Shown: in pieces, positions 1 to 63,052 of the stretch
Position numbering within the stretch: position 1 is the first letter of the stretch
How the letters are laid out: every line of letters starts with the position of its first letter
Assembly: GCA_964598745.1 (NCBI GenBank)
Contig: CAZRCV010000001.1
Location: 1-63,052, forward strand
Length of the DNA stretch: 63,052 nt
DNA from: an uncultured Methanosarcinales archaeon
Lineage (GTDB): Archaea > Nanobdellota > Nanobdellia > Woesearchaeales > GW2011-AR9
Direction of reading: 5' to 3'
Notes under the pieces: generated by a model
What the model saw: only the letters and a program-made list of their open reading frames with translations
Databases searched by the model: none
Told to the model about the DNA's origin: nothing
Position numbers and translations under genes: made by a program

Positions 1-84
1 AATTCATAATCAACAACAACCAAATAGAATAAATAATGTTTGTTTATTTTAGTTATTGCTAATCAAGTTAGTAGTAAAAAACTA

Positions 85-855
85 CTAATATATTTTCAAC
101 AATTTCCTCAATCCCAAACTAAAGATAATCGAAAGAATTATGTATAACCCTAGCCAACCTGGCTGCCAATTAAAGACCGGGACAGTAAAATCTGGCCCTA
201 GCGGCCTTAATTTGTTGTAACCTATTTGGATTTGTTTAATTTCTGAATTATCATAAACTGTTAATGGTTCATCATACCTTAACTCCTTAGTTATTAAAAC
301 AGTTTTATTCTGTTGATCATTGGTTGTTTTTACAGTTATAAGGCTGTCTCCTTCCGCCACTGCTTTAATATTCCATAGTACTTTGCTACTGATTGGCTGT
401 TCAGCTTCACTTAATATTTCCACTTTATCATCTCCAACTAGTTCCACTGGCCCTGTGGCTCCTTCGACGAATTCGGCAGTTAGGCTAAACCTGTCCCCGG
501 GAAAAATTGGTTCGTACATTAAATGAGCAGACATCCAACTAAAAATAATTAAAATTGGCAACATGGTAATCAGCGTGGCTTTGAAAGAGTGTTTCATGTA
601 TTCTAAATTTTTACTCATAGCTTCTTTTTGGACTTTCATCATTTCTTCAGGATTATGACGAAGCTCTTTCAGACGTTTTTGAAACAGCTTTTGCTCTTCT
701 TTTAAGCGTTTCATTTCCTGTTGGTTGGTAGCAAATTTATAGACTAATGTTATAATCAAAGAGATAGCCAAAGCTAGGATAAAGATAGCCCAGAACGGAC
801 CAAAGTTTAGCAAGGGCAGAAAGATTTTACTTAAAGCTGAGTCCAAAAAAGACAT
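85..855 (-). CDS. DUF106/EMC3-TMCO1-like membrane protein (archaeal YidC/Oxa1-type insertase homologue) with a ~120-aa insert before the last TM helix
   Basis: N-terminal TM helix, then a basic coiled-coil (QQEMKRLKEEQKLFQKRLKELR..MMKVQKEAMSKNLEYMK), then further TM helices. This is the DUF106 layout. It lies directly downstream of secY, as in many archaea. Confidence 0.6.
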   Translation of the reverse strand: MSFLDSALSKIFLPLLNFGPFWAIFILALAISLIITLVYKFATNQQEMKRLKEEQKLFQKRLKELRHNPEEMMKVQKEAMSKNLEYMKHSFKATLITMLPILIIFSWMSAHLMYEPIFPGDRFSLTAEFVEGATGPVELVGDDKVEILSEAEQPISSKVLWNIKAVAEGDSLITVKTTNDQQNKTVLITKELRYDEPLTVYDNSEIKQIQIGYNKLRPLGPDFTVPVFNWQPGWLGLYIILSIIFSLGLRKLLKIY

Positions 856-914
856 AAACTTGAATCTTAACCAATAATATATAAAGATTATGTTAATTTA
901 GTTAAAGATAAACT

Positions 915-2300
915 TTATTCCATCAATTTGCGCAAAGCTGGATGCATATCCATCATATGATCCTTAGCTAGTTCTTCATATAATTTGTAAATAATCATTA
1001 CTGACAGAACTACACTGGTACCCTGCGCCAAGGCCCCAGTTAGATCAGCTAAAGCTGCCAGCAAACCAATAGCCGCGCCACCAACCACCGTTAGTGCCCA
1101 GATGTAACGACTTAAGATCTTTTCTAGCACCCGTTCATCCCGCCTAAATCCAGGTATCTGCAATCCTGAAGATAAAATTTGTTTAGCTTGGCTCCGAGCA
1201 TCCATGTTTGCTGTTTGCATCCAAAATATGCTGAACACCACTGAACCTAGAACAAACACCAACACGTAAACTAAAGATTGGCCTAATAATGAAAACGAGA
1301 AGCTGCCTTGAATAAGACTTTTTACCAGGTTGGGAGAATTTAACCAATAAGCTAAACCGCTTACGGCTACCCCATTAGAAAAGTGGCCCAGAATGGGAAC
1401 ACCCCAGCGTTCAAACAAACTGCCAAATAAAGTGATATTAGCTAGCAAGGCAGCTACCAAGATCACCGGAATATTAGACGTATAAAAAAAGCTTAACGGC
1501 CAGCGCATACCATATCCCCTAATTTTTCCAAAGGAAAGAGGAATCTCCACTTTCATGGCTTGGCCATAAACCGCAACCAAGAACACCGCAATGGTAGAAA
1601 CGAGAGCAGCGATCTGCAGTGCAGCTGTAGTAATATCTCCTATAGCCAAAGATTGAAACAAAGCTGGAACTGCTCCGCTAGAAATTTGCGAACCCTGCGG
1701 TTTAATATAATTAAAGGTCCGAACAAATATTTGCTGTGCTACACCCCCAACAATAAACAAAGAAATCCCCGACCCGAAACCCCATTTGGAAATAACTTCA
1801 TCCATAAATAGTATTAAAATGCCGCCAATGAACATTTGTAACACTAATAGCCATTGGAGCTCAGTGTAAAGGTTAGTGCCTATGTAAGATTGTGATGGCG
1901 CCAAACCCCCCATAAATACGTAAATAGACGCTTCAAAAATGATGAACACGAACGACAACAGTTTCTGCAGCCCCTTAAACTTTTTACGGCCTTCTGCTGA
2001 AGACATGTCAAATTTTAAGATCCCTGTTCCAGCTAATAATTGCAGTACAATCGAACCTGTAACTATTGGACCAATACCCAAACTAATAATAGAACCAAAT
2101 GATGCCCCTAAAATTATGGAAAGAAACTCAAACTGCTGAAGTGAGTTCTCACCTAAGCCAAACAAAGGAATTAAACCCATTACAAAAAAAATAACCAGAA
2201 TTATTAAAGTCCACTTAAGTTTTTCTTTAAATGGCAACCTTTTTTGTATTGGCCCTTTCACCTCAGGAAGAAGCGAAAGAATGTAATCTATTTTCCCCAT
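915..2300 (-). CDS. secY: Preprotein translocase subunit SecY
   Basis: 461-aa, ~10-TM protein with SecY-like segments (LGIGPIVTGSIVLQLL, FNYIKPQG, IPGFRRDE). Last gene of the r-protein supercluster, after uL15. Confidence 0.95.
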   Translation of the reverse strand: MGKIDYILSLLPEVKGPIQKRLPFKEKLKWTLIILVIFFVMGLIPLFGLGENSLQQFEFLSIILGASFGSIISLGIGPIVTGSIVLQLLAGTGILKFDMSSAEGRKKFKGLQKLLSFVFIIFEASIYVFMGGLAPSQSYIGTNLYTELQWLLVLQMFIGGILILFMDEVISKWGFGSGISLFIVGGVAQQIFVRTFNYIKPQGSQISSGAVPALFQSLAIGDITTAALQIAALVSTIAVFLVAVYGQAMKVEIPLSFGKIRGYGMRWPLSFFYTSNIPVILVAALLANITLFGSLFERWGVPILGHFSNGVAVSGLAYWLNSPNLVKSLIQGSFSFSLLGQSLVYVLVFVLGSVVFSIFWMQTANMDARSQAKQILSSGLQIPGFRRDERVLEKILSRYIWALTVVGGAAIGLLAALADLTGALAQGTSVVLSVMIIYKLYEELAKDHMMDMHPALRKLME

Positions 2301-2316
2301 GTTATTTTTATTCTAA

Positions 2317-2805
2317 CTAGCCTATCTCTTTGGAAGGTGTAGGCAAATCATCAGCTGACAATGCCCTGCCAACCGTTATCAGCTTAACATTTCCACCAGT
2401 GGAAGAAACCTTTTCTGATGCCTTTTTGCTGCAATACTTGACGATAAATGCTACTTTAACTGTAATTACTCCCGTGCTTAATAACTTATCGTAACCTAGT
2501 TGGTTAAGGTTTACTTGGTAAACATCGTCTTTCTTAGATATTTCTCCTTCTTTTACTAATTGCAATAGGCGATTTTCAGTGAAATAACTTAAATTAATAG
2601 CCTGGCCAGCTCCAAATGACCTACGAGGAATGAATCCATGGCGACCTAACACAATTCCATATTTTTTATGTCCAGCCCGCTTGCCGCTTCCCGCACGCCC
2701 TCTGCCGCCACGGCTACCAGCTCCTCGTCGCTTTTTATGGTGGCCACAACCATGAGAAGTCTGGCCTCGGTATTTCACAACTTTCTTTCTTCTGTTGGTT
2801 ACCAT
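2317..2805 (-). CDS. rpl15: 50S ribosomal protein uL15
   Basis: Gly/Arg-rich N-terminus HGCGHHKKRRGAGSRGGRGRAGSGKRAGHKK. Position between uL30 and secY. Confidence 0.9.
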   Translation of the reverse strand: MVTNRRKKVVKYRGQTSHGCGHHKKRRGAGSRGGRGRAGSGKRAGHKKYGIVLGRHGFIPRRSFGAGQAINLSYFTENRLLQLVKEGEISKKDDVYQVNLNQLGYDKLLSTGVITVKVAFIVKYCSKKASEKVSSTGGNVKLITVGRALSADDLPTPSKEIG

Positions 2806-2843
2806 ATTACTAGTTTTTAGTTAAACGAAGGCGATTCACCTTC

Positions 2844-3302
2844 TTAAAGCATCCTCCTTATTAAATCATTTATTTTGTCTGCGCGATAACCTAAGCCACC
2901 ACCAGAATTAAAAGGTATCTTCATGCCTTTGCGACCAAAACCTTTTCGCGGCGGATTTAACCTAAAATAAGGCTTATATTTCTTGCCCCCAAACTCTAAC
3001 GTTTTATAGGTATATTTTTTCTTAGAATCTTCCGTTGGCCCTTGATACAAAATTCCACGCTGTTCAACTAGTTGCTTAAAGGTGTCATTAGAAATCTCAC
3101 CCCAAGTTACATAATCCTTTACTTTTTTTACCATTCCCCTACTAACAGAATTATTATTAATCACAACACAGTAATTTTTGTGGGTTAGCCTTAACATCTT
3201 CAAAGTATCTTTTATTTTAACTGTAACGCTAACCATCCCACGCACTAACACTACTGCTAACTGGCTGCTGTTTTCATTTGCATTCTTTGTTTTTAATGTC
3301 AT
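2844..3302 (-). CDS. rpl30: 50S ribosomal protein uL30
   Basis: LAVVLVRGMVSV..IKDTLKMLRLTHKN motif. Synteny uS5-uL30-uL15. Confidence 0.9.
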   Translation of the reverse strand: MTLKTKNANENSSQLAVVLVRGMVSVTVKIKDTLKMLRLTHKNYCVVINNNSVSRGMVKKVKDYVTWGEISNDTFKQLVEQRGILYQGPTEDSKKKYTYKTLEFGGKKYKPYFRLNPPRKGFGRKGMKIPFNSGGGLGYRADKINDLIRRML

Positions 3303-3314
3303 ATCACTTCAGAC

Positions 3315-4157
3315 CTATTCTGTATTTTTTGAAGTTGGGATGGTTCCGGCCTGGACTATAGGTATCATACTGTCCACCACGTGGGCCTGCTCTGCAGTAC
3401 GGTCTCGCAGCCGACCCTCAACTAAACCTACTTTAGCCGCATCCTGGCCATGAGTTTTTTGTTCCGATAATTTTTTTAAAGCATCCATCAAGGCATAAAT
3501 TAAGTTTAATTTAGTATTAGTCTGGCCTTCAGTTTTACTCCATACATCCCGAATGCCAGCTAAGGCTAGGATTTTAGCGCATTCTTTTTCCACACATAAG
3601 CCAGTGCCTCGAGGCGCAGGCAAAAGAGTAAGCCGAACTGAACCACATTTACCAGTAATTTGGAACGGAATAGAGTTTGGTTCCATAGAATCTGACTCCC
3701 AACTGCCACAACCGCGCCTGATTTTAATGACATTTAACCTAGCATTCCTTTTGGCCTTGTCCCTAGCCGGAACAGTTTCCTTGCTTTTGCCAATGGCTAC
3801 GCCCACAAACCCGTCCCGGTTGCCAACCACAGCGCAAGTTGTAAATTGAATACGATTCCCTTCGTTGGTTTTTTTCTGAGTTTGACGAAAAATTCTTCGT
3901 TGGCCGCCGCCAAACTTTCCTTTGGCTTGACCAATCAACAACAAGTCTTCTTCTAAATCAGGTAAAAGTCGATTAACTATTTCCGCCTCTTTAATTTTAA
4001 GGCCATGATTAAATATTTCTTCTATATCAGTAATTTCACCAGATTTAACCATGCGACCCACCGCTGTGACTGGCTTCCATTCGCTTTTTAATTCTGGCAC
4101 TTCTTCTATTTCATGGGTGATTTTTTCTATTACTTTTGGAGAGGTTTCTTCTGACAT
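3315..4157 (-). CDS. rps5: 30S ribosomal protein uS5 (longer than is typical for archaea)
   Basis: FTTCAVVGNRDGFVGVAIGKSKE and GTGLCVEKECAKILALAGIRDVWSKT motifs. Synteny. Confidence 0.9.
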   Translation of the reverse strand: MSEETSPKVIEKITHEIEEVPELKSEWKPVTAVGRMVKSGEITDIEEIFNHGLKIKEAEIVNRLLPDLEEDLLLIGQAKGKFGGGQRRIFRQTQKKTNEGNRIQFTTCAVVGNRDGFVGVAIGKSKETVPARDKAKRNARLNVIKIRRGCGSWESDSMEPNSIPFQITGKCGSVRLTLLPAPRGTGLCVEKECAKILALAGIRDVWSKTEGQTNTKLNLIYALMDALKKLSEQKTHGQDAAKVGLVEGRLRDRTAEQAHVVDSMIPIVQAGTIPTSKNTE

Positions 4158-4159
4158 GT

Positions 4160-4660
4160 TTAATTACCTAAGCTCTGCTTAACTTTAGAAAAGTGCTCCT
4201 TAACTGTTGTTTTTAAATGTTGCCCCAGAATTACTTCCAAGCTAGGAAAGATATCTTCCTCGCCTTGAGGGATTAACAAACCACCGTCAATAGCGCCTTT
4301 CAAGAAAGCATAAATTTTTCCTTTACGTTCTGGTGTTTTAAGGCCAGTATCTAAAATAGCTTCTGTTATGCCTGCATGAACTGCTTTCTTAGCTAACCAG
4401 AAGCCAGTAAGGTAAGCTGCTGGAACATTTTTAGGCGAGGCTTTCCATCCTTTTTTGCTAAGAAGATCTGAAGATACGCCCGCCTTAACCAAATCTCCTT
4501 TAGCAGAAAATTCTATTATTTGTCCAATAATTTTATGTCCCGTAAAACGTATTGCCAATCGTGGTTTACGGCTAGCTAATAGTTTTAATCGCTTGTTGTA
4601 ATCAGTCCTTAATTCTCGCTTTCTTCTATACAATACCGTTTTGGGTTTATTGTTAGCCAT
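4160..4660 (-). CDS. rpl18: 50S ribosomal protein uL18
   Basis: RRKRELRTDYNKRLKLLAS..PRLAIRFT N-terminus. Synteny eL19-uL18-uS5. Confidence 0.9.
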   Translation of the reverse strand: MANNKPKTVLYRRKRELRTDYNKRLKLLASRKPRLAIRFTGHKIIGQIIEFSAKGDLVKAGVSSDLLSKKGWKASPKNVPAAYLTGFWLAKKAVHAGITEAILDTGLKTPERKGKIYAFLKGAIDGGLLIPQGEEDIFPSLEVILGQHLKTTVKEHFSKVKQSLGN

Positions 4661-4669
4661 AATGAAATT

Positions 4670-5134
4670 TTATTTATTCTCCTTTGTTTTATTTTCCTGG
4701 ATCAGTTTATGTTCAGAAATAAATAATTTAATATGGCGGCGGCTTCTAAAGTAGCCTCCTTTACATTTAGCATAAAGTAACTTGTAATCTTTTGCGGACA
4801 GCAACTGCTTTTGCTTTAAATCTTGCAACAACCTACGTTGTGTTCTGATAAGCGCCATCCAAGCCTGCTTTCTAGCCACCACGGAATATTTTGATCCCTT
4901 GCGCGACCCAGGTCCTTTTTGCCTGCCTTTTCGTTTTTGGCGAATAATGTGGCGAGCCCTGCTTCGCGAGTGTTCACTTCCCCTAGATTTTATCACTTTT
5001 TTGACTGCAATTAATCCGCGCAAGTCAGACCTAGTAATTGCTTTTTTAATATCTTCCAAAGCCCCAGCAACAAATTTTACTTTCTTAGGCGAAACTTTCA
5101 ACAATTTCCCAGCCAGTTTCTTTTTATTCATCAT
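4670..5134 (-). CDS. rpl19e: 50S ribosomal protein eL19
   Basis: KKLAGKLLKVSPKKVKF..; basic RKGRQKGPGSRKGSK segment. Synteny. Confidence 0.9.
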   Translation of the reverse strand: MMNKKKLAGKLLKVSPKKVKFVAGALEDIKKAITRSDLRGLIAVKKVIKSRGSEHSRSRARHIIRQKRKGRQKGPGSRKGSKYSVVARKQAWMALIRTQRRLLQDLKQKQLLSAKDYKLLYAKCKGGYFRSRRHIKLFISEHKLIQENKTKENK

Positions 5135-5141
5135 TTTTAAT

Positions 5142-5774
5142 TTATTGGCGCTTGATTATCGTCTTCTCCATTTCTTGCTGTTCTTGTTGTTTTTTTTGCT
5201 TTTCCGATTCTGGAATTACTGAATCATCCGTCACCGTGTCTTCTATTGCCTTATCAGTAGCAGCCTCTTTCTTCTTTTTTTCTTCTACTTTTCTTTCTTT
5301 TTCCTTCTGTTTTTCCGTCCTGACAACTAATTTTTGACGTTTTAATTTTTGGCGCTCAGTTATTTTTGCGGTAATTTTCTCGGATAACTTAACCGGATCT
5401 CTAACATTTAACAACTTAATCTTATGCTCAACTGCGTATTTAAGTAGTTGCAATTTTTTCCTGTCGCCAACGGTTCCAGAAAAAACACCGCCTTCCTTTT
5501 CTTTGTTAAGCAACTGCAGATCTTTAACAGAATGGACTATCACTGGTTTAAACCCGGAAGAATGCAAACCGCGCACTACTTTAGGAGAACCATAACCTGG
5601 CGTAGGCAAGGCCGGCCGACCCAAGTGGCATTGCCTAACTTTAGAATGGCGACCTTGGGGGTAACGCCAGCGGCTTTTAATCCTAGCTGAATATTTTGAT
5701 TCTTTAACTAAAAAGTCAGGCAAATGTTTCTTAGCGGCTTTGCGTAAAGATAAGAGAGAGCTAACGGGAGTCAT
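5142..5774 (-). CDS. rpl32e: 50S ribosomal protein eL32 with a Lys/Glu-rich C-terminal tail
   Basis: RIKSRWRYPQGRHSKVR..PGYGSPKVVRGLHSSGF core. Synteny uL6-eL32-eL19. Confidence 0.85.
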   Translation of the reverse strand: MTPVSSLLSLRKAAKKHLPDFLVKESKYSARIKSRWRYPQGRHSKVRQCHLGRPALPTPGYGSPKVVRGLHSSGFKPVIVHSVKDLQLLNKEKEGGVFSGTVGDRKKLQLLKYAVEHKIKLLNVRDPVKLSEKITAKITERQKLKRQKLVVRTEKQKEKERKVEEKKKKEAATDKAIEDTVTDDSVIPESEKQKKQQEQQEMEKTIIKRQ

Positions 5775-6319
5775 ATTGGCGCCTCTCGCCCAGCTTTCTC
5801 AATGATATAACAACCATCCTGAAAGACTCTTAAATCACGATTAGTAATTCTACAAGCTTTCTCAATACGGGCAGCTACCAAACCAGCTTTCTCTTTATCA
5901 ACAGATATTACAGTAATTTCTGAACCGCTTACCTTTACCTTCACATCGTCTAACAAAGATACTTTTCTTGGCACCGCCTCACCTAGGAAATTTTTGATAA
6001 GCAGTTCTTTAGCAGTGACTGAAACATTCATTGGAAAATGGCCAGAACAAATTTTAAGCCGATAAACATAAGGATTGACTACACCCGAAACCATATTTTT
6101 GATGTGTGAAAAAAATGACCCTATCATTTTTTTCTCTCTTTTGGTAGCCCGCTTGGAAAAAACACTGATTTTTCTCTCTCCCAGATGCAATTCAACTTGA
6201 GGATGGGTAAAAGCTCTCGTTATCTGGCCATTAGGCCCGCTAATGCCTAGGACACTATCTTTTAGAGAAGCATTCACTTTTTCTGGTAAAGCTATAACTT
6301 TGATTAATTCTTGTTTCAT
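5771..6319 (-). CDS. rpl6: 50S ribosomal protein uL6
   Basis: Two-domain uL6-like sequence (YVYRLKICSGHFPMNVSV). 4-nt overlap with the eL32 start. Synteny. Confidence 0.9.
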   Translation of the reverse strand: MKQELIKVIALPEKVNASLKDSVLGISGPNGQITRAFTHPQVELHLGERKISVFSKRATKREKKMIGSFFSHIKNMVSGVVNPYVYRLKICSGHFPMNVSVTAKELLIKNFLGEAVPRKVSLLDDVKVKVSGSEITVISVDKEKAGLVAARIEKACRITNRDLRVFQDGCYIIEKAGREAPI

Positions 6320-6326
6320 TGTTAAT

Positions 6327-6725
6327 CTAATAGCAGTAAGCTAATAATTTCCCTCCCAATTTCATTTCCTTAGCCTGATAATGAGTTACTATGCCTTTCG
6401 GTGTGGATACTACCAAAATGCCAAAATCCTTTGCCGGAAGATAGCGTTTTTCCCATTTTTCAAAAGCATTGCATTTTGTTGAAAATCGTGGTTTTATCAC
6501 GCCGCAACTATTAACGCTGCCTAATAAGTTTACCTTAAGCTCGCGGCCATCACTGCTTTCCTCACACCAACCAATGTAGTGACAATCTCTTAATATTTCT
6601 AAAACTATCTTTATCATTTTAGAGTGCTCTTTAATAAGAACCTCTTTCTTGCCTACTTTCTCGGCATTCAAAATTTTTGTCAGGGCTGCTGCTAATGGGT
6701 CATTTAACATTTTTCCTTCCCTCAA
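6327..6725 (-). CDS. rps8: 30S ribosomal protein uS8
   Basis: DPLAAALTKILNAEKVGKKEV N-terminus and GILVVSTPKGIVTHYQAKE..GGKLLAYCY C-terminus. Confidence 0.9.
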   Translation of the reverse strand: MREGKMLNDPLAAALTKILNAEKVGKKEVLIKEHSKMIKIVLEILRDCHYIGWCEESSDGRELKVNLLGSVNSCGVIKPRFSTKCNAFEKWEKRYLPAKDFGILVVSTPKGIVTHYQAKEMKLGGKLLAYCY

Positions 6726-6767
6726 TCAAATTGGCATTATTAATCATATATATCTACTCGCAAGGCC

Positions 6768-6998
6768 TCACGTAAATTTCTTAAACCCCAAACCAACAGC
6801 CATTTCACGAAAGCATTGCCGGCATATATGAAGGCCATACTTTCCAATGTGAGCACGCATACGGCCACAATTTTTACACTTTCTAAGAGCTATACCACAG
6901 CTCCTGGCTTTCGGCTGATTAAATTTAATAAATTTCTGTTTCTTAACAGGCTTGGCGTTAAGTTGGGTAAACATCTTCCGATGATCGCTAGTTGTCAT
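6768..6998 (-). CDS. rps14: 30S ribosomal protein uS14 (zinc-binding type, N-terminally extended)
   Basis: [25 protein letters not shown] zinc-ribbon motif. Synteny uL5-uS14-uS8. Confidence 0.85.
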
Positions 6999-6999
6999 T

Positions 7000-7515
7000 T
7001 TACTGAATCTCTACTCCCAGGGTTTGCTTGGCAAAAGCCATCGCCTCATCCTTACTAATCAAGTGATTGTTTCCTATCGGACTTCTTTTGATGGCACGAT
7101 CTTTTACTCTAAACCCCGGCCTTTGCAAAGTAACAGCCACTTCAAATCCCATAATTTTAAGTTCCGGATCATAATCCATTCCTGGAATGTCGATGTATTC
7201 TTTAACTCCAAATGCAAAATTGCCTTGATCATCAAAGTTACTTTCTGGTAACTTATAATCTAGTGTCGCTAAGAGCCGCTTTAATAACTCTTCCACTTTT
7301 CGCCTAACCGTTACCTTACAACCTATCTTTAGGCCCGGGCGCAGCCCCCACCCGGGAATTCTTTTATGAGTTACCGTAACTATTGGTTTGACTTCTCCAG
7401 ACAGCTTTTGCAACAATTTAAGGCCCCTTTTAAGTAGATCCTCGTCTTTGCCAGCACCTACATTTAGGGTAACCTTAGCTATCTTGATTTTTCTCATAAT
7501 ATTTTCTTTAGACAT
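7000..7515 (-). CDS. rpl5: 50S ribosomal protein uL5
   Basis: [12 protein letters not shown]..; [20 protein letters not shown] motif. Synteny. Confidence 0.9.
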
Positions 7516-7516
7516 C

Positions 7517-8173
7517 TTAATTTACCACGAATAAATAATTTTTAGCAGTAGTGATTTCTTCATCACCAACTTTACAGATGGCCTTTCCTTCTTCAATTTT
7601 TTTTAATTCTCCTGTTAAACCGCTGTGTTTGCCCAAAATTAACATTATTCGGGCTCCTGTCTTTAACGGAAGCACTGAAACTATTTTAAAGGAAGGAACT
7701 TCTAACTTAACACTATCACCAATATGCAGGGAGTTGTCAGCAATAATATTCCGGCCATCATGCAACCTAAATTGCAATAATCCTTTACGCACTAGGTTTT
7801 TGCCAACAACCTTACAAATTTTGTACTTATTTTGTTCCCTATCTGTTAAAGATATTTGCAGCCTACCTTGAGAATCAAGTTTCAATTGGTAATATTTACT
7901 TAATACAGGAATACTAATCGTGTCACCTAAACCAACGATAAAACGATGATCTACTCTTCTTTGCCCATCAACTAGAATTTCATTATCATGAAGCAACCTC
8001 TTTGCTTCACCCATAGTTTGAGCCAAAGCTAAATAATTTCTCAAAATTAATCCCAAAGGCAAGCCTAAATTTAAACTGTGCGCTCCTGAATTGGGTCGAA
8101 CCACAAAGACATTATTTTTTCTGTCGATGAGCCAGGTTTTAGGTGCAGTTATTGCTTTTAAATGATTTTTCAT
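7517..8173 (-). CDS. rps4e: 30S ribosomal protein eS4
   Basis: HLKAITAPKTWLIDRK..FVVRPNSGAHS N-terminus typical of eS4. Synteny. Confidence 0.9.
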   Translation of the reverse strand: MKNHLKAITAPKTWLIDRKNNVFVVRPNSGAHSLNLGLPLGLILRNYLALAQTMGEAKRLLHDNEILVDGQRRVDHRFIVGLGDTISIPVLSKYYQLKLDSQGRLQISLTDREQNKYKICKVVGKNLVRKGLLQFRLHDGRNIIADNSLHIGDSVKLEVPSFKIVSVLPLKTGARIMLILGKHSGLTGELKKIEEGKAICKVGDEEITTAKNYLFVVN

Positions 8174-8661
8174 TTTTGTTCCGCTTGAGCCGGTAATGAT
8201 TTTCTAACTTTTACTGCATTTGCCCCTCCCTTAATTAGTTTAGCTGGTTTTACTGACTTACTTGAAGTGGAGGAAGATATTTTTGCTTTTTCTAATTTAA
8301 GCTTTCTTTTTTTGCCGGCTAAATCCAATTCCACAATCATGACATTAGAAGGAGATATTCCCACTTGAATCTTTGAACCATCTTTCTTGATTATTTCAAT
8401 TCCAGCAAGATGTATTTTCTCTTTCTTCAAATTAACTTTTTCTACCTTTCCCTCCCTGGATTTGAATTGTCCACGCATAACCTTAACTCTATCACCTGTT
8501 TTAACTTGAATATTTCTTAAGCCATATTTATCTCTCAGAACCGGAGCAAGATGAACATGCATAAATTTTTGCTTAATGTGAAGCGGAGCATTATACCTAT
8601 ATTTCCGTTGTTTCCGCAGCTGTGTACTGCTTTTCCAATGTGTTGAAAATTTTATTTTCAT
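8170..8661 (-). CDS. rpl24: 50S ribosomal protein uL24 with a basic/Ser-rich C-terminal tail
   Basis: KOW motif VKTGDRVKVMRGQFKSREGKVEKV. Synteny uL14-uL24-eS4. Confidence 0.85.
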   Translation of the reverse strand: MKIKFSTHWKSSTQLRKQRKYRYNAPLHIKQKFMHVHLAPVLRDKYGLRNIQVKTGDRVKVMRGQFKSREGKVEKVNLKKEKIHLAGIEIIKKDGSKIQVGISPSNVMIVELDLAGKKRKLKLEKAKISSSTSSKSVKPAKLIKGGANAVKVRKSLPAQAEQK

Positions 8662-8666
8662 TTTAT

Positions 8667-9074
8667 TTAAACAACCATGCTAGCCACTTTAGCAATAGCC
8701 GGCCAACGTTCAGCTACTTCTTTGGCAATAGGTCCCTTAAACAAGGTGCCCTTAGGATTGCCTTTTTCATCTTTTAAGACAACTGCAGCATTATCTTCAA
8801 ACTTAATCCTGGTTCCATCTGGCCTGCGATATTCCTTTCTTTGCCGTACAATTACAGCAGGGACCACCGTTTTTCTCATTTCCAATTTGCCCTTCTTCAC
8901 TGAAGCTAAAACTAAGTCGCCAACACCTGCCGATTGAATACGTCCCCTAACTACATTATAACCAATTCCTTTAACAGCAAAAATCTTCAAAACTTTAGCA
9001 CCAGAATTATCACAGGTTGGAACCAGTGCCTCCAATGGCAAAGCCCTGGTGACTCTGCTCCTGAAAGCCTTCAT
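8667..9074 (-). CDS. rpl14: 50S ribosomal protein uL14
   Basis: CDNSGAKVLKIFAVKG..GDLVLASVKKG..FEDNAAVVL motifs. Confidence 0.95.
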   Translation of the reverse strand: MKAFRSRVTRALPLEALVPTCDNSGAKVLKIFAVKGIGYNVVRGRIQSAGVGDLVLASVKKGKLEMRKTVVPAVIVRQRKEYRRPDGTRIKFEDNAAVVLKDEKGNPKGTLFKGPIAKEVAERWPAIAKVASMVV

Positions 9075-9544
9075 ACTAAACCACCCATTGCTTTTTTATC
9101 TTTTGATTTCTTTAAGGCCAGCTTAGCGATAGATTTCTTAGATGTCTTCTCAATTATAGGTTCTGCCAATTTATTTTTTTCCAACTTCCCTTTTTCAAAT
9201 ATTTTTATAATTACGTGGTGTTTGGTCTTGCTAAGCGGCCTGGTTCTGGCTACTAAAACTTCTTGACCAATCTGAGCGTTAACTGCAGGCGGATTGTGCA
9301 CCCTTAACCTAGACCTGTTGATAGCATACCGCTCATATTTAGGAATGAACTTCGATTCAAACCACTCAATGGTCGCAGATTTGTTGGTATCTTTCTTAAT
9401 TACCTTGCCTTTTAGCAATTCTTTTTTTACCACCAAACTGCCAGTAAATGGGCAATTTTTATCATAGTTAGAACTATCATAAGCTCCCTGCGGAGCCGGT
9501 ATCCCCAACACTGTTTCCTTAACTTTGTATGTTTGTGGTTTCAC
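9071..9544 (-). CDS. rps17: 30S ribosomal protein uS17 with a Lys-rich C-terminal tail
   Basis: CPFTGSLVVK..KGKVIKKDTNKSATIEW..YERYAINRSRLRVHNPP..VLVARTRPLSKTK core. Confidence 0.85.
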   Translation of the reverse strand: MKPQTYKVKETVLGIPAPQGAYDSSNYDKNCPFTGSLVVKKELLKGKVIKKDTNKSATIEWFESKFIPKYERYAINRSRLRVHNPPAVNAQIGQEVLVARTRPLSKTKHHVIIKIFEKGKLEKNKLAEPIIEKTSKKSIAKLALKKSKDKKAMGGLV

Positions 9545-9798
9545 TTTCCTTTCAACCTGTCTTCTGGCTTTTTGATTAAATCTACTCCCTTTATTATCTT
9601 ATCATGGTGTTCCAACCTTAAAACTAAACCTGATTTTAATAGGATTGCCTCCTTCCCTTTAGTGAGAACCACCAAAGTAGCTTTAGTTTCATTTATCACT
9701 TTCCCTTGAAGACCAATCAAGCTTCTGTTGGTAGCATTTACAATGATGATTCTTTTGCCGATTAATTCCCCAGGAAAAATTTCCAAGTTAGATTTCAT
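9541..9798 (-). CDS. rnp1: RNase P protein component 1 (Rpp29/Pop4 family)
   Basis: ELIGKRIIIVNATNRSLIGLQGKVINETKATLVV..PEDRLK matches the Rpp29 Sm-like core. Canonical slot between SUI1/uL29 and uS17. Confidence 0.75.
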   Translation of the reverse strand: MKSNLEIFPGELIGKRIIIVNATNRSLIGLQGKVINETKATLVVLTKGKEAILLKSGLVLRLEHHDKIIKGVDLIKKPEDRLKGK

Positions 9799-9837
9799 GA
9801 GTTCTTTTTGCCTTGCACCAAATTAAATTTGGCACAA

Positions 9838-10140
9838 CTACTGGATTTCAATGGTCTCTTCAGGAAAACCTAACTCCGTTAACGCCTGTTTCACGCGAGA
9901 TTTATGGTCTCCTTGCAGTTCGATATTTCCGCTTTTAGCCGTTCCACCACAGGCAAACTTCGATTTCAATTTTTTAAAGATTTCTTCGATGTTAGCCTCA
10001 CGCTTTATACCATTGATAACCGTATACATTTTTCCAAACTTTCTTTTCTCAATTTTAACGGTTATTTTTTGCTGCTCCCGCGCGATCGTCTCACAAACGC
10101 ACAAGTCTAAAGGTAATCCACATTGATTACATACTGCCAT
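9838..10140 (-). CDS. Translation initiation factor aIF1 (SUI1 family)
   Basis: N-terminal CxxC..CxC knuckle, then ITVKIEKRKFGKMYTVINGI and ACGGTAK..IELQGDH, the SUI1 core. Conserved slot in the archaeal cluster. Confidence 0.85.
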   Translation of the reverse strand: MAVCNQCGLPLDLCVCETIAREQQKITVKIEKRKFGKMYTVINGIKREANIEEIFKKLKSKFACGGTAKSGNIELQGDHKSRVKQALTELGFPEETIEIQ

Positions 10141-10341
10141 TTATTTTGCATCACGCTCCAATTTTTTAGCAGCGGTCAAGAGCCTGGCAATATTCTTTTT
10201 AGCTTGTTTTAGGCTACCAGGATTGGAAATGCTCCCTGTTGCCGACTGCACTCTTAACTTTAGCAGTTCCTTTTTAAATTCTCCCAATTTTTCAGCCAAT
10301 GCCACTGGAGAGAGATTTCTTATTTCTTTTGCAGCTTTCAT
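10141..10341 (-). CDS. rpl29: 50S ribosomal protein uL29
   Basis: 66-aa helical protein (LGEFKKELLKLRVQSATG). Follows uS3. Confidence 0.85.
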   Translation of the reverse strand: MKAAKEIRNLSPVALAEKLGEFKKELLKLRVQSATGSISNPGSLKQAKKNIARLLTAAKKLERDAK

Positions 10342-10343
10342 TT

Positions 10344-11237
10344 TTAATTTACTTTAATATCTTTATTATCGAAGGAATTGTTAATAATATTATTAGGTGA
10401 TCTTACTTTAGGCTCATCAGTTAATGAACTAATTTCTTCCTCGTTCTTTTTTTGTGAAGAGGGAAGGGGTGAATTTTCCTCAACAACAGAAAGGGGATTA
10501 GATTTGTCTACCTTAACTTTGTTTCTTGAACCAGCTTTTCGTCCGGAAACTTTGCGTTGAGGTTTAGCCTCAGTGCCGCTTAACGGCTCGGTAACATGGT
10601 CCTTGGAAGGAACGACGGCCTCTTGGGTTATGGTTATCGGTTGATCCAAAATTGTTACCGTGTCAGGCAACACTAAATCAGGTGGCATGATTGATACTTT
10701 TATGCCTATTATCCCGCTCTTAAGCAAAGCACTAGCTTTAGCACTCCTTACACCATAAATAGCAATATCTCCGCATTTTTTTAAATATCCTTGGTAAAAC
10801 CGCCAACTCTTAGCCCTAGCGCCAGGAATTTTTCCGGAAATTACTAATTCTATTCCCAGAGCTCCAGAATTAAGAACATTTTCCATAATTTTGTGGCCAA
10901 TGCTTTTGAACCTAGCCGAACCAAACTTTTCTAGCGAGCTGGCAATTTTTTCAGCTACAATAGCCGCATCAAGAAAAACGTTTTTAACTTCTACAATTTC
11001 AATCTGCGGGTTTTCCAAATTAAAAATTTTCTTTAATTTTTGAGTTAAATCCCTGATGTTGGAACCTTTTGAACCAACAATTAAACTGGGTCGATTAGCA
11101 TGAATGATGACTTTCTCTCCCAAAGGTATTTTTTTAAGAGTGACTTGAGAAATACCGGCTCCTTTAAGGGTGCGTTCTACTTCTTTTCGAATATAATACT
11201 CTTTAGTTTTTTGTTGAATAAATTCTCGTTCAATCAT
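10344..11237 (-). CDS. rps3: 30S ribosomal protein uS3 with a ~90-aa low-complexity C-terminal tail
   Basis: KH-domain segment RPSLIVGSKGSNIRDL and GIELVISGKIPGARAKSWRFYQGYLKKCGD core. Confidence 0.9.
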   Translation of the reverse strand: MIEREFIQQKTKEYYIRKEVERTLKGAGISQVTLKKIPLGEKVIIHANRPSLIVGSKGSNIRDLTQKLKKIFNLENPQIEIVEVKNVFLDAAIVAEKIASSLEKFGSARFKSIGHKIMENVLNSGALGIELVISGKIPGARAKSWRFYQGYLKKCGDIAIYGVRSAKASALLKSGIIGIKVSIMPPDLVLPDTVTILDQPITITQEAVVPSKDHVTEPLSGTEAKPQRKVSGRKAGSRNKVKVDKSNPLSVVEENSPLPSSQKKNEEEISSLTDEPKVRSPNNIINNSFDNKDIKVN

Positions 11238-11806
11238 TTTGAATAGTCTCCAGCGTGATTACTAGACATAGGTTTATGATCATTAACTTTGACCGGGTTT
11301 GTTTTAGCTTTTTCAGAGGAATGAGATTCGTTTCTGTTAGCTGTTTTGGAGCTAGCTTTAGATATTTTTGTTGAATCTTTACCCGCAATTTCACTTACTT
11401 CAATCTCCAAGTTCGTTCGCTTGGTAGCATGGCGAAACCTGCCACCGGTAAAGGGTATTGAAGCTAAATTAGCCATAAGTTTAGTAATTTTTAACCGTGC
11501 TGTGTTCAAGCCTTGGGCTTGAGCATTAGCCTCAACAGAGTGAATTAATTTTAAAAATTGCCGGGCGGCTTTTTCTGGATACCTTCCAGCAGCCATGGTT
11601 CTTTTATGAGCCACATTCTGTTTATATGTTTTGAAAGGAATAGCCCTTCGCAAGGTTACAACATTCTCTAAGATTTTCCTGGCTGCGGCTGTGCTTTTAT
11701 AGCGAATAGCTTTGCTTATTTCTACACTATGCTTAAATGACATGGTTACATCTAGCGATTTGGCCTTAGCCAAATGTCCTTTTTCAACTATAGGTGTAAT
11801 TTTCAT
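11234..11806 (-). CDS. rpl22: 50S ribosomal protein uL22 with a Ser/Lys-rich C-terminal tail
   Basis: SFKHSVEISKAIR..AARKILENV..IPFK..HKR core. Synteny uS19-uL22-uS3. Confidence 0.85.
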   Translation of the reverse strand: MKITPIVEKGHLAKAKSLDVTMSFKHSVEISKAIRYKSTAAARKILENVVTLRRAIPFKTYKQNVAHKRTMAAGRYPEKAARQFLKLIHSVEANAQAQGLNTARLKITKLMANLASIPFTGGRFRHATKRTNLEIEVSEIAGKDSTKISKASSKTANRNESHSSEKAKTNPVKVNDHKPMSSNHAGDYSK

Positions 11807-11808
11807 TT

Positions 11809-12189
11809 TTATCTAGCCGATACAGCTTTACTGGATCTGGTGGCGCCAATACCCGCGGCACTGTGTGTTACAACTTTCCTAGTTAAAGCAAATTCTCCTA
11901 AATAATGGCCTAACATCTCTGAAGTGATTTCCACGCGCTGAAACTCCTTGCCATTGTAAACACCGAGAGTCATCCCTATCATTTTAGGAATAATCACCAT
12001 GTCCCGGCAATGAGTTTTGATATTCTTATCCCCCGCTTCAACCCGTTTTAACAATCTTTTCTGGGCTTCCGTAAAGCCGCGTTTGATCGAACGCCTCATG
12101 CGTGCTGAAACCAGATTAGCAAATATATCCAAGCTCAAAGTTTTAACTTCTTCTTCGCTTCTTCCCTGCCATTTAAATTCTTTTGCCAT
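11809..12189 (-). CDS. rps19: 30S ribosomal protein uS19
   Basis: THCRDMVIIPKMIGMTLGVYNGKEF..ITSEMLGHYLGEFALTRK motif. Confidence 0.9.
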   Translation of the reverse strand: MAKEFKWQGRSEEEVKTLSLDIFANLVSARMRRSIKRGFTEAQKRLLKRVEAGDKNIKTHCRDMVIIPKMIGMTLGVYNGKEFQRVEITSEMLGHYLGEFALTRKVVTHSAAGIGATRSSKAVSAR

Positions 12190-12195
12190 TTTATT

Positions 12196-12621
12196 TTACC
12201 TAAATTTAATTTCACTTCGTCTTGAGTTTGTTTCATCACCATCACTAACTGAAGAAGCACTCACGCCCGGTGTTGGGTGGAATAATTTATTTTTGAAATA
12301 AGCCACACCATTACTAGTGCCAACAAGGCCTCGCCGACAGGAAAAAGTTAAATAAACAGTTCCTACGGGAACCTCATTACCCTGACTATCTCTACTTATT
12401 AAAGTGTCTATTCTCTGGATATTACCATTATACCTTAATCTAAGGTTACTATCAAAATAGCTATCACAAGTATAATTACTGGAAATACCTTTAGCTACTT
12501 GCACTGGATAAAACATTGAGCTAAGATTATTTTCAGTATCCCTTCTTCTAGCTTCCAGCACTCCAGCATATGCCCACACCGTAGCGGCTGCAACAAATCC
12601 TAATTTATGTATCAATGACAT
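12196..12621 (-). CDS. Orphan membrane-anchored/secreted protein (141 aa) embedded between uL2 and uS19
   Basis: The ATG (MSLIHKLGFVAAATVWAYAGVL..) lies 1 nt after the uL2 TAA, and the stop lies 6 nt before the uS19 ATG. There is one N-terminal hydrophobic helix, and I recognise no family. The longer 12654 start in the ORF track would overlap uL2. Confidence 0.6.
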   Translation of the reverse strand: MSLIHKLGFVAAATVWAYAGVLEARRRDTENNLSSMFYPVQVAKGISSNYTCDSYFDSNLRLRYNGNIQRIDTLISRDSQGNEVPVGTVYLTFSCRRGLVGTSNGVAYFKNKLFHPTPGVSASSVSDGDETNSRRSEIKFR

Positions 12622-12622
12622 T

Positions 12623-13324
12623 TTATTTCTTCCTGCCTGTCCTGCGCGGCGCAATTTTCCCTACTTTACGCCCTGGCGGCGCGCTTCTCGGTGATAACGT
12701 TGGCCTACCTTTGATATGCGAACATGAGCCACCAAAGGGGTGGTTAACTGCATTCATGGAAATACCGCACACCCTTGGATAAACTTTATTGCGCGCTTTC
12801 ATTTTATAGTATCTAGCTCCGGCTTTCAAGAAAGGTTTGTCCTTTCGGCCAGAGCCAGCCAAAATTCCCACCGAAGCTCGGCAATCAGGCAATAATAATT
12901 TTTCCTTTCGTGAAGGCAACAATACTCTGATGGCGGTTTCCGACTTAGCAATGACACGAGCCGAAGAACCGGAAGTTCTAACTAATTTTCCTCCATCTCC
13001 TGGCCGCAACTCAATATTGTGAATTAAGGTTCCTTCCGGAATATGTTTTAAAGATAAAACGTTTCCTGGCCTGATTTCTGCTTCAGAACCAACATTAATT
13101 TGATCACCAACAGCAATACCTTCCGGAGCAACAGTTCTGGCTTTAATTCCACTATTAAAATAAGCTACCTCCATTAAGGGAGCAGTATGCGCTGGACAAT
13201 GAATAAGATCGACTATCAAACCGGCTTGGGCGGGATGTTTAGATGGCCCTTTAAATCTAAATTTGGGAGTCTTATAAGTAAGCGAACCGCGCCCTCGTCT
13301 TTGTTGTATTAGTTGCTTACCCAT
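12623..13324 (-). CDS. rpl2: 50S ribosomal protein uL2
   Basis: GNVLSLKHIPEGTLIHNIELRPGDGGKLVRTSG and MNAVNHPFGGS motifs. Confidence 0.95.
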   Translation of the reverse strand: MGKQLIQQRRGRGSLTYKTPKFRFKGPSKHPAQAGLIVDLIHCPAHTAPLMEVAYFNSGIKARTVAPEGIAVGDQINVGSEAEIRPGNVLSLKHIPEGTLIHNIELRPGDGGKLVRTSGSSARVIAKSETAIRVLLPSRKEKLLLPDCRASVGILAGSGRKDKPFLKAGARYYKMKARNKVYPRVCGISMNAVNHPFGGSCSHIKGRPTLSPRSAPPGRKVGKIAPRRTGRKK

Positions 13325-13654
13325 TTATATTAACCCCAGATCCGCGCTTACATCAGAAGCTGATTTATCAGCGCTTAACTTAACATAAGCCTTTTTTTGC
13401 CCGTCAAAGGAATTTTGCAGGTTAACCTTTGTTACTGTTACTTTAAACATTTCTTGCACCGCTCTCTTGATATCCGGCTTGCTAGCTTGCCTATCGACCA
13501 CAAAAACTAGGGTATTGGCAAACTCTATTTTACGGATGTTTTTTTCAGTAGATAAAGGAAATTTAATAATTTGGTAAGGATCAAAACTAGCAGAAACCTT
13601 AGCCTTAACTTCTGATGCTGTTGATTTAGATGATTTTGATTTTTTCGAAGTCAT
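13325..13654 (-). CDS. rpl23: 50S ribosomal protein uL23 (Ser/Lys-rich N-terminal extension)
   Basis: IKFPLSTEKNIRKIEFANTLVFVVDRQASKPDIKRAVQEMFKVTVTKVN core. Confidence 0.85.
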   Translation of the reverse strand: MTSKKSKSSKSTASEVKAKVSASFDPYQIIKFPLSTEKNIRKIEFANTLVFVVDRQASKPDIKRAVQEMFKVTVTKVNLQNSFDGQKKAYVKLSADKSASDVSADLGLI

Positions 13655-13664
13655 TTTTTATAAT

Positions 13665-14474
13665 TCATACAAATAATTTCTCTTTGTCCATAGTTTCGAT
13701 GGCGTTCTTTGTCCATAAAGTAATGCGGCCGGGCATAGTTCCAGGAGCTAACAATTCTATATTTAATGATTTAGCTGAAACAACATCTATCCCGGCAATA
13801 TTAGCTGCCGCACGAATCACAGCACAGTTGTCATCACCCACCACAATTAACAAACCTTTTTTCCGTTGATATCTTCTTCCACGTAATTTTCCTAAGCCTG
13901 CCCGCACTTTTTTAATTAATGACCGTTCTAATTCCTCGCCAAAACCCAATAATATTAATATTCTTTTAACTTGACTGGTTTTGGCCAGAGATTCAAAATC
14001 ATTATCAATAATAAAGGGATAATCTTCGGGAAGATAATGCCCCCTATTTTTTACAATAGCCCTACTCACAACTGCCGATACTGCTGATCTGATGGCCTTA
14101 GAAGCTTCTTTTTTGTTAATTTTTCTTGCCCAAATTCGTTCTGCTTTGGGAGGATGCGCTCTCCTACCGCCAACGGTTTGCGCAGTAAATGCTCCTACCC
14201 ACGAAAATCTTGTTCCGCGGCGAGATAAAATCTTACGCCGCACACGGCTAATGCCGAATCCGTAAGTCCCCCTATATTTGCGGCGCCGTTTGCTAGTTTT
14301 AGAAGAAGAACGCATACCTGCGCCTGGATGTCCCCCATAGGGTTGCCTAGAGGCGCTCTGTAAAGCTTGAACTGCGCGTTTAATTAAATCTGGACGATAA
14401 GCTTCGGAAAATTGTTTAGGTAATTGTTGCTCGCCTATCTTCTTAGATTCGATATTTCGTATTGGTAGTTTCAT
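13665..14474 (-). CDS. rpl4: 50S ribosomal protein uL4
   Basis: RQPYGGHPGAGMRSS..GTYGFGISRVRR..GGRRAHPPK motifs. Synteny uL3-uL4-uL23. Confidence 0.9.
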   Translation of the reverse strand: MKLPIRNIESKKIGEQQLPKQFSEAYRPDLIKRAVQALQSASRQPYGGHPGAGMRSSSKTSKRRRKYRGTYGFGISRVRRKILSRRGTRFSWVGAFTAQTVGGRRAHPPKAERIWARKINKKEASKAIRSAVSAVVSRAIVKNRGHYLPEDYPFIIDNDFESLAKTSQVKRILILLGFGEELERSLIKKVRAGLGKLRGRRYQRKKGLLIVVGDDNCAVIRAAANIAGIDVVSAKSLNIELLAPGTMPGRITLWTKNAIETMDKEKLFV

Positions 14475-14475
14475 A

Positions 14476-15441
14476 TTAATTACTCAAAGATATATAGCGC
14501 ACCTCTGGCGCAGATTTAGGTATTTTAGAGTTAACTCTAATCGCAGAAGTCAACAGCACTGCCCGTTTTTGGGGGCCAATAACTGAACCTTTTAACAATA
14601 AATAATGACTTTTTATTAAACCATAGTGGGTAATGCCCCCGTTAGGATTGATCTTCTTGCCATCCTCACCAAGGCTAATAATCTGCTTATTGTATTCTGT
14701 TCTTAAATGATAACCCATCTTTCCGGCCTGAGCTACAGTAAACTCTACTCGTTTAGGCGTCCATGAGCCCAAAGTAGCTATTCCCCGTTTAGTTTTTTCG
14801 GCCTTGTGTTGCCTTATGGGCACACCAAACCGTTTAACTGTACCTTGCCAACCTTTGCCCTTGCCCACGCCGTGCACATCTACGGACATTCCTGGATCAA
14901 AAACAGAGGAAATGGGAACTTCTTTACCTAACAGGGATTTAGCATAATTTAATTTATCTTCTTTATTGCCGCCTAACGCTATTTCGATCATCTTCGGTTT
15001 TTTTGTGCCAATCCCTGTTTTTTCCGGAGCAGAATAAACTACCAACCGAATGTCGTCAAACTCAAAGCCTGCTTCAAGTGGCTTTGATTTTTTAGCTAAG
15101 GGTATCTTTCTACCCAGTTCTTTGCCTAAATTAGTTCCAAGAACAACATTTATTTTTTTTACACCGTAACTAGTATTTTTATAGAAAGCAACGCCAGCCA
15201 CCCGCAGCGGTGGGCACTCTATTATTGTCACTGGACAGAAAATTTCTTCTCCCTTAGTAAGAGATTTTGGCCGGTTGTCAACTATTTGCAAGTGAGTCAT
15301 GCCTGCTTTGTAACCAATAAAGCCTAATAATTTAACTTTTGATTCAGAAGCCCAAGAGCGCACCCTAACTAGTGAATGCTTAGACCTCTTCCGAGGCCAA
15401 AATTGCATACTTCCTCTTCTGGGATGGCTTACTTTTGGCAT
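14476..15441 (-). CDS. rpl3: 50S ribosomal protein uL3
   Basis: HPRRGSMQFWPRKR..GYKAGMTH..GKGWQGTVKRFGV motifs. First gene of the cluster. Confidence 0.95.
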   Translation of the reverse strand: MPKVSHPRRGSMQFWPRKRSKHSLVRVRSWASESKVKLLGFIGYKAGMTHLQIVDNRPKSLTKGEEIFCPVTIIECPPLRVAGVAFYKNTSYGVKKINVVLGTNLGKELGRKIPLAKKSKPLEAGFEFDDIRLVVYSAPEKTGIGTKKPKMIEIALGGNKEDKLNYAKSLLGKEVPISSVFDPGMSVDVHGVGKGKGWQGTVKRFGVPIRQHKAEKTKRGIATLGSWTPKRVEFTVAQAGKMGYHLRTEYNKQIISLGEDGKKINPNGGITHYGLIKSHYLLLKGSVIGPQKRAVLLTSAIRVNSKIPKSAPEVRYISLSN

Positions 15442-15677
15442 TTAATAAATACAGCGCTTAATTATTCTACGAACAGCTAACCAAGCGCACACATTTTCTT
15501 TGATAAACTGCCTATGGCGGGTATACATCAAGAAAATTTGATGTCAACCTTATCAGGCTTTTACCACAAAATGTATTTAACCGATAAATCGGTCAGTTTA
15601 CATCTCGTCTACACCTGGGTAAGAATGTTATTTATAAAGATTTCTAAAAAAATGAATTAAAACAAAAACATGTTTTC

Positions 15678-15896
15678 TTATTTATTGCAGTTAACGTCAC
15701 AGACTATCCTTACTGCTGATTCTAAACCGCTAATTAGTGTTTCATGCCCCGAGCCGTCTATTGCCGGCTGCCAATTATCGTGGCCGCAGACACATCGCAC
15801 AGACTCGTAACGAAAATCGTCATACCACACTGAAACCCAGCTTTGCCGAGGCAGAGCGACCCCACAATAACTGCAAGGGGGTGGTTCTTCTTCCAT
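15678..15896 (-). CDS. Small Cys-rich protein (72 aa from the ATG), possible zinc ribbon
   Basis: CSYCG..(23)..CVCGH plus C-terminal CDVNC. The ATG at 15896 is preferred over the TTG at 15920. An oligo-T run follows the stop on the coding strand. Confidence 0.4.
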   Translation of the reverse strand: MEEEPPPCSYCGVALPRQSWVSVWYDDFRYESVRCVCGHDNWQPAIDGSGHETLISGLESAVRIVCDVNCNK

Positions 15897-16060
15897 AAAC
15901 AAAGTTAATACTAACAACAAGTTTATAATTGTTTTATTTAACTTAAAAGTTATAACATAACTTACAAAATCTACCAGATAAACATATAAATAATTAAGAT
16001 TAAAGCAATATAAAATAACTAACCTGCTAGATTCGGGTTTAACTAAAATTAAGCATTGCC

Positions 16061-16930
16061 ATGAGATACAAGTTTGTTAACATTCTTGGAAAGTTCCTCT
16101 TTGATGAAAAATTAAATATCATCTCAGTAAAAGACGATTCTTCTGCTTTGCCGCTGCCGCCAGAAAAAATTCCGGCCATTTTGTCCAGTTTTAAAGACAA
16201 AAAGTACTTCGCCAAATTTTATCAGGAAAACCTCAAATTAACTAGAGAAGCCATCAAAAATGCTGTAAATGAGGATCAACTATTAATGCAAACTATTTGT
16301 AACATCGGAGAACTAGATAAAGTTTCTAATTTGTTAATTAAGAGGCTGAGGGAGTGGTACTCATTATACCTGCCAGAACTATCAGAATTAGTTACAGATC
16401 ACGAACAATTCTTAGAGTTGACTAAACAAACTAAAACTGCTCTTTTAAAGAAATTTAACCTTTCTGAGACAATGGGTGCAGATTTGCTACCGGCCCATTT
16501 AGAACAAATGAAATTATTGTGCCAACAGATAATCAACATTTACGAGTTAAGAAAATCTCATGAAACATACCTCAAAAATATCATGCAAAATCATTGTCCA
16601 AATTTGTTAGAGTTGGCTGGAGCAACCATCGGAGCCAAACTTATTGACTTAGCTAATGGTTTGAAACAATTAGCCCTGCTGCCAGCTTCTACTGTGCAAT
16701 TACTAGGAGCTGAAAAGGCCTTATTTAGGCACATTAAAACTGGATCCCGTTCGCCTAAGCATGGTATCATTATTAACCACCCACTAGTACAAGGTGTAAA
16801 TAGAAGCAAAAAAGGCAAAGCTGCGCGCATGCTAGCTGACAAATTATCCTTGTGCGCTAGATTAGATTACTTTAAAGGCGAACTTAAGGCTAAACAATAT
16901 CGCCAGGAGTTAGAAGAGGCTTTAAGATGA
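16061..16930 (+). CDS. nop5: C/D box sRNP core protein Nop5 (Nop56/58 family), short form
   Basis: Nop domain LLGAEKALFRHIKTGSRSPKHGIIINHPLVQ and KGKAARMLADKLSLCARLDYF. Upstream of fibrillarin, as in most archaea. Confidence 0.85.
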   Translation: MRYKFVNILGKFLFDEKLNIISVKDDSSALPLPPEKIPAILSSFKDKKYFAKFYQENLKLTREAIKNAVNEDQLLMQTICNIGELDKVSNLLIKRLREWYSLYLPELSELVTDHEQFLELTKQTKTALLKKFNLSETMGADLLPAHLEQMKLLCQQIINIYELRKSHETYLKNIMQNHCPNLLELAGATIGAKLIDLANGLKQLALLPASTVQLLGAEKALFRHIKTGSRSPKHGIIINHPLVQGVNRSKKGKAARMLADKLSLCARLDYFKGELKAKQYRQELEEALR

Positions 16931-17103
16931 AAGAGATAGAACTTAAAATCTTAGATATTAATCCTCAAGATGTTAGAAAGAAATTACTAGGAATTGGAGC
17001 GCCAACAGAAAAAGAAGTAGAAGAACTCGTACTAAAATTAGGGTATACTATGAAACAAACTACCAACTTAACGATGGAAGAATTAAGAAAACAAAATGCC
17101 TAA
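16927..17103 (+). CDS. 58-aa mini-ORF between nop5 and fibrillarin. Its N-terminus resembles the start of CYTH (class IV adenylate cyclase/triphosphatase) domains.
   Basis: ATGA overlap with the nop5 stop and 8-nt overlap with the fibrillarin ATG. MKEIELKILDINPQDVRKKLLGIGA resembles the ExExK start of CYTH proteins. The rest is too short to form the domain. Confidence 0.35.
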   Translation: MKEIELKILDINPQDVRKKLLGIGAPTEKEVEELVLKLGYTMKQTTNLTMEELRKQNA

Positions 17104-17770
17104 CCAACTTAGACCACACCAAATCTTTGAAATATACCAAGATAAAGACAGCAAGCGCATTTTTACTAAAAGTTGTTTTCCAGGAAAAGTCCATTTTGAG
17201 GAAAAAATTATAACTGAAGATAGTGCTGAATATCGAGAATTTGATCCACGCAGAAGCAAGCTAGCCGCCATGATCATAAAAGGCTGCACTAATGTGGGAA
17301 TAAGAAAAAATGATGTAGTCCTTTACTTGGGAATTTCTCACGGATACACTGCTTCGTTTATTTCTGATATTATTGGCAAAGAGGGTTTAATTTTCGGCAT
17401 TGACCCTGCACCCAGAGTGATGCGCGATTTAGTGTTTTTGGCTGCAGAACGCCCTAATATTGTACCTATTCTAGCTGACGCTAACCATCCAGAAACATAT
17501 CTTACGCGCGTATCACAGACAGATATTTTATATCAGGATGTGGCTCAACGCAACCAGGAAGATATTTTTATCAGAAATTGTAAATTATTTTTAAAACCTG
17601 GCGGTTATGGATTACTGGCGGTAAAGGCTAAAAGCATCAATATTAAAAAAAGGTCCAAAGATATTTTTATTGAAATCAGAAAGAAACTGGAACAAGAATT
17701 TACAGTTATTGACTATAAAATACTTGAACCATTCGAAAAAGACCACTGTTTAATCATTGTCAAGAAATAG
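17096..17770 (+). CDS. flpA: Fibrillarin-like rRNA/tRNA 2'-O-methyltransferase
   Basis: EYREFDPRRSKLAAMI, VLYLGISHGYTASFISDI, ILYQDVAQRNQ motifs. Confidence 0.9.
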   Translation: MPNQLRPHQIFEIYQDKDSKRIFTKSCFPGKVHFEEKIITEDSAEYREFDPRRSKLAAMIIKGCTNVGIRKNDVVLYLGISHGYTASFISDIIGKEGLIFGIDPAPRVMRDLVFLAAERPNIVPILADANHPETYLTRVSQTDILYQDVAQRNQEDIFIRNCKLFLKPGGYGLLAVKAKSINIKKRSKDIFIEIRKKLEQEFTVIDYKILEPFEKDHCLIIVKK

Positions 17771-17819
17771 AGATAGGATTACAACAATCTATTAAAATCC
17801 ATTATTCAAAATTTTAGCA

Positions 17820-18638
17820 GTGGGATTAGGGCATTATTTTTCTATCAAAGGCACTAATGGAACAACTCAACTTTATTTTCTTGAAGAACCAATTTCCAAT
17901 TCTAATCTGTTGCCGGAGGCTAAACAAGTACTACGGTCTCATTGCGCACCAGACCTCAGCGAACAAAATGTAGTTAAGGCTTTAATTTTTGCCATTGCCA
18001 GCCAATCGATGGTTTACGAGAGAGCTGTAGACCTTTTAACTCGGCTACGAACTACCTCTCCGGAACAATTAGAACAAGAAGGGCTGGTGTATTCTTTGGC
18101 TCAGCCCTCATCGCGTTTTCCCGAAGATAGGTTTAGTCCTGCTATTAATTTTGCAGCAAACTACAGTGGAGGAATAGGTCAACTAGTGCAAGATTACTTT
18201 GCTAACCCGGCAGAAACCAGAGGGAAATTAGTGAAAGAAGTTAAGTGGCTAGCGCACAAAACCGCCTCATTCTGGTATTTGTGCTTGGGAGGCACTCAAC
18301 TAATGACGCTGGACATCCATAACATCAGACAAATCGCGGGATTAGCGGAGATAGAAATTGACCGTAAATTTTACAGTGGCGCTTCGCGGCGCGGCGGAAA
18401 AACCAGAGGGAAAAAAATAGTTAATGCGTTAACTCCTGCGGAATACCTTCGCCTAGAAAGAGAAACTCTCTTATTATTGGGACACATTCCAGCTTTGCAG
18501 GATGCTTCTGGCCAACCAAATGGCGCTTTAATTACTACTTTATTTTGGTGGGCAGGAGCAAAAGGCAGACGAGAAAATTTGCGCCAGTTAGTATTACCCA
18601 CTATGTCCATAACCTCTTTTACTTCTCCTTACCGGTGA
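17820..18638 (+). CDS. HhH-GPD superfamily DNA glycosylase-like protein (Ogg2/COG1059-like)
   Basis: HKTASFWYLCLGG..LMTLDIHNIRQI resembles the KEASHFLRN..LAILDRHI Lys/Asp catalytic region of archaeal 8-oxoguanine glycosylases. GTG start with no upstream ATG. Confidence 0.5.
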   Translation: MGLGHYFSIKGTNGTTQLYFLEEPISNSNLLPEAKQVLRSHCAPDLSEQNVVKALIFAIASQSMVYERAVDLLTRLRTTSPEQLEQEGLVYSLAQPSSRFPEDRFSPAINFAANYSGGIGQLVQDYFANPAETRGKLVKEVKWLAHKTASFWYLCLGGTQLMTLDIHNIRQIAGLAEIEIDRKFYSGASRRGGKTRGKKIVNALTPAEYLRLERETLLLLGHIPALQDASGQPNGALITTLFWWAGAKGRRENLRQLVLPTMSITSFTSPYR

Positions 18639-18694
18639 TAACCAAAAAGCTTTAGGCTAAGAATCTTTAAATACATCATTTATTTGTTATTATT

Positions 18695-18979
18695 ATGACC
18701 TTAAGCCAGGAAGCAACCTATCTTTACATTTATTCCAAGGAATTACTAAATATTAACCGACGATTGAAAAAGCTTAGCGGAAGTGCTGAAAAGCAGATTC
18801 ATAAACATTCCATGGCTAGAACAGAGGAAAAGAGACAAAAACATAAAATTAAACATTTAAGAATTTCTTTGGTGATGGAAAGATTAATCCGGGATCATAA
18901 TCGAATGGCGGAAAAACTGCACCATCATTATTCTGCTTTCTCTAATGAACTAAAAAAAGAACACTTAATTAAGAAGTAA
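18695..18979 (+). CDS. Hypothetical basic helical protein (94 aa)
   Basis: ORF with an ATG start. Lys/Arg/His-rich predicted coiled coil. No recognisable family. Confidence 0.4.
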   Translation: MTLSQEATYLYIYSKELLNINRRLKKLSGSAEKQIHKHSMARTEEKRQKHKIKHLRISLVMERLIRDHNRMAEKLHHHYSAFSNELKKEHLIKK

Positions 18980-18989
18980 AAAATTTAAT

Positions 18990-19232
18990 TTATTCTTTCT
19001 TTTTCACATGAATAATATTTACTGGACACACATCGGCAGCTTCTTGATTGGAAACTTTAGCTGCTTCCGTATCAACTTCCAGTTCCCAGTGGTCTCCTTT
19101 GTTTTCCGCACCCTTTAACTGAGCCAGACCTTCCGGATCCATTTCCCAAAACTCCGGATTAATAGCAGCGCAAGCTCCACAACTGATACAATTTTTTTTG
19201 AAATGAATTACTTTATTTTTTCCTTCTTCCAT
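18990..19232 (-). CDS. Small [4Fe-4S]/[3Fe-4S] ferredoxin
   Basis: CISCGACAAINP..(39)..CPVN cluster-binding pattern in an 80-aa acidic protein. Confidence 0.7.
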   Translation of the reverse strand: MEEGKNKVIHFKKNCISCGACAAINPEFWEMDPEGLAQLKGAENKGDHWELEVDTEAAKVSNQEAADVCPVNIIHVKKKE

Positions 19233-19377
19233 AACCCCGTGAAATGAATGTTATTTTATAATTATTGCGAATGTAAAATCACTGAATGATTTTTTAGAAA
19301 AATGGCTTACGAAGCAATCCTAAACCTATCGCTTAACCAAAAGACTTATATACAATTTTTGATTAATCTATGATATA

Positions 19378-20331
19378 ATGTTTATTAGAAAAAGAGCTAC
19401 CTTATTGGCTATAGTTTTACTTTTTGTGTTTCTGGTATCATGTCAAAGAATTCCTGGAGGTTCCAACCCACAAGATACTTCTGCCGCCTTGCAGCAAGTT
19501 AAAATTGGAACACAGGGGTTGGGCTTAAGTTTAGTGCAAAACTATCCTCCCGCGACAATCTATGACCAAAATGAGCTAATTGCTTTATTGGAGGTTAAAA
19601 ATGTCGGCAACTATCCTCTTCAGCCAGAAGAATGTTTCCTACAGGTTACCGGTTTTGATCCAAATATCGTGCGAGGAGGCTTGGAGACGCCACGTTCTTG
19701 TGCAGAAAATTTGGAGTTATTGGAAGGCAAAACTGTTTATAATCTAGATGGTAGTTTAAACCAGATCGAATTCAGAGCGCCCAACATTGCTTTACCCTTT
19801 GGTATTTATGATTACCAGCCTAACTTGAATTTTGTAGCTTGTTATCATTATCAAACTACAGCCAGCCCACAGGTGTGTATCGATCCATTACTCTACCAAG
19901 TTTCTCCCTCACAAAAAGCCTGCAATTACAAAAGAAGCGTAGCCGTAAGTGGCGGCCAAGGCGGTCCGGTCGGGGTAAGCAACGTTAACATAGATATGGT
20001 TGGCAACAGAGCCATAGTAGATATTACTGTATCTAATTTAGGTGGTGGTACCGTTTTAAGTCCTTATTCTAATCTCATCGGCTGCGCTGAAACTGCCATT
20101 GATCGTCAAGATTTCGACAAGGTGGCTTATTCTATTAAGTTGGCTGATGGCAGTGGGGCCTGCAATCCTCGCGATGGTTTAGTAAGGTTAAGCAATGGGC
20201 GTGGAAAGATTATCTGCAGCTTTGACCTTCCCGGGACTAGCGCTTACGAAACGCCATTGTTAGTAGATTTAAGTTATAATTATCTGCAATCTATTTCCAA
20301 ACCAGTAAGAATAATTAAGACGCCGCAGTAA
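19378..20331 (+). CDS. Secreted lipoprotein, paralogue A (Cys-rich, CARDB-like beta domains)
   Basis: Signal peptide with lipobox-like LVSC. Even number of Cys. VDITVSNLGGGTV-type strand motif. Collinear similarity to the next ORF. Confidence 0.7.
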   Translation: MFIRKRATLLAIVLLFVFLVSCQRIPGGSNPQDTSAALQQVKIGTQGLGLSLVQNYPPATIYDQNELIALLEVKNVGNYPLQPEECFLQVTGFDPNIVRGGLETPRSCAENLELLEGKTVYNLDGSLNQIEFRAPNIALPFGIYDYQPNLNFVACYHYQTTASPQVCIDPLLYQVSPSQKACNYKRSVAVSGGQGGPVGVSNVNIDMVGNRAIVDITVSNLGGGTVLSPYSNLIGCAETAIDRQDFDKVAYSIKLADGSGACNPRDGLVRLSNGRGKIICSFDLPGTSAYETPLLVDLSYNYLQSISKPVRIIKTPQ

Positions 20332-20390
20332 ACTTTAAATAGCACAAGGAATTATTTCTTAACTAGTTACAAAATTAAAAGGTCGATTGG

Positions 20391-21296
20391 ATGATAAAAT
20401 CAAAGGTGTGGTTACCGTTATTTCTACTAACTGTTTTGTTATTATTAACCAGCTGCCAGCAGACGCAGAAGAAGCAGCAGAGTGTCAGCGCCTTTTTGGG
20501 TGGCACTCAGGGCATCGTAGCTACATTTGAGCCTTTCGGCGTGGAGGAAGACGGTGTGTACAGCATTTTTGACACCGAAACCTTTCCCATTGAAATAACT
20601 ATCAATAATAAAGGAGAGTATGAATTGCAACCTAATGAAGTTACCGTTGAATTGCAAGGCCCTTCCCAAAGTGAATTTAACAACATTGCTAGCTGGAAGA
20701 AAAATAACCAAGATGTGATTGATAAAATTTCGGAGTTAGTTAAACAAGGCGGGGAAGAAACTATCACCTTTGCTGATGAAGCCAAATATGTCACGCCTGT
20801 AAAAGGAATTACTGAAAGAAATTGGTTTGCTAACATCGAATATAACTACAAAACGTTTATTATTGTGCCTGAAGTGTGCCTTAAATATGACCTAGCGGAT
20901 AAACGAGTTTGCGCGGTGCAAGAAAAAAAGGAGTTTTCTGTTTCCGGAGCGCCGATAATCGTTGAATCTGTAGAAGAAGACACTGCTGGCCGTGGCATTG
21001 CCGCAGTTAAATTCAAGCTTAAGAATGTGGGTGGTGGAAAGGTCACTGTTTTAGGAAGTGATTTTACTGTAACTGACCGATTAAGTTATTCTTTGGATGA
21101 TGCTGGATGGGAATGTAAATCTGGAGGAAAAGTAAATGAAGCTAGGCTGATTGACGGAACAGCTGAGGTTGTTTGTCGCCTTAAAGAAGCCCTGCCTACA
21201 GAGCAAATATCCACTAAACAAATTATTTTAACCTTAAGTTACCGCTACCGTGAAATTGTTCAAGAGAAACTAAGGATAAAAGAATCAGTAAAGTAA
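20391..21296 (+). CDS. Secreted lipoprotein, paralogue B
   Basis: Signal peptide with LLTSC. Shares GTQG.., E(V/I)xNxGxYxLQPxE, VC.., VSG(A/G).., (S/K)N(L/V)GGG(T/K)V and LSY(N/R)Y blocks with ORF 19378..20331. Confidence 0.7.
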   Translation: MIKSKVWLPLFLLTVLLLLTSCQQTQKKQQSVSAFLGGTQGIVATFEPFGVEEDGVYSIFDTETFPIEITINNKGEYELQPNEVTVELQGPSQSEFNNIASWKKNNQDVIDKISELVKQGGEETITFADEAKYVTPVKGITERNWFANIEYNYKTFIIVPEVCLKYDLADKRVCAVQEKKEFSVSGAPIIVESVEEDTAGRGIAAVKFKLKNVGGGKVTVLGSDFTVTDRLSYSLDDAGWECKSGGKVNEARLIDGTAEVVCRLKEALPTEQISTKQIILTLSYRYREIVQEKLRIKESVK

Positions 21297-21307
21297 AGTC
21301 AGTTGTT

Positions 21308-22288
21308 TTATTTGTTGCTTACCAGAACAACATAAGCTAATAAGCTTTCAAGTTGAATATATTCATCAGCGCCCTCGGTCATTCTAAACTCTATCTCGCC
21401 GCATTTGTCAATCAAAGTTACCTTCAGTTTATCATCCAAACTAAGATTCCATATTTCTTTTTGAATTTGCCTGATAAGGTCTAACCCCGACAAACCATAA
21501 TCCAACATCAAGGCCAGCAATTTTTTCCTGGACTCTAAAAAGTTGCCAGCAACGGCTGTAGACAGTACTTCTTTCACTTCCTTGGGCTTGGCTACAGAAG
21601 CCATAGAATAAATGTCCTCCGAAGTTAACTGTTCTCCCGGAACTTTAACTGCCAAACAACTCTGCAGGATATTAGTTAGCCTGCGGCCGTCACCTTCACA
21701 AACCTCATATAATGCTTCCTTAACTTCCGATGAAACTAGTTGTTGGTTCCCTTTAAATTCATTAATAGCGATTTTATCTATTATCTCAAATATTTCCTCC
21801 TTAGATAGTAGTTTGAAACGAAACACAGCACAGCGGCTTTGAATGGGGTCAATAATTTTGGAAGAGTAGTTGCAACTGAGAATAAACCGGCAAGTTCTGG
21901 TATAATTTTCCATTGTTCTGCGCAGAGCTTGCTGCGCATCTTTAGTTAAAGCGTCACTTTCATCAAGATAAATTAGTTTAAATGGCACATTACCTATGGC
22001 TTTAGTGCGTGCAAAATCTTTTACTTTAACCCTAATAATATCTATGCCCCGTTCATCAGAAGCGTTTAATTCTAATGTATTTTGGCGCCAATTTTCGCCA
22101 AACAATTGTTTAGCTATCGTTAGTGATAATGTGGTTTTGCCTACGCCGGCGGGCCCGGAAAATAATAAGTGAGGCATGTTTTTGGATTCAACAAAGGCTT
22201 TGATTTTCTCAACAATATCTTTCTGTCCTTGAATCTCACTAAAGTTAGTTGGCCGATATTTCTCTGTCCAGAGGGTAGAAACCATCAT
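21308..22288 (-). CDS. rfcS: Replication factor C small subunit
   Basis: WTEKYRP, Walker A GPAGVGKTT, Walker B YLDESD, SRC motif PIQSRCAVFRF. Confidence 0.9.
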   Translation of the reverse strand: MMVSTLWTEKYRPTNFSEIQGQKDIVEKIKAFVESKNMPHLLFSGPAGVGKTTLSLTIAKQLFGENWRQNTLELNASDERGIDIIRVKVKDFARTKAIGNVPFKLIYLDESDALTKDAQQALRRTMENYTRTCRFILSCNYSSKIIDPIQSRCAVFRFKLLSKEEIFEIIDKIAINEFKGNQQLVSSEVKEALYEVCEGDGRRLTNILQSCLAVKVPGEQLTSEDIYSMASVAKPKEVKEVLSTAVAGNFLESRKKLLALMLDYGLSGLDLIRQIQKEIWNLSLDDKLKVTLIDKCGEIEFRMTEGADEYIQLESLLAYVVLVSNK

Positions 22289-22369
22289 AAAATGCGAACG
22301 ATAGTACTTTATAAGCTTTTTTACGGCTTCACTGGTTAATGTAACCTGAAAAACCTAACTTAATAACAT

Positions 22370-22564
22370 CTAAAAGACCCATAATAAAATTTCGCGGGTT
22401 ATTTTTAGCAACTCATTGAAAGAGATATCGAATACAAATACTAAAATTAGTGCTGCAATTAGTAGATAGTATAGCGATTTCAAGGCAAAAGAGATGATTT
22501 TTCCCAGAGAGAAAGATAAGGCAATCAAGATCAACACAGTTATTAAAGACAGTATATCGATCAT
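22370..22564 (-). CDS. Small two-TM membrane protein (64 aa)
   Basis: Two hydrophobic helices. No other support. Confidence 0.3.
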   Translation of the reverse strand: MIDILSLITVLILIALSFSLGKIISFALKSLYYLLIAALILVFVFDISFNELLKITREILLWVF

Positions 22565-22693
22565 ATCCCTTATTAAAAATAAAAGGATTATAAGTATTTC
22601 TTTACCCTAGTGGTAGTTAAAATTGAAATTATTGCCTGTGAACGGATAAAATTTAAGATAAGTTTTTAAAAATAGCTGAGAATCAGCAGTTTA

Positions 22694-23221
22694 ATGGAAG
22701 AGTACTCTTATGAACTAAAGATACCATTAGAACGAATTGCGGTATTGATTGGAACGGAAGGAGAAACTAAGAAAGAGTTAGAAAACAATACCAAAAGCAA
22801 AATTGATGTATCTGCAGAAGGGGATGTAACCATTACTGGCAATGATGCTTTGTTGCTTTACACTGCTAGAGATATCGTGCAAGCCATTGCTCGCGGATTT
22901 AATCCCAAGATAGCTCAACTGCTGCTTAAAACAGACTATGTTTTGGAAATTATTGACCTTAGGGGTGTGGCTGGGAAAAGCAAAAACACTCAAGAGCGGT
23001 TGAAAGGCAGGGTTATTGGCAAAGCCGGAAAGTCACGAGAAGAACTAGAGAGACTGACAGATACTCACATTTCTGTTTATGGAAAAACTATAGGGATTAT
23101 AGGAGAAGTTCAACAAGTTGCCGCATCCAGAGAAGCAGTAGCCATGTTATTGTCTGGTTCCATGCACAAAACTGTATTTGCCTTTTTAGAACGAAAGAAA
23201 AAACAGATGTTATTTAGTTAA
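22694..23221 (+). CDS. KH-domain RNA-binding protein (archaeal Dim2/Pno1-like)
   Basis: Two KH-like units (IAVLIGTEGETKKELE and VIGKAGKSREELERLT GxxG loops) in 175 aa. Confidence 0.75.
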   Translation: MEEYSYELKIPLERIAVLIGTEGETKKELENNTKSKIDVSAEGDVTITGNDALLLYTARDIVQAIARGFNPKIAQLLLKTDYVLEIIDLRGVAGKSKNTQERLKGRVIGKAGKSREELERLTDTHISVYGKTIGIIGEVQQVAASREAVAMLLSGSMHKTVFAFLERKKKQMLFS

Positions 23222-23250
23222 TTTTTTATACTTTGAAACAGTTCAAAGTA

Positions 23251-24333
23251 ATGATGTCCAAGAACTTGAGCCAAGCCCCTTTTGTGGCCATCTTTATCAG
23301 TATAAGTTTTATTGTTCTACTAATTATGGTCAGTAATCAAAACTTTACTGGAAAATCTTTTGCAGCTGGACCTTCAGGCCAAGCTTCTACCATAAAATTG
23401 CCGCTGCCTTGTCCAGCTGGAAGCATTGAAATTTCTCAAAAAGATATAGATCAGGCCTTAGCACTAAATTTGCCTTATGTTATTACTGAACCAGCAGAGT
23501 ATTGTTTGAAGGAAGATATTATAGTTGATGGTTCAGATACACGTTATTTTCCTGTAAGTCGTGGAAGGGCGGAAGGAAAAGTAATTCAAACTGCCACCAG
23601 CTCCGTAATACTTGATTTGAATGGTTACTCTATTGTTAATACCGCCGGGTCAAATGCTCTGCGGGGAATTTACAGTCTGATTTATGCTATTGATGTTCCT
23701 GGCGATACCAATAAACCAAATGGAGACATACTCATTAAGAATGGACAGATAAATGGTTTTGACACGGCCGTTTCAAGTGCAGCTAATCGCGTTACCCCGG
23801 GTCTTAATAAACTGACTGTGGAAGGGATTACTTTTGTTGGTAATGCTGATGCTGTTAATATCTTCTTTAATGGTCAAGAGATAGAATTAAACAACAATAT
23901 AGTAACACAAGGTAATCGTGCTCTATATCTTTATCATCGCTATGCAGGATTCAATTTAAAAGAAGTCATTATAAAAGACAATAAGTTCTATGTGCATTCT
24001 GATGGAATAGTAATTACTGCAACTACACCTAATAAAGTTAGAATAAAAAATAATATCATTGAACGGGAAAAATTGTTAATTCCACCGTTAAATCCTCGCG
24101 CCAGCCGTTTTGAAGGAATTCATTTAAGCGGGGGTAGCAGAAATCTTGGTATTATTGATGCCGAAATTGAGGATAACACTATTTCTAATTTTAGATATGG
24201 CATTTCTGCAATAAACTTTGTAACCGCCGGTGCTAGAAATAATAAGGGCTGTAGATTGGGAACACCTATCGACGCCAGACTACCGGCAAGAATCTGGGAT
24301 ATTAACAATAATTGGAACTATCAGAATTGTTAA
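23251..24333 (+). CDS. Membrane-anchored secreted protein with right-handed parallel beta-helix (PbH1-like) repeats
   Basis: N-terminal TM helix. Repeated ~22-aa units with (I/V)xNNx(I/V) or GxxxxG(I/V) periodicity (IKNGQINGFDTAV, LNNNIVTQGNRAL, IKDNKFYVHSDGI, IKNNIIERE, IEDNTISNFRYGI). ATG at 23251 preferred over the TTG at 23233. Confidence 0.55.
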   Translation: MMSKNLSQAPFVAIFISISFIVLLIMVSNQNFTGKSFAAGPSGQASTIKLPLPCPAGSIEISQKDIDQALALNLPYVITEPAEYCLKEDIIVDGSDTRYFPVSRGRAEGKVIQTATSSVILDLNGYSIVNTAGSNALRGIYSLIYAIDVPGDTNKPNGDILIKNGQINGFDTAVSSAANRVTPGLNKLTVEGITFVGNADAVNIFFNGQEIELNNNIVTQGNRALYLYHRYAGFNLKEVIIKDNKFYVHSDGIVITATTPNKVRIKNNIIEREKLLIPPLNPRASRFEGIHLSGGSRNLGIIDAEIEDNTISNFRYGISAINFVTAGARNNKGCRLGTPIDARLPARIWDINNNWNYQNC

Positions 24334-24379
24334 CCTAGATTTTAGAAAATTTTAAAAACCATCTTACTGATTTCTAGTT

Positions 24380-26053
24380 GTGGTCCAGAAAACTGCAGAA
24401 GAATTGGCTAAAAAGCAGCGAGAGATTTCCATTGCCGAGTTCTTTGAAAAAAATAGGCACTTGTTAGGATTTGACAACCAAAGAAAGGCGTTGCTAACTG
24501 CTGTCAAGGAGGGCGTGGATAACGCTCTCGATGCCTGTGAGGAAGCCAGAATCCTGCCAGAAGTAAATGTAGAATTAATCCAGCTTTCTGAAACTAGGTT
24601 TAGGGTGGTGATGGAAGACAATGGTCCGGGGATAATCCGAAAACAAATCCCTAATATCTTTGCTAAGCTGTTGTATGGATCTAAGTTTCATAAACTATCG
24701 GCTACCAGAGGACAACAAGGGATAGGCATTTCCGCAGCGGTATTGTATTCCCAATTAACTACTGGTAAACCTGCCACAATTATTTCTAAAACTGAGAAAA
24801 ATAAACCAGCTATTTTAATGAAATTAAAGATTGATACTGCTACCAATAAACCTGAAATTTTGGAAGATAAAGAACAGCCTTGGAATGATAAAGAACATGG
24901 CACCAGAGTTGAAATTGACTTGGAAGCCAGTTACCAGAAAGGCCGGCAGTCGGTAGACGAATATTTGAAACAAACGGCTATCGTTAACCCCCATGCTACT
25001 ATAATTTACACCGATCCAACGGCTAATCAGATCATCTTCCCTCGCGCGGTAGAAGAACTGCCGCCTGAACCAAAAGAAATCAAGCCGCATCCATATGGAG
25101 TAGAACTAGGCCGGCTGATTCGCATGCTGGAAACAACCATCGCTAAAACACTGCAACAATTTCTAACCACTGAATTTGTCAGGGTTGGTTCGGGCACAGC
25201 CAAGGAAATTTGCCAAAATTCGGCCCTGTTGCCAACTACTAAACCTAATTCCATAACCCGAGAGGTGGCAGAAAACCTGCACAAAGGCATCAATAAAACG
25301 AAAATTATTGCTCCGCCCACGGACTGCATTTCACCGATAGGAGAAGCACAATTAGAAAAAGGCCTTAGAAAAGAGATCAATGCTGAACTCTACGTTGCAA
25401 CTACCAGGCCACCAGCAGTATATCGAGGCAACCCTTTTATCATAGAATGCGCTTTGGCTTACGGTGGTGAACAAGAAGCTGAATCAACAGTCCGGATTAT
25501 GAGGTTCGCCAACCGTGTGCCGCTGCAATACCAACAAGGAGCTTGCGCAATTACTAATGCCATTCAAAACACCTCTTGGAAATCGTATGGAATACAACAA
25601 AGCAAAGGATCCCTGCCTTTAGGCCCATGTACTATTGTAGTGCACATGACCTCTGTGTGGGTTCCTTTCACTTCTGAATCCAAGGAAGCCTTGGCCCATT
25701 ATCCAGAAATAATTAAAGAGATCAAGCTAGCACTACAGGAAGTAGGCAGGAAACTGGCTTCTTATGTTAATAAGAAAAAGAGATTAGGCGAGGAATCCAA
25801 AAAAAGAAGTTATATTGAAAAATATATCCCCTATGTAGCAGAAGCCTTAAAAGAATTACTAGGACTTAACGAAACAAAACAAAAAGAAGTGGAAGATAAT
25901 CTGGCTGAAGTTCTGGAACACGTAAGAGGAGAACTAGAACAGCTAGGCGTAGATAATCCCGATTATGATCCAGAATTGGCTGAGATCGGCAAGGAAGAAT
26001 CGGAAGATGAAGAAGGCCAAGAAAAGCAAACTAAATTAGGAGAAGAATTTTAA
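24380..26053 (+). CDS. top6B: DNA topoisomerase VI subunit B
   Basis: [19 protein letters not shown], Bergerat-fold N box EGVDNALDA and G box EDNGPGI. GTG start. Immediately upstream of top6A. Confidence 0.9.
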
Positions 26054-26064
26054 AAATTTACAAG

Positions 26065-27153
26065 ATGGTCCCCACAAACTCGATAGTTAATAAAATTAAG
26101 CATTTGGCTCAGGAAGTATATGAAAGTATCAAGTTAAAGAAACAGCCGCAGCTAGCCATGCCCATCCGGGCCTTAAGCAATGTTTCTTATGATGAGAAAG
26201 AAGGATTCTTTAAACTGTTAGACAAAGTGAAGACTAGAACTTTAACTGCCGCCACAATCAGGACGTTTGCCCAAACCTTGAAAATGATGAGCTTGTCTAA
26301 ACAGTTGGTAGAAACCGAGGATATTGCCACCAAGAGGGAAGCTTATTATGTCAGTAAAAACTGGGGTGAAGCTAGATTCAGAGAACAACCGGAATCAGAT
26401 GCTGTAATGGACGACATTGAAGCTTCCCTTAGCGTTAATCGTGAACAGATCGGCTTTATTGCAGATGAACACGGCGGGGATGTGGCAGGATCATTAATTG
26501 TTCATGATAAAGACGAAACTGGCAAGGCTATCAAGATTGATTGCACCAAATTTGGTTCAGGAGCTTATTCCATTCCTACCTCAGTAGAAGAATTGCGCTT
26601 CGAAACCAAAGCCAAGTTTATCTTAGCTATTGAAACAAAAGGTATGTTTGAACGATTGAACCGCCATGGTTATTGGAAGACAGCTAATTGCATTTTGGTT
26701 TCTATGGGTGGCGTTCCCTCGCGAGCCTGCCGTAGGTTTATCCGGAAATTAAGCGATGAACAAAAACTGCCGGTATATGTCTTTTGTGATGGAGATTTTT
26801 ATGGTTATTTTAACATTCATCGGACTCTTAAAGTTGGTTCAGGAAATGCAGCTCATATAAATGAGTTTTTCTGTGTACCAAAAGCACAATATATTGGAAT
26901 TACCCCACAGGATATTGAAGACTATAAACTTCCAACGCATCCTCTGAAAGATGTTGATGTAAAACGAGCTAAGGATGCCCTGAAGAACGATCCGTTTGTT
27001 CTTCACTATAAAGAATGGCAAAAAGCTGCTACCAAACAAATACAGATGAAAGCGCGTGCCGAACAGCAAGCCTTAGCTGCCTGGGGTCTTAATTTTGTAA
27101 TTGAAAAGTACCTTCCAGACAAACTTAAGAATCCAAAGACCTGGCTACCTTAA
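26065..27153 (+). CDS. top6A: DNA topoisomerase VI subunit A (Spo11 family)
   Basis: Catalytic-Tyr region KREAYYVS. Toprim motifs LAIETKGMF and VFCDGDFYG. Confidence 0.9.
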   Translation: MVPTNSIVNKIKHLAQEVYESIKLKKQPQLAMPIRALSNVSYDEKEGFFKLLDKVKTRTLTAATIRTFAQTLKMMSLSKQLVETEDIATKREAYYVSKNWGEARFREQPESDAVMDDIEASLSVNREQIGFIADEHGGDVAGSLIVHDKDETGKAIKIDCTKFGSGAYSIPTSVEELRFETKAKFILAIETKGMFERLNRHGYWKTANCILVSMGGVPSRACRRFIRKLSDEQKLPVYVFCDGDFYGYFNIHRTLKVGSGNAAHINEFFCVPKAQYIGITPQDIEDYKLPTHPLKDVDVKRAKDALKNDPFVLHYKEWQKAATKQIQMKARAEQQALAAWGLNFVIEKYLPDKLKNPKTWLP

Positions 27154-27193
27154 AGAAAGTTTTAAATAACCAATAACTGATTTTTAACCTAAA

Positions 27194-27487
27194 ATGTCAA
27201 CATCACTAGAAACTATTATCCAGAAACCTGGTTTTATACCAAAACAGTTTTTTGATCCAAAAGTATTTATTCCTTTTTCTGGCTTGGTTTACAGCGGTTG
27301 TAAAGCTATCTCTGGCACTTTTAAAGAATTGGATCTAAATCTTTCTGATCAAATGGTCGAAGATTGGAAATGGGCCTCCCGGCTAGCTTTGAGATCTGTG
27401 GAGTTAGCTACTATTACTACTTACAATGAGGTTATTTTCTCTCTTTGTTATGCTCTTGGCTACGAACTGTCACAGAAAATATTTTAA
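27194..27487 (+). CDS. Hypothetical protein (97 aa)
   Basis: ATG-initiated ORF in a coding-dense region. No recognisable motif. Confidence 0.35.
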   Translation: MSTSLETIIQKPGFIPKQFFDPKVFIPFSGLVYSGCKAISGTFKELDLNLSDQMVEDWKWASRLALRSVELATITTYNEVIFSLCYALGYELSQKIF

Positions 27488-27512
27488 ATAGTTAATCATT
27501 GTTAAGCCAAAG

Positions 27513-28100
27513 ATGAGAATTAAACTCTTAATGGTTTTAATCTTAAGTTTATTTCTTGTCTCCTGCGGAGGTTCAAACTTGAAAACAGCAATTTTACAAA
27601 CCAACCTTGGAACTATTGAAATTGAATTATTTAGCGAACAAATGCCGATAACTACCAACAATTTTATCGATTTAGCCAAACGTGGATTTTATGATAGTAC
27701 CCGCTTTCACAGGGTGATCGGCCCGAACCAAGTGCCACCAAAAGGGTTCATGATCCAAGGAGGAGATCCGCTCTCTAAAGAACCGTCTAAGAAATTCTTG
27801 TGGGGAACTGGCGGGCCAGGTTATGAGATCAAGGATGAATTTGTAGCTGGTTTATCCAACCTTCGTGGAACAATAGCCATGGCTAACCATGGCCCAAACA
27901 CTGGCGGCAGCCAGTTTTTTATCAATTTGCAAGACAATACTTACTTAGATTTCGATAAACCGCCACTGAGCAGCCAACACCCTGTGTTTGGTAAAGTCGT
28001 TAAAGGCATAGGCATCATAGACAAAATCGCGGCTGTTGATACCGATGAACAAGATAAACCTTTAACTGATGTAATAATAGAAAAAATTATTATTAAGTAA
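27513..28100 (+). CDS. Cyclophilin-type peptidyl-prolyl cis-trans isomerase, lipoprotein-anchored
   Basis: FHRVIG..FMIQGGDP, GTIAMANHGPNTGGSQFFINL motifs. Signal peptide with LVSCGG. Confidence 0.9.
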   Translation: MRIKLLMVLILSLFLVSCGGSNLKTAILQTNLGTIEIELFSEQMPITTNNFIDLAKRGFYDSTRFHRVIGPNQVPPKGFMIQGGDPLSKEPSKKFLWGTGGPGYEIKDEFVAGLSNLRGTIAMANHGPNTGGSQFFINLQDNTYLDFDKPPLSSQHPVFGKVVKGIGIIDKIAAVDTDEQDKPLTDVIIEKIIIK

Positions 28101-28716
28101 CTTTCTTTCCTATAGTCATTTGTTTATAAACACTTAACTCCGTCGGCACTGAAATGGTTTTTAGATTAAACTGCAAGAAACCAGAATCACTAATGATAAT
28201 ACCGCTTGGATTTAATTGAACCATAATTTTTGGTTCATAATCATCATGAATCGTTTTAAATATTGCTAATTTTCTCTCAAAATAGATATCAAAAAATGGC
28301 AGGTCCATGCTGAATACGTCTGCAAGAGTGAAATTCATAGTCACTAAAATATCTTGCCAATAGAAAGTAGTAGTTTGCTTATGGGTGGTAAATGGCACCC
28401 CTATGTTCTTGAGAATAGATTTAATCAATCCTGAACAATCACGTTTATCTACAAACTCCAAAGTAATTTTATTTACAGAGGGAAGCAAGTATTGAACAAA
28501 AAATAATGGATAAAGAATATCTGGCCCGCAACCAGGATAAAATAAAACAGGATTATTCTGAGGAATAGTTAACTTCTCAGAGTAATTTAATTGGTATAAT
28601 AAATTTAATTCTTCTTCAAATAAATAATTTAATAACTTACGGAAAGAAACTGGGCTTCTTTTGATTGCTCCAGAAGGGAAGGCAGTTTCTTCCACATAAC
28701 TAATAAATCCAGCCAC
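28093..28716 (-). CDS. Hypothetical protein (207 aa), weak Rossmann/methyltransferase-like motif
   Basis: VLFYPGCGPD resembles SAM-MTase motif I. No further motif confirmed. Confidence 0.4.
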   Translation of the reverse strand: MAGFISYVEETAFPSGAIKRSPVSFRKLLNYLFEEELNLLYQLNYSEKLTIPQNNPVLFYPGCGPDILYPLFFVQYLLPSVNKITLEFVDKRDCSGLIKSILKNIGVPFTTHKQTTTFYWQDILVTMNFTLADVFSMDLPFFDIYFERKLAIFKTIHDDYEPKIMVQLNPSGIIISDSGFLQFNLKTISVPTELSVYKQMTIGKKVT

Positions 28717-28737
28717 TAACAGTTTGATTCAAGAGAA

Positions 28738-28747
28738 ATATTTAAAA
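28738..28747 (+). promoter_or_regulatory. TATA-box-like element upstream of tRNA-Arg
   Basis: ATATTTAAAA centred about 28 nt upstream of tRNA position 1 (28772). tRNA-Cys and tRNA-Leu show the same spacing. Confidence 0.5.
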
Positions 28748-28771
28748 GTTGTTTACTTATTTAATGTTCAG

Positions 28772-28904
28772 GGGCCAGTAGCCTAGCCTGGAAACTTAGG
28801 GTAAATAGGGCGTCAGCCTTCTATCCTCGCGGAAAGATAGCTGAAGATCGTGGGTTCAAATAGTAGCTGCATTTCGCAGTTTGTTGAAAGTCCCTCCTGG
28901 CCCG
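28772..28904 (+). tRNA. tRNA-Arg(UCU) with three predicted introns (D-loop, 37/38, T-loop)
   Basis: Hand-folded. Acceptor GGGCCAG/CTGGCCC plus G73. D-arm GCCT-AGCCTGG[~28792-28805]TA-GGGC. Anticodon stem TCAGC/GCTGA with loop CTTCTA[28824-28838]A. T-stem GTGGG/CCCTC with ~30 nt (about 28860-28889) inserted in the TTCAA..T loop. Mature length ~74 nt. Confidence 0.7.
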
Positions 28905-28905
28905 C

Positions 28906-28913
28906 TTTTTTTT
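28906..28913 (+). terminator. Oligo-T terminator after tRNA-Arg
   Basis: Run of 8 T starting 2 nt after the discriminator base. Archaeal transcription terminates at oligo-T tracts. Confidence 0.5.
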
Positions 28914-29015
28914 AATTATCAGTTTAATTATTCAAAAATAAAAAAAAACATAACTTATTAAACAAGATTAAATGAATATTATTTTTGCTGTTATTTGCGT
29001 TAAAAAGAGGTCTTT

Positions 29016-30779
29016 ATGAAGGAACCTTATGGTGTAGAAAAGGATATTGGGTTTATGGGAGTTCTGTCAATAACTTTTAGAAGCATGATTCATGCTTTTC
29101 CTTTAATTTTTGCTAGCTTATTACTATTGGCTACAATTGCTGGTATTCTATTAACTGCTGCCCCTAGAATTTTCCAACAGATTATCGACTTTATTATTGC
29201 TGGAGAAAGTAAGGACATTTTTTTAAAATCGTTGATTTTATATGGAGTTTGCCTTTTTGTTGGGCTTATTTGTAAATTTGGAGCTACCAAGATTAGCTTT
29301 TATATTGCTACACAAGTAGAAGATTGTTGGAGATACAAGGGGTTAAATCATTATTACAACCTGCACTTAGCGTGGCATGATAAGCATGATTCCGGAGAAG
29401 TTGCTACTAAAATTGATAAAGGCGGCGGAGCGATTTTTGCATTATTATATGAGCTTTTTGGCCATAATTTGTTAGTTTCATTAATAACTCTTTTATTTGT
29501 GCTAATTTACACTTTTCTAACCTTCCCCTGGTTTGGAATGGCATTACTTCTTCCAATTCCGTTGTATATCGCTGTAACTTTCATTATTTCGCAAAAAATC
29601 GCCAAAGCGCAAGGCAAATTAAACAGGTTGGAAACAAAAGCCAGTCGAGCACTCTATGATGGGGTTTCTAACGTGAGAGCGGTAAAAGCCTTTGGAAAGG
29701 AAGAATTAGAAACAAAATATTATGCCGGACGATGGGATAAGTATCACAGTCATGAATACAAAGTTGAACGGTTATGGTTTACTCAAGAATTCATTCAAAC
29801 CGCGATAGAAGTAATTTTAAGAATTGCCATTCTAACTTACTGCATTTATGCTGTCATTAACAATAAAATAACTATCGGCCAGTTGATTTTAATCATTAGT
29901 TACCAGCAAATGACTTTTGCGCCGTTAGCTCAACTGAATCAATTATTTACAAGAGTGAGGAGAAAAGCCAAACAAGCTTCCCATTTGTTTGAGATCATTA
30001 GCGAACCAGATCTCTTGAGAGATAGAAAAGAGGCAAAAATTATTGAACCATTAAAAGGAAAAATTGAATTTAAAGATGTAACTTTTGAGTATCAAAAAAA
30101 AGCTGCGGCATTGCATAATATCAATCTACAACTACCTGCAGGAACAACTACCGCATTGGTAGGCAGAAGCGGCGCAGGAAAATCAACTTTGGCTTTATTA
30201 TTGCTAAGGTTTTATGATCCTGACAGCGGTGTAATTAGTTATGATGGAGTAGATTTGCGAGATATTAAACGCGCCTCGCTGCGGCAGCAAATGGCCTGGA
30301 TTCCACAAGATACCAGCTTGTTTAATCGAACCATTAAAGAAAATATAGCTTATGGCAAAGCAGGAGTTGTCATGGCACAAATAGAGCAAGCTGCGCGCCT
30401 GGCCCATGCTCACGAATTTATTTTAAACACACCTAATGGATATAATTCAGTTATTGGAGAAAGAGGTGTTAAATTATCTGGAGGACAAAGACAGCGCATT
30501 GCTATTGCCCGTTCGCTGCTGACAAAACCAAGCCTTTTAATTATGGATGAGTCCACTAGCCACTTAGACAGTGAAACTGAAAAGGCTATCAGTGAATCCA
30601 TTCGGGAACTGCATCATAAAACAACGCAAGTAATTATAGCCCACCGCCTTTCAACCATCTTACATGCTGACCAGATTGTTGTTTTAGACCAAGGAAAAAT
30701 TATAGCAGTAGGCAAGCACCCAGAGTTATTAAACAATCAAATATATAAAAAATTATATCAACTGCAGTTTCATCACTAA
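29016..30779 (+). CDS. ABC exporter, fused permease/ATPase (MsbA/MdlB-like)
   Basis: Six-TM N-terminal half. Walker A GRSGAGKST, signature LSGGQRQR, Walker B LLIMDEST, H-loop AHRL. Confidence 0.9.
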   Translation: MKEPYGVEKDIGFMGVLSITFRSMIHAFPLIFASLLLLATIAGILLTAAPRIFQQIIDFIIAGESKDIFLKSLILYGVCLFVGLICKFGATKISFYIATQVEDCWRYKGLNHYYNLHLAWHDKHDSGEVATKIDKGGGAIFALLYELFGHNLLVSLITLLFVLIYTFLTFPWFGMALLLPIPLYIAVTFIISQKIAKAQGKLNRLETKASRALYDGVSNVRAVKAFGKEELETKYYAGRWDKYHSHEYKVERLWFTQEFIQTAIEVILRIAILTYCIYAVINNKITIGQLILIISYQQMTFAPLAQLNQLFTRVRRKAKQASHLFEIISEPDLLRDRKEAKIIEPLKGKIEFKDVTFEYQKKAAALHNINLQLPAGTTTALVGRSGAGKSTLALLLLRFYDPDSGVISYDGVDLRDIKRASLRQQMAWIPQDTSLFNRTIKENIAYGKAGVVMAQIEQAARLAHAHEFILNTPNGYNSVIGERGVKLSGGQRQRIAIARSLLTKPSLLIMDESTSHLDSETEKAISESIRELHHKTTQVIIAHRLSTILHADQIVVLDQGKIIAVGKHPELLNNQIYKKLYQLQFHH

Positions 30780-30890
30780 ATAAAACCAAAAAATGATATT
30801 GGGTTTTATATTTTACTCACTGATTAAAAGTCAAAAAATTGCTTGAACTTTCCCACTTTGGAAAGACTTCCCACGCCCTTCCGCAGGATA

Positions 30891-31022
30891 TCAATAGGCC
30901 TTGCTGCAAACATTATATTTTAGTTTTTGTGCATCCTTTGGGGCATGGTGTTTCACAAAATTGGCCATTCTGCTCAAATCTTGCAACAGTTTTATTTTAT
31001 TATAATTGCAATGACCTAACAT
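30891..31022 (-). CDS. Possible 43-aa small protein
   Basis: ATG preceded by GAGGTGAT with a 4-nt spacer (strong SD-like motif). No homology recognised. Lies in an otherwise unassigned 385-nt gap. Confidence 0.25.
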   Translation of the reverse strand: MLGHCNYNKIKLLQDLSRMANFVKHHAPKDAQKLKYNVCSKAY

Positions 31023-31132
31023 TACTATCACCTCGCTCTCTTAAGAATTAACTTTATTCTTAACAGGTTATAATCATTTTAAAGAGTATAGATAAACCGG
31101 TTAAATTCAAAAGAAATTATCCTCCGCGAAAA

Positions 31133-31142
31133 CTATATAAAG
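31133..31142 (+). promoter_or_regulatory. TATA-box-like element upstream of tRNA-Cys
   Basis: CTATATAAAG centred about 28 nt upstream of tRNA position 1 (31166). Confidence 0.55.
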
Positions 31143-31165
31143 TATTGATTATCTGAATCACTCAG

Positions 31166-31294
31166 GCGCTCGTAGCCAAGCGGCTAAGGCAATCGCCTGC
31201 AGAACCGCTAAGATGAGCCAATGAAATGGTTATGGCTTAGAAGACAGCGATCATTCGAGGGTTCGAGATTTGAGCGAAAATCCCTCCGAGCGCT
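31166..31294 (+). tRNA. tRNA-Cys(GCA) with two predicted introns (43 nt at 37/38, 13 nt in the T-loop)
   Basis: Hand-folded. Acceptor GCGCTCG/CGAGCGC plus U73. D-arm GCCAAGCGGCTAAGGC. Anticodon stem ATCGC/GCGAT with loop CTGCAG[31203-31245]A. T-stem GAGGG/CCCTC with loop TTCGA[31267-31279]AT. Mature length is exactly 73 nt. Confidence 0.8.
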
Positions 31295-31320
31295 TTTAAT
31301 ATCTAATCGATGATAGAGAG

Positions 31321-31761
31321 ATGAGACAAAAAGCTACTTTTGCTTTAGGTTGTTTCTGGGAACCACAAGATTATTTTTCTAAATTACCCGGAGTAATTAC
31401 TATTACTGTAGGTTATATTGGAGGAAAATCCAAAAATCCAACTTACGCAAAAGTTTGCGGGGGTAATACGGGGCATAGTGAAGCAATAGAAATAATCTTT
31501 GACGATGAATTGATTTCCTTTAAGCAGTTATTAAATCACTTTTGGAAATGGCATAACCCTACAGAGAAGAACATCAACCAATACGCTTCAGCTATTTTTT
31601 ACCATAACGAAAACCAAAAAAAACAAGCTAATGATAGTAAAAAATGTATAGAAAACAAGTTAGGATCAAAAGTAGTGACTAAAATTATCAAGGCTACTAT
31701 TTTTTATCAAGCAGAGGAATATCATCAAAGATTTTTGGAGAAAATGACCAGATTTAAATAA
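31321..31761 (+). CDS. msrA: Peptide methionine (S)-sulfoxide reductase MsrA
   Basis: ATFALGCFWEPQ active-site motif, GYIGG..NPTY..VC.G.TGH.E, EEYHQ. Confidence 0.85.
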   Translation: MRQKATFALGCFWEPQDYFSKLPGVITITVGYIGGKSKNPTYAKVCGGNTGHSEAIEIIFDDELISFKQLLNHFWKWHNPTEKNINQYASAIFYHNENQKKQANDSKKCIENKLGSKVVTKIIKATIFYQAEEYHQRFLEKMTRFK

Positions 31762-31796
31762 TTCTCCGGTCTCATTTTTGTTAGAGGTTTATCTGT

Positions 31797-32174
31797 ATGG
31801 CAAATAAGTCTGAAAATAAATATACACGTTCTGATTTTCGCATTACTAGAAACAATGTGTTGGGCGATTATATTAATGCTTGGAATCCCCATTGGTCAGC
31901 TCATGAAGAAATTAAGATTATTACTGCTAAAGGTCTTGTGGCCTTTTCTCAAGATTTAGCGCTCATTAAACAACCTATCCAACGATATAAACAGTATATC
32001 AGTAACAAATATCCAACTAGATTAAAACAACTTTTAGAGGAAAGCGACTCTGCTGTTGTTGAAAAAATAAATGCCTTAGTAGAATTGTTTAACCAAGAAT
32101 TAAAACAAGGGCATCAAGATAAAGAGGTTTTTCTGAAATATTATAATGCAGTAAAAGTCTTGATGGGGAAATAA
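31797..32174 (+). CDS. Hypothetical protein (125 aa)
   Basis: ATG ORF. No recognisable motif. Confidence 0.35.
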   Translation: MANKSENKYTRSDFRITRNNVLGDYINAWNPHWSAHEEIKIITAKGLVAFSQDLALIKQPIQRYKQYISNKYPTRLKQLLEESDSAVVEKINALVELFNQELKQGHQDKEVFLKYYNAVKVLMGK

Positions 32175-32505
32175 TTTAGTAGACTTCCCTTTTTTGTGAA
32201 GTTTATATAATTTTAACACTTACTTTAACAAAATATTTTCTTAATAGAGCGGGAAAACAGGCATCAACAGCGCCATAGATTGCATCATTATCACCAGCAA
32301 AAAACGTATTTTTCAAAACTTAGGCCCATATTGTTTCTTCTTTGCTGGGGGCTATTTTTGATGGTTTGATTATAATGGGAGTATTATTGTACTAACTAAA
32401 CAATTCTGACTACAATCGAAGTTAGTAAAAATTTAGAGTAGAATCGCACCATTTAGCCGAAAATAGAGAAAATAGATATAAATAAACAGAACATTCAAGA
32501 CAACA

Positions 32506-33591
32506 ATGAAAAAGAACTCTTTAGCCTCATTAGAATTGGCAGCTATTATTAATGAACTGCAGTTTTTAAAAAATGGCAAGATTTCCCAGATTTATCACCA
32601 AAATGAAGAATTATTGCTGCAGTTGCATACACCTAGCTTACGCAAGCAATTTTTGAAAATTATTCCCGGCAAGTTACTTTGTTTAACCATCAATAAAAAT
32701 CCACCCTTAAGACCTTCTGGATTTTGCATGCAGCTGCGCAAATACTTAGATAATGCTGTTATAACAGATCTTTACCAAAAAGACGCTCAAAGAATAGTGG
32801 TGTTGGAATTAGAAAAAAAAGAGGCCTATTTTTTAATCATAGAATTATTTTCTAAAGGGAACATTATTTTAACTAACCACGCCTTTAATATTATCGGGGT
32901 TCTGCAGCCACAAATTTGGAAAGATCGAGTAGTTAAAGCAAAACAAGATTATGTTTTCCCATTGCCGGGAGTTAATTGGAAGGGACTAAAACTAGCTGAA
33001 TTTGAGAAAATTATTAAAATAAGCGATAAAAAAAATATTGCTACAACTTTAGCTACGGAATTAAATCTAGGCGGAGTTTACGCAGAAGAAATTTGCGCTA
33101 TGGCTGGTGTTGATAAAAACTTGCTAGCTACAAATTTAACTTTGATGCAGTGTCAGCTCCTCTACAGCGAACTGAAAGAGGCATTAAGAAAAATCTTGCA
33201 TCCGCAGGGATTTATCTACGTAGAACAAATTACCCCCTTTAAACTGGCTGGCCCAGAACCGATTACTGTCACTAAAACCTATAATGAAGCCATTGATTCT
33301 TTAAATCCTTTTCAAAGAACTACCCCGCTTGAAAGGAAGATTAATACTATCAACAGGAGAATTATTGAACAGGAGGATGTGATTAAATCTCTGGGACAGA
33401 AGATAACTGTCGCCCAAAGAAGCGGGGAATTGATTTATGAAAATTACACTTCATTAAAAACGTTATTACAATTGGTTGCAGAGTTAAAGGTTAACCACAA
33501 CTGGATTGAAATGATGGATGAGTTAAAACGACAAAATAGGATTACTCAATTTAATCTTAAACATAAAACAGTAGTAGTAAATTTATCTTAA
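32506..33591 (+). CDS. NFACT-N domain protein (Rqc2/FbpA homologue), C-terminally short
   Basis: N-terminus LELAAIINELQFLKNGKISQIYHQNEELLLQL.. and a later HhH-like LNLGGVYAEEIC segment match the NFACT-N architecture. It ends in the coiled-coil region, and no DUF814/NFACT-R part was recognised. Confidence 0.6.
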   Translation: MKKNSLASLELAAIINELQFLKNGKISQIYHQNEELLLQLHTPSLRKQFLKIIPGKLLCLTINKNPPLRPSGFCMQLRKYLDNAVITDLYQKDAQRIVVLELEKKEAYFLIIELFSKGNIILTNHAFNIIGVLQPQIWKDRVVKAKQDYVFPLPGVNWKGLKLAEFEKIIKISDKKNIATTLATELNLGGVYAEEICAMAGVDKNLLATNLTLMQCQLLYSELKEALRKILHPQGFIYVEQITPFKLAGPEPITVTKTYNEAIDSLNPFQRTTPLERKINTINRRIIEQEDVIKSLGQKITVAQRSGELIYENYTSLKTLLQLVAELKVNHNWIEMMDELKRQNRITQFNLKHKTVVVNLS

Positions 33592-33628
33592 GAAAAAACT
33601 AAGGTAAAGATTATGAAATAAATAGCTT

Positions 33629-34372
33629 ATGATTAAAAATTCTTTTATATTTCTAGATAAAATCGGTGAAAACGGCGAGTTTAATCTTTGGAAGAATAAA
33701 ATTACTAATTGGCAGGAATTCTTAGCAGCAAAACAAATTAAAGGCATCTCTTCCCTGCGCAAGGAACACTACAACAGAAGATTGTTGCAAGCTTCGCGAG
33801 CCTTGCAAGATGAAGATTATGATTATTTTGTAGGAAAACTTCCCCCTAAGGAAATGTGGAGGCTGTACCCCCAATGCCGCGAAACCTGCTGCTTCTTGGA
33901 TGTGGAAGTTGATAGCGCGGGGTCAATCATCCTGGTGGGAGTTTCCGATTATTTTCATACTAATTTTTTTGTAAAAGGAATAAACTTAACTAAGAAGCAG
34001 CTAGAAAAAGAATTAGACCAATACCAGCTGATTATTACTTTTAATGGTTCGGCTTTTGATTTGCCTAAATTAACCAAACAATTTGCTGTCAGCAACAAAG
34101 CCCATATTGACCTTAAGCCACTATGCGCCAGTTTAGGATTAACTGGAGGCTTAAAAGACATTGAAAAAAGGCTCAATCTTAAACGACCACCTCACCTTTA
34201 TGGCAATCCTATTAGCTTGTGGAAATCTTTTAAGGCCTCTGGAGACAAAGAGTATTTAGATTTGTTAATCGAATACAACCGCGAGGATGTAGAAAATCTC
34301 AAATTAATTATAGAGTGGGTGTACAAGAACAAAAGTGAACTTCTGCAAAGAAAGGTTGTGTCAATTAAATAA
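33629..34372 (+). CDS. RNase H-like superfamily 3'-5' exonuclease (YprB/PolB-exo-like)
   Basis: DEDD-like motifs FLDVEVD, ITFNGSAFDLPKL, EYNREDVENL. Confidence 0.6.
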   Translation: MIKNSFIFLDKIGENGEFNLWKNKITNWQEFLAAKQIKGISSLRKEHYNRRLLQASRALQDEDYDYFVGKLPPKEMWRLYPQCRETCCFLDVEVDSAGSIILVGVSDYFHTNFFVKGINLTKKQLEKELDQYQLIITFNGSAFDLPKLTKQFAVSNKAHIDLKPLCASLGLTGGLKDIEKRLNLKRPPHLYGNPISLWKSFKASGDKEYLDLLIEYNREDVENLKLIIEWVYKNKSELLQRKVVSIK

Positions 34373-34410
34373 AGAAAAAGATTAAAAAGAATTAGATATC
34401 TATAACTGTT

Positions 34411-35529
34411 ATGAAGTATACTGTCACGCCGTGGGAAGTAAAAGGAAATGTTGATTATGATAAATTGATTAAAGAGTTTGGCCTAAAACCTTTAAATGAT
34501 TTACCGAAGGTATTCTTGAATGAACTATTGTTTCGAAGAGGTCTAGTTTTTGCAGGACGCGATTTTGGTCAGATTATCGATTGCATTACAAATAATAAAC
34601 CTTTTGCAATGATAACCGGCCTTATGCCATCAGGAAAATTTCATTTTGGGCATATGATGGTAGCAAAACAAATTAATTTTTATCAGAAATTGGGTGCTAA
34701 AGTGTATTTAGCAGTTGCCGATATTGAAGCATATAACTCCAGAAATCCTAATCTTAAAGAGCTACATAAGACCGCAATCGAAGAATACCTTATGAATTAT
34801 GTTGCACTGGGACTTGATCTTTCTAAGTGTGATTTCTATTTCCAATCTAAGAGATCTAAAGATGGAAGAAAAGCAAGTGCATATTACAGTTTGGCTGGTA
34901 TGCTCGCAAGACACGTTACTTTTAATGAATTAAGAGCTATTTACGGCGATATTGAACCAGGAAAAATGGCCGCAGCATTGCTACAAGCAGCAGATATGCT
35001 GCATCCACAACTACCTGATTTTAGTGGAACAATTCCAGTCCTAGTTCCAGTAGGTGCCGATCAAGATCCGCACTTGCGGTTAGCGAGGGATTTGTCAAAG
35101 CGATATAATGTCCACAAGTTTTTACCCCTTAGTTCAACAATCCATAAGTTTATGATGGGGCTTAAAGGAGGAAAAATGTCTTCTTCTGATGAGAATTCTT
35201 ATATTGCATTGACTGACAGCCCTAGTGTTGCTGCTAAAAAAATTAACAAATATGCTTTTTCGGGAGGTCAACCAACTATTGAAGAGCATCGCAAAAAAGG
35301 AGGAAATCCTGATATCGATGTTAGTTTTCAAATGTTGTTGTATGGTTTTGAAGAAGATGACAATAAGTTAAGCAAGATTTATAAGAATTACACCGCAGGA
35401 AAGATGCTTACTGGTGAGTTGAAAAAGTATCTGATAGAGAAAGTTACTGTATTTTTAGAGGAACATCAGCGAAAAAGAAAAAGGGCCGAAAATATTGTTA
35501 ATAAGTATGTAAAAGATAACTTCCTTTAA
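34411..35529 (+). CDS. trpS: Tryptophanyl-tRNA synthetase
   Basis: Class I motifs PSGKFHFGH (HIGH) and KMSSS (KMSKS). ADIEAY and the overall length fit archaeal/eukaryotic-type TrpRS. A separate TyrRS lies at 61159..62190. Confidence 0.8.
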   Translation: MKYTVTPWEVKGNVDYDKLIKEFGLKPLNDLPKVFLNELLFRRGLVFAGRDFGQIIDCITNNKPFAMITGLMPSGKFHFGHMMVAKQINFYQKLGAKVYLAVADIEAYNSRNPNLKELHKTAIEEYLMNYVALGLDLSKCDFYFQSKRSKDGRKASAYYSLAGMLARHVTFNELRAIYGDIEPGKMAAALLQAADMLHPQLPDFSGTIPVLVPVGADQDPHLRLARDLSKRYNVHKFLPLSSTIHKFMMGLKGGKMSSSDENSYIALTDSPSVAAKKINKYAFSGGQPTIEEHRKKGGNPDIDVSFQMLLYGFEEDDNKLSKIYKNYTAGKMLTGELKKYLIEKVTVFLEEHQRKRKRAENIVNKYVKDNFL

Positions 35530-35609
35530 AAAATTGGTGGTTAAGTAAAACTTAACAAAAGATAGGTTTAAATAACCTTTTGACTTTCTGAAAGTTAGAG
35601 GTGATTTAA

Positions 35610-35966
35610 ATGACAAACAATTTAAGCAGTTCTGCACCATACCTAGTCATAGTTGCTGTGGTGGCTGTTGTCGCTGTCGCTACTTTGGTAACCAATAACA
35701 CTTCGGGTAGTAACCTTGGCTTAAACGTGCAAGGCGCGCCCGTGGCTGATTTTGTTGACGGCTGTTACGAATCTGACCCAGACTACAAGTTTGAAGAGAA
35801 AGGGTTTGTGCAAGTTGGCAGTGATAAAAAATTTGATTACTGCGTTGGCGATGTTTTGCACCAATACAGCTGCGAAGGTAAAGTAGCGCGGCTATTAAGG
35901 CCTATTGACTGTCAATTTGGGTGTGAGAATGGCATCTGTCTAAGCGAGCCTAAATATGGACAATAA
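35610..35966 (+). CDS. Small membrane-anchored/secreted Cys-rich protein (118 aa)
   Basis: GAGGTGAT SD-like motif 5 nt upstream of the ATG. N-terminal TM helix (VIVAVVAVVAVATLV). Six Cys in the extracytoplasmic part. Confidence 0.55.
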   Translation: MTNNLSSSAPYLVIVAVVAVVAVATLVTNNTSGSNLGLNVQGAPVADFVDGCYESDPDYKFEEKGFVQVGSDKKFDYCVGDVLHQYSCEGKVARLLRPIDCQFGCENGICLSEPKYGQ

Positions 35967-36008
35967 GAAAAATATTTTATTTTATTATAAATTTAATGAT
36001 ATTTGGTC

Positions 36009-36230
36009 ATGAAAACTGCCAAACAATTTCCGGATAAAAAACATGCGCAGAAATGGCATGCCGCTCCTTTAAAGGGTAGCTTTATGGTTTTTGCTATTTT
36101 AGGTTTTTTTATTTCAGCTTACTTAATTAATAATTCCGCTTGGAGATTAGCTTTTTTAATAGTGTTTGCGGCGATGTTTATAGCCTCGTTAATCAGTTTG
36201 AGCAAAGCTGATCTTATGCTAGAGAAATAA
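36009..36230 (+). CDS. Small two-TM membrane protein
   Basis: Two hydrophobic helices. ATG at 36009 (the track start at 36003 is TTG). Confidence 0.35.
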   Translation: MKTAKQFPDKKHAQKWHAAPLKGSFMVFAILGFFISAYLINNSAWRLAFLIVFAAMFIASLISLSKADLMLEK

Positions 36231-36268
36231 CTTTCTATAAGCTAATTAAAAAAATTAATAAAGGATTA

Positions 36269-36574
36269 TTATTTAAACATTTGATCAAATTTTTCCTTAG
36301 CTTTGCTTTCCTTCCAGAATACAGCGTGGCTGGCTTTTTTCTCAAATAAGGCAATAGCCAACTTTATCCTATTTTCATCGGTATTAATTCCATGCTTTAT
36401 TGCCATTACCTTGGCTTCCCGCAAGCAGTTATTAAGAATTCGCACATTTTCATGAGAACAAACTTCTTCTGCCTCCTGTTCTTCTTGCTCTGTTAAGTAA
36501 ACTTCCTCCCAAATAGGGTAAGTAGTTCCAGGATCCTTTTTCGGAAAGGTTTTGGAAAACATTTCCTTAATCAT
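36269..36574 (-). CDS. Hypothetical acidic protein (101 aa from an internal ATG)
   Basis: ORF on the minus strand. The long 36679 start would overlap the divergent GTPase gene, so the ATG at 36574 (MIKEMFSK..) is preferred. Confidence 0.35.
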   Translation of the reverse strand: MIKEMFSKTFPKKDPGTTYPIWEEVYLTEQEEQEAEEVCSHENVRILNNCLREAKVMAIKHGINTDENRIKLAIALFEKKASHAVFWKESKAKEKFDQMFK

Positions 36575-36631
36575 CCCCCGACTAAATAAAAAAGTTGTGA
36601 AATAAGCAGGTTTAAAAAGAATAAATTGTTT

Positions 36632-37399
36632 ATGCCGTTTATGCCCTCTTTCTGGAAACATGTAAATTTGGTGTTGCAAGGAGCTGAAATTGTTATTGAA
36701 GTTCTCGATGCCAGGATGGTAGAAGAAACCAGAAACAAGGAAATAGAAGATAAAATAACTAGATTAGGTAAAAAAATTATTTATGCGATAACCAAATCAG
36801 ATTTGGTGGATAAACAAGAGAGCGAGTCTTGGAAAAGAAGGCTGAACCCTTGCGTGTTTATTTCGGGAAAAGACCGCACCGGTACAACTATCCTAAAAAA
36901 GAAAATTCTGGAAATTTCCAGAGGCCAAAACGTAATCGTAGGGGTGGTAGGGTACCCCAATGTTGGTAAATCATCATTAATTAATGCTTTAGCTGGAAGA
37001 CACAAGACCAGAACTTCTACTGAAAGCGGCTATACTAAAGGCTTACAGAAAGTCAGGGTTGGCCCTAAAATAACTTTACTGGATACTCCTGGTGTTTTTC
37101 CGAACCTAGAAAAAGACTTGTTGAAACATGGTAAAATTGGCGCCATTGATTATTCTAAAATAAAAGATCCAGAATTAGCAGCATTACAATTGATTAATGA
37201 TGAAAAAAAATTAGTATTGTCTTATTATCAAGTAACTGATGGTGATCCTGAACAAATTCTAGAACAGATAGCTATAAAACACCACCGGCTGCGCAAGGGC
37301 CAGGAAGCAGACCTGGAAGCTACAGCTAGGTTGGTGTTAAAAGATTGGCAGACCGGAAGAATCAACTTGAAAGCTGTGCAAACCAGTAAACTTAAATAG
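36632..37399 (+). CDS. Circularly permuted GTPase of the YlqF/YawG (RbgA/Nug1-like) family
   Basis: Motif order G4 (TKSDL), then G1 (GYPNVGKSSLIN), then G3 (DTPG). N-terminal EVLDARM motif. Confidence 0.8.
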   Translation: MPFMPSFWKHVNLVLQGAEIVIEVLDARMVEETRNKEIEDKITRLGKKIIYAITKSDLVDKQESESWKRRLNPCVFISGKDRTGTTILKKKILEISRGQNVIVGVVGYPNVGKSSLINALAGRHKTRTSTESGYTKGLQKVRVGPKITLLDTPGVFPNLEKDLLKHGKIGAIDYSKIKDPELAALQLINDEKKLVLSYYQVTDGDPEQILEQIAIKHHRLRKGQEADLEATARLVLKDWQTGRINLKAVQTSKLK

Positions 37400-37434
37400 C
37401 TTTTTGTTCTTTTCGGCTAAGGAGGTGAACATTT

Positions 37435-37824
37435 ATGGGAAAATTAGAACCGTTGATTAACCAAGCCGGGTCGGCATTCTACTTGATATTCAGATTGCTA
37501 GTTGGGCTGTTATTCTTCCTTCATGGATGGAGCAAATTCTCTGGACAACAAGCTCCAATGGGGTTGATATTAGTAGCGGGCATTATCGAGTTAGCAGCAG
37601 GAATTGGCATTTTCTTAGGCTTGCTTACCCGTGGACTGGCCTTGATCGCAGCCATTCAAATGATTGTTGCTTATTTCAAAGTACATGTCGGCCAAGGTTG
37701 GAATCCATTAGTAAACGGAGGAGAATTAGCGCTAATGTTTTTAGCAGCTTTCCTAATATTGCTCATTTACGGAGCACAAAAATGGAGCCTAGAAACAAAG
37801 TTGCTTAAGAAAGAACTATTTTAA
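37435..37824 (+). CDS. DoxX-family membrane protein
   Basis: AGGAGGTGA SD 6 nt upstream. Four-TM protein with RLLVGLLFFLHGWSKF, typical of DoxX. Confidence 0.7.
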   Translation: MGKLEPLINQAGSAFYLIFRLLVGLLFFLHGWSKFSGQQAPMGLILVAGIIELAAGIGIFLGLLTRGLALIAAIQMIVAYFKVHVGQGWNPLVNGGELALMFLAAFLILLIYGAQKWSLETKLLKKELF

Positions 37825-37852
37825 TTATAGTAATTTACTATAATCTTTTTTT

Positions 37853-40054
37853 TTAATTTTTTAGATTAAGGTCTTCATAATCTTTCTCAAAAATGCCAAT
37901 TAGTTTCTGAGCCATAATTTCACCTACTCCCGGGGTTTGCAGTAAATCTTCCCTAGAAGCATTAGTTAAATTTCTTATAGATTTAAACTTTTTAAGCAAG
38001 TTTCGAGCAGTAACCATGCCTATCATTGGCAAGGAAGAAACAATGAACTCCTGCTGTTCACGAATGGATAATGGTTTTTTCTCCGGATAAAAAAAATTCT
38101 GGCTCTGGCCTTGTTCTCTTTTAGCCATGATAGCTAATAGTGCTGCTGTATCTTTTGGGTTCTTAGTATAAAGTACCGGTACCTTAAAATCTAAGGTAAT
38201 AGAAGCCAGCATACCACGTATAGCATTAGCATGTACCTTCCTAACAGTATAGATATCTTCTTCTCCTTCTACAACTAGGATTGCTTTATCAAAATTAGTT
38301 TTAAGATCTTTTACTTGATGAAGTAATCGACCGTCAACTATAGAATTTACAAAGTCTGTAATTGTTTTTAGTTCTACACCTACTTTTTCAGATAAAATGT
38401 AATCGGCAGAATTAAGTTGAGCCGTCTTTACACTTATCCCCAGCTCTATTAATTCCTTAACTATTCTGTTATCTTTCTCCCGGTGGTCGGCTAAAATAGC
38501 TACTACTTGATCTTTAGGAATAAAGCGATTTAATGAGTTATCTGTAACCGGCTTTTCTAAAACTAAATCTGTTTTTATTTTCTCTAAATTAGAATACATT
38601 CTTTTTTCCTTGTGATGAGAGACCCAGCGATATATTTCATCTCGCGTTCCTTCAGTTACTAACACTGTAACTTGTCCGCCTTGTAACCTTCCTGTTCTGC
38701 CACGCCGCTGGATAGCTCTAATAGCGCTAGGTATTGGTTCGTAGAAAATAACTTCTTCGACTTTAGGAATATCCAATCCTTCTTCTGCTACAGAAGTAGC
38801 TACCAACACTCTAAATTCACCTTGGCGAAAACGATCTAAAATTTGTTTTTGCTCTTTCTGAGAAAAACCCAGGCCGTTCTTCCTAGTTTGTCCGACAAAA
38901 ATATGGCTAGTTATTTTTATCTCAGACAGAACCTTGATAATTTGTTCAGCCGAATCGCGAAACTGTGTGAAGATAATAGTTTTACTATCTCCATTGCTTT
39001 CGGCCATAATCTGCTTTAGTTTAATTAATTTAGGATGCTGTAAATTAGAATCAGCCAACGCGGTAGTGGAGTGAACTGCTAATTTAAAATTAGCATCCAA
39101 ACTGAGATTTTTAGCCGCTTTAGTTTTGGAATTAACTGCTTCTAACTGAAGTTTTTTAAAGTAAGAATCTAATGGCTTAATACCTTGTGTTTCTAGCAAT
39201 TCAATAGCATGATCAACTTTCAAAGCTTCGGCAATTAATGATAACGATCTTAATAATTCAAAATCACGATAACCGCTATTAAGCTTTTTTTGCAAATCTC
39301 TTTGTAATAATAATAGTTGCCCTTTAGTTAATTCCAGATTATTGCAATAACCTAAATTCTTAGCTTCGATTAACTTGCTTTTTTTACAATTAAGTAACTG
39401 TTGCTGAATAACCTTTAATTGGGACGGGAAAGCTACTTTTTGCCAATTAATTTTAACTTTTTGTAAATAATCCTTAACATCAGGATCTTTTTCGGTTCTA
39501 ACTTCTACTTTTTCAATCTGCAAATTTTTACATATTTCTTTAATCTGTTCTAAATCGCTGCCAGGAGAAGCAGTAAGTGCCAGAATTCGGGAATACTTGC
39601 TTAGTCCAGCATATTGACGAGCTAACCAGACATAAGCATAATCTCCCGTAGCATGATGGGCTTCATCAAAAACTAACAAAGAAACTTCTTGTAAATTTAT
39701 TCTTTGGTTTATTAAATCGTTCTGCAATCCCTGGGGCGTAGAAATAATAACTTTACCAGATTTCCATAGTTCAGCTCGGCGTTCTGGTTTGACATCTCCA
39801 GTAAACAAAGTAAAACTTTCTTCAGGCAAGTCTAAATGATTTTTAAAAGTAAGCCAATGTTGCTCACAGAGTGGTTTAGTTGGAGCTAGTATTAATACCT
39901 TCGAATTTGGATAGTGGTTAAAACGTTGAGCTGCTAACAGAAAAGCTATGGCTGTTTTGCCTAAACCTGTAGGTAAGACTACTAACGTATTATAACGGGC
40001 AGCAGTGCCTAAAATGGTCTGTTGGTATAACCTAGGTTGAAAATTTTTAATCAC
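37853..40054 (-). CDS. hef: Hef-type helicase/nuclease (SF2 helicase fused to ERCC4/XPF nuclease and HhH2)
   Basis: Walker A PTGLGKT, DEAH box VFDEAHHA, motif VI QRRGRTGR. C-terminal ERCC4 motif ADHREK..GVELKTITDF..DGRL and terminal (HhH)2. Confidence 0.85.
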   Translation of the reverse strand: MIKNFQPRLYQQTILGTAARYNTLVVLPTGLGKTAIAFLLAAQRFNHYPNSKVLILAPTKPLCEQHWLTFKNHLDLPEESFTLFTGDVKPERRAELWKSGKVIISTPQGLQNDLINQRINLQEVSLLVFDEAHHATGDYAYVWLARQYAGLSKYSRILALTASPGSDLEQIKEICKNLQIEKVEVRTEKDPDVKDYLQKVKINWQKVAFPSQLKVIQQQLLNCKKSKLIEAKNLGYCNNLELTKGQLLLLQRDLQKKLNSGYRDFELLRSLSLIAEALKVDHAIELLETQGIKPLDSYFKKLQLEAVNSKTKAAKNLSLDANFKLAVHSTTALADSNLQHPKLIKLKQIMAESNGDSKTIIFTQFRDSAEQIIKVLSEIKITSHIFVGQTRKNGLGFSQKEQKQILDRFRQGEFRVLVATSVAEEGLDIPKVEEVIFYEPIPSAIRAIQRRGRTGRLQGGQVTVLVTEGTRDEIYRWVSHHKEKRMYSNLEKIKTDLVLEKPVTDNSLNRFIPKDQVVAILADHREKDNRIVKELIELGISVKTAQLNSADYILSEKVGVELKTITDFVNSIVDGRLLHQVKDLKTNFDKAILVVEGEEDIYTVRKVHANAIRGMLASITLDFKVPVLYTKNPKDTAALLAIMAKREQGQSQNFFYPEKKPLSIREQQEFIVSSLPMIGMVTARNLLKKFKSIRNLTNASREDLLQTPGVGEIMAQKLIGIFEKDYEDLNLKN

Positions 40055-40174
40055 CTAACCTCTGTATAACAATCCTTTAAATATTTTTACTGCACTGTTG
40101 TCTAGTGGCAAGTGCTTAAATTGGGGAGATTAGTACAGTTAACCCTGAACCAAACTGCTTTGAGAAACCCATTA

Positions 40175-40492
40175 TTACTTAGGCAAATTTTGCTTTCCAG
40201 TTATAGTAAGAATATGTTCTTCTGGTTGCAGAATAGAAACTTCTTCCAAATTATTAATAACGATATCATTGCCTAACAAATAGTAAGAGATGTTACGAAG
40301 TTCGCGAATCCTAACCTTCTCAATATCCTTAACTTCTATCACTTCAAACGGAGCTTGCCCTTTAAGGTGAGGATTATTTTCATTGAACAAACCAATAAAG
40401 GCTGTTTTAAAGCTATTTTCATCCTTTCCCGGCTTGCGGCTGATGGTAATACTCTTAGCCCTAAATTTTTTATTAAGAAGCTTTTTAACCAT
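40175..40492 (-). CDS. Hypothetical protein (105 aa)
   Basis: ATG ORF, 4 nt after the stop of the upstream membrane ORF. No family recognised. Confidence 0.4.
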   Translation of the reverse strand: MVKKLLNKKFRAKSITISRKPGKDENSFKTAFIGLFNENNPHLKGQAPFEVIEVKDIEKVRIRELRNISYYLLGNDIVINNLEEVSILQPEEHILTITGKQNLPK

Positions 40493-40496
40493 AAAC

Positions 40497-40829
40497 TTAT
40501 TTAAGAAAGTCTGGGCTTTTAAAATTTCCTACTATTTTTTTAAAATGAAGATAAAAAGAGATAGCTGCGCCAAAAGCAAAAACAGCAAAACCATATAATT
40601 GAGAAAATGGCGCCAGCCAGATAGTTATTAATGCCAGTAAGACTAATGATACCGAAAAATAATATCTTTTGGATCGGTTAAGATAAACTGCCCTTCCGTT
40701 GATTATGCCTAGCAACAACAACAAAAAATAAAAACTAACAGTTAACCTAAAGGTTACTGCAATTAATAAAACTATTACAAAAAACAACAAGATTAAAAAT
40801 TCGGTGGTTCTACGCGTTATTAGGCTCAT
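40497..40829 (-). CDS. Hypothetical three/four-TM membrane protein (110 aa)
   Basis: 4-nt ATGA-type overlap with the upstream ORF (40826..41563). Strongly hydrophobic. Confidence 0.4.
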   Translation of the reverse strand: MSLITRRTTEFLILLFFVIVLLIAVTFRLTVSFYFLLLLLGIINGRAVYLNRSKRYYFSVSLVLLALITIWLAPFSQLYGFAVFAFGAAISFYLHFKKIVGNFKSPDFLK

Positions 40830-41563
40830 TTTTCTGAACTTTTAAGCATTCTTGTTATTACAATCAGGGTAATGATAATAATAGCTAAAATTAACCCGAT
40901 TCTTGTTTTGGAAATCAGCAATAGCCAATATATAGCCGTTAAACCTAAGTAAAAAAAATAGTTAATCCTATCACCAAAGAACAGATTTAAACCGTCCATC
41001 TGTTTGATAGGAACCAATGAACATATAGCCATAACCAAGTTCAACAGCAGAGCTTGCCCTAAGAGATAGCTGTCAGGCACAAAATACCAGCCAATAGCTG
41101 AAAGTGTAGCCAAGGAAAGATTAGAAATTATACCTGTTGAAGCTATGGATGCATTATCAGTATAGGAAAAACCATACCTGAATTCACCCAATCGCTGCTT
41201 AACTATGAAGGTATTAGTTATAGTTCCGATTAACACCAGAGGAATTCTACCCGCAGAAATAACTGCAAAAACCAGTGCTGCTGCCAACCCGGACCACCAC
41301 GGCTTAAATTCGCCGCGATACCCTTCGTTAAGGCCCTTAATTTTTTGTGCTGATAATTTTACTAAAATTGTAACCAAAACAACAAGGCCAGTAACAAATA
41401 AATTTCTTATCCCTGTAGTAGCATTAAACTGTCCTATCCCCCAGTCGCGGAAGGAGAATACAAACGCAGTTACTAGTACTACTGCTACCAGGCCAAATAA
41501 TTCCCCTTTGTCAAACTTAAAAAATTCCTGTACCTGGGCTAATTTTTCTTGCCGACTGACCAT
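40826..41563 (-). CDS. Polytopic membrane protein, M50 (site-2 protease)-like but lacking HExxH
   Basis: LLNLVMAICSLVPIKQMDGLNLF resembles the NLxxAxxNLLPxxPLDGG motif of S2P peptidases. VKLSAQ sits where HExxH would be expected. Confidence 0.4.
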   Translation of the reverse strand: MVSRQEKLAQVQEFFKFDKGELFGLVAVVLVTAFVFSFRDWGIGQFNATTGIRNLFVTGLVVLVTILVKLSAQKIKGLNEGYRGEFKPWWSGLAAALVFAVISAGRIPLVLIGTITNTFIVKQRLGEFRYGFSYTDNASIASTGIISNLSLATLSAIGWYFVPDSYLLGQALLLNLVMAICSLVPIKQMDGLNLFFGDRINYFFYLGLTAIYWLLLISKTRIGLILAIIIITLIVITRMLKSSEK

Positions 41564-41601
41564 AAAACTACAAGAAGCTAAGGAATATATAAAAGATTCT
41601 G

Positions 41602-42834
41602 TTATTTAGAAAAGGTGGTTTGAATCCTGCCTTTATATTGAGATCCCAAAGAAGCAGAACCATAAGATCTGTTCACTCCGCTAGGAAAGAAAAATACTTG
41701 TCCATAGCCAACTACATCGCCGGGATAGATAGTTCTGCCAGTCAACCATTTAGGCTGACGGGAAAAACCACCGCTATATCCTGGATCCACCCAACCATCA
41801 GTAAGGCCCAATAAACCAACATTGGAAATAATCCGATCAGGCCTATCCACTGGAGCATACCTTCCGCCAGAATTTTCTACCACCACATTAGCTAAATTGT
41901 CCCAAAATAGTATGCCCACATGTTCAGACAATTCTAATTGTTCTAGTGTTTCAATAATGACGTGCTCAAAAGGTTTTACAGTATAGCCTCTAGAAATATC
42001 GATTGGTTCCAATAAATCTTCCTTAGCATATTTATCCCTGTCAGAAAAATCTAGGCCTCCAGCAATTTTTTTCATCCTATAAGCAGTTGAACTAGCGTGA
42101 ACAGTAATTTTCCCTTGTCTAGTTGTTAGGCGAGGTGAAACAACCATATATTCTGACTGTTGCAGATAATTAAGATAATGGCTAATGGTTATCTCTACAC
42201 CCATGGGCAAAGCTCTCACCCGCTCGCCTAAGGAATCAATTTTAGGTTTGGTTGAATCTAGTTCAGCTAATCTTTCATCAGCAAAAGGTTTAACTGTAAA
42301 GAATAATTGAGCTAGCCGCTCACCCGGACTAAAATGAAGATCATTACAGCTAAAATTGCCTATTTCTAAAGTGCTGCAGTCTGGGCCAGAAAAAAAGTAA
42401 GCCCCGGAATTCGCCATGAAACAGCCAAGTCGTCTTACACTGCTCCTTAACTCAGCCCTCACCCCAAAAAATTTAGCCTGCCCAGAAGAGGAAGACAATT
42501 GTCCAAAGTTTATTAGTTCAGTTAAATTAATCGTAGAGACATAACCTGATCTTAGAATAGCTTCTCCTGAAAGAAAATGCTGGTATGGGCGACCAACACT
42601 GGCGGAATTAAAAAAATCCCCAGTTAAAGGGTCCACTTCATCAACATCCTTTATTTTTACATCTAAAGATGCTGGTTGAACTCTTTTGCTATCTTTACTT
42701 GATTCCAGAGGCGGAGTAATGGAAATAAGACCAAAATCTATGGCGCTTTGAATTCCCGCATCATTTAACAGCCGCAAAGGAGAACTGCCAGATAAATCTA
42801 AGGTTTTATTTAATGGATTTAAGAAAAATCTCAT
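41602..42834 (-). CDS. dCTP deaminase-like protein with two tandem dUTPase-fold domains
   Basis: N-terminal LLNDAGIQSAIDFGLISITP..VQPASLDVKI, then STLEIGNFS..LHFSPGERLAQLFF (Glu-containing catalytic strand). The second half has GWVDPGYSG..IYPGDVVGYGQVFFF. The ATG at 42834 forms an ATGA overlap with the upstream stop. Confidence 0.6.
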   Translation of the reverse strand: MRFFLNPLNKTLDLSGSSPLRLLNDAGIQSAIDFGLISITPPLESSKDSKRVQPASLDVKIKDVDEVDPLTGDFFNSASVGRPYQHFLSGEAILRSGYVSTINLTELINFGQLSSSSGQAKFFGVRAELRSSVRRLGCFMANSGAYFFSGPDCSTLEIGNFSCNDLHFSPGERLAQLFFTVKPFADERLAELDSTKPKIDSLGERVRALPMGVEITISHYLNYLQQSEYMVVSPRLTTRQGKITVHASSTAYRMKKIAGGLDFSDRDKYAKEDLLEPIDISRGYTVKPFEHVIIETLEQLELSEHVGILFWDNLANVVVENSGGRYAPVDRPDRIISNVGLLGLTDGWVDPGYSGGFSRQPKWLTGRTIYPGDVVGYGQVFFFPSGVNRSYGSASLGSQYKGRIQTTFSK

Positions 42835-43772
42835 TTTTTCTTCATTAACCACACATTGTAACCATTATCCCCTTTTTGAACAAAAATTTTGTTAAGCAAA
42901 CTAAATTTATCCGAAACGAATAATTCCCAACCGGGCCGCCCAATAAACTGCAGTATCCCACCGGGCTTAAGGATGTAATTAATTTGATGATATACTTCGT
43001 TTAATCTTTTCTCATCTTTAGAAGTAACGTAAAAAATGCAAAAATCAAAATAAGATTCATTAAAATTAATATCCAGATCTTCCAAAAAACATTTTTTAAC
43101 CTCTACTTCTGTTTTAGATATCTTAACATTTTTTCTAGCTGCAGTAACGTTAGTAGATCTTTCGTCAAAAGCAAATATCTTTTGTTGAGCAAACTGCCCT
43201 GCCTCGATAGCTAGCGCTGCATCTTTACAAAAGCCGATTAATAATTTGCGATTAGGGGAAAATCCAGACTGCCGTATTAAGTGATAAGCTAAATCTCCCT
43301 TAAATTAAGCCGAATGGGGAAAAACACGATAACTGCGGTTATTGGCCTCTCGAATAGAGTTATCAATCCCCACAAAATATTCTGTTCCATTGTAGAATGC
43401 AATGACCAATAATTTGGGCTGCTTGAGATCTAAAACTGGATTAACAGGGTGTAAGAACCGAAATAGTTTTTCTGCCACTATCTTAGCTGCATTTAACCTA
43501 TTCTCTTGGCCGCTTACTCCTTCTATCAAGATCTTAAAACGAGTATTATTAGTAAATAGGCCTGCATCCAAATTATGGAAATCTAGATTCAACAAATCTT
43601 TTGTTCTGGTTACTGCTACCAGCAGCCTACGCACTGATTGCAGATTTAATTGGTTGTCAGAAATAAACTCCAAAACATTTTTTTCCACCAAGGGATTAAT
43701 ATTTATCTTCTCTTTAATTTCCAATGCCGCTGTAGGTTCAAGTCCGTCGTTGACTAAAGCAAAAAATTTCAT
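42831..43772 (-). pseudogene. THUMP-domain RNA methyltransferase (Trm14/COG0116-like) interrupted by one in-frame TAA
   Basis: ORFs 43305..43772 (THUMP-like, ending ..RSYRVFPHSA*) and 42831..43304 are in the same frame, with a single TAA at 43305-43307. Hand translation continues FKGDLAYHLI..LLIGFCKDAALAIEAG..ILKPGGIL (class I MTase fold). The motif I glycines are degenerate. Confidence 0.6.
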
Positions 43773-43918
43773 ATTGCATTAAAATTAATTGTATTTTATA
43801 AAATAGTTCTAGAAAAGTTTATAACTTTGTTTAAATAAGTTAGGTTATGCCTCTTTTTCAAAAAGAAGAAAGAATTCTTAACTTGATAAAGATCCACCCC
43901 GACAACGTATAACCGCGT

Positions 43919-46546
43919 TCAAACTCCTGGACTAAGTTTATCATCGCTTTGTATCTTCTCTAAATGTTCGTCAACAACTTTTTCACTTTCTGAACCTGAG
44001 CTAGGCTGTGATTGTTCTGAACTAGGCAAATTTAAATTCGTAACAGAATTAGGCTCATCAAAATTACTGCCATCAGTAGGACTAAAACTACCCCGAGTTA
44101 ATTCTAAAGGAACTTCTTCATCAACAACTATTGCTGCGGCAGCCAATTTATCACCTGGGCTTAATCTAATAACGCGGACGCCTTGAGTGGCCCTGCCAAT
44201 TAAAGAAATTTCTGAACAACGAACCCGGATGGCAATTCCCTTTTCAGTAACTAGCATCAGCCCCTCTGAACCATTAACTAATTTAATAGCTTTAACTGGC
44301 CCATTCTTTTCTGTTATTTTGATATTAGTTACGCCTCTTCCACCACGATTGCAAAGCCGATAATCCTCCACTGAAGTTCGTTTTCCATAACCATTTTCTG
44401 TTAAGGTTAACACCTGTTTAGTTTGTTCAGCGGTAATCATGCCTATCACCTCATCCTCTTTGGTTAAGCGAATACCTCTTACTCCGCCTGCGGTACGTCC
44501 CATAGTTCGCACCATTTGTTCATTAAAGCGATTGGCATAACCATTTTTGGTAGCTAAAATTATCTCCTCATTGCCAGAAGTGTATTTAACACTAACTAGT
44601 GTATCCTGATTTTCTAAAGTTATGGCTCTGATTCCTCCTTTTCTAGGATGAGAAAATTCTAGCAGGCTTGTCTTTTTAACTGTGCCGCGCTTGGTAGCCA
44701 TAAACAAATTGCCTTCCTTAAAATTAAGGACTGGAATAACTGCTGAAATTTGTTCGCCTTCTTCTAGTTCCAGTACATTAGAAACATGTTTTCCTTTAGC
44801 TTGCCTGCTACCTTCCGGAAGAGAATAAACTTTCTTCCAATAAACTTGGCCCCTGTCTGTAAAAAATAGTAAATAGTCATGAGTTGAAGTAATGTAAAGG
44901 CTCTTAACAAAATCCTCCTCATTAATTCCCGCTGCTTTAACGCCTTTTCCACCACGGCTTTGTGTTTTATATGTATCAAGGGGAATTCTTTTAATATAAC
45001 CAGAGTTGGTAATGGTAACTGCCATGGTAGCCTCTTCAATCAATTCTTCCATATCGACTTCTTCATCATCGTCATTAGGCACAATCGTCGATCTACGAAC
45101 ATCGCCATAACTTAGTTTTAATTCTGATAACTCTTCCTTGATTAAAGAAAGAACTTTTGCTACAGAACCAAGAATCTCTAAATAATAATTAATCCTTTCT
45201 AGAAGTTCAGTATGTTCCATTTTAATCTTTTCTTGTTCCAAGGAAGCCAACTTTTGCAGCCGCAGTTCTAGGATAGCTTTAACTTGGGTTTCAGATAAAG
45301 AATAATTTTGCATTAAAAACCTGGCTGCGTCCTCCACAGTTCGAGAATTTCTGATTCCGGGAATGACTTGATCTAAATTTGCGAGAGCTACCAATAATCC
45401 TTCCAATACTTGAACCCGCTTCTGGGCTTGCTCTAATTCATATTTAGTTCTTCGGACAATCACTGTTTTACGGTGGTCAATGTGAGCCTCGATAATTTGT
45501 TTAAGGCTTAGAATTTGTGGCTGTGAGTTAACCAAGGCTAACATAATTATTCCAAAAGAAACTTTCAACCGGCTAAATTTATACAGCTGATTTAGTATAA
45601 CTTGCGGATCAGTTTCTTTTTTAAGTTCTATTACAATGCGAATACCTTCCCGATCAGATTCGTCATTAATATTTTTGATCCCATCGACAGTTTTATCCTT
45701 AACCAAATCAGCAATTTGCTTAATTAGCTCCTCTTTGTTTACCTGATAAGGAATTTCAGTGACAATTATCTTATCACTAATTATTTTGCAGACCGACATT
45801 ATTGTAACTTTTCCCCGGCCATTAACATAAGCAGAAATTAAAGGCGAGCCACAACCAACTTCACCGCCAGTAGGGAAATCTGGGCCAGGGATGATTTTGA
45901 TCAATTCTTCAGTATTAATTTCTGGGTTGTCGATAGTAGCGATAATAGCATTACAGACTTCAGAAAGGTTGTGTGGCGGCAGATTAGTAGCCATTCCCAC
46001 GGCAATGCCGGAAGAGCCATTAACCAATAAATTTGGCACTAAAGAAGGCAAAACCTCTGGCTCTTTCAGCGATCCATCAAAATTATCTTTGAAATCAACA
46101 GTGTTCTTGTCTATATCTATTAATATCTCCTCAGCCAATTTTTGCAGTTTGGCCTCAGTGTAACGCATCGCTGCTGCAGAATCTCCATCAATAGACCCAA
46201 AGTTACCCTGTCCCCTAATTAATGGATAACGCAAAGAAAAGTCTTGGGCCATGCGCACTAGTGAATCATAAACTGCCGTATCACCATGAGGATGATACTT
46301 GCCTAAACAGTCTCCAACAATACGAGCGCATTTTTTGAATGGTTTGTTGCTCATAAGCCCCATTTCGTACATACTGTAAAGAATTCTTCTATGCACCGGC
46401 TTCAATCCATCGCGCACATCAGGCAAAGCCCGGCCCACAATCACCGACATGGCATAATTAATATAAGCTGTTTTCATTTCCTCTTCAATTACACGAGAAA
46501 AGATGTGATTGTTTTCAGCAGGAGGATCAGCTGGTAGAGTTGCCAT
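43919..46546 (-). CDS. gyrA: DNA gyrase subunit A
   Basis: [26 protein letters not shown], catalytic-Tyr motif [12 protein letters not shown]-terminal beta-pinwheel repeats and an acidic/Ser tail. Confidence 0.95.
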
Positions 46547-46678
46547 TTTATAGTAAATTTAACGTAGTCTTTAACTGCCGCCAGGGTTTAATTTACCGAC
46601 GACAAAAGTCAAGAAAGCTCCTTCTTTTTTACTTTATAAATGTTATGGTGATTTTAGTTTTTCAGAACCAAGCTTACA

Positions 46679-47329
46679 TTATTTGACACTTTCTGTAGCT
46701 CTTTTGATTTCTTCTTTAGATTGCCCTTCCTTCTTTCCTAATTCTATTAATCGTTCGACCTCGTCCGTTTCTTTGCTTACTTCTTCGGCTTCCTTTAAAA
46801 TCTCAGAGGGGACTTCCTTTAAGAAGGCTTGCTTAGCTTGTTCGCTGGGAAGATCAAAATATTCAAAGAATTTTTTGGTTAGCCTGACTCTAAAGGTTCT
46901 TCCATGCCTTTCTTTAGCAATAAAGCCCTGCTCTTCCAGCTGCCTCATATGGCCATAAGCCGCCGGGGTTCTAAGCTTGATTACTTCTGACTGAACAATC
47001 GGGTATTTCCAAGCAATAACCGCTAGCGTTTCCATCAAAGGTTTTTCTAGTTCGGTGGATGTTACAATCGAACTTACCAAGGGAAGATAGTCATCCTTTA
47101 TGGACAATTTCCAACCATTATCTTTAGCAATCAAGTAAAAAGAAAGATTTAACTCCTGATAGCGTTGCTGCAAAATATCCAAAGCAACCTTAACCTCTGG
47201 TTCTGTTAAGGAACACAAACAAGCCAGGCGCTCAATAGTAACTTCCTTGCCAATGGCAAATAAGACTGCTTCAACCTTTTGTATATTACCATTTAAGGTT
47301 TCACTGGGTGTGTTTGATTCCACTGCCAT
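46679..47329 (-). CDS. scpB: Segregation and condensation protein B
   Basis: VEAVLFAIGKEVTIERLA.. N-terminus, LMETLAVIAWKYPIVQSEVIKLR and GHMRQLEEQGFI winged-helix repeats. Confidence 0.8.
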   Translation of the reverse strand: MAVESNTPSETLNGNIQKVEAVLFAIGKEVTIERLACLCSLTEPEVKVALDILQQRYQELNLSFYLIAKDNGWKLSIKDDYLPLVSSIVTSTELEKPLMETLAVIAWKYPIVQSEVIKLRTPAAYGHMRQLEEQGFIAKERHGRTFRVRLTKKFFEYFDLPSEQAKQAFLKEVPSEILKEAEEVSKETDEVERLIELGKKEGQSKEEIKRATESVK

Positions 47330-47330
47330 T

Positions 47331-47915
47331 TTATATGCTAACCTCCTTTTTTAAGATATAAATGCCTTCTTTAAGGTCAATTTTGCCTTCATCTATCAGC
47401 TGATCTAAAAAATCTTCTAATTTGTCTTTGTTAACACCAGTCAAAAGGCTTATCTGCTCCGAAGTTAAGTTCTGGCGGCTGAGGATTAAAGTAACATAGT
47501 TTTTCAACAAAGAACCCAAACTGCGTGTTAAGAATTGATTTTCAGCTTGAAATTGTTTAGCTACCATGTCTACCTGATGTAGTTTTGCTTGTAAATCGCT
47601 TAAAAACTCAGAAGCATTGCTATCATTGAACTTAACTTCAGTAGGAGAAATTATTTCAATCATGGAGGGCATATAGTTAAAACAAAAATCTATCAGATGC
47701 TTTAGAGAAGGCGTTTTCATTTCCAATTCAGCAAAAGTAGCCCACATCTCACTATTCGGCTGTTGTTCTGCCGGCATAAGCTGCTGCGTCGTTATCAAAA
47801 AATGCTTATCCTGTTCTAAATCCTTAATGTAACCTTTTAATGCTTCCTCTACATACAGCCTAGGTTTGCCCAAAACCTCAATAATACTGCGGAAAGCTAT
47901 TTCCTGCTCCATCAA
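47331..47915 (-). CDS. Hypothetical protein with a C-terminal winged-helix-like domain, coupled to scpB
   Basis: The stop is 1 nt before the scpB ATG. The C-terminus LTSEQISLLTGVNKDKLEDFLDQLIDEGKIDLKEGIYILK looks like a wHTH. Canonical ScpA N-terminal motifs were not recognised. Confidence 0.45.
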   Translation of the reverse strand: MMEQEIAFRSIIEVLGKPRLYVEEALKGYIKDLEQDKHFLITTQQLMPAEQQPNSEMWATFAELEMKTPSLKHLIDFCFNYMPSMIEIISPTEVKFNDSNASEFLSDLQAKLHQVDMVAKQFQAENQFLTRSLGSLLKNYVTLILSRQNLTSEQISLLTGVNKDKLEDFLDQLIDEGKIDLKEGIYILKKEVSI

Positions 47916-48143
47916 ATTAAGTCTAGTAGTGCTGGTTTTTAAGCCTATCGATCATCTTTCTTTAAAATTAATACCCTTGCTGTTAAGCTTACAGGAGCCA
48001 CTACAATGTAAGAAATCAGTTTTTTGATTTTTTCATCCCTGGAATATAGGTTGTTAAAATAAATTACTGCACGTTAAACTATTACTTTACTATTTTATAA
48101 TAATAAATAAAGTTTTTAAACCGTGTTACCCTTGATAAAAAAT

Positions 48144-48620
48144 ATGGGCTGGTTATTCAAAAAGAAAAAAGTAATTCCGAAGGTACCATTTCCTGAAACT
48201 ATTCCTAGCAGTTATGGAACTCTAAGGTTTCCAGAAAAGTTAAAGGAGCGGATAATTGAACCTGAAGACATTCAAAGTGCTGCCGGGCTAACGGAAGAAT
48301 CGTCTGAGCCTGCAGGCCAGGACTTAGATCTAGACGAAAATAACCGTAATATCGGCGCGCAAGAAGAACTGCCACCCTTGCCAGAAGCGCCAGCTGTTAT
48401 TACACGAAGCGAACCATTGTATGTTAAAAAAGATGTTTATCAAAGGATATTAGGAGAAATTGGAAACTTGAAGGACGATTTATTGGGGTTAAGTGAAACT
48501 AACGGAGTTCTAGAAAATTCAGAGTATAATGAAGAAAGTAACTTTGAAAAGTTGCGTAAAGCGATGAAAAATATCCATGATCGTTTACTGCAAGTGGACA
48601 AAGTATTATTCAAATCGTAA
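48144..48620 (+). CDS. Coiled-coil protein, paralogue 1 (N-terminal amphipathic basic segment, acidic/Pro linker)
   Basis: The ATG at 48144 (MGWLFKKKKV) is preferred over the GTG at 48123. The C-terminal module PLYVKKDVYQRILGEIGNLKDDL..LRKAMKNIHDRLLQVDKVL is shared with the next ORF. Confidence 0.45.
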   Translation: MGWLFKKKKVIPKVPFPETIPSSYGTLRFPEKLKERIIEPEDIQSAAGLTEESSEPAGQDLDLDENNRNIGAQEELPPLPEAPAVITRSEPLYVKKDVYQRILGEIGNLKDDLLGLSETNGVLENSEYNEESNFEKLRKAMKNIHDRLLQVDKVLFKS

Positions 48621-48631
48621 GGTGATTTCAT

Positions 48632-48859
48632 ATGGAAAGGATGCCGGTTTTTATAAAGGTGGATGATTATGAGGCTGTTCTTAGCTTGGTCAAAATGGTA
48701 CGCAAAAAATTAGATGAGGCTAAAGAAACTATCCTAAAAGTCAATGATCTAAAAAATGAAGAAGATCACCAATTAGAAACTTGGCAGAATTCCTTAGCTG
48801 AAATTGAGAAGAAAGTTGATTTCATAGATCATTCCCTTAGTGAGCCTGAAGAATTTTGA
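48632..48859 (+). CDS. Coiled-coil protein, paralogue 2 (75 aa, module only)
   Basis: AGGTGAT SD 5 nt upstream. PVFIKVDDYEAVLSLVKMVRKKL..WQNSLAEIEKKVDFIDHSL aligns with the C-terminus of ORF 48144..48620. Confidence 0.5.
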   Translation: MERMPVFIKVDDYEAVLSLVKMVRKKLDEAKETILKVNDLKNEEDHQLETWQNSLAEIEKKVDFIDHSLSEPEEF

Positions 48860-49362
48860 AAAGGAGTTCGAAATTGAGCCATAAAAAAACTAAGCATAAG
48901 CCTAGCAGCAGGAAGAGTGCTCCCAAAAATCTCCTTTCTGAACGAGCACCAGAGTATATGATTCAAATTAATGACCCTAAGATGCTGCGAAAAGACATCC
49001 TGGAATCGCTTCGCGAGGTTATTATTTTTATGCAAAGTTATGAAAAGTTCAGAAAAATACAAGAAGAGAAAATATCTTTGTTCTCTTCTTTGAAAACTAG
49101 TGTAAAGGAATTGAATTCTTTAATAGATAATAAGCTGCGAAGTTATCTTCCTAAAGGAAAGTTAAGGCCAGTAATGGACAACAGGCCAGAAGCAGAATCC
49201 AGTACTGAAATAGCCAAAGAGCAGGAAATCCCTCCAGCTAAGAAGGTAATTAAGCCAGAACCAAAGAAAGAGCCAGAAGAAGAGTACAAACCAAGAGATA
49301 CCTTAGAAGAATTAGAAACACAGCTCAGTGATATAGAAGCACAGTTGAAACGAATGGATTAA
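48856..49362 (+). CDS. Coiled-coil protein, paralogue 3 (basic N-terminus, Pro/Lys/Glu-rich tail)
   Basis: The TTG start overlaps the upstream stop (TTGA). An alternative TTG at 48874 is preceded by AAGGAG. The central helical module is a looser match to the two upstream ORFs. Confidence 0.45.
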   Translation: MKRSSKLSHKKTKHKPSSRKSAPKNLLSERAPEYMIQINDPKMLRKDILESLREVIIFMQSYEKFRKIQEEKISLFSSLKTSVKELNSLIDNKLRSYLPKGKLRPVMDNRPEAESSTEIAKEQEIPPAKKVIKPEPKKEPEEEYKPRDTLEELETQLSDIEAQLKRMD

Positions 49363-49376
49363 TAAATTTTAGTTAG

Positions 49377-49386
49377 TTTTATAAAA
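49377..49386 (+). promoter_or_regulatory. TATA-box-like element upstream of tRNA-Leu
   Basis: TTTTATAAAA centred about 28 nt upstream of tRNA position 1 (49410). Confidence 0.55.
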
Positions 49387-49409
49387 TAGCTTTTTTTAAA
49401 CTGTCTAAA

Positions 49410-49565
49410 GCGGACGTGCCGGAGTGGTCAAACGGGATAGCTTGTTTGGCAATAATGCTAAACGAATCCAAACTCAAGTCCTAGAAGTGAGACTAACGAT
49501 CCTAACGTGCAAAGGAGTCATCTATTGGCTTAGTGCCTACGCAGGTTCGAACCCTGCCGTCCGCA
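49410..49565 (+). tRNA. tRNA-Leu(CAA), class II, with two predicted introns (about 30/31 and 37/38)
   Basis: Hand-folded. Acceptor GCGGACG/CGTCCGC plus A73. D-arm CCG-GAGTGGTCAAA-CGG with G13.A22. Long variable arm TGGCTTAGTGCCTAC. T-arm GCAGG-TTCGAAC-CCTGC. The only CU-NNN-R loop is CTCAAG (49473-49478). Model: stem ATAG[49441-49471]A / TCTAT, with a second intron at 49479-49519. Mature length 84 nt. Boundaries are uncertain. Confidence 0.6.
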
Positions 49566-49598
49566 TACCTTTTTAAATTAATAAACTTTCTTTCTATT

Positions 49599-50933
49599 AT
49601 GTCATTAGATGTCTGCGCCATTGGCGGCTTTTCTAAAACTGAAGGCAACTCTGTAGCGATTAAGGTTGATAATGAAGTAGTAATTCTAGACATGGGATTG
49701 AGTATGGCTGATTATGTTAAATTTCAAGAAGATTTTGAAGACATTAGCAATAGAAATTATAAAACACTGTTGAAAGTTAAGGCTGTGCCCGATTACAGTT
49801 TTATTGATGACTGGAAAGATTTGGTTATAGCCATTATTCCAAGCCACGGGCACTTAGATCACGTTGGAGCGATCCCTTTTGCTGCGCCGTTGTTTCCGAG
49901 GGTACCCATAATTTCTACGCCCTATTCCATTGAAGTGCTTAAAACTATTCTACAAGACGAACAAATTCAATTGCCTAACAAACTAATCACTGTGAACTTA
50001 AACGATAGTTATCAAATTTCTAGTAAAATTACTATCGAAATGGTTAACGTTACTCATTCCATTCCCCATACAGCAATCGTAATAATACATACCCCTTATG
50101 GAAAAATCATGTATGCCAATGATTTTAAGTTGGATGATACTCCCGTCTTGGGTAAAAAACCAAACTATAGCCGCATTAAGGAGCTGGGAGAAGAAGGGAT
50201 AAAATTATTGATTATGAATTGCCTGTATGCCCATGAAAAAAAGAAATGCCCTTCTGAATCCGTAGCCCGGCAGATGTTAAAGGAAGTTATGCTCAGCACA
50301 GAGTCGGATGGAAAAGCCATTGTTGTAACTACTTTTTCTTCACATATCGCTAGGCTAAAAAGTATTATTGAAATGGGCAAGAAACTTAACCGCGCTGTTG
50401 TCTTCTTGGGAAGATCGCTAGATAAATACGTTACTGCTGCTGAAAGATTAGGTTTAGTGCAGTTTAGCCAAGAAGTGGAAATAGAAAAATATAACGACAA
50501 AATAGTTAAAAAACTTAAACAAATCCAAAAGAATGGCCGAGAAAAATATGTCATTGTCTGCACTGGGCACCAAGGCGAGCCGCGAGCAATTTTATCGCGA
50601 ATAGCTAGAAAAGAATTGCCCTTTATTTTTCAGGACAACGATTTAGTTATTTTTAGTTGCACCGTGATACCCGTTGAGGCCAATCTTAAAAATAGAGAGC
50701 AACTGGAACGGTCATTAAGTAAATATAATGTAAGATTGTTCAAAGATGTACACGTTTCTGGCCATGGCGCATTAGAAGACCATCACGAGTTAATTGCCAT
50801 GGTCAAGCCGCAGCACATTATGCCCGTACACGCCGAACCAGCTAAAGCCAAAATGGTTCAAGAGTTAGCTACAAAAATGGGTTATCAAAATACGCACATT
50901 ATGGAAGACGGGAAAAGAATTTCTTTAGACTAA
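49599..50933 (+). CDS. rnj: Archaeal RNase J (beta-CASP metallo-beta-lactamase ribonuclease)
   Basis: HGHLDHVGAIP (HxHxDH), beta-CASP layout, C-terminal VHVSGHG and PVHAEP motifs. The ATG at 49599 was chosen because the track start at 49533 overlaps tRNA-Leu. Confidence 0.8.
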   Translation: MSLDVCAIGGFSKTEGNSVAIKVDNEVVILDMGLSMADYVKFQEDFEDISNRNYKTLLKVKAVPDYSFIDDWKDLVIAIIPSHGHLDHVGAIPFAAPLFPRVPIISTPYSIEVLKTILQDEQIQLPNKLITVNLNDSYQISSKITIEMVNVTHSIPHTAIVIIHTPYGKIMYANDFKLDDTPVLGKKPNYSRIKELGEEGIKLLIMNCLYAHEKKKCPSESVARQMLKEVMLSTESDGKAIVVTTFSSHIARLKSIIEMGKKLNRAVVFLGRSLDKYVTAAERLGLVQFSQEVEIEKYNDKIVKKLKQIQKNGREKYVIVCTGHQGEPRAILSRIARKELPFIFQDNDLVIFSCTVIPVEANLKNREQLERSLSKYNVRLFKDVHVSGHGALEDHHELIAMVKPQHIMPVHAEPAKAKMVQELATKMGYQNTHIMEDGKRISLD

Positions 50934-51078
50934 AAATAAAGAACTTTGAAAAACGGTTCCATTAAGAAAATTCCATTTCTAAAACATTAGAACAGAGAAT
51001 GATTATAAAATAGTTGTTTTAAGATAACAAACTTTATAAAGAATTTCCTCAGCAGAAGACAAAGAAGGGGTTAAAATT

Positions 51079-51825
51079 ATGAAGCTAGTGTTAACAGAGC
51101 CAAAATACTTCAAAGAAAGTATCTCTATTATTTCAGAGCTAGTTTCAGAAGCCAAATTTAAGATAAACAAGGATGGCTTAGAGCTGATTGCTATGGATCC
51201 TGCTAATGTGGCCTTGGTTGTCTTCAAGCTTTTAAGCAGTTCTTTTACGGAATATGGAGTTAAAGAACCGGAAGAGGTAGCGATCAACCTTAACAGCCTG
51301 AAACAAATTCTGCGAAGAGCTAAGGGAGATGATATCCTTAAGATTGAAACAACAGAAGACAGCAAGTTAAAGATTGAAATGAAAGGCTCGACTGTTAGAT
51401 CTTTCTCCCTTCCTACCTTAGAAACAGACAGCCACGAACAAAAAGTTCCGGACTTAAATTTTCCCATAACTATTCAAACAGAAGCAGAGATTTTAACAGA
51501 ATCAATCGAAGATGTTAGTGTAGTGGCTGAATCTGTTACCTTTTTGGCAGAGAAAACAAAGTTATTCATAAAGGCAGAAGGTGATTTATCTAAGGCCTTT
51601 ATTGAAATTAAAGCAGATGACTTGACTAGTATAAATACAGATTCTAGCGACAAATTTAAAGGAAAATATTCCTTAGAATATCTCAAAAAAATGATAGCTG
51701 GAGGCAAATTAAGCGATAAGGTAAGTTTATGTTTTAATACAGATTATCCCTTAAAATTAGAATATAAAGTCACTGATCGGTTTTTACTTAGTTTTATTTT
51801 AGCACCAAGGGTAGATAATGACTAA
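51079..51825 (+). CDS. pcn: DNA polymerase sliding clamp (PCNA)
   Basis: 248-aa two-domain protein (..GLELIAMDPANVALVVFKL.., ..KYSLEYLKKM..). GGGGT SD-like motif upstream. Confidence 0.9.
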   Translation: MKLVLTEPKYFKESISIISELVSEAKFKINKDGLELIAMDPANVALVVFKLLSSSFTEYGVKEPEEVAINLNSLKQILRRAKGDDILKIETTEDSKLKIEMKGSTVRSFSLPTLETDSHEQKVPDLNFPITIQTEAEILTESIEDVSVVAESVTFLAEKTKLFIKAEGDLSKAFIEIKADDLTSINTDSSDKFKGKYSLEYLKKMIAGGKLSDKVSLCFNTDYPLKLEYKVTDRFLLSFILAPRVDND

Positions 51826-51916
51826 ATAACTAGATCCTATCTCCTCCAAGAAATCACAATTATTATATATTAGGTGTTTCTCCCCGTAATAATTAAAAAG
51901 AGTTGGAGGGGTATGT

Positions 51917-52678
51917 ATGGAAGAACAAAAAACCGAGAGCAAAGCTGAGCCGGCTAACACCACCCAGCTTAATCAGGCAGCTCAAAAACAAAAGCCAGAT
52001 TTCTTTTGGAAAATAACTACGGTAGTATTGATTGTGATATTAGCTTTCTTCGCTTTTAGAGGACCAAATCTTACTGGTAGCCTTACAGGAAACGCGGTTA
52101 AAGATACTGCAGATAACAACAATGTTCTTGGAGCTGCTGCACCCGCACGTGTTGACTTTCAAAAAGTGATTTACACTAATGACCATATACTGGGAAATGA
52201 AAATGCACCAGTAACAATCATTGAATGGAGTGATTTTGAATGTCCGTTCTGCGCTAGGTTTCATTTAGAAACGTCTGGAGCATTGAAAGACCAATATGTC
52301 AAGTCAGGAAAAGTTAAATTCATCTACAAAAACTTTCCTTTAAATTTCCACCAAAATGCTCAGAAAGCTGCAGAGGCTGCTGAATGTGCCTCTGATCAAG
52401 AAAAGTTCTGGGAAATGCATGATCTGTTGTTTGAACAAGGAGTTCAAGGTGGAGTTGTGACCTTCAAGCAGTATGCTAAACAACTTGGATTGGACACTGC
52501 TAAGTTCGACAAGTGTTTAGATTCGGGAGACAAAATTGCTAAAATTCAGAAGGACATGGCTGATGGAGGGAAATCTGGAATTCAAGGAACACCAGGATTT
52601 TTAGTTAACGGCTTAATGGTCAGCGGAGCACAGCCGTTGGTTGTATTCCAACAAGCCATAGAAGCTGAACTAAATTAA
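51917..52678 (+). CDS. Membrane-anchored DsbA-like thiol:disulfide oxidoreductase
   Basis: GGAGGGGT SD upstream. One TM helix. WSDFECPFCARF CxxC motif and GTPGFLVNG cis-Pro region typical of the DsbA/Thioredoxin_4 family. Confidence 0.75.
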   Translation: MEEQKTESKAEPANTTQLNQAAQKQKPDFFWKITTVVLIVILAFFAFRGPNLTGSLTGNAVKDTADNNNVLGAAAPARVDFQKVIYTNDHILGNENAPVTIIEWSDFECPFCARFHLETSGALKDQYVKSGKVKFIYKNFPLNFHQNAQKAAEAAECASDQEKFWEMHDLLFEQGVQGGVVTFKQYAKQLGLDTAKFDKCLDSGDKIAKIQKDMADGGKSGIQGTPGFLVNGLMVSGAQPLVVFQQAIEAELN

Positions 52679-52761
52679 AATTATTTTCCTTTCTTATCTT
52701 TTTAATTTTTTTTATGTAGTGTTAGTTATTAATGCGGAAACAGTTCTGACACAAAAAAAGT

Positions 52762-53127
52762 TTAATCTAATGGACAGTTTGTTTTAGCGCTTAGGGCTTC
52801 TAAAGAAAGTTGCCCAGCAACTCTATCTCCTGGTGCAAATTCCCATGTAGGATATGATTCAATTCCAGCCTGCTTGCACACTTCAGTTTGGCTTTTACCA
52901 TCCGGCAAAGAACATTCTACATAACTTATTTTATCCCAGGCATCACCAAATAACTTTTTCTGTTGTTGACAATGAGAACACCAAAAGGCTCCGAACATTA
53001 CTACTCCTTTTTCTGAAAGACAAGATGCCAGATTCTCCTTAGCCTGCTTAGAAATATTATCAGAACAACCAGTAATTGAAACTAAGAAAATAGTTATTAA
53101 AACGAAGCCTATTGATTTCCTAATCAC
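52762..53127 (-). CDS. Thioredoxin-like lipoprotein (resembles VKOR-associated Trx-like domains)
   Basis: Signal peptide with ITGCS. FGAFWCSHCQQQKKLFG CxxC motif and YPTWEF cis-Pro loop. Confidence 0.6.
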   Translation of the reverse strand: MIRKSIGFVLITIFLVSITGCSDNISKQAKENLASCLSEKGVVMFGAFWCSHCQQQKKLFGDAWDKISYVECSLPDGKSQTEVCKQAGIESYPTWEFAPGDRVAGQLSLEALSAKTNCPLD

Positions 53128-53197
53128 AGTATACTGCTTAACTGAAAACAGATATTTAAAGCTTTCTTCAAAGTTATATAAAAAAATTAGTTTTTAA

Positions 53198-53611
53198 CTA
53201 AATCTTCAAAATTAACTGTTTTAATTTAGAACTTTTTTGTCTGTTTTGACAATAGGAAGGTATGCGTTTAATCTCTGGAGCTAAGCCCAAAGACATTAAT
53301 TTCTGGCGAAGTTCCAATTCTGATACTGGGTGGTCATAACCTAAACAAATAACGTCTGGTTTTCTTTGTAAAATAATTTTGAAGTGATCTGTCTGGTCAC
53401 CAAGAACTGCTTCGTCAACTGCCTTAAGGCTTTGAATAAGTTTTAGCCGCTCTCGTTCTTGAAAAATAATCGGTTTTTTTTGTTTTTGTTTAGTTTTGTC
53501 CCTGGCAATTACCACAATAAGATAATCTCCTTGTTTCCTAGCTTGTTCCAAATAATAAAGATGGCCTAAGTGAAGAAGATCAAACGTTCCAAAGCACATC
53601 ACTGTTTTCAT
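53198..53611 (-). CDS. ribL: Cytidylyltransferase-family nucleotidyltransferase, probably FAD synthase RibL
   Basis: CFGTFDLLHLGHLYYLEQA.. (HxGH), VVIARD, and overall collinearity with archaeal RibL (~140 aa). Confidence 0.65.
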   Translation of the reverse strand: MKTVMCFGTFDLLHLGHLYYLEQARKQGDYLIVVIARDKTKQKQKKPIIFQERERLKLIQSLKAVDEAVLGDQTDHFKIILQRKPDVICLGYDHPVSELELRQKLMSLGLAPEIKRIPSYCQNRQKSSKLKQLILKI

Positions 53612-53645
53612 GGTTTATTATAGCAAGACTTCGCGAGGTTGTAGT

Positions 53646-55712
53646 TTAGCCCTTCTTTTCCACCAACCGGGCCTGTTTAATTATTAATCTTCCGCTGTTA
53701 CGAGAATCCATCATTTTATCAGAAGCAGTAATTTCAATTCGCCTATTAAACAAAGGACCGTCTAATACTAGACTCTCATATTCCCCCCCTTCACCAGCCA
53801 TGTTGCTGTGAATCAAGGATTTAAGTTTTATTAACGATTCCGAATTAATTTCTCTACCCAACCATGTTTCATCCATGCCATCAGCAGCAATAGCCGTAAT
53901 AATAACTACAAATCCTGCCTTAATTACTTCCTGCAGGTGTGTTTCCTGTTGTTTATGCCATAAAGGAGCAAAAATTTTCAAGCCTAACTTGTCACAAATC
54001 TTTTCTATCCTGTCTCTTTGATAAGTGGAAAATAAGGCTCCTGAAACAATCCCCGTAAGAGCATATTGTCCTTTAGCTCTTTTAAGAGCTATTTCTAAGT
54101 CTATTAATTCTTCTTCTTTTTCGCCGTTGGTTTCTTGAACTAGCAAAGGAATCCCCATCGCCTCAGACTGCAATTGCACCAACTCTGTCCCTGCCTTCTG
54201 AAACATATAAGAGTGCTGATTTTTAGGTTTTAAAGTAATTAAACAAGCAATATCATAATTTTGTTTTTTCATGATATAAGCCGCAGATGTAGAATCCTTT
54301 CCAGAAGAAAATAAAACGCCTAATTTCTGGTTAGGCTTAGAATAAAAAGTTTTAAGGTACTGTGATTTTGAAGAAATTTTATGTTGTTTGGCTAATTTAC
54401 CCAAGGCCCAGTCAAATCTAGACCCATACTGGGCAGCTGTTTTTTTACGGAAGGCAACCTGCTCCGGCAAGCCTTTTTCTAAAGCTAGATGGCGAAGAAT
54501 GAGCTTAGTGACTGGTTCTTTTATTTTATAGCGGCCAGGAATTTTCAGAACATAACTTACCAACTCTTGGTCTAGATATGGAAGACGTAATTCTAATCCA
54601 TTTTCCATAGTTATCACGTCATCGCGGTAAAGGTCGCGTTCATATAATTTTAATAAACCAGAAAGACATTCCTGGTTAATGTTAGAAGATGATTTATGAC
54701 GATCATAACCAGCAAATATTTCTTCACTGCCTAATCCAGAAAAAATAACCTTGCATCCCGCATTCCCAGCAGCTTGGCAAGCTATAAAAAATGGCAAAGC
54801 CACACCAACTTTAACTACATTAGAATCTTCAATTAATGGCACAATTTGCTGTAAATAGAACGGAATTTCCTTAAGCTTTATTGCAACTATAACTAAATTT
54901 AACCCTAGCTTTTCCGCTGCTAACTTAGCTGCAATTAAATCTGGAGCTTGGGAGTTACCATCTTCTAAAATGGCAGTATAACAAGTGAAATCATAATTAT
55001 GGTCTTTAAAATATTTAGCTAAATAAGTCGAATCAACACCACCTGAAAACAGCAAGCCAAATTTATGGGCTGGCACTCTTTTTTGAATGGCTTTATCCAA
55101 CAAAAGAGAGGTATGCTGTTTAATCTGTAAGTAAGTTTCTTTATGCTCTGGCAGATAACTAAAAAATTCACGGTATTGGAATAACAAAGTATTTGTAGGC
55201 GGGATATAAGTAGCGATTTGCCGAGGATTAAGTTCTATAATGTCAGTATAACCTAACTGTTGTAAAACTTTGGCTTCAGAAGCAAAAGCAAAATTACCTT
55301 GGTTATGGCTATACCATAAGGGCTTTTCGCCAAGGATGTCCCTAACCAATATTAACCGTTGATTTTGATAATACGCCAGTGCAAATACCCCCTCCAGTTC
55401 ACCTATTTTCTGCAAACCAAAGCGATCCAGAAACCTTAACAACAATTCTGCGTCATTTCTGGCATTGAAACTATATTTTTTATCTAATTCTTGCCAATTA
55501 TAGATTTCACAATTAGTAGTTATGGCCCCGCCCTCCTGCAGCGGCTGCGGAACTTTGTTTACCACTGCATGCAAAGTATGGCCCATTACCGCCGTGGAAT
55601 TTAACTTTAAACAAGCTGAGCCATCTCTGCCCCTATTTTTAAGCAAAACCAAAGCTTGTTGTACCTGCTCCAAGGCTAGATGGTGATTAAATACTCCTAT
55701 TATGCCACACAT
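53646..55712 (-). CDS. Fusion protein: class II glutamine amidotransferase + asparagine-synthase-type PP-loop domain + Dph6/MJ0570-type diphthine-ammonia ligase domain
   Basis: MCGIIGV (Cys2 Ntn nucleophile). First PP-loop LLFSGGVDSTYLA. C-terminal ~220 aa has a second PP-loop VLFSSGKDSTSAAY, GIVSGALFSTYQRDRIEKICDKLGLKIFAPLW and GEGGEYESLVLDGP, typical of Dph6. Confidence 0.75.
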   Translation of the reverse strand: MCGIIGVFNHHLALEQVQQALVLLKNRGRDGSACLKLNSTAVMGHTLHAVVNKVPQPLQEGGAITTNCEIYNWQELDKKYSFNARNDAELLLRFLDRFGLQKIGELEGVFALAYYQNQRLILVRDILGEKPLWYSHNQGNFAFASEAKVLQQLGYTDIIELNPRQIATYIPPTNTLLFQYREFFSYLPEHKETYLQIKQHTSLLLDKAIQKRVPAHKFGLLFSGGVDSTYLAKYFKDHNYDFTCYTAILEDGNSQAPDLIAAKLAAEKLGLNLVIVAIKLKEIPFYLQQIVPLIEDSNVVKVGVALPFFIACQAAGNAGCKVIFSGLGSEEIFAGYDRHKSSSNINQECLSGLLKLYERDLYRDDVITMENGLELRLPYLDQELVSYVLKIPGRYKIKEPVTKLILRHLALEKGLPEQVAFRKKTAAQYGSRFDWALGKLAKQHKISSKSQYLKTFYSKPNQKLGVLFSSGKDSTSAAYIMKKQNYDIACLITLKPKNQHSYMFQKAGTELVQLQSEAMGIPLLVQETNGEKEEELIDLEIALKRAKGQYALTGIVSGALFSTYQRDRIEKICDKLGLKIFAPLWHKQQETHLQEVIKAGFVVIITAIAADGMDETWLGREINSESLIKLKSLIHSNMAGEGGEYESLVLDGPLFNRRIEITASDKMMDSRNSGRLIIKQARLVEKKG

Positions 55713-55767
55713 AAGTGACTAATTTACTAAGTTCTTTTAAAAGTTTAGCCTAAATTTTTAATAATAA

Positions 55768-56868
55768 TTATTTTAAATGAATTTCCAGAATGTCATTATC
55801 AGCCAAGGAATGGTCCAATCTTCTGAATTGTTGGCCGGGAAACTTAGCGCTCTTTCCCCAAAGCCTGGCAAACTTAAATCTAGACACAAAATCTTTATGC
55901 GTTTTTTCGCAAACATCTTTAATAGTAGACTTTTGTTTTAATATCATTGGTTCCTGCAAATCAGCCTCTTTCCTTGGTTCTTTTAGGTAAATTCTGATAA
56001 AATTTAACTTTTGAAAAATTAATTCTTTTAAATTATCAATATTAAGATTTAGTTCTGCAGAAACAGCAATATCAGCATTTAATTGTTTTTTTATTTCTGA
56101 AACTTGTGCTGCAGTAGCCAAGTCAGCTTTGCTAATACAGGTGATAGCAGGCAAATATTTTCTGTTGCTTTCAATGCAGTCAATGAAATCATCCACATCA
56201 ATCGGACTTCTGATTAATACTTCTGCATTCATAATTCTGAACTCACGCAAAATCTCTTTTATGGTGTTATCATCTAAATCGATAACTACCGTTTTGCCTA
56301 CTTGGATGCCGCCTGAACTTTTCCTCTTTATGAAAACTTCAGGTTTAGTTTTGTTTAACCTAATTCGCGATTCCCATACTTCTTTCAACATTGCTGGATA
56401 ATGCTCCGGGTGGTTAATATCAACAATAATCAACACCATATCAGCATTTTGAATTACCGCTAGAACCTCTTTTCCCCTGCCACGGCCGGAAGCAGCCCCG
56501 GAAACTATTCCAGGCACATCCAATATTTGAATCTTAGCTAGATTATAATTAAGCATGCCTGGAATTACCGTTAGCGTAGTAAAAGCATAGGCTGCAACTT
56601 CAGAGTTTGTTCCAGTAAGGGTGTTTAAAAGAGTTGATTTTCCGGAGGAAGGAAACCCAAGCAACAGCACTGTAGCATCGCCAGACTTGCGAACAGAATA
56701 ACCATGTTCAGATTTGCCTGTTTTTTGACTTGAACGCAACTCCTGTTTTTCCCTAAGCTGAGAAATTTTAGCTTTTACTATGCCAATATGCCCCTGTGTT
56801 GCCTTGTTATATTTGGTTTTTTTTAACTCTTCTTGTAATTCCTTAATTTTTTTAGTATAGTCAACCAT
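55768..56868 (-). CDS. DRG-family (Obg-like) GTPase with a C-terminal TGS domain
   Basis: G1 GFPSSGKSTLLN, G3 DVPG, G4 CISKADL. N-terminal helical KATQGHIG..KAKISQLR. C-terminal TGS-like ..DNDILEIHLK. Confidence 0.85.
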   Translation of the reverse strand: MVDYTKKIKELQEELKKTKYNKATQGHIGIVKAKISQLREKQELRSSQKTGKSEHGYSVRKSGDATVLLLGFPSSGKSTLLNTLTGTNSEVAAYAFTTLTVIPGMLNYNLAKIQILDVPGIVSGAASGRGRGKEVLAVIQNADMVLIIVDINHPEHYPAMLKEVWESRIRLNKTKPEVFIKRKSSGGIQVGKTVVIDLDDNTIKEILREFRIMNAEVLIRSPIDVDDFIDCIESNRKYLPAITCISKADLATAAQVSEIKKQLNADIAVSAELNLNIDNLKELIFQKLNFIRIYLKEPRKEADLQEPMILKQKSTIKDVCEKTHKDFVSRFKFARLWGKSAKFPGQQFRRLDHSLADNDILEIHLK

Positions 56869-56976
56869 GATTCCTCTGTTTAAGAAGAAAAGGTATTTTT
56901 AACCTTTTGGTATCAGATAAGTTACATCCATTTATATTCGATACGTTTATATATAATTATAACCGCAAGTCAGCTT

Positions 56977-57510
56977 GTGGTCGCTTGGTTATGGGGATTA
57001 ATACAAACTTATTTTTATAACCTAGCCGCAGGAATTGGATTTCTTTTAATTGGGTTGGCTTTGGGTATTCTCGTAAAAAAAATAACTTACAGAGTTTTAA
57101 AAGAAATTGAACTAAACAGAATTATGAGCAAGGTTGGTGTAAACTACAATTTGGATCATGGGATCAGCTCAATCCTTTCTTACTTGGTATATTTGATTGC
57201 CGTTACTTTTTTCTTAAGGCAGCTAAACATAACTTCGATTGTGTTATACTTGATCCTGGGGGCCTTGTTGATGTTACTAATTTTAACTGTAATCGTCGGC
57301 TTAAAAGATGTTATACCTAATTTCGTAGCATGGATACTAATACAGAAAAGAGGGAAAATTAAAGAAGGGTATCAAGTAAATGTAAGAGAAATTGAAGGAA
57401 AGATTGAAAAGATTGGATTTTTAGAAACAGAAATACAAACTGAAAAAGGAGACTTACTTTACGTGCCCAATACTCTGTTTTTAAAAAGTAAATTTTGGGT
57501 TAAAAACTAG
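56977..57510 (+). CDS. Small MscS-like mechanosensitive channel protein
   Basis: Three TM helices, then GYQVNVREIEGKIEKIGFLETEIQTEKGDLLYVPNTLF (MscS beta-domain motif). GTG start. Confidence 0.55.
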   Translation: MVAWLWGLIQTYFYNLAAGIGFLLIGLALGILVKKITYRVLKEIELNRIMSKVGVNYNLDHGISSILSYLVYLIAVTFFLRQLNITSIVLYLILGALLMLLILTVIVGLKDVIPNFVAWILIQKRGKIKEGYQVNVREIEGKIEKIGFLETEIQTEKGDLLYVPNTLFLKSKFWVKN

Positions 57511-57516
57511 TGTAAA

Positions 57517-57756
57517 CTATTTTAGGCTTTCTAACAAACTAATAACATCCCAAACTTGAGTCCGATAATATGATGACAGTTCTAAAGAACTTAGTTCTTC
57601 CAACTCTAGTAAGGCTTTATCAATAGCTAAATCTGGGCCTTGTTCTAATATCTTGATAGCCTGTTTGGCCTTCTCTTTAAACAATTTGCTTGTATCTGGA
57701 TCCTCTATCATAGCGTGAAGGTGACTTATTACTTCATAGTAAGGAGAGTTATTCAT
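57517..57756 (-). CDS. UPF0147-family small helical protein
   Basis: 79-aa helical-repeat protein (..MIEDPDTSKLFKEKAKQAIKIL..YYRTQVWDVISLLE) that overlaps the prefoldin beta stop. Matches the archaeal UPF0147 pattern by eye. Confidence 0.5.
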   Translation of the reverse strand: MNNSPYYEVISHLHAMIEDPDTSKLFKEKAKQAIKILEQGPDLAIDKALLELEELSSLELSSYYRTQVWDVISLLESLK

Positions 57757-58070
57757 TTTGTTTTAGTTTCCTTTAGCAGTTCATTCTGCAAGCTTTCGAT
57801 AACCTGGTTAAGATTTTCTTCTTGCCTAATAAAGTTTTTTAGACGAATTTGCAACAAGTTCTTTTTTTCAAGAAGCTCTACCTTTAATGCTTCAGGAGAA
57901 GCCAAAACCATAATTTTACCAATAATCTTAAAAGTTTTCTTAGCAACAGGGATATTTTCTAAAGCAGAGTCTAGTTCTGACAGCTGTGAATGTAATTGCT
58001 GTTTCTGTGCAACTACAGATTGCAAGTTCTGCTGAGTAAGTTGAAGCTGACTAACTTTTTCAGAGGGCAT
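57753..58070 (-). CDS. pfdB: Prefoldin beta subunit
   Basis: 105-aa coiled-coil/beta-hairpin/coiled-coil layout (QLQLTQQNLQSV..FKIIGKIMV..LKNFIRQEENL). Conserved neighbourhood with eL43 and rpoP. Confidence 0.75.
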   Translation of the reverse strand: MPSEKVSQLQLTQQNLQSVVAQKQQLHSQLSELDSALENIPVAKKTFKIIGKIMVLASPEALKVELLEKKNLLQIRLKNFIRQEENLNQVIESLQNELLKETKTK

Positions 58071-58084
58071 ATTTTCTTAAGCTG

Positions 58085-58219
58085 CTAACGAGCCTTTATT
58101 TTATTGGGGATTTTTCGATCCTTAAATAGAATTTTTCCACCGCAGTAAGGGCAACGAACTTTAGTTTTAACGTATTCTTCTTCCACTTTTTTACCACAAT
58201 CAAAGCAAATGTAATACAT
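58085..58219 (-). CDS. rpoP: DNA-directed RNA polymerase subunit P (Rpo12)
   Basis: Hand-translated 44-aa ORF missing from the track: MYYICFDCGKKVEEEYVKTKVRCPYCGGKILFKDRKIPNKIKAR. It has the CxxC..CxxC zinc ribbon and the typical position after eL43. Confidence 0.8.
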   Translation of the reverse strand: MYYICFDCGKKVEEEYVKTKVRCPYCGGKILFKDRKIPNKIKAR

Positions 58220-58224
58220 TTTTA

Positions 58225-58419
58225 TTATACCGGCATATAAGCCTTCCCTGTAAATTTCTTTTTTGTTTTAGTGCAATACCAGATGCCAGAAGCTAAACGC
58301 TTAACGGAGTTTTTATTACAAAACGGACTTTTGTGGGGTTTGCGCTGTTCTATTTCTATTTTGGCAAACTTAGCTTTTGGCTTTCTGCCATACCGAGCAC
58401 CGAATCGTTTTGTAGGCAT
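58225..58419 (-). CDS. rpl37ae: 50S ribosomal protein eL43 (L37Ae), zinc-free variant
   Basis: TKRFGARYG..IEIEQRK..VKRLASGIWYC..FTGKAY matches eL43. Only one Cys remains in each of the two usual CxxC knuckles. Confidence 0.8.
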   Translation of the reverse strand: MPTKRFGARYGRKPKAKFAKIEIEQRKPHKSPFCNKNSVKRLASGIWYCTKTKKKFTGKAYMPV

Positions 58420-58454
58420 AAATAAATTCCGTCTAAACTTTAATTTAAAGAGTA

Positions 58455-58608
58455 TGGGGCTGCCCGGATTTGAACCGGGGTTCAGTGGTTTTTTTGTTTT
58501 CGGTCATCGCCGAGGGCTCACCCAAACCACTAGTGATAAATTACTCGAAGCGGGAGTGCAGTTCACTTAAATCAGCATCCCGCCATCACCAAGCTACACT
58601 ACAGCCCC
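58455..58608 (-). tRNA. tRNA-Pro(UGG) with two predicted introns (~50 nt in the D-loop, 31 nt at 37/38)
   Basis: Hand-folded on the minus strand. Acceptor GGGGCTG/CAGCCCC plus A73. D-arm GTGT-AGCTTGGT[58587-58538]A-TCAC. Anticodon stem AGTGG/CCACT with loop TTTGGG[58520-58490]A. T-arm CCCGG-TTCAAAT-CCGGG. Mature length 73 nt. Confidence 0.7.
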
Positions 58609-58628
58609 AAAGACATTTATAAACTTAT

Positions 58629-58640
58629 CGAATATTTTTG
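58629..58640 (-). promoter_or_regulatory. A/T-rich TATA-like element upstream of tRNA-Pro
   Basis: Minus-strand CAAAAATATTCG centred about 27 nt upstream of tRNA position 1 (58608). A second TTTATAAA at 58617-58624 is too close to serve this start. Confidence 0.35.
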
Positions 58641-58745
58641 GATGTTTCACCAAATTTGTTGGCCCGTATTTGCATCTTAAGAGAACAGGATTTTAGCGAT
58701 TTAAAAGATTTGTGGTTTGAATATTAAGCTTGACAGTTAACTGCG

Positions 58746-59786
58746 TTAGAAGGATATATTTAACCACTCTCGACTAGCTTTAGTTAATATATATGGTTTT
58801 TCCCTAAACAAAACTGTGTCTTCAATTCTTAGCCCAAATTTACCGGCAAAGTAGACCCCCGGTTCAACAGTAAAAATTATGTTATTTCTTACGAGATATT
58901 TCTTGTTTGAAAATACGGGTGGTTCATGTACTTCTAAACCTATCCCGTGTCCTAGGGAGTGAATAAAACGATTGGAAAGCCTGCCTAGATTCTTTCTAGA
59001 AAACTGTTCTAATTCAAAAAATGATTTCCCTGGCTGTGTAAATGTAACTGTTTTCTGTTGAGAATTTAATAAGGAAAAGTAATATTCTCTTTCTGGTTTA
59101 GTTGGATGTCCTAAATACAATGTCCTAGTCATATCTGAACAATAATTTTTGAATTGTGCGCCAAAATCAACCACCAAAAATCCTTTCCTCAACTTGGAGG
59201 TGGAAGTAATGTGATGGGGAATAGCCGTATGCTTACCGCTAGCGACTATAGTAGGAAAAGCTAGCTGGCCTCCGCTGTTTTTGATCTCTGTTTCTAAAAC
59301 ATTAGCCGCATCTTGTTCAGTAAAAACTTTATGTTTAGACAGCTGATCCACTAACATATTAAATGCTTTATCAGTAATCTTACAAGCTTCACCCATTAAC
59401 CTTATTTCTGATGCCGTCTTGGTTAACCTTAATTCCTCTAGAAATTCAGAAACATCAACAATCGGAGAAGCAGGAAATTTTTTCTTAAGTTTTTCTAAAT
59501 AACTAATTGTTAAACAGCGGTAATTTATGCCGATCTTTCTCGCAGGCAACAGACAATTTTCCCAATCTTTATCCAAGAACGAGGTAGAAATTGATTTCAA
59601 TCTTTCCGGAGGCAAATCAAGAGGAGTGATTAGTAGGCGAGCTGTTCTTTGGTACACTAATAATAAAGCTTTAGAAAAACTGAGCTGAGTAAAGTAAGTT
59701 ACACTTTGGTCCGGTGTAGCCAAGAAAACTAAATCTATGTTTTGTTCAATCATTCTACTTTGAAACTCTTTTAATTTCATAATCAA
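58746..59786 (-). CDS. M24-family Xaa-Pro aminopeptidase/dipeptidase
   Basis: Pita-bread-fold metal ligands: VVDFGAQFKNYCSDMTRT, HSLGHGIGLEVHE, TVEPGVY, RIEDTV. Confidence 0.8.
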   Translation of the reverse strand: MIMKLKEFQSRMIEQNIDLVFLATPDQSVTYFTQLSFSKALLLVYQRTARLLITPLDLPPERLKSISTSFLDKDWENCLLPARKIGINYRCLTISYLEKLKKKFPASPIVDVSEFLEELRLTKTASEIRLMGEACKITDKAFNMLVDQLSKHKVFTEQDAANVLETEIKNSGGQLAFPTIVASGKHTAIPHHITSTSKLRKGFLVVDFGAQFKNYCSDMTRTLYLGHPTKPEREYYFSLLNSQQKTVTFTQPGKSFFELEQFSRKNLGRLSNRFIHSLGHGIGLEVHEPPVFSNKKYLVRNNIIFTVEPGVYFAGKFGLRIEDTVLFREKPYILTKASREWLNISF

Positions 59787-59934
59787 ACCAAGTACACCTA
59801 ATGCAAATTAATTAAAAAATGTTGCTATTTTAGGTTAATACCCTTATCATTTTAAGTTAATAGTGTGCTTAAGCAGATTTATGGTTCAATGCCTAAAACA
59901 TGCCTGATTCAAAAGGATTATAAATCATTAAAAA

Positions 59935-61149
59935 ATGCTTAACATCATGCAAAAGGTTAAATTGTCTAACGGATTAACAGCTATATATAAGGAAAAGAAA
60001 GGGAATTCTGTAGTAGTAGAGCTGTTGGTTAATGTAGGCAGTAATGATGAACACGAAGGAGAGCGTGGCATCTCTCATTTTTTAGAACACCTGTTGTTTG
60101 AAGGCACAGAAACAAGGCCCACCAACCAACTTATATCTAATGAGATAGAAAGTATCGGCGGAGATTTCAATGCTTACACTACCAATGAAAGAACTTGTTT
60201 TTATATCAAGGTTCTCAAAAGACATTTTTCCAAGGCAGTGGAAATATTAAGTGATATTATGTTAAATTCTCTTTTTAAGACGGAGCATATTGAAAGGGAA
60301 AAAAACGTAATCTTAAAGGAAATAGATATGATAAATGATGAACCAAGATTTTATCAATGGCTATTCCTGCAACAAAATTTATTCAAGAATCATCCCTGCC
60401 GCCACCCTACTTATGGAGATAAAAAACACATCAAGAATCTCACCAAAGAAAATATTTTTTCTTATTTCAAAAAACATTATATCCCCCAGAATATGACTAT
60501 CTCTGTTGTTGGTGAAGTTAATCGGTGGAAGGAAGAGATCTCAGAGAAGTTTGTATTAGAAAAGCTTCCTGTGCCCGGAAAAATAGTATTTAAAGAATCT
60601 CTTGACCAGCGAGAAACTACCGCCGTTGAAAAGAGGAAAATTGCCAATACCTACACCGTCCTGGGGTTCAAAACCGTTCCAAGATCGCATCCAGATTCCT
60701 ATGTTTTAGAAGTTATTAACGGCATTCTTGGACGAGGACAAAGTGGCAGAATGTTTGCTGAAATTCGCAGTAAACATGGATTGGCTTATGACGTGGGATC
60801 ACAAAATGTGGGAGAAGTAACTTTTGGGTACTTCGCAGTCTATGCCACTGTCGATAAAAAAAATGTAAAGTTAGTTAAGGCCCTAATTCAGAAGGAATTG
60901 GCAAAACTAAGTAAGGTAAACAAAAAAGACCTCCAAGAAGCTAAAGATTTCATTGAAGGTGATTACCTCCTAGAACTAGAGGATACACAAAAAGTAGCTG
61001 ACCAGATTTTGTTCTGGGAACAGGTGGGCCAAGCCAAACTGATGAATTCATTTATTTCACAAATTAAAAAAGTTACAACCAACGACTTGGCAAGGGTAGC
61101 CAAAAAATATTTTAAAAACGGCACCTTTATAGTAATAAAAGGAAAATAA
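59935..61149 (+). CDS. M16-family (pitrilysin-like) zinc peptidase
   Basis: Inverted zinc motif GISHFLEHLLFEGT (HxxEH). Downstream E in NAYTTNE. Typical ~400-aa two-lobe size. Confidence 0.85.
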   Translation: MLNIMQKVKLSNGLTAIYKEKKGNSVVVELLVNVGSNDEHEGERGISHFLEHLLFEGTETRPTNQLISNEIESIGGDFNAYTTNERTCFYIKVLKRHFSKAVEILSDIMLNSLFKTEHIEREKNVILKEIDMINDEPRFYQWLFLQQNLFKNHPCRHPTYGDKKHIKNLTKENIFSYFKKHYIPQNMTISVVGEVNRWKEEISEKFVLEKLPVPGKIVFKESLDQRETTAVEKRKIANTYTVLGFKTVPRSHPDSYVLEVINGILGRGQSGRMFAEIRSKHGLAYDVGSQNVGEVTFGYFAVYATVDKKNVKLVKALIQKELAKLSKVNKKDLQEAKDFIEGDYLLELEDTQKVADQILFWEQVGQAKLMNSFISQIKKVTTNDLARVAKKYFKNGTFIVIKGK

Positions 61150-61158
61150 AAATAAGAT

Positions 61159-62190
61159 CTAGTTATAACCAAGTTTAGCTATCTTTTCTAACTTACCTTT
61201 CTGTTTTTGGAATGGCTTTAACAGTTTATTTATCTCCTTAGCCACTGCCATTTTTAAATCTAAAGGATGAAGCTGTTTTTTTACAAAATCTTCTTCTATC
61301 TTTAAGTACGTTTTGTAAACAATATTGCCACCAAAATTTGCCGGCCTTTCGACTACCAATGGTTCGCCGAGATCTTCTTTTAGAACCATAATTACATATT
61401 TTAAAAAAGCTAAGACCCCGTTATCTTCGACAACTCCTTCCGGACAATGCGCCTTATGTAGTTTTTGTTTGACATCCTGCGGAGAATATAACAAATCTAT
61501 TTTTGAGGCTGGTTCCGAAGCAGACATCTTTTTACCTAACAATCCGGGTATCAAAGGAGTCATTACTTCGATTCTTCGTTTATAACCAAGTCTGCTTAAA
61601 TTCTCGCGGGCAAACATTAAGATTTTCCTCTGGTCTATTCCACCCCCCTGGATATCAACTTGTAGGTATTCCTCATCCAAAGCTTGCATTAGGGGGTACA
61701 TCAAACTGCTTAACTTAGGATTATCACTAGATTTAACTACTTCCGAACCTGCGTGACGAGCTTCATTAACAGAAGTATACGTAGACAACTTAAGAACATC
61801 AAACCAGTAATTCTTACTTAACTGGAAATCGGAACCTTTTACAATCTCAAATTCTGCTAAGTCTGAGTTAATCGCCTTAAACATCAGCAAGATAGTATTT
61901 TTATAATGCTGAAACCGATGCTCCAATACATCCCAAGGAGTTTTATCTAGTGCGCCGTGGATATCGGCCAGCAACAGCTTAACTTTGAACCCCGCCTTAA
62001 GAAAGTCAGCCAATTTTAATACTGGCACAAAATAACCTATGTGTGGCCGGCCAGTTATGGACCAGCCCCAGAAGACTGACGGCTTTTTTTTGTTTTTTAA
62101 CAAATTTTTAAGCTCTTCTTCCGTAACTATCTCCTGCGTATTACGCTTAATTAACTGAAACCGATATTCTAAATCCATGAAATCTAGCAA
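61159..62190 (-). CDS. tyrS: Tyrosyl-tRNA synthetase
   Basis: GRPHIGYFVPVLKLADFLKAGFKVKLLLADIHGALD (HIGH region typical of archaeal TyrRS) and KMSAS. Confidence 0.85.
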   Translation of the reverse strand: MLDFMDLEYRFQLIKRNTQEIVTEEELKNLLKNKKKPSVFWGWSITGRPHIGYFVPVLKLADFLKAGFKVKLLLADIHGALDKTPWDVLEHRFQHYKNTILLMFKAINSDLAEFEIVKGSDFQLSKNYWFDVLKLSTYTSVNEARHAGSEVVKSSDNPKLSSLMYPLMQALDEEYLQVDIQGGGIDQRKILMFARENLSRLGYKRRIEVMTPLIPGLLGKKMSASEPASKIDLLYSPQDVKQKLHKAHCPEGVVEDNGVLAFLKYVIMVLKEDLGEPLVVERPANFGGNIVYKTYLKIEEDFVKKQLHPLDLKMAVAKEINKLLKPFQKQKGKLEKIAKLGYN

Positions 62191-62314
62191 AACACTTTAA
62201 TTTTATATAGTTATGTATTTATAATTCGAATAAATAACCATAATATAAAATATTAAATTTAATAGCAAAATATAAATAATCTTATTTTGATGATTATTAA
62301 GGAAGGACTTTGTT

Positions 62315-62947
62315 ATGACTAAGGCAATATTATTTGATTTTTGGGGCACGCTGGTTGAAGCAGGGGTGTGGAGCCCATTAAAGCAAGTGAAAGGTATTTT
62401 AGAAGTTAAAATTCCTTTTTCAAATTTTGTAAACCGAGTTGAAACCGCGATGATGACCAAACCTTATGAATCACTAACTGAGGCATTCAAAAATGTACTA
62501 AAGGAGTTTGAAATAAAGCCAGATCAAACTAAAATAGAAACTTTGATCGGAATGTGGAACAAATCTTGGATGTTGGCCCGCCCCTATGAAGAAACCATTG
62601 AAATATTGACGGAATTGAAAAAAAAGTATAAGCTTATTTTGATTAGCAACAGCGATAGCATTTCCCTTCCCTTGACTTTAAAGAAATTTGATCTAGCCCA
62701 ATATTTTCACAAAATGTTTTTTTCCTTTGAGTTAGGGATGATTAAAACGGATAGCTTTTTTTTACAGAACGTATTGAGCGGATTAAAATTGCTGCCAAGA
62801 GATTGTTTGGTAGTGGGTGATAGTTTAGAAAGCGACATAGCTGCGGCAGTGGCTGCCGGAATTCCCGCTATCCTGATAGATCGGAAAGACACTAGAACTT
62901 ACATTAATAAAATAAAAACTCTGCGGGAGATTTATTCTTTTTTATGA
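62315..62947 (+). CDS. HAD-superfamily hydrolase
   Basis: Motif I ILFDFWGTL, motif II LISNS, motif IV VGDSLESDI. Confidence 0.8.
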   Translation: MTKAILFDFWGTLVEAGVWSPLKQVKGILEVKIPFSNFVNRVETAMMTKPYESLTEAFKNVLKEFEIKPDQTKIETLIGMWNKSWMLARPYEETIEILTELKKKYKLILISNSDSISLPLTLKKFDLAQYFHKMFFSFELGMIKTDSFFLQNVLSGLKLLPRDCLVVGDSLESDIAAAVAAGIPAILIDRKDTRTYINKIKTLREIYSFL

Positions 62948-63052
62948 TAGAGATCACTTTTCTTGGAACGGGCTGCATGCAGCCAACTAAAACCAGGCAT
63001 CACTCTGGAATTTTGTGGTTGTACAACAAAGAACTGCTTTTACTTGATTGCG
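62944..63052 (+). CDS. rnz: Ribonuclease Z (N-terminal fragment, runs off the window)
   Basis: ATGA overlap with the HAD stop. MIEITFLGTGCMQPTKTRHHSGILW..LLLLDC matches the RNase Z/MBL N-terminus. Confidence 0.6.
   Translation, partial: MIEITFLGTGCMQPTKTRHHSGILWLYNKELLLLDC

Follow-up and report, generated by a model that had tools for sequence, protein, structure and literature searches.

SepF (PF04472), which anchors FtsZ to the membrane in archaea and Gram-positive bacteria, is a cytoplasmic, peripheral protein. It starts with a membrane-targeting peptide, which a flexible linker connects to a small oligomerising domain at the C-terminus. In ZipA, a bacterial FtsZ tether, a membrane anchor precedes a flexible, charged and P/Q-rich tether, and a small C-terminal domain holds the binding site for the terminal helix of a partner. 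In Halobacteria, FtsZ1 is anchored to the membrane by CdpC (HVO_0399, DUF7093), which carries an N-terminal amphipathic membrane helix and a conserved C-terminal binding domain, separated by a long disordered linker that evolves fast (10.64898/2026.07.16.738847). This C-terminal domain binds FtsZ1 directly with high affinity, and zinc-finger (CPXCG-type) motifs in the N- and C-terminal domains are indispensable for function (10.64898/2026.07.16.738847).

The window considered here (the whole stretch of DNA analysed, 63,052 nts) carries three ORFs on the forward strand, described in the earlier note as consecutive and tightly spaced or overlapping and found here as such: ORF1 (48144-48620, +, 158 aa), ORF2 (48632-48859, +, 75 aa) and ORF3 (48856 or 48874 to 49362, +). 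ORF1 and ORF2 are spaced by 11 nts, with a Shine-Dalgarno-like GGTGA located 7 nts 5′ of the ORF2 ATG. For ORF3, a TTG at 48856 (168 aa) would generate an overlap with the ORF2 stop, and a TTG at 48874, preceded by AAGGAG, lies 14 nts 3′ of this stop and gives a protein of 162 aa (48874-49362, +). The ORF3 of the gene caller (ATG 48958, 134 aa) is probably too short, since in 69 relatives nothing interrupts the upstream frame after the ORF2 stop. The genes are adjacent in all 80 loci of related GTDB species, with ORF3 seen in 79 as the 80th locus is cut. Median intergenic gaps in these loci are 2 and 3 nts, a spacing consistent with translational coupling. A TATA-like AT-rich stretch, ttttataataataaataaa (48093-48111, +), read from the sequence 33-51 nts upstream of the ORF1 ATG, is a putative archaeal promoter of the operon. 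Similarly, a T7 run at 49391-49397 (+), 29 nts past the ORF3 stop, is likely an archaeal oligo-T terminator marking the operon end.

ORF1 starts, as previously noted, with MGWLFKKKKV (residues 1-10, 48144-48173, +), a putative membrane-targeting peptide. Orthologs begin at MGWLF in 60+ loci, and M1, W3, F5, K8 and K9 are each at least 90% conserved among 61 of them. Across the class this peptide is the most conserved part of ORF1 besides the hairpin described below; it varies between MGWLFGKKK, MGLFSRKKK, MGIFDAFKKKK and MWPFKKKK, and the hydrophobic-plus-KKK start recurs in distant orders. The following linker (residues 11-88, 48174-48407, +, net charge −9) is about 80 aa long, acidic, Pro-rich and predicted to be disordered. 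AF2 run on 61 sequences gave pLDDT values of 50-70 for residues 1-90 and of 85-94 for residues 91-156, leaving residues 1-95 mostly without structure. The linker nevertheless holds short motifs conserved in the family (VPKVPFP, LRFP and IEP..VK.A.G); its length ranges from about 60 to 105 aa within the family, and the whole protein reaches up to 412 aa in other families. Peptide conservation and the unstructured residues 1-95 thus support the layout proposed earlier for ORF1, a membrane-targeting peptide followed by a linker and a domain. ORF1 has no transmembrane segment (maximum KD19 value 0.29), nor do the two other proteins, and none of the three contains a cysteine. Their net charges are complementary (ORF1 −7, ORF2 −8, ORF3 +8).

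A second conserved protein of the same genome (C8:27756-28073) has a MGWFSRKK start, a Pro-rich linker and a single C-terminal helix, and is present in 29 of 31 family genomes. As it starts with the same kind of peptide, the latter looks like a reusable targeting device, although a segment this short (about 9 residues) could instead be a protein-docking motif.

The three proteins had been regarded as paralogs sharing one module. Pairwise BLASTP detected no match among them, and profile methods were thus needed. Comparison of ORF1 and ORF2 ortholog alignments by hhalign gave a probability of 87.7% (E 3.4e-6, 44 columns). An HMM built from ORF1 orthologs only ranked ORF2 second among 3973 genome ORFs (E 5.8e-5), covering the full module, and reciprocally an ORF2-only profile matched ORF1-like proteins of other families with E values of about 1e-13 to 1e-19. 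On these sequence profiles, the ORF1 C-terminal domain (residues 89-158, 48408-48617, +) and ORF2 are true paralogs, and ORF2 is the bare module, as proposed; this part of the claim stood, and the part concerning ORF3 did not. ORF3 family alignments gave non-significant hhalign probabilities against those of ORF1 or ORF2 (0.2-1.9%). With broader alignments the sole signal joined the ORF3 C-terminal helix to helix 2 of the hairpin (probability 17.5%, E 1.4e-3, 21 columns). ORF3 is therefore not demonstrably a paralog of the module by sequence comparison.

In the AF2 models, the module forms a helical hairpin with two helices of about 26-30 residues each, and not a long coiled coil. In ORF1 it comprises a strand-like lead-in (PLYVKKDVY), helix 96-125, a SEYNEE turn and helix 131-156. 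The general signature is a P-x-F-V-K-[IV]-[DE]-x-Y lead-in, a helix, a (N/Q)E(E/D) turn and a second helix ending D..LF; both ORF2 (E 1e-44) and the ORF1 C-terminal domain conform to this signature and its profile. ORF2 is 63-89% identical across the species of the family (80 species), a conservation comparable to that of GyrA (69-86%) and PCNA (59-87%); the corresponding values are 33-64% for ORF1 and 38-66% for ORF3.

ORF3 starts with a basic N-tail (+9), followed by the strand-like PEYMIQI and a long helix, after which a disordered linker rich in K, E and P leads to a conserved helix at the C-terminus. The AF2 model shows a 57-residue helix (residues 41-97 in the 168-aa numbering, 48976-49146, +, pLDDT 90-97) terminated by a conserved LPKGKL motif, then the disordered linker and the C-terminal amphipathic helix LEELETQLSDIEAQLKRM (49300-49356, +, helix 149-167, pLDDT about 90). 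Residues R45, L49, E50, I56, M59, Q60, Q69, K72, L79, P99 and G101 are invariant. The C-terminal helix follows the family consensus L..LE.(E/Q)L..IE..L..(I/L) and is kept in all orders examined.

When the proteins and whole alignments were scanned against Pfam, NCBIfam, PHROGs and PADLOC, all matches were generic coiled-coil noise below threshold (Med9, Laminin_II, NPV_P10, MtrG, FlaC_arch and ATG17). Profile searches against PDB gave no significant match, the best E values being 0.013-0.18 (designed coiled coils, tubulin cofactor A and Gfh1). With Foldseek against PDB, ORF1 had no match at E≤0.001 and ORF3 no match at all, so the fold offers no functional hint. With nothing above threshold in any of these five resources, the view that the family is uncharacterised was supported; as judged from sequence, the proteins of the trio are helical and belong to no described family.

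We then compared the trio with the systems introduced above. In ORF1, the conserved peptide (MGWLFGKKK) and the linker predicted to be disordered would fit the membrane-targeting sequence and flexible linker of SepF. The SepF core is alpha/beta whereas ORF1 and ORF2 are helical hairpins, with no sequence or fold relationship; furthermore, SepF is a homodimer or polymer while this operon co-encodes three different subunits. The SepF Pfam model gave no match to ORF1-3 at E≤1, while it picked the true SepF of the genome (38.8 bits, C2:72217-72423). This SepF is encoded at C2:72067-72471, away from the operon, and begins MKMKDFFLQLKEKFIK. CdpC and ORF1 have in common the three-part layout and a fast sequence evolution in which architecture is kept. 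However, CdpC is a single protein with zinc fingers whereas the three-gene unit encodes cysteine-free proteins. ZipA likewise shows the order of anchor, flexible tether and small C-terminal domain, but with a transmembrane helix and an alpha/beta FtsZ-binding domain, unlike the trio, and no ZipA homology was detected for the trio in Pfam scans. The best reading is that of a membrane-tethered heteromeric helical scaffold, which would resemble SepF or CdpC in layout and not in descent.

Genome searches were centred on genomes inside the phylum. A narrow profile found the hairpin module in 214 of 251 sampled genomes, and a broad profile gave 13 further clear matches among 20 first-pass negatives retested, hence at least 227 of 251. 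An exhaustive search of representatives yielded 1298 matches at E≤1e-3, the best 150 of which were all unnamed ORF2-like proteins of about 75 aa. Named homologs were all hypothetical proteins of Woesearchaeota or Nanoarchaeota, save one labelled ‘Binatia’ that probably comes from a mis-binned contig; cluster look-ups added no taxonomy. Three apparent fusions (P0187, P0182 and P0134) have the appearance of assembly chimeras and were set aside as uninformative on domain fusion. In the three non-Woesearchaeales genomes and one metagenome contig inspected, only two genes are present, one anchor-hairpin and one ORF3-like. This two-gene unit indicates that the anchor and its ORF3 partner are the ancestral pair and that ORF2 arose by duplication. 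ORF2 sequences cluster in the tree (support 87/78; 88% of bootstrap trees), a grouping that fits one duplication in Woesearchaeales.

Taken together, co-conservation, tight spacing, ORF1/ORF2 paralogy, predicted secondary structure and the lack of transmembrane segments and known domains in the trio incline us, by a small measure, to regard the three proteins as subunits of one peripheral-membrane complex specific to Nanoarchaeota (Woesearchaeota, Pacearchaeota and relatives, as covered by the searches inside the phylum). The basis for proposing a complex is operon coupling together with co-conservation. ORF1 would act as the anchor, inserting the hydrophobic/polybasic MGWLFKKKK in the cytoplasmic leaflet, while its disordered acidic Pro-rich arm of about 80 residues would keep the C-terminal hairpin off the membrane. 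This hairpin would pack against ORF2, its soluble paralog, into what is probably a four-helix bundle, with the conserved P-x-F-V-K-I-D-x-Y lead-in strands probably pairing. The basic ORF3 would join the two acidic subunits via its strand-like lead-in and the 57-residue helix, and its flexible linker would present the C-terminal amphipathic helix, either to fold back on the bundle or to recruit a client. Such a complex would most likely serve, by analogy with SepF, ZipA or CdpC, as an adaptor or scaffold on the inner side of the membrane; for the client, a divisome or envelope role may serve as a tentative first guess.

What this client might be can be weighed against the genomic data. The trio could anchor or organise the FtsZ ring by tethering one FtsZ paralog, or SepF or PRC-barrel partners, and thus be analogous in function to CdpC or SepF while consisting of helical hairpins. 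The layout of a membrane peptide, a disordered linker and a small binding domain is that of SepF, ZipA and CdpC (10.64898/2026.07.16.738847), near-universality and high ORF2 conservation fit a core cell-biology role, and outside Halobacteria only distant linker-less multi-zinc-ribbon relatives are reported, a linker-bearing, CdpC-type FtsZ1 anchor being undescribed there (10.64898/2026.07.16.738847). Such relatives in Nanobdellota could, however, already fill the role (10.64898/2026.07.16.738847). FtsZ was present in all genomes tested (13 of 13 in the sample of relatives and 25 of 25 further genomes, usually in two copies) and SepF in 12 of these 13 relatives, but since FtsZ is universal in the sample, phyletic profiles cannot discriminate. 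The check proposed earlier, co-occurrence with ftsZ or sepF, gave no linkage: in about 106 loci, the 3-5 kb around the operon contain neither gene, nor is there linkage to any other membrane machinery in these loci, and the two FtsZ genes and SepF of the source genome are all away from the operon. We consider a role in FtsZ anchoring unlikely. A different reading starts from the neighbouring genes and sees a membrane-chromosome tether acting with SMC-ScpAB, gyrase or the replication machinery, in which the ORF3 basic tail or linker would contact DNA and ORF1 the membrane. The operon is indeed divergent from the wHTH-protein (194 aa)/scpB/gyrA genes, as the earlier note stated; in the source genome it is divergent from scpA-like/scpB/gyrA and lies upstream of RNase J and PCNA. 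The gyrA-scpB synteny extends to 60 of 80 loci of the family, with scpB or the wHTH gene nearby in 58-60 of the 80, and to several other Woesearchaeales families; Lys-rich low-complexity segments of ORF3 occur in all lineages. Yet the suggestion that this neighbourhood points to function was not supported, the synteny being confined to Woesearchaeales. In three of the four loci examined outside this order (L098, L099 and L128) the unit sits between TFE-alpha/M50 peptidase and AlaRS, and in the fourth (L100) AlaRS is about 1 kb past the ORF3-like end and M50/TFE-alpha about 1.7 kb past the other. Moreover, a variable surface-protein gene splits the operon from scpA in locus L013 and most loci have a comparable gap of about 2 kb, Pfam-type scans recognise no DNA-binding domain in the trio, and the basic segment changes position, from the N-tail (+9) in the source genome to the inter-helix linker elsewhere. 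A tether of this kind thus appears improbable.

We also considered an ESCRT-III/PspA-like remodelling system split over three genes, with the MGLF peptide as alpha-0, the hairpins as alpha-1/2 and the ORF3 C-terminal helix as a MIM1-like element for a MIT-domain ATPase. The MG(L/I)F start resembles the membrane-inserting alpha-0 of PspA/Vipp1 and CHMP3, both have a core made of a helical hairpin and, past a linker, an amphipathic helix at the C-terminus, and I-E-x-K-L-x-x-L in ORF3 loosely matches the MIM1 spacing L-x-x-R-L-x-x-L. However, alpha-0 abuts alpha-1 in ESCRT-III while a linker of 80-300 aa separates them here, and the hairpin helices are shorter than ESCRT-III alpha-1/2. The trio gave no Pfam match to Snf7 (PF03357) or PspA, and both Snf7 and MIT stayed below cut-off in the source genome and 12 relatives. 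This idea, extremely improbable in our estimation, was rejected because Snf7 and MIT were both absent at that cut-off.

Returning to the scaffold at the inner membrane face, a bolder version would make the operon a Nanoarchaeota-specific membrane anchor or organiser of a cytoskeletal ring, most plausibly of one FtsZ paralog, and a third independent solution beside SepF and the zinc-finger CdpC. It would combine one hairpin on a tether, its untethered paralog and a partner with a long helix, which would dock its C-terminal helix into the bundle; to this version we assign a decidedly low probability. Given their small size and solubility, the three proteins are amenable to biochemistry.

Nanoarchaeota (Woesearchaeota and Pacearchaeota) rank with the most abundant archaea and also with the least understood ones; they have few cultivated members, and to our knowledge almost nothing is known of their cell biology. 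Nearly all genomes of one large group of tiny DPANN archaea retain the trio as a unit. Being near-universal, as conserved as gyrase or PCNA in its ORF2 and unnamed in databases, it would thus represent core, uncharacterised membrane machinery. Should it turn out to be a ring anchor or a different scaffold, we would learn from it how archaea with reduced genomes organise division or the envelope, and a new fold would join the small set of known membrane tethers.

The three genes formed a stable unit in the relatives sampled. A pattern scan taking one genome per GTDB species yielded 80 loci, all of them from Woesearchaeota or Nanoarchaeota MAGs, some mislabelled 'uncultured Methanosarcinales'. 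ORF1-, ORF2- and ORF3-like genes were found in identical order in 80/80 loci, ORF3 being absent only at a locus cut off, with median intergenic gaps of 2 and 3 nt. Identity to the window protein was 63-89% for ORF2, 33-64% for ORF1 and 38-66% for ORF3; the same loci gave reference values of 69-86% for GyrA, 59-87% for PCNA and about 60% for RNase J and ScpB. Judged by these identities, ORF2 is under strong constraint, since its 75 residues match gyrase in conservation within fast-evolving DPANN genomes. All named homologs are annotated 'hypothetical protein'. The trio is thus a genuine unit of Nanoarchaeota, strongly conserved and not described before, with three genes here and two ancestrally.

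ORF1 (48144-48620, plus strand, 158 aa) begins MGWLFKKKKV; a longer GTG start at 48123 is unused by relatives, which all start MGWLF. It is separated by 11 nt from ORF2 (48632-48859, plus strand, 75 aa), with GGTGA located 7 nt 5′ of the ORF2 ATG. The ORF3 open frame (48856-49362, plus strand) carries three candidate starts on this strand: TTG 48856, overlapping the ORF2 stop, TTG 48874, 7 nt 3′ of AAGGAG, and ATG 48958, the public gene call (P0433, 134 aa). We favour TTG 48874 as the probable start because of the ribosome-binding site there and because ORF3 of relatives begins M-x-K-K-K. In 69 relatives, moreover, the stretch between the ORF2 stop and the conserved PEYM is free of in-frame stops, even though its sequence is very poorly conserved. 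The tight spacing suggests translational coupling of the trio. A putative TATA-like AT stretch (48093-48111) 5′ of ORF1 and a T7 run (49391-49397) 3′ of ORF3 were read from the sequence only.

The earlier note had proposed three paralogous coiled-coil proteins. BLASTP among the three window proteins gave no significant match. Alignment of ORF1 and ORF2 orthologs by hhalign, in contrast, paired ORF1 SEPLYVKKDVYQRILGEI...SEYNEE with ORF2 RMPVFIKVDDYEAVLSLV...KNEEDH (probability 87.7%, E 3.4e-6), and an HMM of ORF1 orthologs alone placed ORF2 at rank 2 genome-wide (E 5.8e-5) with the full module covered. Similarly, in other Woesearchaeales families, an ORF2-only profile matched the last 70 residues encoded by the ORF1-like gene lying upstream (E 1e-13 to 1e-19). 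At the level of sequence profiles, the paralogy of the ORF1 C-terminal domain and ORF2 is thus settled. ORF3, tried as a third module copy, could not be placed in the family (hhalign probabilities 0.2-1.9%). Broader alignments gave a single signal between its C-terminal helix and hairpin helix 2 (21 columns, 17.5%, E 1.4e-3), which is suggestive but well inside the reach of coiled-coil composition. Since these methods link ORF1 to ORF2 but not to ORF3, the proposal is partly confirmed: the unit comprises two paralogs and a co-evolving partner.

In a sample across the phylum, the ORF2 profile matched 214/251 genomes. Of 20 listed negatives retested with a broader module profile (A4), 13 gave a clear match and 1 a marginal match, including all eight negatives from other orders; at least about 90% of the sampled genomes therefore have the module. 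When 1.84 billion representatives were scanned exhaustively with HMMER, 1298 proteins matched at E<=1e-3. The unit consists of two genes in the other orders of the class examined. The first (150-230 aa) encodes an ORF1-type N-terminal peptide (variants MGLFSRKKK, MMGLFQKKSK and MWPFKKKK), then a linker rich in Pro, then the hairpin. The second is ORF3-like and, as in ORF3, has a strand lead-in, a long helix, an LPK motif, a basic linker and a C-terminal helix L..LE.EL..IE.KL..L. In a maximum-likelihood module tree, ORF2 sequences formed one group (87/78; 88% of bootstrap trees), single-copy forms fell among ORF1-type sequences, and the ORF1 C-terminal domain of the window's family stood on a long branch with full support. 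The simplest history is an ancestral anchor and partner pair, followed by one hairpin duplication in Woesearchaeales giving the free ORF2; this free copy then came under high constraint, and the tethered one diverged.

The operon is divergent from a 194-aa wHTH gene, scpB (PF04079, 4e-30) and gyrA, and is followed 3′ by an intron-containing tRNA, RNase J and PCNA. This class II tRNA gene (49410-49565, GCGGACG...GGTTCGAACCCTGCCGTCCGCA) is split by an intervening sequence and missed by ARAGORN. The wHTH gene (47331-47915, minus strand) lies directly 5′ of scpB, ending 1 nt ahead of the start of scpB, and is kept beside scpB in 60/80 loci. Its product gave a C-terminal winged-helix signal with weak matches to TrmB, PCI and ANAPC2 and no ScpA match in Pfam, and is possibly a kleisin that has diverged very far. 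Either scpB or the wHTH gene was within the fetched flank in 58-60/80 family loci, as was also the case for several further families of Woesearchaeales. At locus L013 of a relative, the gene of a large LTD-domain surface protein (2449-4329, minus strand), variable and anchored by a transmembrane segment at its C-terminus, lies between wHTH/scpB and the trio; most relatives have a gap of ~2 kb at this position, and the window one of about 230 bp without insert. Outside Woesearchaeales, this scpB/gyrA and RNase J/PCNA context is replaced (loci L098, L099, L100 and L128) by TFE-alpha/M50 peptidase and alanyl-tRNA synthetase, flanking the unit in 3/4 loci (L098, L099, L128); in L100 they lie on opposite sides, 1-2 kb off with other genes intervening. 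L098 and L128 show the contiguous order M50-type peptidase, TFE-alpha (opposite strand), two-gene unit, alanyl-tRNA synthetase, and L099 retains the M50/TFE-alpha side. As flanking genes differ between orders, the neighbourhood represents slowly rearranging housekeeping synteny rather than a functional signature, and the functional hint formerly drawn from scpB/gyrA is not upheld.

AF2 models built on 61-sequence alignments gave a low-confidence N-terminal half of ORF1, mainly coil apart from a single short helix (40-46), and a confident hairpin (helices 96-125 and 131-156, pLDDT 85-94). No 19-residue window of the trio proteins approached transmembrane hydrophobicity, and Foldseek against the PDB gave no significant match. 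Net charges are -7, -8 and +8 for ORF1, ORF2 and ORF3, respectively. Taken together, the conserved features most likely describe a peripheral-membrane tether: an N-terminal peptide both hydrophobic and polybasic, a disordered arm that varies in length, and a small helical domain whose free paralog (ORF2) and basic partner (ORF3) are co-encoded with tight spacing. The analogy of layout drawn in the earlier note is supported, ORF1 having a putative membrane-targeting peptide ahead of the disordered arm and the helical domain. In a possible assembly, the ORF1 and ORF2 hairpins would bundle together, and ORF3 would enter via its lead-in strand and long helix; the role of the ORF3 C-terminal helix would be to finish the bundle or, alternatively, to recruit a client.

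Another contig of the same genome (C8:27756-28073, plus strand, locus L114) encodes a 105-aa protein beginning MGWFSRKKEKE, an ORF1-type hydrophobic/polybasic start. A linker rich in Pro comes next, and the protein closes with just one amphipathic helix at the C-terminal side (DLELINSKLDTLKVLLYSIDRRLENLEKA). Its gene, present in 29/31 family genomes, runs into the start of the gene for a signal-peptidase-II-like membrane protein, and its product is another candidate helix protein tethered to the membrane. The recurrence of the peptide suggests that these cells use it for targeting in general, a role that fits membrane binding better than a private docking motif.

The genome also carries two FtsZ genes and SepF, on contigs other than that of the operon; no Snf7 or MIT domain was detected above threshold. 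FtsZ was found in all 25 further genomes tested, so its discriminating power is nil, and neither ftsZ nor sepF occurred around the operon in about 106 loci. The two FtsZ paralogs (C2:12105-13193 and C17:9432-10553, on two other contigs) end in near-identical peptides, ...SRELGIELV and ...ESELGIEFVN. Haloferax FtsZ1 and FtsZ2 have different anchors. The predicted layout of the trio is that of SepF, ZipA and the recently described CdpC, the FtsZ1 membrane anchor of Halobacteria; CdpC depends on two zinc fingers, whereas the trio proteins contain no cysteine. By analogy, the trio may work like CdpC without belonging to the CdpC family.

Follow-up and report, generated by a model that had tools for sequence, protein, structure and literature searches.

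Within the stretch of 63,052 nucleotides analysed here (the window), positions 49410-49565 of the forward strand very probably hold, as judged from the sequence, a functional three-exon tRNA-Leu(CAA) gene of a Woesearchaeota/Nanoarchaeota-type (DPANN) archaeon, the transcript of which would lose two protein-spliced introns (Table 1). The tRNA body can be read directly: acceptor stem GCGGACG/CGTCCGC, D-arm with GGTCAAA, variable arm of 15 nt (TGGCTTAGTGCCTAC) with a GGC/GCC stem, T-arm GCAGG-TTCGAAC-CCTGC and discriminator A73, the CCA end being unencoded. Between positions 26 and 44, it contains 89 nt (49437-49525), as compared to the 17 nt expected for an anticodon arm. These ends and this spacing, which had been described in an earlier note on this DNA, are all present in the sequence.

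The covariance-model search suggested in the earlier note gives, with permissive filters, an end-to-end match of the Rfam tRNA model RF00005 to the locus (38.6 bits, E 8.8e-7; gathering score, 29); model positions 1-71 are covered, the anticodon arm alone being unaligned. When the two introns, of 72 nt in total, are excised, the resulting 84-nt product is called tRNA-Leu(CAA) by ARAGORN, which draws its cloverleaf. The features expected of a class II tRNA are found (7-bp acceptor stem, D-arm with G18-G19, TTCGAAC-type T-loop and full-length covariance match), together with those specific to Leu, i.e., a long variable arm, A73 and a spliced loop CUCAAGA with the anticodon CAA. A body of this type is shared by many related Leu(CAA) genes. 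The earlier note considered CUCAAG (49473-49478) as the only acceptable C-U-NNN-purine loop. Four such hexamers are found in the insert (starting at 49473, 49481, 49493 and 49502), and it is therefore not the sole one, but it is the sole one giving a Leu anticodon and is backed by the related genes. Across the whole 63-kb window, ARAGORN with default settings and the default Rfam gathering scan call no tRNA at all, because of their filters and of the introns, and not because the gene is absent. Neither default ARAGORN nor the permissive Rfam search finds a further Leu(CAA) gene elsewhere in the window.

Table 1. Parts of the tRNA-Leu(CAA) gene, flanking elements and two neighbouring genes in the window.
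Feature	Position	Strand	Length and description
TATA-box-like element, TTTTATAAAA	49377..49386	+	centred ~28 nt upstream of the mature 5' end
exon 1	49410..49440	+	31 nt; positions 1-30: acceptor 5' strand, D-arm, G26, A27-G30
intron 1	49441..49471	+	31 nt; strict BHB; position 30/31, interrupting the 5' side of the anticodon stem
exon 2	49472..49478	+	7-nt micro-exon ACUCAAG: A31, C32-U33-C34-A35-A36-G37; anticodon CAA
intron 2	49479..49519	+	41 nt; canonical position 37/38; relaxed motif
exon 3	49520..49565	+	46 nt; positions 38-73: A38, UCUAU, variable arm, T-arm, acceptor 3' strand, A73
T5 run (TTTTT)	49570..49574	+	just past the tRNA 3' end
RNase J	49599..50933		
PCNA	51079..51825		

Related Leu tRNA genes were collected by a pattern scan of Woesearchaeota, Pacearchaeota and Nanoarchaeota bins, with one genome per species, which gave 119 stretches with such genes and 110 distinct genes. 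In a MAFFT alignment of the window gene with nine relatives (alignment A1), the gaps in L064, which has a single intron, and in L107, which has none, coincide to the base with the two segments proposed as introns; an alignment with the tRNA-Leu(CAA) of relatives had been suggested as a check in the earlier note. Exon 1 agrees with the corresponding exon of the nine relatives in all of its 31 bases except two, and the ACTCAA of exon 2 is invariant in every aligned relative, the intronless gene included. Once both are spliced, the tRNA of the window and the Leu(CAA) tRNA of L064 differ by a single base. The proposal of a tRNA-Leu(CAA) with two introns is in agreement with the ARAGORN call on the spliced product, with the related genes and with the BHB geometry; its exon junctions are exact according to the alignment and to this geometry, and one of the introns separates G30 from A31 in the anticodon stem. 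The gene itself and its exon junctions can be considered as established.

The BHB motif consists of a 4-bp helix with a 3-nt bulge 3' of each strand, and cutting takes place after the second bulge nucleotide (PMC4090602). Such a motif is found around intron 1. Its central helix is formed by GGAU (49435-49438) and AUCC (49466-49469), with 4/4 pairs, and its bulges are AG↓C (49439-49441) and AA↓A (49470-49472), the arrow standing for the cut. The inner helix has 9 bp (49442-49450 with 49457-49465) plus one closing pair, i.e., 10 by the count of the scan, and the outer helix consists of one pair only, G24:C32, which brings the motif nearer to the HBh' form. The motif belongs to the minimum-free-energy structure predicted for the precursor, with pair probabilities of 0.87-0.99, and its location is the only one at which splicing restores the anticodon stem. 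When the precursor was shuffled, a comparable BHB (4/4 central pairs and an inner helix of at least 10 pairs) appeared anywhere in the sequence in only 2 out of 500 cases. The earlier note could not draw a clean BHB for intron 1; a clean one exists, exactly at the boundaries that it proposed. The three competing helices that it listed do exist as written, but GUUUGG/CCAAAC, at -4.0 kcal/mol compared to -13.3 kcal/mol for the BHB of intron 1, has a predicted probability of about zero. The weak and ambiguous motif is that of intron 2, which is the opposite of the impression given by the earlier note.

An intron at position 30/31 is present in 24 of the 110 distinct Leu tRNA genes (the window gene and 23 others), with CAA as well as UAG anticodons. 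In a BHB test anchored on this position, the central helix is paired at 4/4 positions in all 24 introns, in the forms GGAU/AUCC, GGAC/GUCC, GGCU/GGCU, GGGC/GCCC and GGCA/UGCC. Among the 18 distinct sequences, 100% of the cells are paired, with compensatory changes in two pairs, it being understood that the 3' boundary of each intron was picked with the motif in view, even though the downstream exon pattern fixes this boundary almost uniquely. This covariation score was not reached in any of 500 shuffles, and in slid controls only 12-54% of the cells are paired. The BHB of intron 1 and its covariation are thus established, as is the occurrence of the same layout among relatives. At the sequence level, intron 1 of the window is similar to the introns of L017, L020 and L122 (z>5), and it resembles those of L128 and L130.

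In the canonical register, tRNA positions 32-35 would face intron nucleotides -6 to -3, and the 3' bulge would comprise nucleotides -2 and -1 together with position 38. Around intron 2, the central helix consists of the pairs C49473:G49517, U49474:A49516 and C49475:G49515, followed by an A49476·G49514 mismatch (A35·G). AG↓U (49477-49479) and UC↓A (49518-49520) form the bulges, and the anticodon stem AUAGA/UCUAU serves as outer helix. An inner helix is lacking (0 pairs), and the motif is of the relaxed hBH or bulge-helix-loop form rather than of the strict hBHBh' one. Three pairs and a mismatch at position 35 are the commonest pattern of 37/38 introns in the Leu genes of this clade; many 37/38 motifs of relatives are predicted no better, and the inner helix is also absent in L010, L034, L049 and L079. 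The GGAG element of intron 2 is found in L008, L054 and L126 as well. When the isolated arm without intron 1 is folded with ViennaRNA, a misregistered, continuous GACUC/GAGUC helix is obtained at -10.0 kcal/mol, as compared to -6.4 kcal/mol for the canonical motif, and the probability of the canonical anticodon stem is only 0.04, which counts against the explanation that we prefer.

Intron 2 also holds, at 49493-49506, a near-copy (CTAACGATCCTAAC) of 49458-49473 (CTAAACGAATCCAAAC), i.e., of the 3' part of intron 1 and its junction with exon 2. This near-copy constitutes an alternative 3' splice motif for the 5' site of intron 1: AUCC occupies 49499-49502, the outer helix has 3 bp, and cutting would take place after 49504. 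If it were used, the micro-exon bearing the anticodon would be skipped. This site is probably unused, because its inner helix has only 1 bp.

These features lead us to propose the following splicing route. In the primary transcript, intron 1 would fold as a strict BHB, using G25, G26, A27 and U28 from the D-stem/anticodon-stem region. EndA, the tRNA splicing endonuclease, would release intron 1 by cleaving 3' of G49440 and 3' of A49471, and the exons would be sealed by a ligase, expected to be of the RtcB type. The anticodon stem AUAGA/UCUAU would form only after intron 1 is lost, and would then become the outer helix of the second motif, a relaxed one, with CUC/GAG, an A·G mismatch, the UC↓A bulge and a 5' cut site placed in an open loop. 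Cuts after G49478 and after C49519 would finally release the 84-nt tRNA. In the first motif, A29, G30 and A31 are unpaired in bulges and G25-U28 belong to the central helix; in the second one, A27-A31 are paired with U39-U43. As the same nucleotides are needed in different states, the two full motifs are mutually exclusive. Intron 1 is probably removed before intron 2 according to this model, because the two motifs compete for shared nucleotides; the BHB of intron 1 dominates the ensemble predicted for the precursor, in which the pairs of the second motif have a probability of about zero. Five Leu genes have a 30/31 intron and no 37/38 intron, and the first splicing step is therefore independent of the second. 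A tblastn search with an approximate M. jannaschii EndA sequence found no match in the window, which is a part of the genome. The splicing order and the enzymes involved, like the expression of the locus, are predictions.

The relaxed state of intron 2 could alternatively reflect the decay of the locus, which would then be a degenerating or poorly spliced pseudogene, its intron 2 having lost the inner helix and the structured element of its relatives, with an inefficient maturation as a consequence. The absence of the inner helix and the predicted misfolding of the arm go in this direction, and so does the observation that L128 and L130, the closest relatives as far as intron 1 is concerned, carry a quite different, structured intron 2 of 53 nt. 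However, every exon position is intact, a single base separates the spliced product from that of L064, the BHB of intron 1 is perfect, and promoter-like and terminator-like signals flank the gene. Moreover, many other genes of this clade have weakly predicted canonical-intron motifs, several of them being likewise devoid of an inner helix, and the window contains no other Leu(CAA) gene. Taken together, these observations make a pseudogene improbable, and a functional tRNA-Leu(CAA) gene remains the reading that we prefer.

The boundaries of intron 2 and the identity of the tRNA can each be read in another way. Displaced by one base (cuts after 49477 and after 49520), intron 2 would be excised from a strict ACUC/GAGU motif, in which the central positions are all paired (4/4), the outer helix has 5 bp and the 3-nt bulges read AA↓G and CA↓U. 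The resulting tRNA would have either a 5-nt anticodon loop or position 33 occupied by C, and would be unable to decode; in addition, this register is impossible in the relatives whose intron ends with GAGCC↓A (L068 and L054), where only the canonical register works, and the alignment puts the junction at 37/38. A displaced cut is therefore very improbable. As for identity, the sole call made by ARAGORN in intron mode (-i) on the unspliced sequence is a tRNA-Glu(UUC) with a single intron of 74 nt (49444-49517). This reading was rejected, as it implies junctions devoid of a BHB, with 1/4 central pairs, in a class II body whose 15-nt variable arm and A73 fit Leu and not Glu, and as it needs G26 in the anticodon stem. 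All the relatives read CAA, by which the Glu reading is effectively refuted, and we give it a practically negligible probability. The three-exon tRNA-Leu(CAA) with introns at 30/31 and 37/38 is the one retained below.

On both sides of the gene, signals compatible with its transcription are found. The TATA-box-like element (Table 1) is, from its sequence and position, likely to be an archaeal promoter, and A/T-rich TATA-like elements lie at a similar upstream distance in L001, L008, L128, L129 and L130. The T5 run is likely to act as an archaeal transcription stop signal, and T-runs are also found behind the related Leu genes of L001 and L128.

The tRNA gene is followed by genes for RNase J, PCNA and gyrase A. 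The homologues of RNase J come from Woesearchaeota and Nanoarchaeota genome bins, and the G+C content of the window is 37%. For PCNA, an exact-protein look-up returned no identical record. [quoted passage not shown] Both the extension (49533-49598) and the reverse frame were rejected as spurious, because the RNase J homologues are of ~444 aa and match from the ATG at 49599. Directly upstream of the tRNA, three short open reading frames (165, 75 and 168 aa) occupy 48123-49362 on the forward strand. No Pfam hit is on record for their counterparts in relatives, in which their order and sizes are kept (365-1561 in L001 and 217-1492 in L008).

In L001 and L008, a Leu(CAA) gene is found at the matching position, after the same short open reading frames and upstream of RNase J and PCNA. 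The 5' arm of the anticodon is contiguous in both (ATGGA-CTCAA followed by G or A) and precedes a 37/38 intron. The gene of L001 (2120-2320) has the same acceptor stem as that of the window and a contiguous G ATGGA CTCAAG; its three introns interrupt the D-loop, position 37/38 and the variable arm. In the gene of L008 (1540-1671), ATGGA-CTCAAA is contiguous; besides its 37/38 intron, this gene has one of 13 nt that interrupts the T-loop (TTCGAA↓TTAATTACGAAAA↓T, at about position 59/60). The set of the window gene, 30/31 and 37/38, is thus unlike either of those found at the matching position. As read from these sequences, the comparison points to a rapid gain and loss of introns within the lineage, and such differing sets at one position are further evidence that introns turn over fast outside Thermoproteales.

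The canonical Leu introns of relatives have a feature of their own, a K-turn resembling box C'/D', which is made of NUGA, a covarying hairpin, a 3-nt bulge and GA. It is present in Leu-CAA genes (L055, L100, L021, L064, L063, L068, L119, L128 and L130) and in Leu-UAG genes (L036, L034, L024, L066, L091, L075 and L109), with hairpin covariants such as GUGCUC/GAGUGC, GGUCU/AGAUC, GCAU/AUGC and GCC/GGC. In these Leu genes of relatives, the stretch upstream of the K-turn is antisense to the host tRNA, and the N+5 nucleotide, which faces the fifth position upstream of the box, is C34 in 12 of 15 CAA genes and C39 in 11 of 15 UAG genes. The complementarity of the guide at C34 or C39 is not above the best score obtained elsewhere in the tRNA, taken as background. 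According to this analysis, the K-turn of relatives may be an intron-borne methylation guide comparable to that of pre-tRNA-Trp, or else an L7Ae site that helps folding; the guide lead is drawn from the target position shared across genes and from a few covarying pairs judged by eye.

The canonical intron of archaeal pre-tRNA-Trp is known to hold a box C/D guide (Clouet d'Orval, 2001; Singh, 2004; PMC7994747), while in Pyrococcus, free-standing C/D sRNAs target C34 of tRNA-Leu(CAA) (PMC7994747). The relatives share with the former a C'/D'-like K-turn in canonical introns, here of Leu, with an adjacent antisense stretch, and N+5 nucleotides at C34 and C39, which are the positions methylated in tRNA-Trp. 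They differ from it by a single visible K-turn, by the absence of canonical terminal C and D boxes and by the lack of an Rfam C/D match: when the Rfam C/D families were searched with the intron of one relative, the only match was a 9-bit one to sR5 (E ~10). The lead concerns relatives only, as intron 2 of the window Leu gene is devoid of the motif. In this intron, only a marginal 3-bp hairpin candidate for a K-turn and no antisense stretch were found, with 2/8 pairs at C34. When it was compared to other introns, its best similarity was to that of L054 (z ~3, p ~0.02 before correction for 43 comparisons), which is too weak for it to be regarded as a decayed copy of the K-turn introns.

One scenario, which we regard as possible but doubtful, would bring these observations together. 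The canonical Leu introns of the lineage would originally have had a single C'/D'-like K-turn and a guide for 2'-O-methylation, of C34 in CAA genes and of C39 in UAG genes, the BHB at 30/31 would force the removal of the 30/31 intron before that at 37/38, and the window gene would be a variant that has kept ordered splicing and lost the guide module. If this were true, C34 of the window tRNA would be either unmethylated or methylated under the guidance of an element encoded elsewhere.

The disruption of the Leu(CAA) gene is of a known archaeal kind, and this locus is an ordinary, but easily overlooked, instance of it. Multiple introns and non-canonical BHB introns have been described in the tRNA genes of Thermoproteales, which belong to the Crenarchaeota (Marck and Grosjean, 2003; Sugahara, 2007, 2008; PMC4033280, PMC4090602). 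The likeness lies in the short, protein-spliced non-canonical introns found beside a canonical 37/38 intron in one gene, in the coexistence of strict and relaxed BHB forms, and in intron sets that vary between close relatives. In contrast, the host is here a DPANN archaeon of the Woesearchaeota type, with 37% G+C, and not a hyperthermophilic crenarchaeon; the recurrence of the 30/31 site in Leu(CAA) and Leu(UAG) of many related genomes is stated for this group alone.

The host belongs to the same superphylum as the DPANN archaea already known for disrupted tRNA genes. Splicing endonucleases of broad specificity have been described in DPANN, namely the ε2 EndA of ARMAN-2 (Fujishima, 2011; PMC3239211) and an α4 EndA with an L3 loop (Kaneta, 2018; PMC5829648). 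The latter study, which included one Woesearchaeota and one Pacearchaeota genome, reported that the disruption of tRNA genes, multiple introns included, is higher in DPANN lineages with the L3-loop EndA, and it warned that incomplete tRNA sets in DPANN genomes point to disrupted genes that escape detection (PMC5829648). No gene-level description of a Leu gene with introns at 30/31 and 37/38 was found in these two papers (PMC3239211, PMC5829648) or in the other literature searched. What is known of how such introns work is left unchanged by this locus. Its consequence is rather for annotation: default ARAGORN and Rfam miss both Leu(CAA) and a second disrupted tRNA in one window, and since disrupted tRNAs are missed by default tools, genome bins of this group will seem to lack tRNA-Leu(CAA) and others.

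This second disrupted tRNA is located at 58455-58608 on the reverse strand. It reaches 36.6 bits with the Rfam tRNA model under permissive filters, and can be identified with reasonable firmness as a tRNA-Pro(UGG) with a 37/38 intron. When the segment was spliced by brute force, many alternatives were obtained, among which only this intron and the Pro(UGG) identity are reasonably firm. The canonical intron has 31 nt (~58490-58520), and a D-loop intron of ~48 nt (~58541-58588) is placed with tentative boundaries. A K-turn is also present in the Pro intron, at 58504-58520 on the reverse strand (TGAGCCCTCGGCGATGA).

Finally, homologous introns of 66-77 nt are found in the T-loop of L009 and L109, both Leu-UAG, and of L055, a Leu-CAA, which belong to different genomes. 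They follow the pattern GCCAGCAATCT[AG]GGC[AG]AGT..GGCGGGC...GCCCACC...GGTTGC. Their sequences suggest a transposition of introns, as reported for Thermoproteales.

Follow-up and report, generated by a model that had tools for sequence, protein, structure and literature searches.

Diphthamide is a conserved modification of elongation factor 2 (EF-2) in archaea and eukaryotes, formed when the ATP-dependent ligase Dph6 amidates diphthine on this factor. To our knowledge, it has never been established in archaea where the nitrogen for this last step comes from. The 63,052-nucleotide stretch of DNA analysed here (the window) encodes a Dph6 domain in the same polypeptide as a glutaminase and an AsnB-type PP-loop synthetase, which raises the question of whether such an enzyme could supply its own ammonia from glutamine.

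Three domains in one archaeal gene

The AsnB-Dph6 fusion gene occupies positions 53646..55712 on the reverse strand of the window, the strand of all features described below. Its open reading frame starts with ATG, contains a single, terminal stop codon and encodes 688 aa. Pfam and NCBIfam profiles agree with the three-part division proposed in an earlier note made from the sequence alone. The class II (Ntn) glutaminase domain (GAT-II; aa 1-190, 55143..55712) was assigned by Pfam GATase_7/GATase_6 and by alignments to 1CT9 and 7YLZ; it opens with MCGIIGV (aa 1-7) and yields a GATase_7 match over aa 55-151 (1.3e-19). This is followed by the AsnB-type PP-loop synthetase domain (aa 195-455, 54348..55130), assigned by Pfam, by mapping on 1CT9 and 6GQ3 and by Foldseek, with an Asn_synthase match over aa 204-344 (3e-41) and the motif SGGVDS at aa 223-228 (nt 55029-55046). 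An in-frame linker, FYSKPNQ (aa 456-462, nt 54327-54347), delimited by its conserved surroundings and a confident model, leads into the Dph6 domain (diphthine--ammonia ligase, DUF71/MJ0570-type; aa 463-686, 53655..54326), which was assigned by Pfam, TIGR03679 and Foldseek. The PP-loop motif of the latter, SSGKDS, lies at aa 469-474 (nt 54291-54308). Both SGALFSTYQRDRIE and GEGGEYESLVLDGP, also quoted in the earlier note, were found in the 688-aa protein, so that every motif named there is present. We regard the identity of the three parts as close to certain.

Two co-directional genes flank the fusion gene. Upstream, across a 55-nt gap, lies a DRG-type GTPase (55768..56868; Pfam MMR_HSR1, MMR_HSR1_Xtn and TGS), and downstream, across a 34-nt gap, a cytidylyltransferase-like protein of 137 aa (53198..53611; Pfam CTP_transf_like). 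Among the best 80 of at least 500 relatives, homologues of the GTPase occur at 43 loci and of the cytidylyltransferase-like protein at 37, an observation that we give as context only. Within the 63-kb window, which is part of a larger genome, tblastn searches with each of the three domains found no further copy, and a Pfam scan of 20 of its ORFs found no dph2, dph5 or asnS.

A fusion in a single assembly could be an artefact, in which adjacent asnB-like and dph6 genes were merged by a sequencing or assembly error that removed a stop or a frameshift. A relative of the fusion was found in at least 500 species-representative genomes, and the best 80 of these all carry the full-length, uninterrupted fusion, with a single match running from residue 1 to approximately residue 686 in nearly all cases. 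The best 120 clusters (90% identity) are likewise all full length. In total there are more than 230 full-length homologues, and the 233 that were aligned share the same unbroken architecture in independent assemblies. The region around the junction is itself conserved: in 120 homologues S450, N461, L464 and S469 are invariant, while conservation reaches at least 90% at Y452, L453, F456, Y457 and G465-F468. The unbroken protein at the best 80 loci thus excludes that a stop or frameshift was lost in this particular assembly, by comparison with homologues rather than from reads, and we consider a merger artefact so improbable as to be negligible. On this comparative evidence, a DPANN (Woesearchaeota-type) archaeon does encode the fusion as one genuine gene. 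Woesearchaeota/Nanoarchaeota account for the best 80 loci, and Altiarchaeota and Iainarchaeota also contain members. Carriers of the fusion include two near-complete Woesearchaeal assemblies, JBAYIU010000001.1 (1.56 Mb) and JANQNC010000001.1 (1.30 Mb).

The earlier note had taken the architecture to be undescribed and archaeal Dph6 to exist only as a stand-alone protein. Neither statement holds. Fusions of AsnB (GAT-II plus Asn_synthase PP-loop) to DUF71 were published in 2012 for three archaea, Methanohalophilus mahii, Methanosalsum zhilinae and 'Ca. Nanosalinarum sp. J07AB56', such that the class also has members in Methanosarcinales and Nanohaloarchaeota (de Crecy-Lagard et al. 2012, Biol Direct 7:32, Fig. 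2C; PMC3541065). Such fusions are common in DPANN archaea, and hundreds of these proteins are already present in public databases, mostly named 'diphthine--ammonia ligase'. By its domain order in one archaeal ORF, the window protein is a member of the fusion class noted in 2012. Compared by published description, the order GAT-II, Asn_synthase PP-loop, DUF71/Dph6 in one polypeptide is the same and so is the proposed role of the glutaminase as ammonia source; the lineage differs, that of the window being Woesearchaeota-type DPANN. The 2012 authors proposed that the glutaminase provides NH3 to both PP-loop domains, and the reviewer Aravind asked which of the two takes the ammonia (PMC3541065). 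The signature of the AsnB half, the clades that lack the glutaminase and the rigid-unit models of both forms, which are described below, go beyond that paper.

Active-site residues of the three domains

The C-terminal domain is of the Dph6 type, as opposed to some other PP-loop family. It scores 252.5 bits against NCBIfam Dph6_archaeal (TIGR03679; cutoff 197.3), covering profile positions 2-218 of 218, and the Pfam Diphthami_syn_2 match (PF01902; aa 463-682, 3.6e-60) is near full length at 2-218 of 219 positions. Its 225 aa align over their full length with PH1257 (2D13; E 1e-49), PF0828 (3RJZ/3RK0/3RK1; E 3e-48) and MJ0570, at 35-40% identity by structural alignment and with target-normalised TM-scores of 0.88-0.94 (Foldseek: 0.94 with an rmsd of 1.5 Å for 2D13, 0.92 for 3RK1). 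The PP-loop, SYM, GEKE, S-x-YQ and EGGE-x-E motifs are common to the stand-alone archaeal enzymes and the window domain, with STYQR located at nt 54015-54029 and EGGEYE at nt 53775-53792; in contrast to the stand-alone proteins, the window domain forms the C-terminal third of a 688-aa chain. Within the PP-loop, G471, K472 and D473 are found in all 233 fusions, S469 in 230 and S474 in 226, while position 470 is Ser, Gly or Thr (Ser in the window protein), compared with SGGKDS in two solved stand-alone proteins. The residues located at the EF-2 interface or active site of PF0828 are S44, Y45, E78, Y103, Q104, E183, E186 and E188 (PMC3541065). These correspond to S501, Y502, E533, Y564, Q565, E641, E644 and E646 of the window protein, and are invariant or nearly so in the 233 fusions. 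In both sequence and fold, the domain thus shows every hallmark of archaeal Dph6, and ligase activity is predicted. Yeast YLR143W, in which DUF71 is followed by two RidA-like domains, similarly combines Dph6 with a partner proposed to make ammonia locally (PMC3541065); its partners are unrelated to those in the window protein, lie on the C-terminal side of Dph6 and include no second PP-loop domain.

The N-terminal module has the two-domain fold of E. coli AsnB (1CT9) and human ASNS (6GQ3), with a Foldseek target-normalised TM-score of 0.81 and an rmsd of 3.0 Å to 1CT9. The C-terminal 85-100 or so residues of AsnB are missing, and the Dph6 domain takes their place. In the glutaminase, the nucleophile Cys2 (nt 55707-55709; Cys1 in AsnB), N67 and E69 of the N67-C68-E69 motif (nt 55506-55514; N74 and E76) and D87 (nt 55452-55454; D98) are kept, and these are present in 225, 228, 229 and 231 of the 233 full-length homologues, respectively. 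Two replacements accompany them. The position of E. coli R49 (human R48), which contacts the glutamine substrate in AsnB/ASNS, is Leu across the whole subfamily (L47 in the window protein, nt 55572-55574, and in 225 of 233 homologues), with alignments to 1CT9 and 7YLZ in agreement, and that of E. coli G75 is Cys in 218 of 233 (C68). Human ASNS Arg-142, reported to gate the ammonia tunnel of that enzyme, aligns with the invariant K130 of the fusion.

A similar mixture of retained and replaced residues is found in the AsnB-type PP-loop domain. The ATP/adenylate-binding set is kept, comprising SGGVDS (SGGxDS in AsnB), S325, G326, D360, R363, K403 and K424 (nt 54441-54443), each in at least 216 of 233 fusions; the E. 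coli counterparts of the latter six are S346, G347, D384, R387, K429 and K449. As judged from this conservation, these residues together with Cys2, N67, E69 and D87 are under strong purifying selection. On the other hand, VKVG (aa 300-303, nt 54804-54815) stands in place of E. coli T321-T322-I-R324 (the arginine elsewhere numbered R325), and L327, within SGLGSEE (nt 54720-54740), is located at the position of E. coli E348, so that relative to E. coli AsnB the window protein has T322 changed to Lys, R325 to Gly and E348 to Leu. We used the mutagenesis of human ASNS as the loss-of-function reference for these catalytic positions: the substitutions E364A, E364Q and D367A each abolish activity, and T336I leaves almost none (Zhu et al. 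2019). The equivalents of E364, T336 and R339 in the window protein are L327, V300 and G303, and Glu is absent from position 327 in all 376 family proteins that were aligned. The change at D351 of E. coli AsnB (D367 in human ASNS) is conservative: the window protein has E330, and Glu is usual there in the family. Neither AsnB equivalog cutoff is reached by the window protein (asn_synth_AEB, TIGR01536: 254.4 bits, cutoff 267.1; NF006949: 210.5 bits, cutoff 499). For reference, the two models give 427.6 and 569.9 for the canonical bacterial protein P0414, and 298.5 and 283.6 for P0407, a stand-alone protein of a methanogen. Sequence comparison assigns the N-terminal module to a short archaeal subfamily of AsnB-type amidotransferases.

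Relatives lacking Dph6 or the glutaminase

Stand-alone members of this subfamily, similar in length to the N-terminal module, were found in Methanosarcina sp. UBA5 (P0407, 488 aa) and in a Woesearchaeota-type genome (P0170, 467 aa). They carry the same signature, with Leu at R49, Lys at T322, a small residue at R325 and Gln or Leu at E348, and have neither a Dph6 domain nor a dph6 gene nearby. P0407 passes TIGR01536 and P0170 falls narrowly below the cutoff. Part of the apparent stand-alone set proved to consist of contig-end fragments (P0152 is labelled 'partial' and clusters with a 685-aa fusion), and we relied on P0170 and the methanogen proteins only. A Rosetta-stone relationship predicts unfused members next to dph6; this was not seen at the P0170 locus or in Methanosarcina-type genomes. 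The suggestion that the AsnB half cannot make asparagine was withdrawn, as the same signature occurs in these methanogen proteins, one of which passes a curated AsnB model.

The glutaminase has been lost in at least two deep clades, comprising 44 proteins on contigs of up to 262 kb, in which the AsnB-type PP-loop domain is still fused to Dph6. Neither gene calls nor tblastn (best E = 3.0) detected a GATase gene or remnant within 6 kb of these genes. A split gene was rejected as an explanation: besides the missing GATase gene or remnant, the neighbour on the upstream side is a divergent gene that matches no Pfam family. The PP-loop, K403, K424, R363 and D360 are conserved in the glutaminase-less forms, whereas residues facing the lost domain are relaxed: E374 is kept in 25 of 44, R376 in 6 and D381 in 21, and K301, found in 230 of 233 proteins with the GAT domain, in 7 of 44 without it, with relaxation in at least two clades. 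The clades without glutaminase keep PP-loop and Dph6 together, and the reason for the upkeep of the fusion thus does not require the glutaminase.

AlphaFold2 modelling of the 688-aa protein gave a mean pLDDT of 90.4 and a pTM of 0.85, with mean pLDDT values of 88-90 for the blocks across the junction (residues 451-470). The two-domain, glutaminase-less form likewise reached a pTM of 0.85. Each form is therefore modelled as a rigid unit.

Ammonia supply to the Dph6 site

In GAT-QueC of some Crenarchaeota, glutamine-dependent NAD+ synthetase and GMP synthetase, the ammonia that a glutaminase releases is used at an ATP-pyrophosphatase site, where a carboxylate or an equivalent group is adenylated. 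The window protein follows the same design principle, although these enzymes have one PP-loop domain per glutaminase and the window protein has two, of different families. In the mechanism that we favour, Cys2 would hydrolyse glutamine and the ammonia would reach the AsnB-type PP-loop site by way of an interdomain tunnel like that of AsnB. As the three domains are modelled as one rigid body, ammonia may also be available at the adjacent Dph6 site, and formation of diphthamide would then depend on glutamine as opposed to free ammonia. The AsnB-type site probably retains an ATP-dependent amidation of its own, which could yield asparagine by a non-canonical catalytic set or act on another carboxylate. 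A glutamine-dependent diphthamide synthetase is thus plausible from the sequence, and we give the idea that ammonia derived from glutamine is delivered to the Dph6 site an even chance or somewhat less. This reading is favoured by the conserved fusion and linker, the confident model, the near-invariant glutaminase and adenylation residues, the position of K130 at Arg-142 and the 2012 proposal. Counted against it are the glutaminase-less clades, Leu at the position of E. coli R49 and the stand-alone methanogen members that are unlinked to dph6.

These same observations bear on two other explanations. The protein could be bifunctional with no transfer of ammonia between its halves, a non-canonical glutamine-dependent asparagine synthetase joined to an ordinary ammonia-dependent Dph6 for the sake of co-expression or stability. 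Isolated Methanosarcina-type genes with no dph6 near them carry the same signature (R49 to Leu, T322 to Lys, R325 to Ser or Ala, E348 to Gln), and P0407 exceeds the curated equivalog cutoff; these relatives resemble housekeeping AsnB, which keeps Asn/diphthamide bifunctionality in contention. The genuine stand-alone form in Woesearchaeota points the same way, and the glutaminase-less clades are readily read as an ammonia-dependent AsnB domain plus Dph6. The bifunctional reading is weakened by the replacement of residues essential in human ASNS, by the complete absence of Glu at position 327 from the aligned family and by the two sub-cutoff scores of the window protein. Furthermore, long-term maintenance of the fusion across several phyla, with a conserved linker and a predicted rigid assembly, is unexpected for functionally unrelated enzymes. 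Overall we consider this explanation unlikely, if still a serious one.

Alternatively, the AsnB-type module may have been re-purposed, no longer activating aspartate and serving as an obligatory ATP-dependent partner of Dph6, either as an ATP-gated relay or valve for ammonia or as a second EF-2-directed activity. The subfamily-wide loss of the Asp-activating E348, T322 and R325 alongside retention of the ATP-binding residues agrees with this, as does the persistence of the PP-loop and Dph6 fusion after loss of the glutaminase, with a conserved adenylation site, relaxation confined to residues facing the lost domain and a two-domain form that is modelled as rigid. However, a Dph6 of 220 aa alone suffices in most archaea, stand-alone subfamily members show no gene linkage with dph6, P0407 passes the AsnB model and we know of no precedent for a PP-loop site acting as a relay. 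We regard re-purposing as improbable. Were it true, the selected unit would be the two PP-loop domains, with the glutaminase optional, and methanogens would have, in their short stand-alone AsnB-like proteins, unrecognised and detachable subunits of diphthamide synthetase.

For the question posed in 2012, of which PP-loop domain uses the ammonia and what role the AsnB-like site plays, the present comparison narrows the options: the site has kept its ATP machinery, has lost residues essential in canonical AsnB and stays with Dph6 after loss of the glutaminase. Proteins of approximately 700 aa that are annotated only as 'diphthine--ammonia ligase' or only as 'asparagine synthase' leave half of the protein hidden when the metabolism of DPANN archaea is reconstructed. 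Should the fused glutaminase indeed feed Dph6, these archaea would possess a natural glutamine-dependent diphthamide synthetase, and the fusion would offer a convenient single-chain system for the delivery of ammonia among three active sites.

Domain organisation and distribution of the AsnB-Dph6 fusion

The fusion is encoded on the minus strand by a single ORF without interruptions (53646-55712, ATG start). The earlier note had described it as one three-part protein of 688 aa, and this holds, with all the motifs it quoted being found. Pfam and NCBIfam confirm its domain calls, placing GATase_7 (aa 55-151) and Asn_synthase (aa 204-344) in the N-terminal part and Dph6 in the C-terminal part (Diphthami_syn_2, aa 463-682, 3.6e-60, profile positions 2-218 of 219). 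The protein clearly passes the NCBIfam archaeal Dph6 equivalog model (252.5 bits, cutoff 197.3), narrowly misses the asparagine-synthase equivalog model (254.4, cutoff 267.1) and falls far below the AsnB model NF006949 (210.5, cutoff 499). Over its whole length, the C-terminal third can be aligned with PH1257 (E 1e-49) and PF0828 (E 3e-48), and the N-terminal two thirds align to human ASNS and E. coli AsnB, both of solved structure. An AlphaFold2 model based on 120 homologues has high confidence (mean pLDDT 90.4, pTM 0.85). Foldseek matches its first two domains to AsnB 1CT9 (target-normalised TM-score 0.81, rmsd 3.0 Å) and its last domain to PH1257 (TM-score 0.94, rmsd 1.5 Å). Every available sequence and fold criterion shows the C-terminal domain to be Dph6. 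The model predicts that all three domains make up a single rigid body; no solved structure spanning both the AsnB-like and Dph6 parts was among the Foldseek matches.

The best 120 clusters at 90% identity are all 650-746 aa long (query coverage 94-100%, identity 59-66%); they derive from sources given as Woesearchaeota or Nanoarchaeota and are usually named 'diphthine--ammonia ligase'. When one genome per GTDB species was scanned, at least 500 genomes contained a relative, and the fusion is uninterrupted in all of the best 80 loci (identity 51-66%). Altiarchaeota and 'Ca. ainarchaeum' also hold full-length fusions, which are more distant. The inter-domain junction (aa 456-462; minus strand, 54327-54347) lies within a conserved stretch modelled at pLDDT 88-90. 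A stop or frameshift lost at the junction is therefore excluded by comparison with uninterrupted homologues, without recourse to reads, and we consider an artefactual fusion extremely improbable.

Many of the best-matching loci (L002, L004-L006, L014, L015 and others) are titled 'uncultured Methanosarcinales archaeon'. Their proteins are 55-64% identical to the window protein, as are those of named Woesearchaeota and Nanoarchaeota MAGs, and the titles appear to be placeholders or taxonomically wrong. The Ntn nucleophile Cys is replaced in four related proteins, P0148, P0191, P0214 and P0217 (MTRIIG, MTRIAG, MWGIVG and MVGIIA), and in P0191 the Dph6 PP-loop is degenerate as well (NASIDS). Errors in gene calling or sequencing could account for these sequences, or the proteins could be variants with an inactive glutaminase. 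Two larger relatives, P0127 (1005 aa, ~345 additional residues ahead of the glutaminase domain) and P0183 (899 aa, four separate stretches matching the query), may contain additional fused domains or duplications.

The fusion gene lies between genes for a DRG-type GTPase (MMR_HSR1, Xtn and TGS by Pfam) and a 137-aa cytidylyltransferase-like protein, all co-directional on the minus strand (53198-56868), with 55 nt separating it from the GTPase gene and 34 nt from the cytidylyltransferase-like gene. Of 80 related loci, 43 also carry a homologue of the GTPase and 37 one of the cytidylyltransferase-like protein, which suggests a gene order, or an operon, that is partly conserved. The window is an archaeal chromosome segment: Pfam identifies two class-I W/Y-type aminoacyl-tRNA synthetases (PF00579; 34411-35529, plus strand, and 61159-62190, minus strand), PCNA (51079-51825) and Nop5 (16061-16930), and a large ribosomal-protein operon (~2300-15440, minus strand) was recognised by eye. 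Such content is consistent with a compact archaeal chromosome in which information-processing genes abound. Directly downstream of the GTPase-fusion-cytidylyltransferase genes, the gene for a DsbA-like protein (51917-52678, plus strand; thioredoxin fold, N-terminal membrane segment) adjoins that for a small lipoprotein-like thioredoxin (52762-53127, minus strand). The pair suggests a DPANN archaeon that forms disulfide bonds outside the cytoplasm.

Residue signature of the AsnB half

Residues were mapped onto the structures of E. coli AsnB (1CT9; its chain numbers E348 and K449 as in the mutagenesis literature) and human ASNS (6GQ3). Kept in the window protein (E. coli residue first) are Cys1/C2, R30/R27, N74/N67, E76/E69, D98/D87, the PP-loop SGGLDS/SGGVDS, S346 and G347/S325 and G326, D384/D360, R387/R363, K429/K403 and K449/K424. 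Changed are R49 to L47, G75 to C68, T321, T322 and R324 (chain numbering) to V300, K301 and G303, E348 to L327, and D351 to E330. In addition, some 85-100 residues at the C-terminal end of AsnB have no counterpart in the module. A second pairwise alignment, to TsnB9 (7YLZ), agrees on the R49-to-L47 assignment.

Among the 233 aligned full-length fusions, L47 is present in 225, K301 in 230 and L327 in 206, with Glu at the latter position in none. Cys2 is found in 225 and the AsnB-type PP-loop in essentially all, showing that the glutaminase and AsnB-type ATP site are under purifying selection. E. coli AsnB and two canonical bacterial AsnB proteins, included in the same alignment, have R49 and SGE/TGE as expected, and they conserve Arg at the R324 position, within TTIR in E. 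coli and ALVR in the other two. The changes matter because in human ASNS the E364A, E364Q and D367A mutants have no activity, T336I has almost none, and R48 is a glutaminase residue placed to contact glutamine (Zhu et al. 2019, PMC6748925).

Short stand-alone proteins of Methanosarcina-type organisms, named 'asparagine synthetase B family', carry the same signature (L at R49, K at T322, S or A at R325, Q at E348), which indicates that the substitutions mark an archaeal subfamily as opposed to fusion-specific degeneration. No dph6 was found near these stand-alone genes, whose neighbours are unrelated. P0407, a stand-alone Methanosarcina protein, passes the curated asparagine-synthase model (298.5, cutoff 267.1); P0170, a Woesearchaeal counterpart, scores 264.8 against the same cutoff. 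Taken alone, the substitutions leave room for a non-canonical asparagine synthetase. At L088-L090, stand-alone methanogen AsnB-like genes (7001-8467) are preceded by 0.8-1.2 kb with few or no called genes (in L090, one 84-aa ORF at 6497-6751). For an archaeal genome such a gap is unusually long, and a regulatory element could lie within it.

PP-loop-Dph6 proteins lacking the glutaminase

Searching 1.84 billion cluster representatives exhaustively gave 831 matches at E <= 1e-30. Alignment to a family HMM distinguished full fusions (n = 233), a group of 458-524-aa proteins that start with their own Met near query residue 200 (n = 44; P0164, P0271-P0296 and others, loci L081-L085), and GAT-PP proteins without Dph6 (n = 35, fragments among them). 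The glutaminase-less form is real. A distance tree of the 44 gives clades of 31, 6 and 3 plus four singletons; the main clade comprises ~30 clusters with mutual identities of 47-90%, from many assemblies and contigs of up to 262 kb. The upstream gene is divergent, no GATase gene was called within 6 kb, and tblastn detected no nearby glutaminase remnant (best E = 3.0).

The AsnB-type PP-loop is kept in 42-44 of the 44 proteins, depending on position, as are K403 (44), K424 (42), R363 (41) and D360 (39). Relaxation affects residues that in AsnB are turned towards the glutaminase domain (structural roles: PMC6748925): E374 (E. coli E398, human E414) is kept in 25, R376 (E. coli R400, human R416) in 6 and D381 (E. 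coli D405) in 21. The family-specific K301 is kept in 7/44, versus 230/233 full fusions, and is thus functionally tied to the glutaminase. One glutaminase-less protein was modelled as a confident, rigid two-domain unit (pLDDT 92.5, pTM 0.85). The association of the AsnB-type PP-loop domain with Dph6 therefore outlasts glutaminase loss, and conservation of the adenylation apparatus indicates that this domain has an ATP-dependent role independent of the glutaminase.

Proposed ammonia supply and possible role of the AsnB-type site

The architecture, of which the earlier note knew no description, is abundant in databases and was already reported by de Crecy-Lagard et al. 2012 (Biol Direct 7:32, PMC3541065). 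That paper predicted DUF71 to be Dph6, noted a COG0367/AsnB domain N-terminal to DUF71 in archaea including Nanosalinarum sp. J07AB56, and divided it into GAT-II and Asn_Synthase PP-loop subdomains. It also proposed that NH3 from glutamine hydrolysis feeds both PP-loop enzymes, which is the ammonia-supply idea of the earlier note. Its reviewer L. Aravind asked which PP-loop uses ammonia and what the AsnB-like PP-loop catalyses; our literature searches found no later papers pursuing these questions.

We regard the identity of the parts assumed by the published shared-glutaminase model as nearly certain. Its functional claim, whereby glutamine-derived ammonia would reach the Dph6 site and the AsnB-type site would carry out its own amidation, is our first choice, with ammonia delivery to Dph6 given a little under an even chance. 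An uncoupled bifunctional enzyme, combining a non-canonical AsnB with Dph6, ranks second and seems rather unlikely. That the AsnB-type site was re-purposed to work with Dph6 is the most doubtful of the three. None of these readings by itself explains why the PP-loop-Dph6 fusion lasts after glutaminase loss.

The window protein is thus a Woesearchaeal addition to a known, functionally uncharacterised kind of fusion. Beyond the 2012 paper (PMC3541065), in which we found no mention of the glutaminase-less variant, our modest additions are the signature in the AsnB half, the clades without a glutaminase and the pattern of relaxed residues. They sharpen the question raised in 2012, which a few mutants could now test directly.

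Follow-up and report, generated by a model that had tools for sequence, protein, structure and literature searches.

A Woesearchaeota tRNA-Pro(UGG) gene with probable BHB-type introns in the D-loop and the anticodon loop

The gene described here is a complete tRNA-Pro(UGG) gene at 58455..58608 on the minus strand of the window (the whole 63,052-nt stretch of DNA that was analysed). It is interrupted twice, in the D-loop and at position 37/38, and is very probably a functional gene with two protein-spliced BHB-type introns. Its orthologues carry between zero and three inserts at three fixed sites, namely the D-loop directly after G19, 37/38, and the T-loop at 59/60, and the interrupted gene is conserved, with compensatory changes, in over 80 related loci.

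Host and genomic context

The window comes from an assembly entered as an uncultured Methanosarcinales archaeon (GCA_964598745.1, contig CAZRCV010000001.1), which GTDB places in the Woesearchaeales, GW2011-AR9, and has a G+C content of about 37%. The host is a Woesearchaeota archaeon (DPANN, GTDB Nanoarchaeia). The flanking genes are archaeal and include those for L37Ae, prefoldin beta, a DRG-type GTPase and an archaeal TyrRS, with an M24 peptidase upstream. The gene for ribosomal protein L37Ae (58225..58419, minus strand) lies 35 nt downstream of the tRNA, is co-directional with it, and served as the synteny anchor. A scan of GTDB representative genomes for L37Ae gave 24 loci with identities of 57–84%, the best being 84%, and all 24 were labelled as Woesearchaeota, Nanoarchaeia or Nanoarchaeota, or were mislabelled DPANN MAGs. 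The tRNA-Pro(UGG) gene stands directly upstream of L37Ae in 22 of them. An open reading frame listed at 58271..58570 (+) had been dismissed as spurious in an earlier, sequence-only reading of this DNA, rightly so, as it overlaps both the tRNA and the opposite-strand L37Ae gene (58419..58225), whose product is 84% identical to homologues.

Detection and identity of the tRNA

Run on the window with default settings, ARAGORN reported no tRNA, and Rfam gave no match at the gathering threshold, which reflects speed filters and the lack of intron handling rather than the absence of a tRNA. With permissive filters, RF00005 matched exactly 58455-58608(-) over its full length with 36.6 bits (gathering score 29), and the alignment showed insertions of 56 nt in the D-loop and 34 nt in the anticodon loop. 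Once the inserts were removed, ARAGORN called tRNA-Pro(tgg) for both of the products considered, that of 73 nt made with the junctions of the sequence-only reading and that of 75 nt made with BHB-rule junctions. The unconstrained minimum free energy (MFE) structure of the 154-nt precursor body, at -59.7 kcal/mol, contains all four cloverleaf stems, with the inserts folding as separate extensions. The predicted spliced tRNA is a canonical cloverleaf with anticodon UGG, anticodon loop UUUGGGA, G37 and A73; CCA is not encoded. The sequence-only reading had named the gene as a tRNA-Pro(UGG) with two inserts, an identity upheld by the RF00005 score, by ARAGORN after insert removal and by the MFE fold, and the acceptor, D, anticodon and T stems, UGG, G37 and A73 all lie on the minus strand where it had put them.

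Exon 1 (58589..58608, minus strand; tRNA 1-19) supplies the 5' strands of the acceptor and D stems and the D-loop residues AGCUUGG, and is identical or nearly so in all orthologues; its 3' end, the 5' cut after G19, is set by the BHB register. Exon 2 (58521..58540, minus) holds UUUA of the D-loop, the 3' strand of the D-stem, position 26, the 5' strand of the anticodon stem and the loop residues UUUGGG with UGG and G37. Exon 3 (58455..58489, minus) runs from A38 through the 3' strand of the anticodon stem, the variable loop GAAC and the T arm to the 3' strand of the acceptor and A73.

Other isoacceptor names arose when ARAGORN was run in intron mode (-i). Partly spliced constructs were then read as Phe or Ile, and the D-loop-interrupted orthologues L012, L016, L018, L019 and L024 as Val, Gln, Cys, Ser and Ala; these calls were rejected, since they arise from imposing a single anticodon-loop intron on the sequence. 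Such misnaming probably causes annotation errors in DPANN genomes, which may appear to be without a tRNA-Pro(UGG) even though the gene is present, as the tools either miss or misname it.

An orthologous series with zero to three inserts

Seven genome orthologues (L004, L005, L010, L017, L021, L022 and L023) have no inserts. The D-loop insert is found in the window and 13 other genome loci, and the 37/38 insert in the window, L001, L002, L003, L008, L009, L013 and L014. All three inserts occur together in several genome orthologues, and the intron-free copies define the mature sequence. A further 66 loci, 63 of them parsable, came from metagenomes, which were searched with a pattern of conserved tRNA-Pro exon sequences separated by a D-loop insert. 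The position of the D-loop intron is conserved in 14 of 22 genome orthologues and in these 63 parsed loci, and its junctions covary, which answers the question that the sequence-only reading had raised about its persistence in relatives.

A third intron, at 59/60 of the T-loop, does not occur in the window copy. It was assigned to L001, L002, L007, L008, L009, L011, L014 and L015, with L001 and L002 being mis-parsed in the table of T-loop inserts, and also to about 20 metagenomic loci. It is BHB-like, with the pattern [UUCR]AA|...[YGAA]NN|U and three to four of four central pairs at a fixed register. All three introns are combined in about 21 unique sequences.

Conservation of the splicing motif in the D-loop was examined in a single fixed 5' register, with the cut after G19, for every D-loop-interrupted orthologue. 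The complete set of four central pairs, between [GCYU] and [RRGY], forms in 12 of the 14 genome sequences. A perfect 4-bp central helix was present in 49 of 60 unique D-loop-interrupted orthologues compared with 5.4 ± 2.1 (maximum 12) for shuffled inserts; the 3' register was the best of five for each sequence, a choice that favours the model somewhat and was applied identically to the shuffled control. When an adjoining outer helix of 2 bp or more was required as well, 43 of the 60 qualified against a mean of 0.8 after shuffling. In most of the 11 sequences that fall short of the full helix, the only defect is a C.A mismatch at exon position 17, adjoining long outer helices.

The pairing also covaries. 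In a fixed-length junction alignment of 53 distinct sequences, 90.1% of cells were paired, compared with 22–53% when the partner strand was slid by 1–3 columns, and the covariation score of 0.70 was equalled in none of 500 shuffles (0.29 ± 0.02). At exon position 17 the pair with the intron is C-G in 25 sequences and U-A in 20, and the first pair of the outer helix is formed in all 53 sequences by six different pair types.

BHB geometry and boundaries of the D-loop intron

The archaeal splicing motif consists of 4 bp between two 3-nt bulges on opposite strands, each bulge standing 3' of its own strand of the central helix and being cut after its second nucleotide. The cut rule was taken from the canonical 37/38 geometry and checked on L008, which has a textbook strict motif at both sites; precursor positions are given as p, where the window coordinate equals 58609 - p. 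By this rule the D-loop intron of the window extends over 58541..58588 (minus strand; 48 nt), directly after G19. The central helix pairs GCUU of the exon (58591..58594, minus; tRNA 15-17a, p15-18) with GAGU of the intron (58543..58546, minus; p63-66). It is bordered by the 5' bulge GG|U (58588..58590, minus; p G19 G20 | U21), which is GGN in all orthologues, and by the 3' bulge AA|U (58540..58542, minus; p A67 A68 | U69), with the cut placed after the second nucleotide. In the window the latter is effectively a 4-nt bulge, AAUU, with one extra U ahead of the exon helix. On the intron side the outer helix comprises G22-C62 and A23-U61 (in p), followed by a bulged U24 and a 10-bp hairpin. The sequence-only reading had made its D-loop intron depend on a BHB at these junctions, and one is there, with its outer G-C and A-U pairs.

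The hairpin inside the intron (58549..58584, minus) has 10 bp with one bulge and appears in the MFE as well as in constrained folds. It includes the 7-bp helix GGCGGGA/UCCCGCU (58584-58578 / 58555-58549) that had already been noticed in this insert. No close relatives of the window's D-loop intron sequence were found among 90 loci.

The exon-side outer helix of the window is weak, comprising only A14-U followed by a U.U mismatch or 4-nt bulge before the D-stem, and a scan for strict BHBs that required at least 2 bp on this side did not pick up the D-loop site of the window. Strict motifs, exon-side helix included, occur in the orthologues L003, L008, L009, L013, L019 and L020. A shuffled insert satisfied the central- and outer-helix requirement at the register of the window in 149 of 20,000 trials. 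In the MFE the central helix is extended to 6 bp by G19-C62 and G20-U61 (in p), which absorb the 5' bulge, and the canonical BHB conformer lies 2.8 kcal/mol above it (-56.9 vs -59.7).

The boundaries needed a small correction. The sequence-only reading was right that a D-loop intron exists, and had placed it at 58587-58538 (50 nt, position 20/21), leaving a mature D-loop of 9 nt, whereas the BHB register gives 58588-58541 and implies a D-loop of 11 nt, AGCUUGGUUUA. The earlier 3' cut falls 3 nt downstream of the BHB-rule cut, and the refinement as a whole amounts to 2–3 nt at one junction. Splicing by the BHB rule would give the junction GCUUGG|UUUAUCAC and the mature D-loop region GCUUGGUUUAUCAC, while the earlier boundaries predict the junction GCUUGGUAUCAC. 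The 75-nt product of the BHB rule is identical to that predicted for the closest relative, L001, whose D-loop intron is unrelated in sequence.

It is rather unlikely, but the best-placed of the alternatives, that gene and introns are real and that the D-loop intron is nevertheless the 50-nt one (58587-58538, or the equivalent 58588-58539), at 20/21, giving the 9-nt D-loop AGCUUGGUA. Its product is a valid tRNA-Pro by ARAGORN and has a D-loop identical to that of the intron-free L022, but its 3' cut would lie 4–5 nt beyond the central helix, away from the symmetric position imposed by the two active sites of EndA. With the AAUU bulge of the window the exact cut is not set by sequence alone, and here L018 is instructive, as its 3' bulge likewise comprises 4 nt. 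After BHB-rule splicing, L018 equals the intron-free L023 except for one compensatory acceptor-stem pair (two differences in 75 nt), and no alternative placement of its junctions yields the L023-like product, which puts the cut after the second bulge nucleotide. Uninterrupted D-loops of 11 nt in L023, L007, L015 and L004 indicate, moreover, that a loop of this length is usual in this tRNA. The 48-nt version of the intron is preferred, with a predicted 3' cut that is uncertain by 1–3 nt.

The intron at position 37/38

The second intron of the window (58490..58520, minus strand; 31 nt) lies at the canonical position 37/38, as had been proposed from the sequence, and its BHB is of a relaxed kind only. 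For the loop UUUGGGA the central helix would consist of U32-A, U33-A and U34-A together with a G35.A mismatch. The bulges would then be GG|U and AA|A38, and the outer helix one G-C pair; a variant combines a 4-bp UUUG/CAAA helix and a bulge of 4 nt. Both versions are 7–10 kcal/mol worse than competing folds. No canonical BHB was found at 37/38 of the window; strict ones exist at this site in L008 and L009. Relaxed (HBh'/BHL-like) motifs are an accepted substrate class for broad-specificity EndAs (PMC5829648). The UCGG/CCGA hairpin (58513-58510 / 58503-58500) and the A-rich tail described earlier for this insert are both present, and the hairpin also forms in the MFE.

This intron belongs to a family with the pattern UGAGC-Yn-YCGG-YNAUGA-CCGN-(A-rich)-[C/U]AAAAAA, represented by 21 variants at 32 loci (the window, L001, L002, L003, L013 and about 27 metagenomic loci) and, among the sequences searched, found only in the context of tRNA-Pro. 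Its core is invariant, and only the A-rich tail and the run of pyrimidines differ in length. In the same genes the D-loop intron changes freely outside its BHB, and the difference between the two suggests, as a hypothesis, extra determinants where the BHB is weak. The 21 variants fit two folds equally well, one being a YCGG/CCGR hairpin with a CGAUGA loop and the other a K-turn-like structure in which tandem G.A pairs flank a GC/GC mini-hairpin; they contain too little informative variation to separate the two. One could go further and regard the 37/38 intron as a functional RNA module, either a K-turn-like or hairpin protein-binding element that presents the weak BHB, or a stable excised or circular RNA with a role of its own, but this we consider doubtful.

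Two other interpretations of the intron were rejected. A C/D-box guide RNA formed by GAUGA of the intron and CUGA of exon 3 would have a spacing of 18 nt, the 31 nt available are too short for it, and the CUGA is not conserved, being UUGA in many orthologues. Pairing of the intron's GAGC with GCUU of the D-loop showed no covariation when the exon has GCCU.

Upstream elements

A TTTATAAA box (58616..58623, minus strand) occupies -15..-8 relative to the 5' end of the tRNA. Of 65 unique upstream regions from orthologues, 62 have such a box, with no more than one mismatch, whose end lies between -8 and -12. Canonical archaeal TATA-to-start spacing from this box would place the transcription start near position +15 of the tRNA, and a simple promoter model does not account for a conserved TATA-like box that lies only 8 nt ahead of G+1. 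Further upstream there is a conserved BRE/TATA-like box, AACCACAAATCTTTTAAA (58700..58717, minus), a candidate promoter for a tRNA-L37Ae unit. Boxes resembling CTTTTAAA were seen at variable distance in 54 of the 64 loci with enough flanking sequence, the consensus of this distal box being AACCACAAAyCTTTTAAA. Of the two, the distal box is the more plausible promoter.

Function and proposed splicing mechanism

Selection on the exons was assessed with 33 unique spliced sequences, mostly from interrupted genes, in a 75-column cloverleaf alignment. Of its cells 95.7% are paired, against 31–50% when the alignment is slid, and none of 500 shuffles reached the observed values. Eight cloverleaf pairs show changes on both sides, among them 6:67 (U-A/C-G), 29:41 and 30:40 (both with multiple pair types), and 52:62 (G-C/A-U). 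Since these paired and covarying exons come mostly from interrupted genes, the latter must be under selection as tRNAs, which argues against a pseudogene.

From the motif we infer the following course of splicing. Each pair of exon-intron junctions would be placed in two bulges on opposite strands with a 4-bp helix between them, where a homo-oligomeric EndA would cut after the second nucleotide of each bulge, making two cuts per intron. An RtcB-type ligase would then join the exons and probably circularise the introns as well. The first intron would be presented as a near-strict BHB and the second as a relaxed one, and the relaxed motif points to an endonuclease of broadened specificity, such as has been proposed for the DPANN alpha4 enzymes with an L3 loop. 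The expected product is a 75-nt tRNA with the 11-nt D-loop given above, anticodon loop UUUGGGA and A73, to which CCA would be added post-transcriptionally. A Pfam scan found neither EndA nor RtcB among the 40 window ORFs that it covered.

Small DPANN genomes usually have one gene per tRNA isoacceptor. This general pattern speaks against the view, very improbable on the whole, that the locus is a decaying tRNA pseudogene with accumulated insertions and that the working tRNA-Pro(UGG) gene lies at another place in the genome. The analysis covers this genome only within the window, and default tRNA finders miss the gene, both of which would suit a pseudogene; yet the exons are intact and match those of the intron-free orthologues, synteny with L37Ae is kept across the clade, and the interrupted orthologues have compensatory changes both in every stem and in the BHB helix between intron and exon, which indicate selection on the tRNA as well as on its splicing signals. 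Least probable of all is that EndA plays no part and the inserts stay in the RNA as expansions, or that the gene is expressed in pieces from the box at -15..-8 with a start at about +15, since, for all that the TTTATAAA box is unusually near the 5' end of the tRNA in those 62 of 65 upstream regions, a 48-nt insert after G19 would destroy the interaction of G18/G19 with the T-loop, an RNA starting at +15 would lack the 5' strand of the acceptor even though this strand shows perfect conservation and covariation with its partner, and conservation of the BHB has no explanation without EndA cleavage.

Relation to known interrupted tRNAs

The nearest counterpart of a tRNA gene with two protein-spliced introns in these places is the pre-tRNA-Glu(UUC) of Methanopyrus kandleri, which likewise combines a D-loop and a 37/38 intron in one precursor acted on by an archaeal splicing endonuclease, and whose D-loop and canonical introns were both cleaved in vitro (Kaneta et al. 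2018, PMC5829648). The arrangement of motifs is reversed, the M. kandleri D-loop having the relaxed HBh' and its canonical site the strict BHB, whereas in the window the D-loop is near-strict and 37/38 relaxed. The isoacceptors differ (Pro vs Glu), as do the phyla, and the D-loop cut would fall right after G19 in the window compared with 20/21 in M. kandleri, the latter having been deduced from an A21-G37 fragment (PMC5829648).

Multiple introns are also known from Thermoproteales (Sugahara et al. 2007/2008, as summarized in PMC4090602 and PMC4033280). According to these summaries, up to three BHB or relaxed-BHB introns occur per tRNA, at canonical as well as non-canonical sites that include the D-arm (20/21, 22/23) and the T-loop (59/60), and intron presence varies between relatives. 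Positions 20/21, 22/23 and 59/60 are among the intron positions already on record (PMC4090602), and three introns per tRNA is the known maximum (PMC4090602, PMC4033280). Thermoproteales are hyperthermophilic Crenarchaeota, while the window represents a mesophilic, AT-rich DPANN lineage; the endonucleases presumably differ too, being alpha4 with an L3 loop in the one and (alpha-beta)2 with a Crenarchaea-specific loop in the other. Unlike in Thermoproteales, there was no sign, in the loci examined, of the same intron having spread to other tRNAs.

Within its own superphylum, the gene resembles those of Nanoarchaeum equitans, ARMAN-1/2 and Mancarchaeum, where non-canonical and multiple introns are enriched and the specificity of EndA is broadened (PMC3239211, Kaneta et al. 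2018). DPANN lineages, including one surveyed Woesearchaeon, have an L3-loop alpha4 EndA and many disrupted tRNAs (PMC5829648). In contrast to other disrupted tRNAs of DPANN, the window gene is neither split nor permuted.

Multi-intron archaeal tRNAs, D-loop introns and intron-rich tRNA sets of DPANN have thus all been published, and the window adds a further well-supported, ordinary example, which leaves the understanding of how archaeal tRNA introns work unchanged. In the literature examined, no tRNA-Pro family was found described in which introns occupy three fixed sites and the 37/38 intron is conserved in sequence. What goes beyond annotation is the demonstration that tools miss the gene, the series with zero to three introns, and the conserved family of 37/38 introns. 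Specialists may find a use for the orthologous series: with one tRNA followed at one syntenic position in dozens of Woesearchaeota, it offers clean natural material for studying how introns are gained and lost and what substrate rules the DPANN splicing endonuclease obeys.

Other features of the window and of related loci

A second interrupted tRNA lies at 49410-49565 (+) in the window, where RF00005 scores 38.6 bits and shows two insertions, one of about 47 nt and the other of about 46 nt; ARAGORN -i reads it as tRNA-Glu(ttc) with a single 74-nt intron. A TATA-like box ends at -24 from it and a further T/A-rich box at -10, and its 3' end is overlapped by a listed ORF, 49533..50933, for an RNase J-like beta-CASP protein.

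Genes for Nop5 (PF01798) and fibrillarin (PF01269) adjoin at 16061-17770 (+), and their lying side by side indicates that the host has C/D-box RNP machinery. There is a weak C/D-box-like Rfam match, snoU54 (E=1.6), at 44530-44576 (-). A sub-threshold match to the H/ACA snoRNA snR11 (25.2 bits, E=0.037) at 42517-42649 (+) sits within an opposite-strand ORF of 416 aa (41602..42852) and is probably due to chance.

Between tRNA-Pro and L37Ae, L011 (~2670-3000) and L022 (~2905-2975) carry one to three tandem units of about 70 nt, each of which ends in a duplicate of the 3' end of tRNA-Pro (e.g., GGGGTTGATAAGGGGCAAAGCCCCTTATGTCCGAGCAGCCCCA). These units look like att-type remnants of integration into the tRNA, or a small repeat element.
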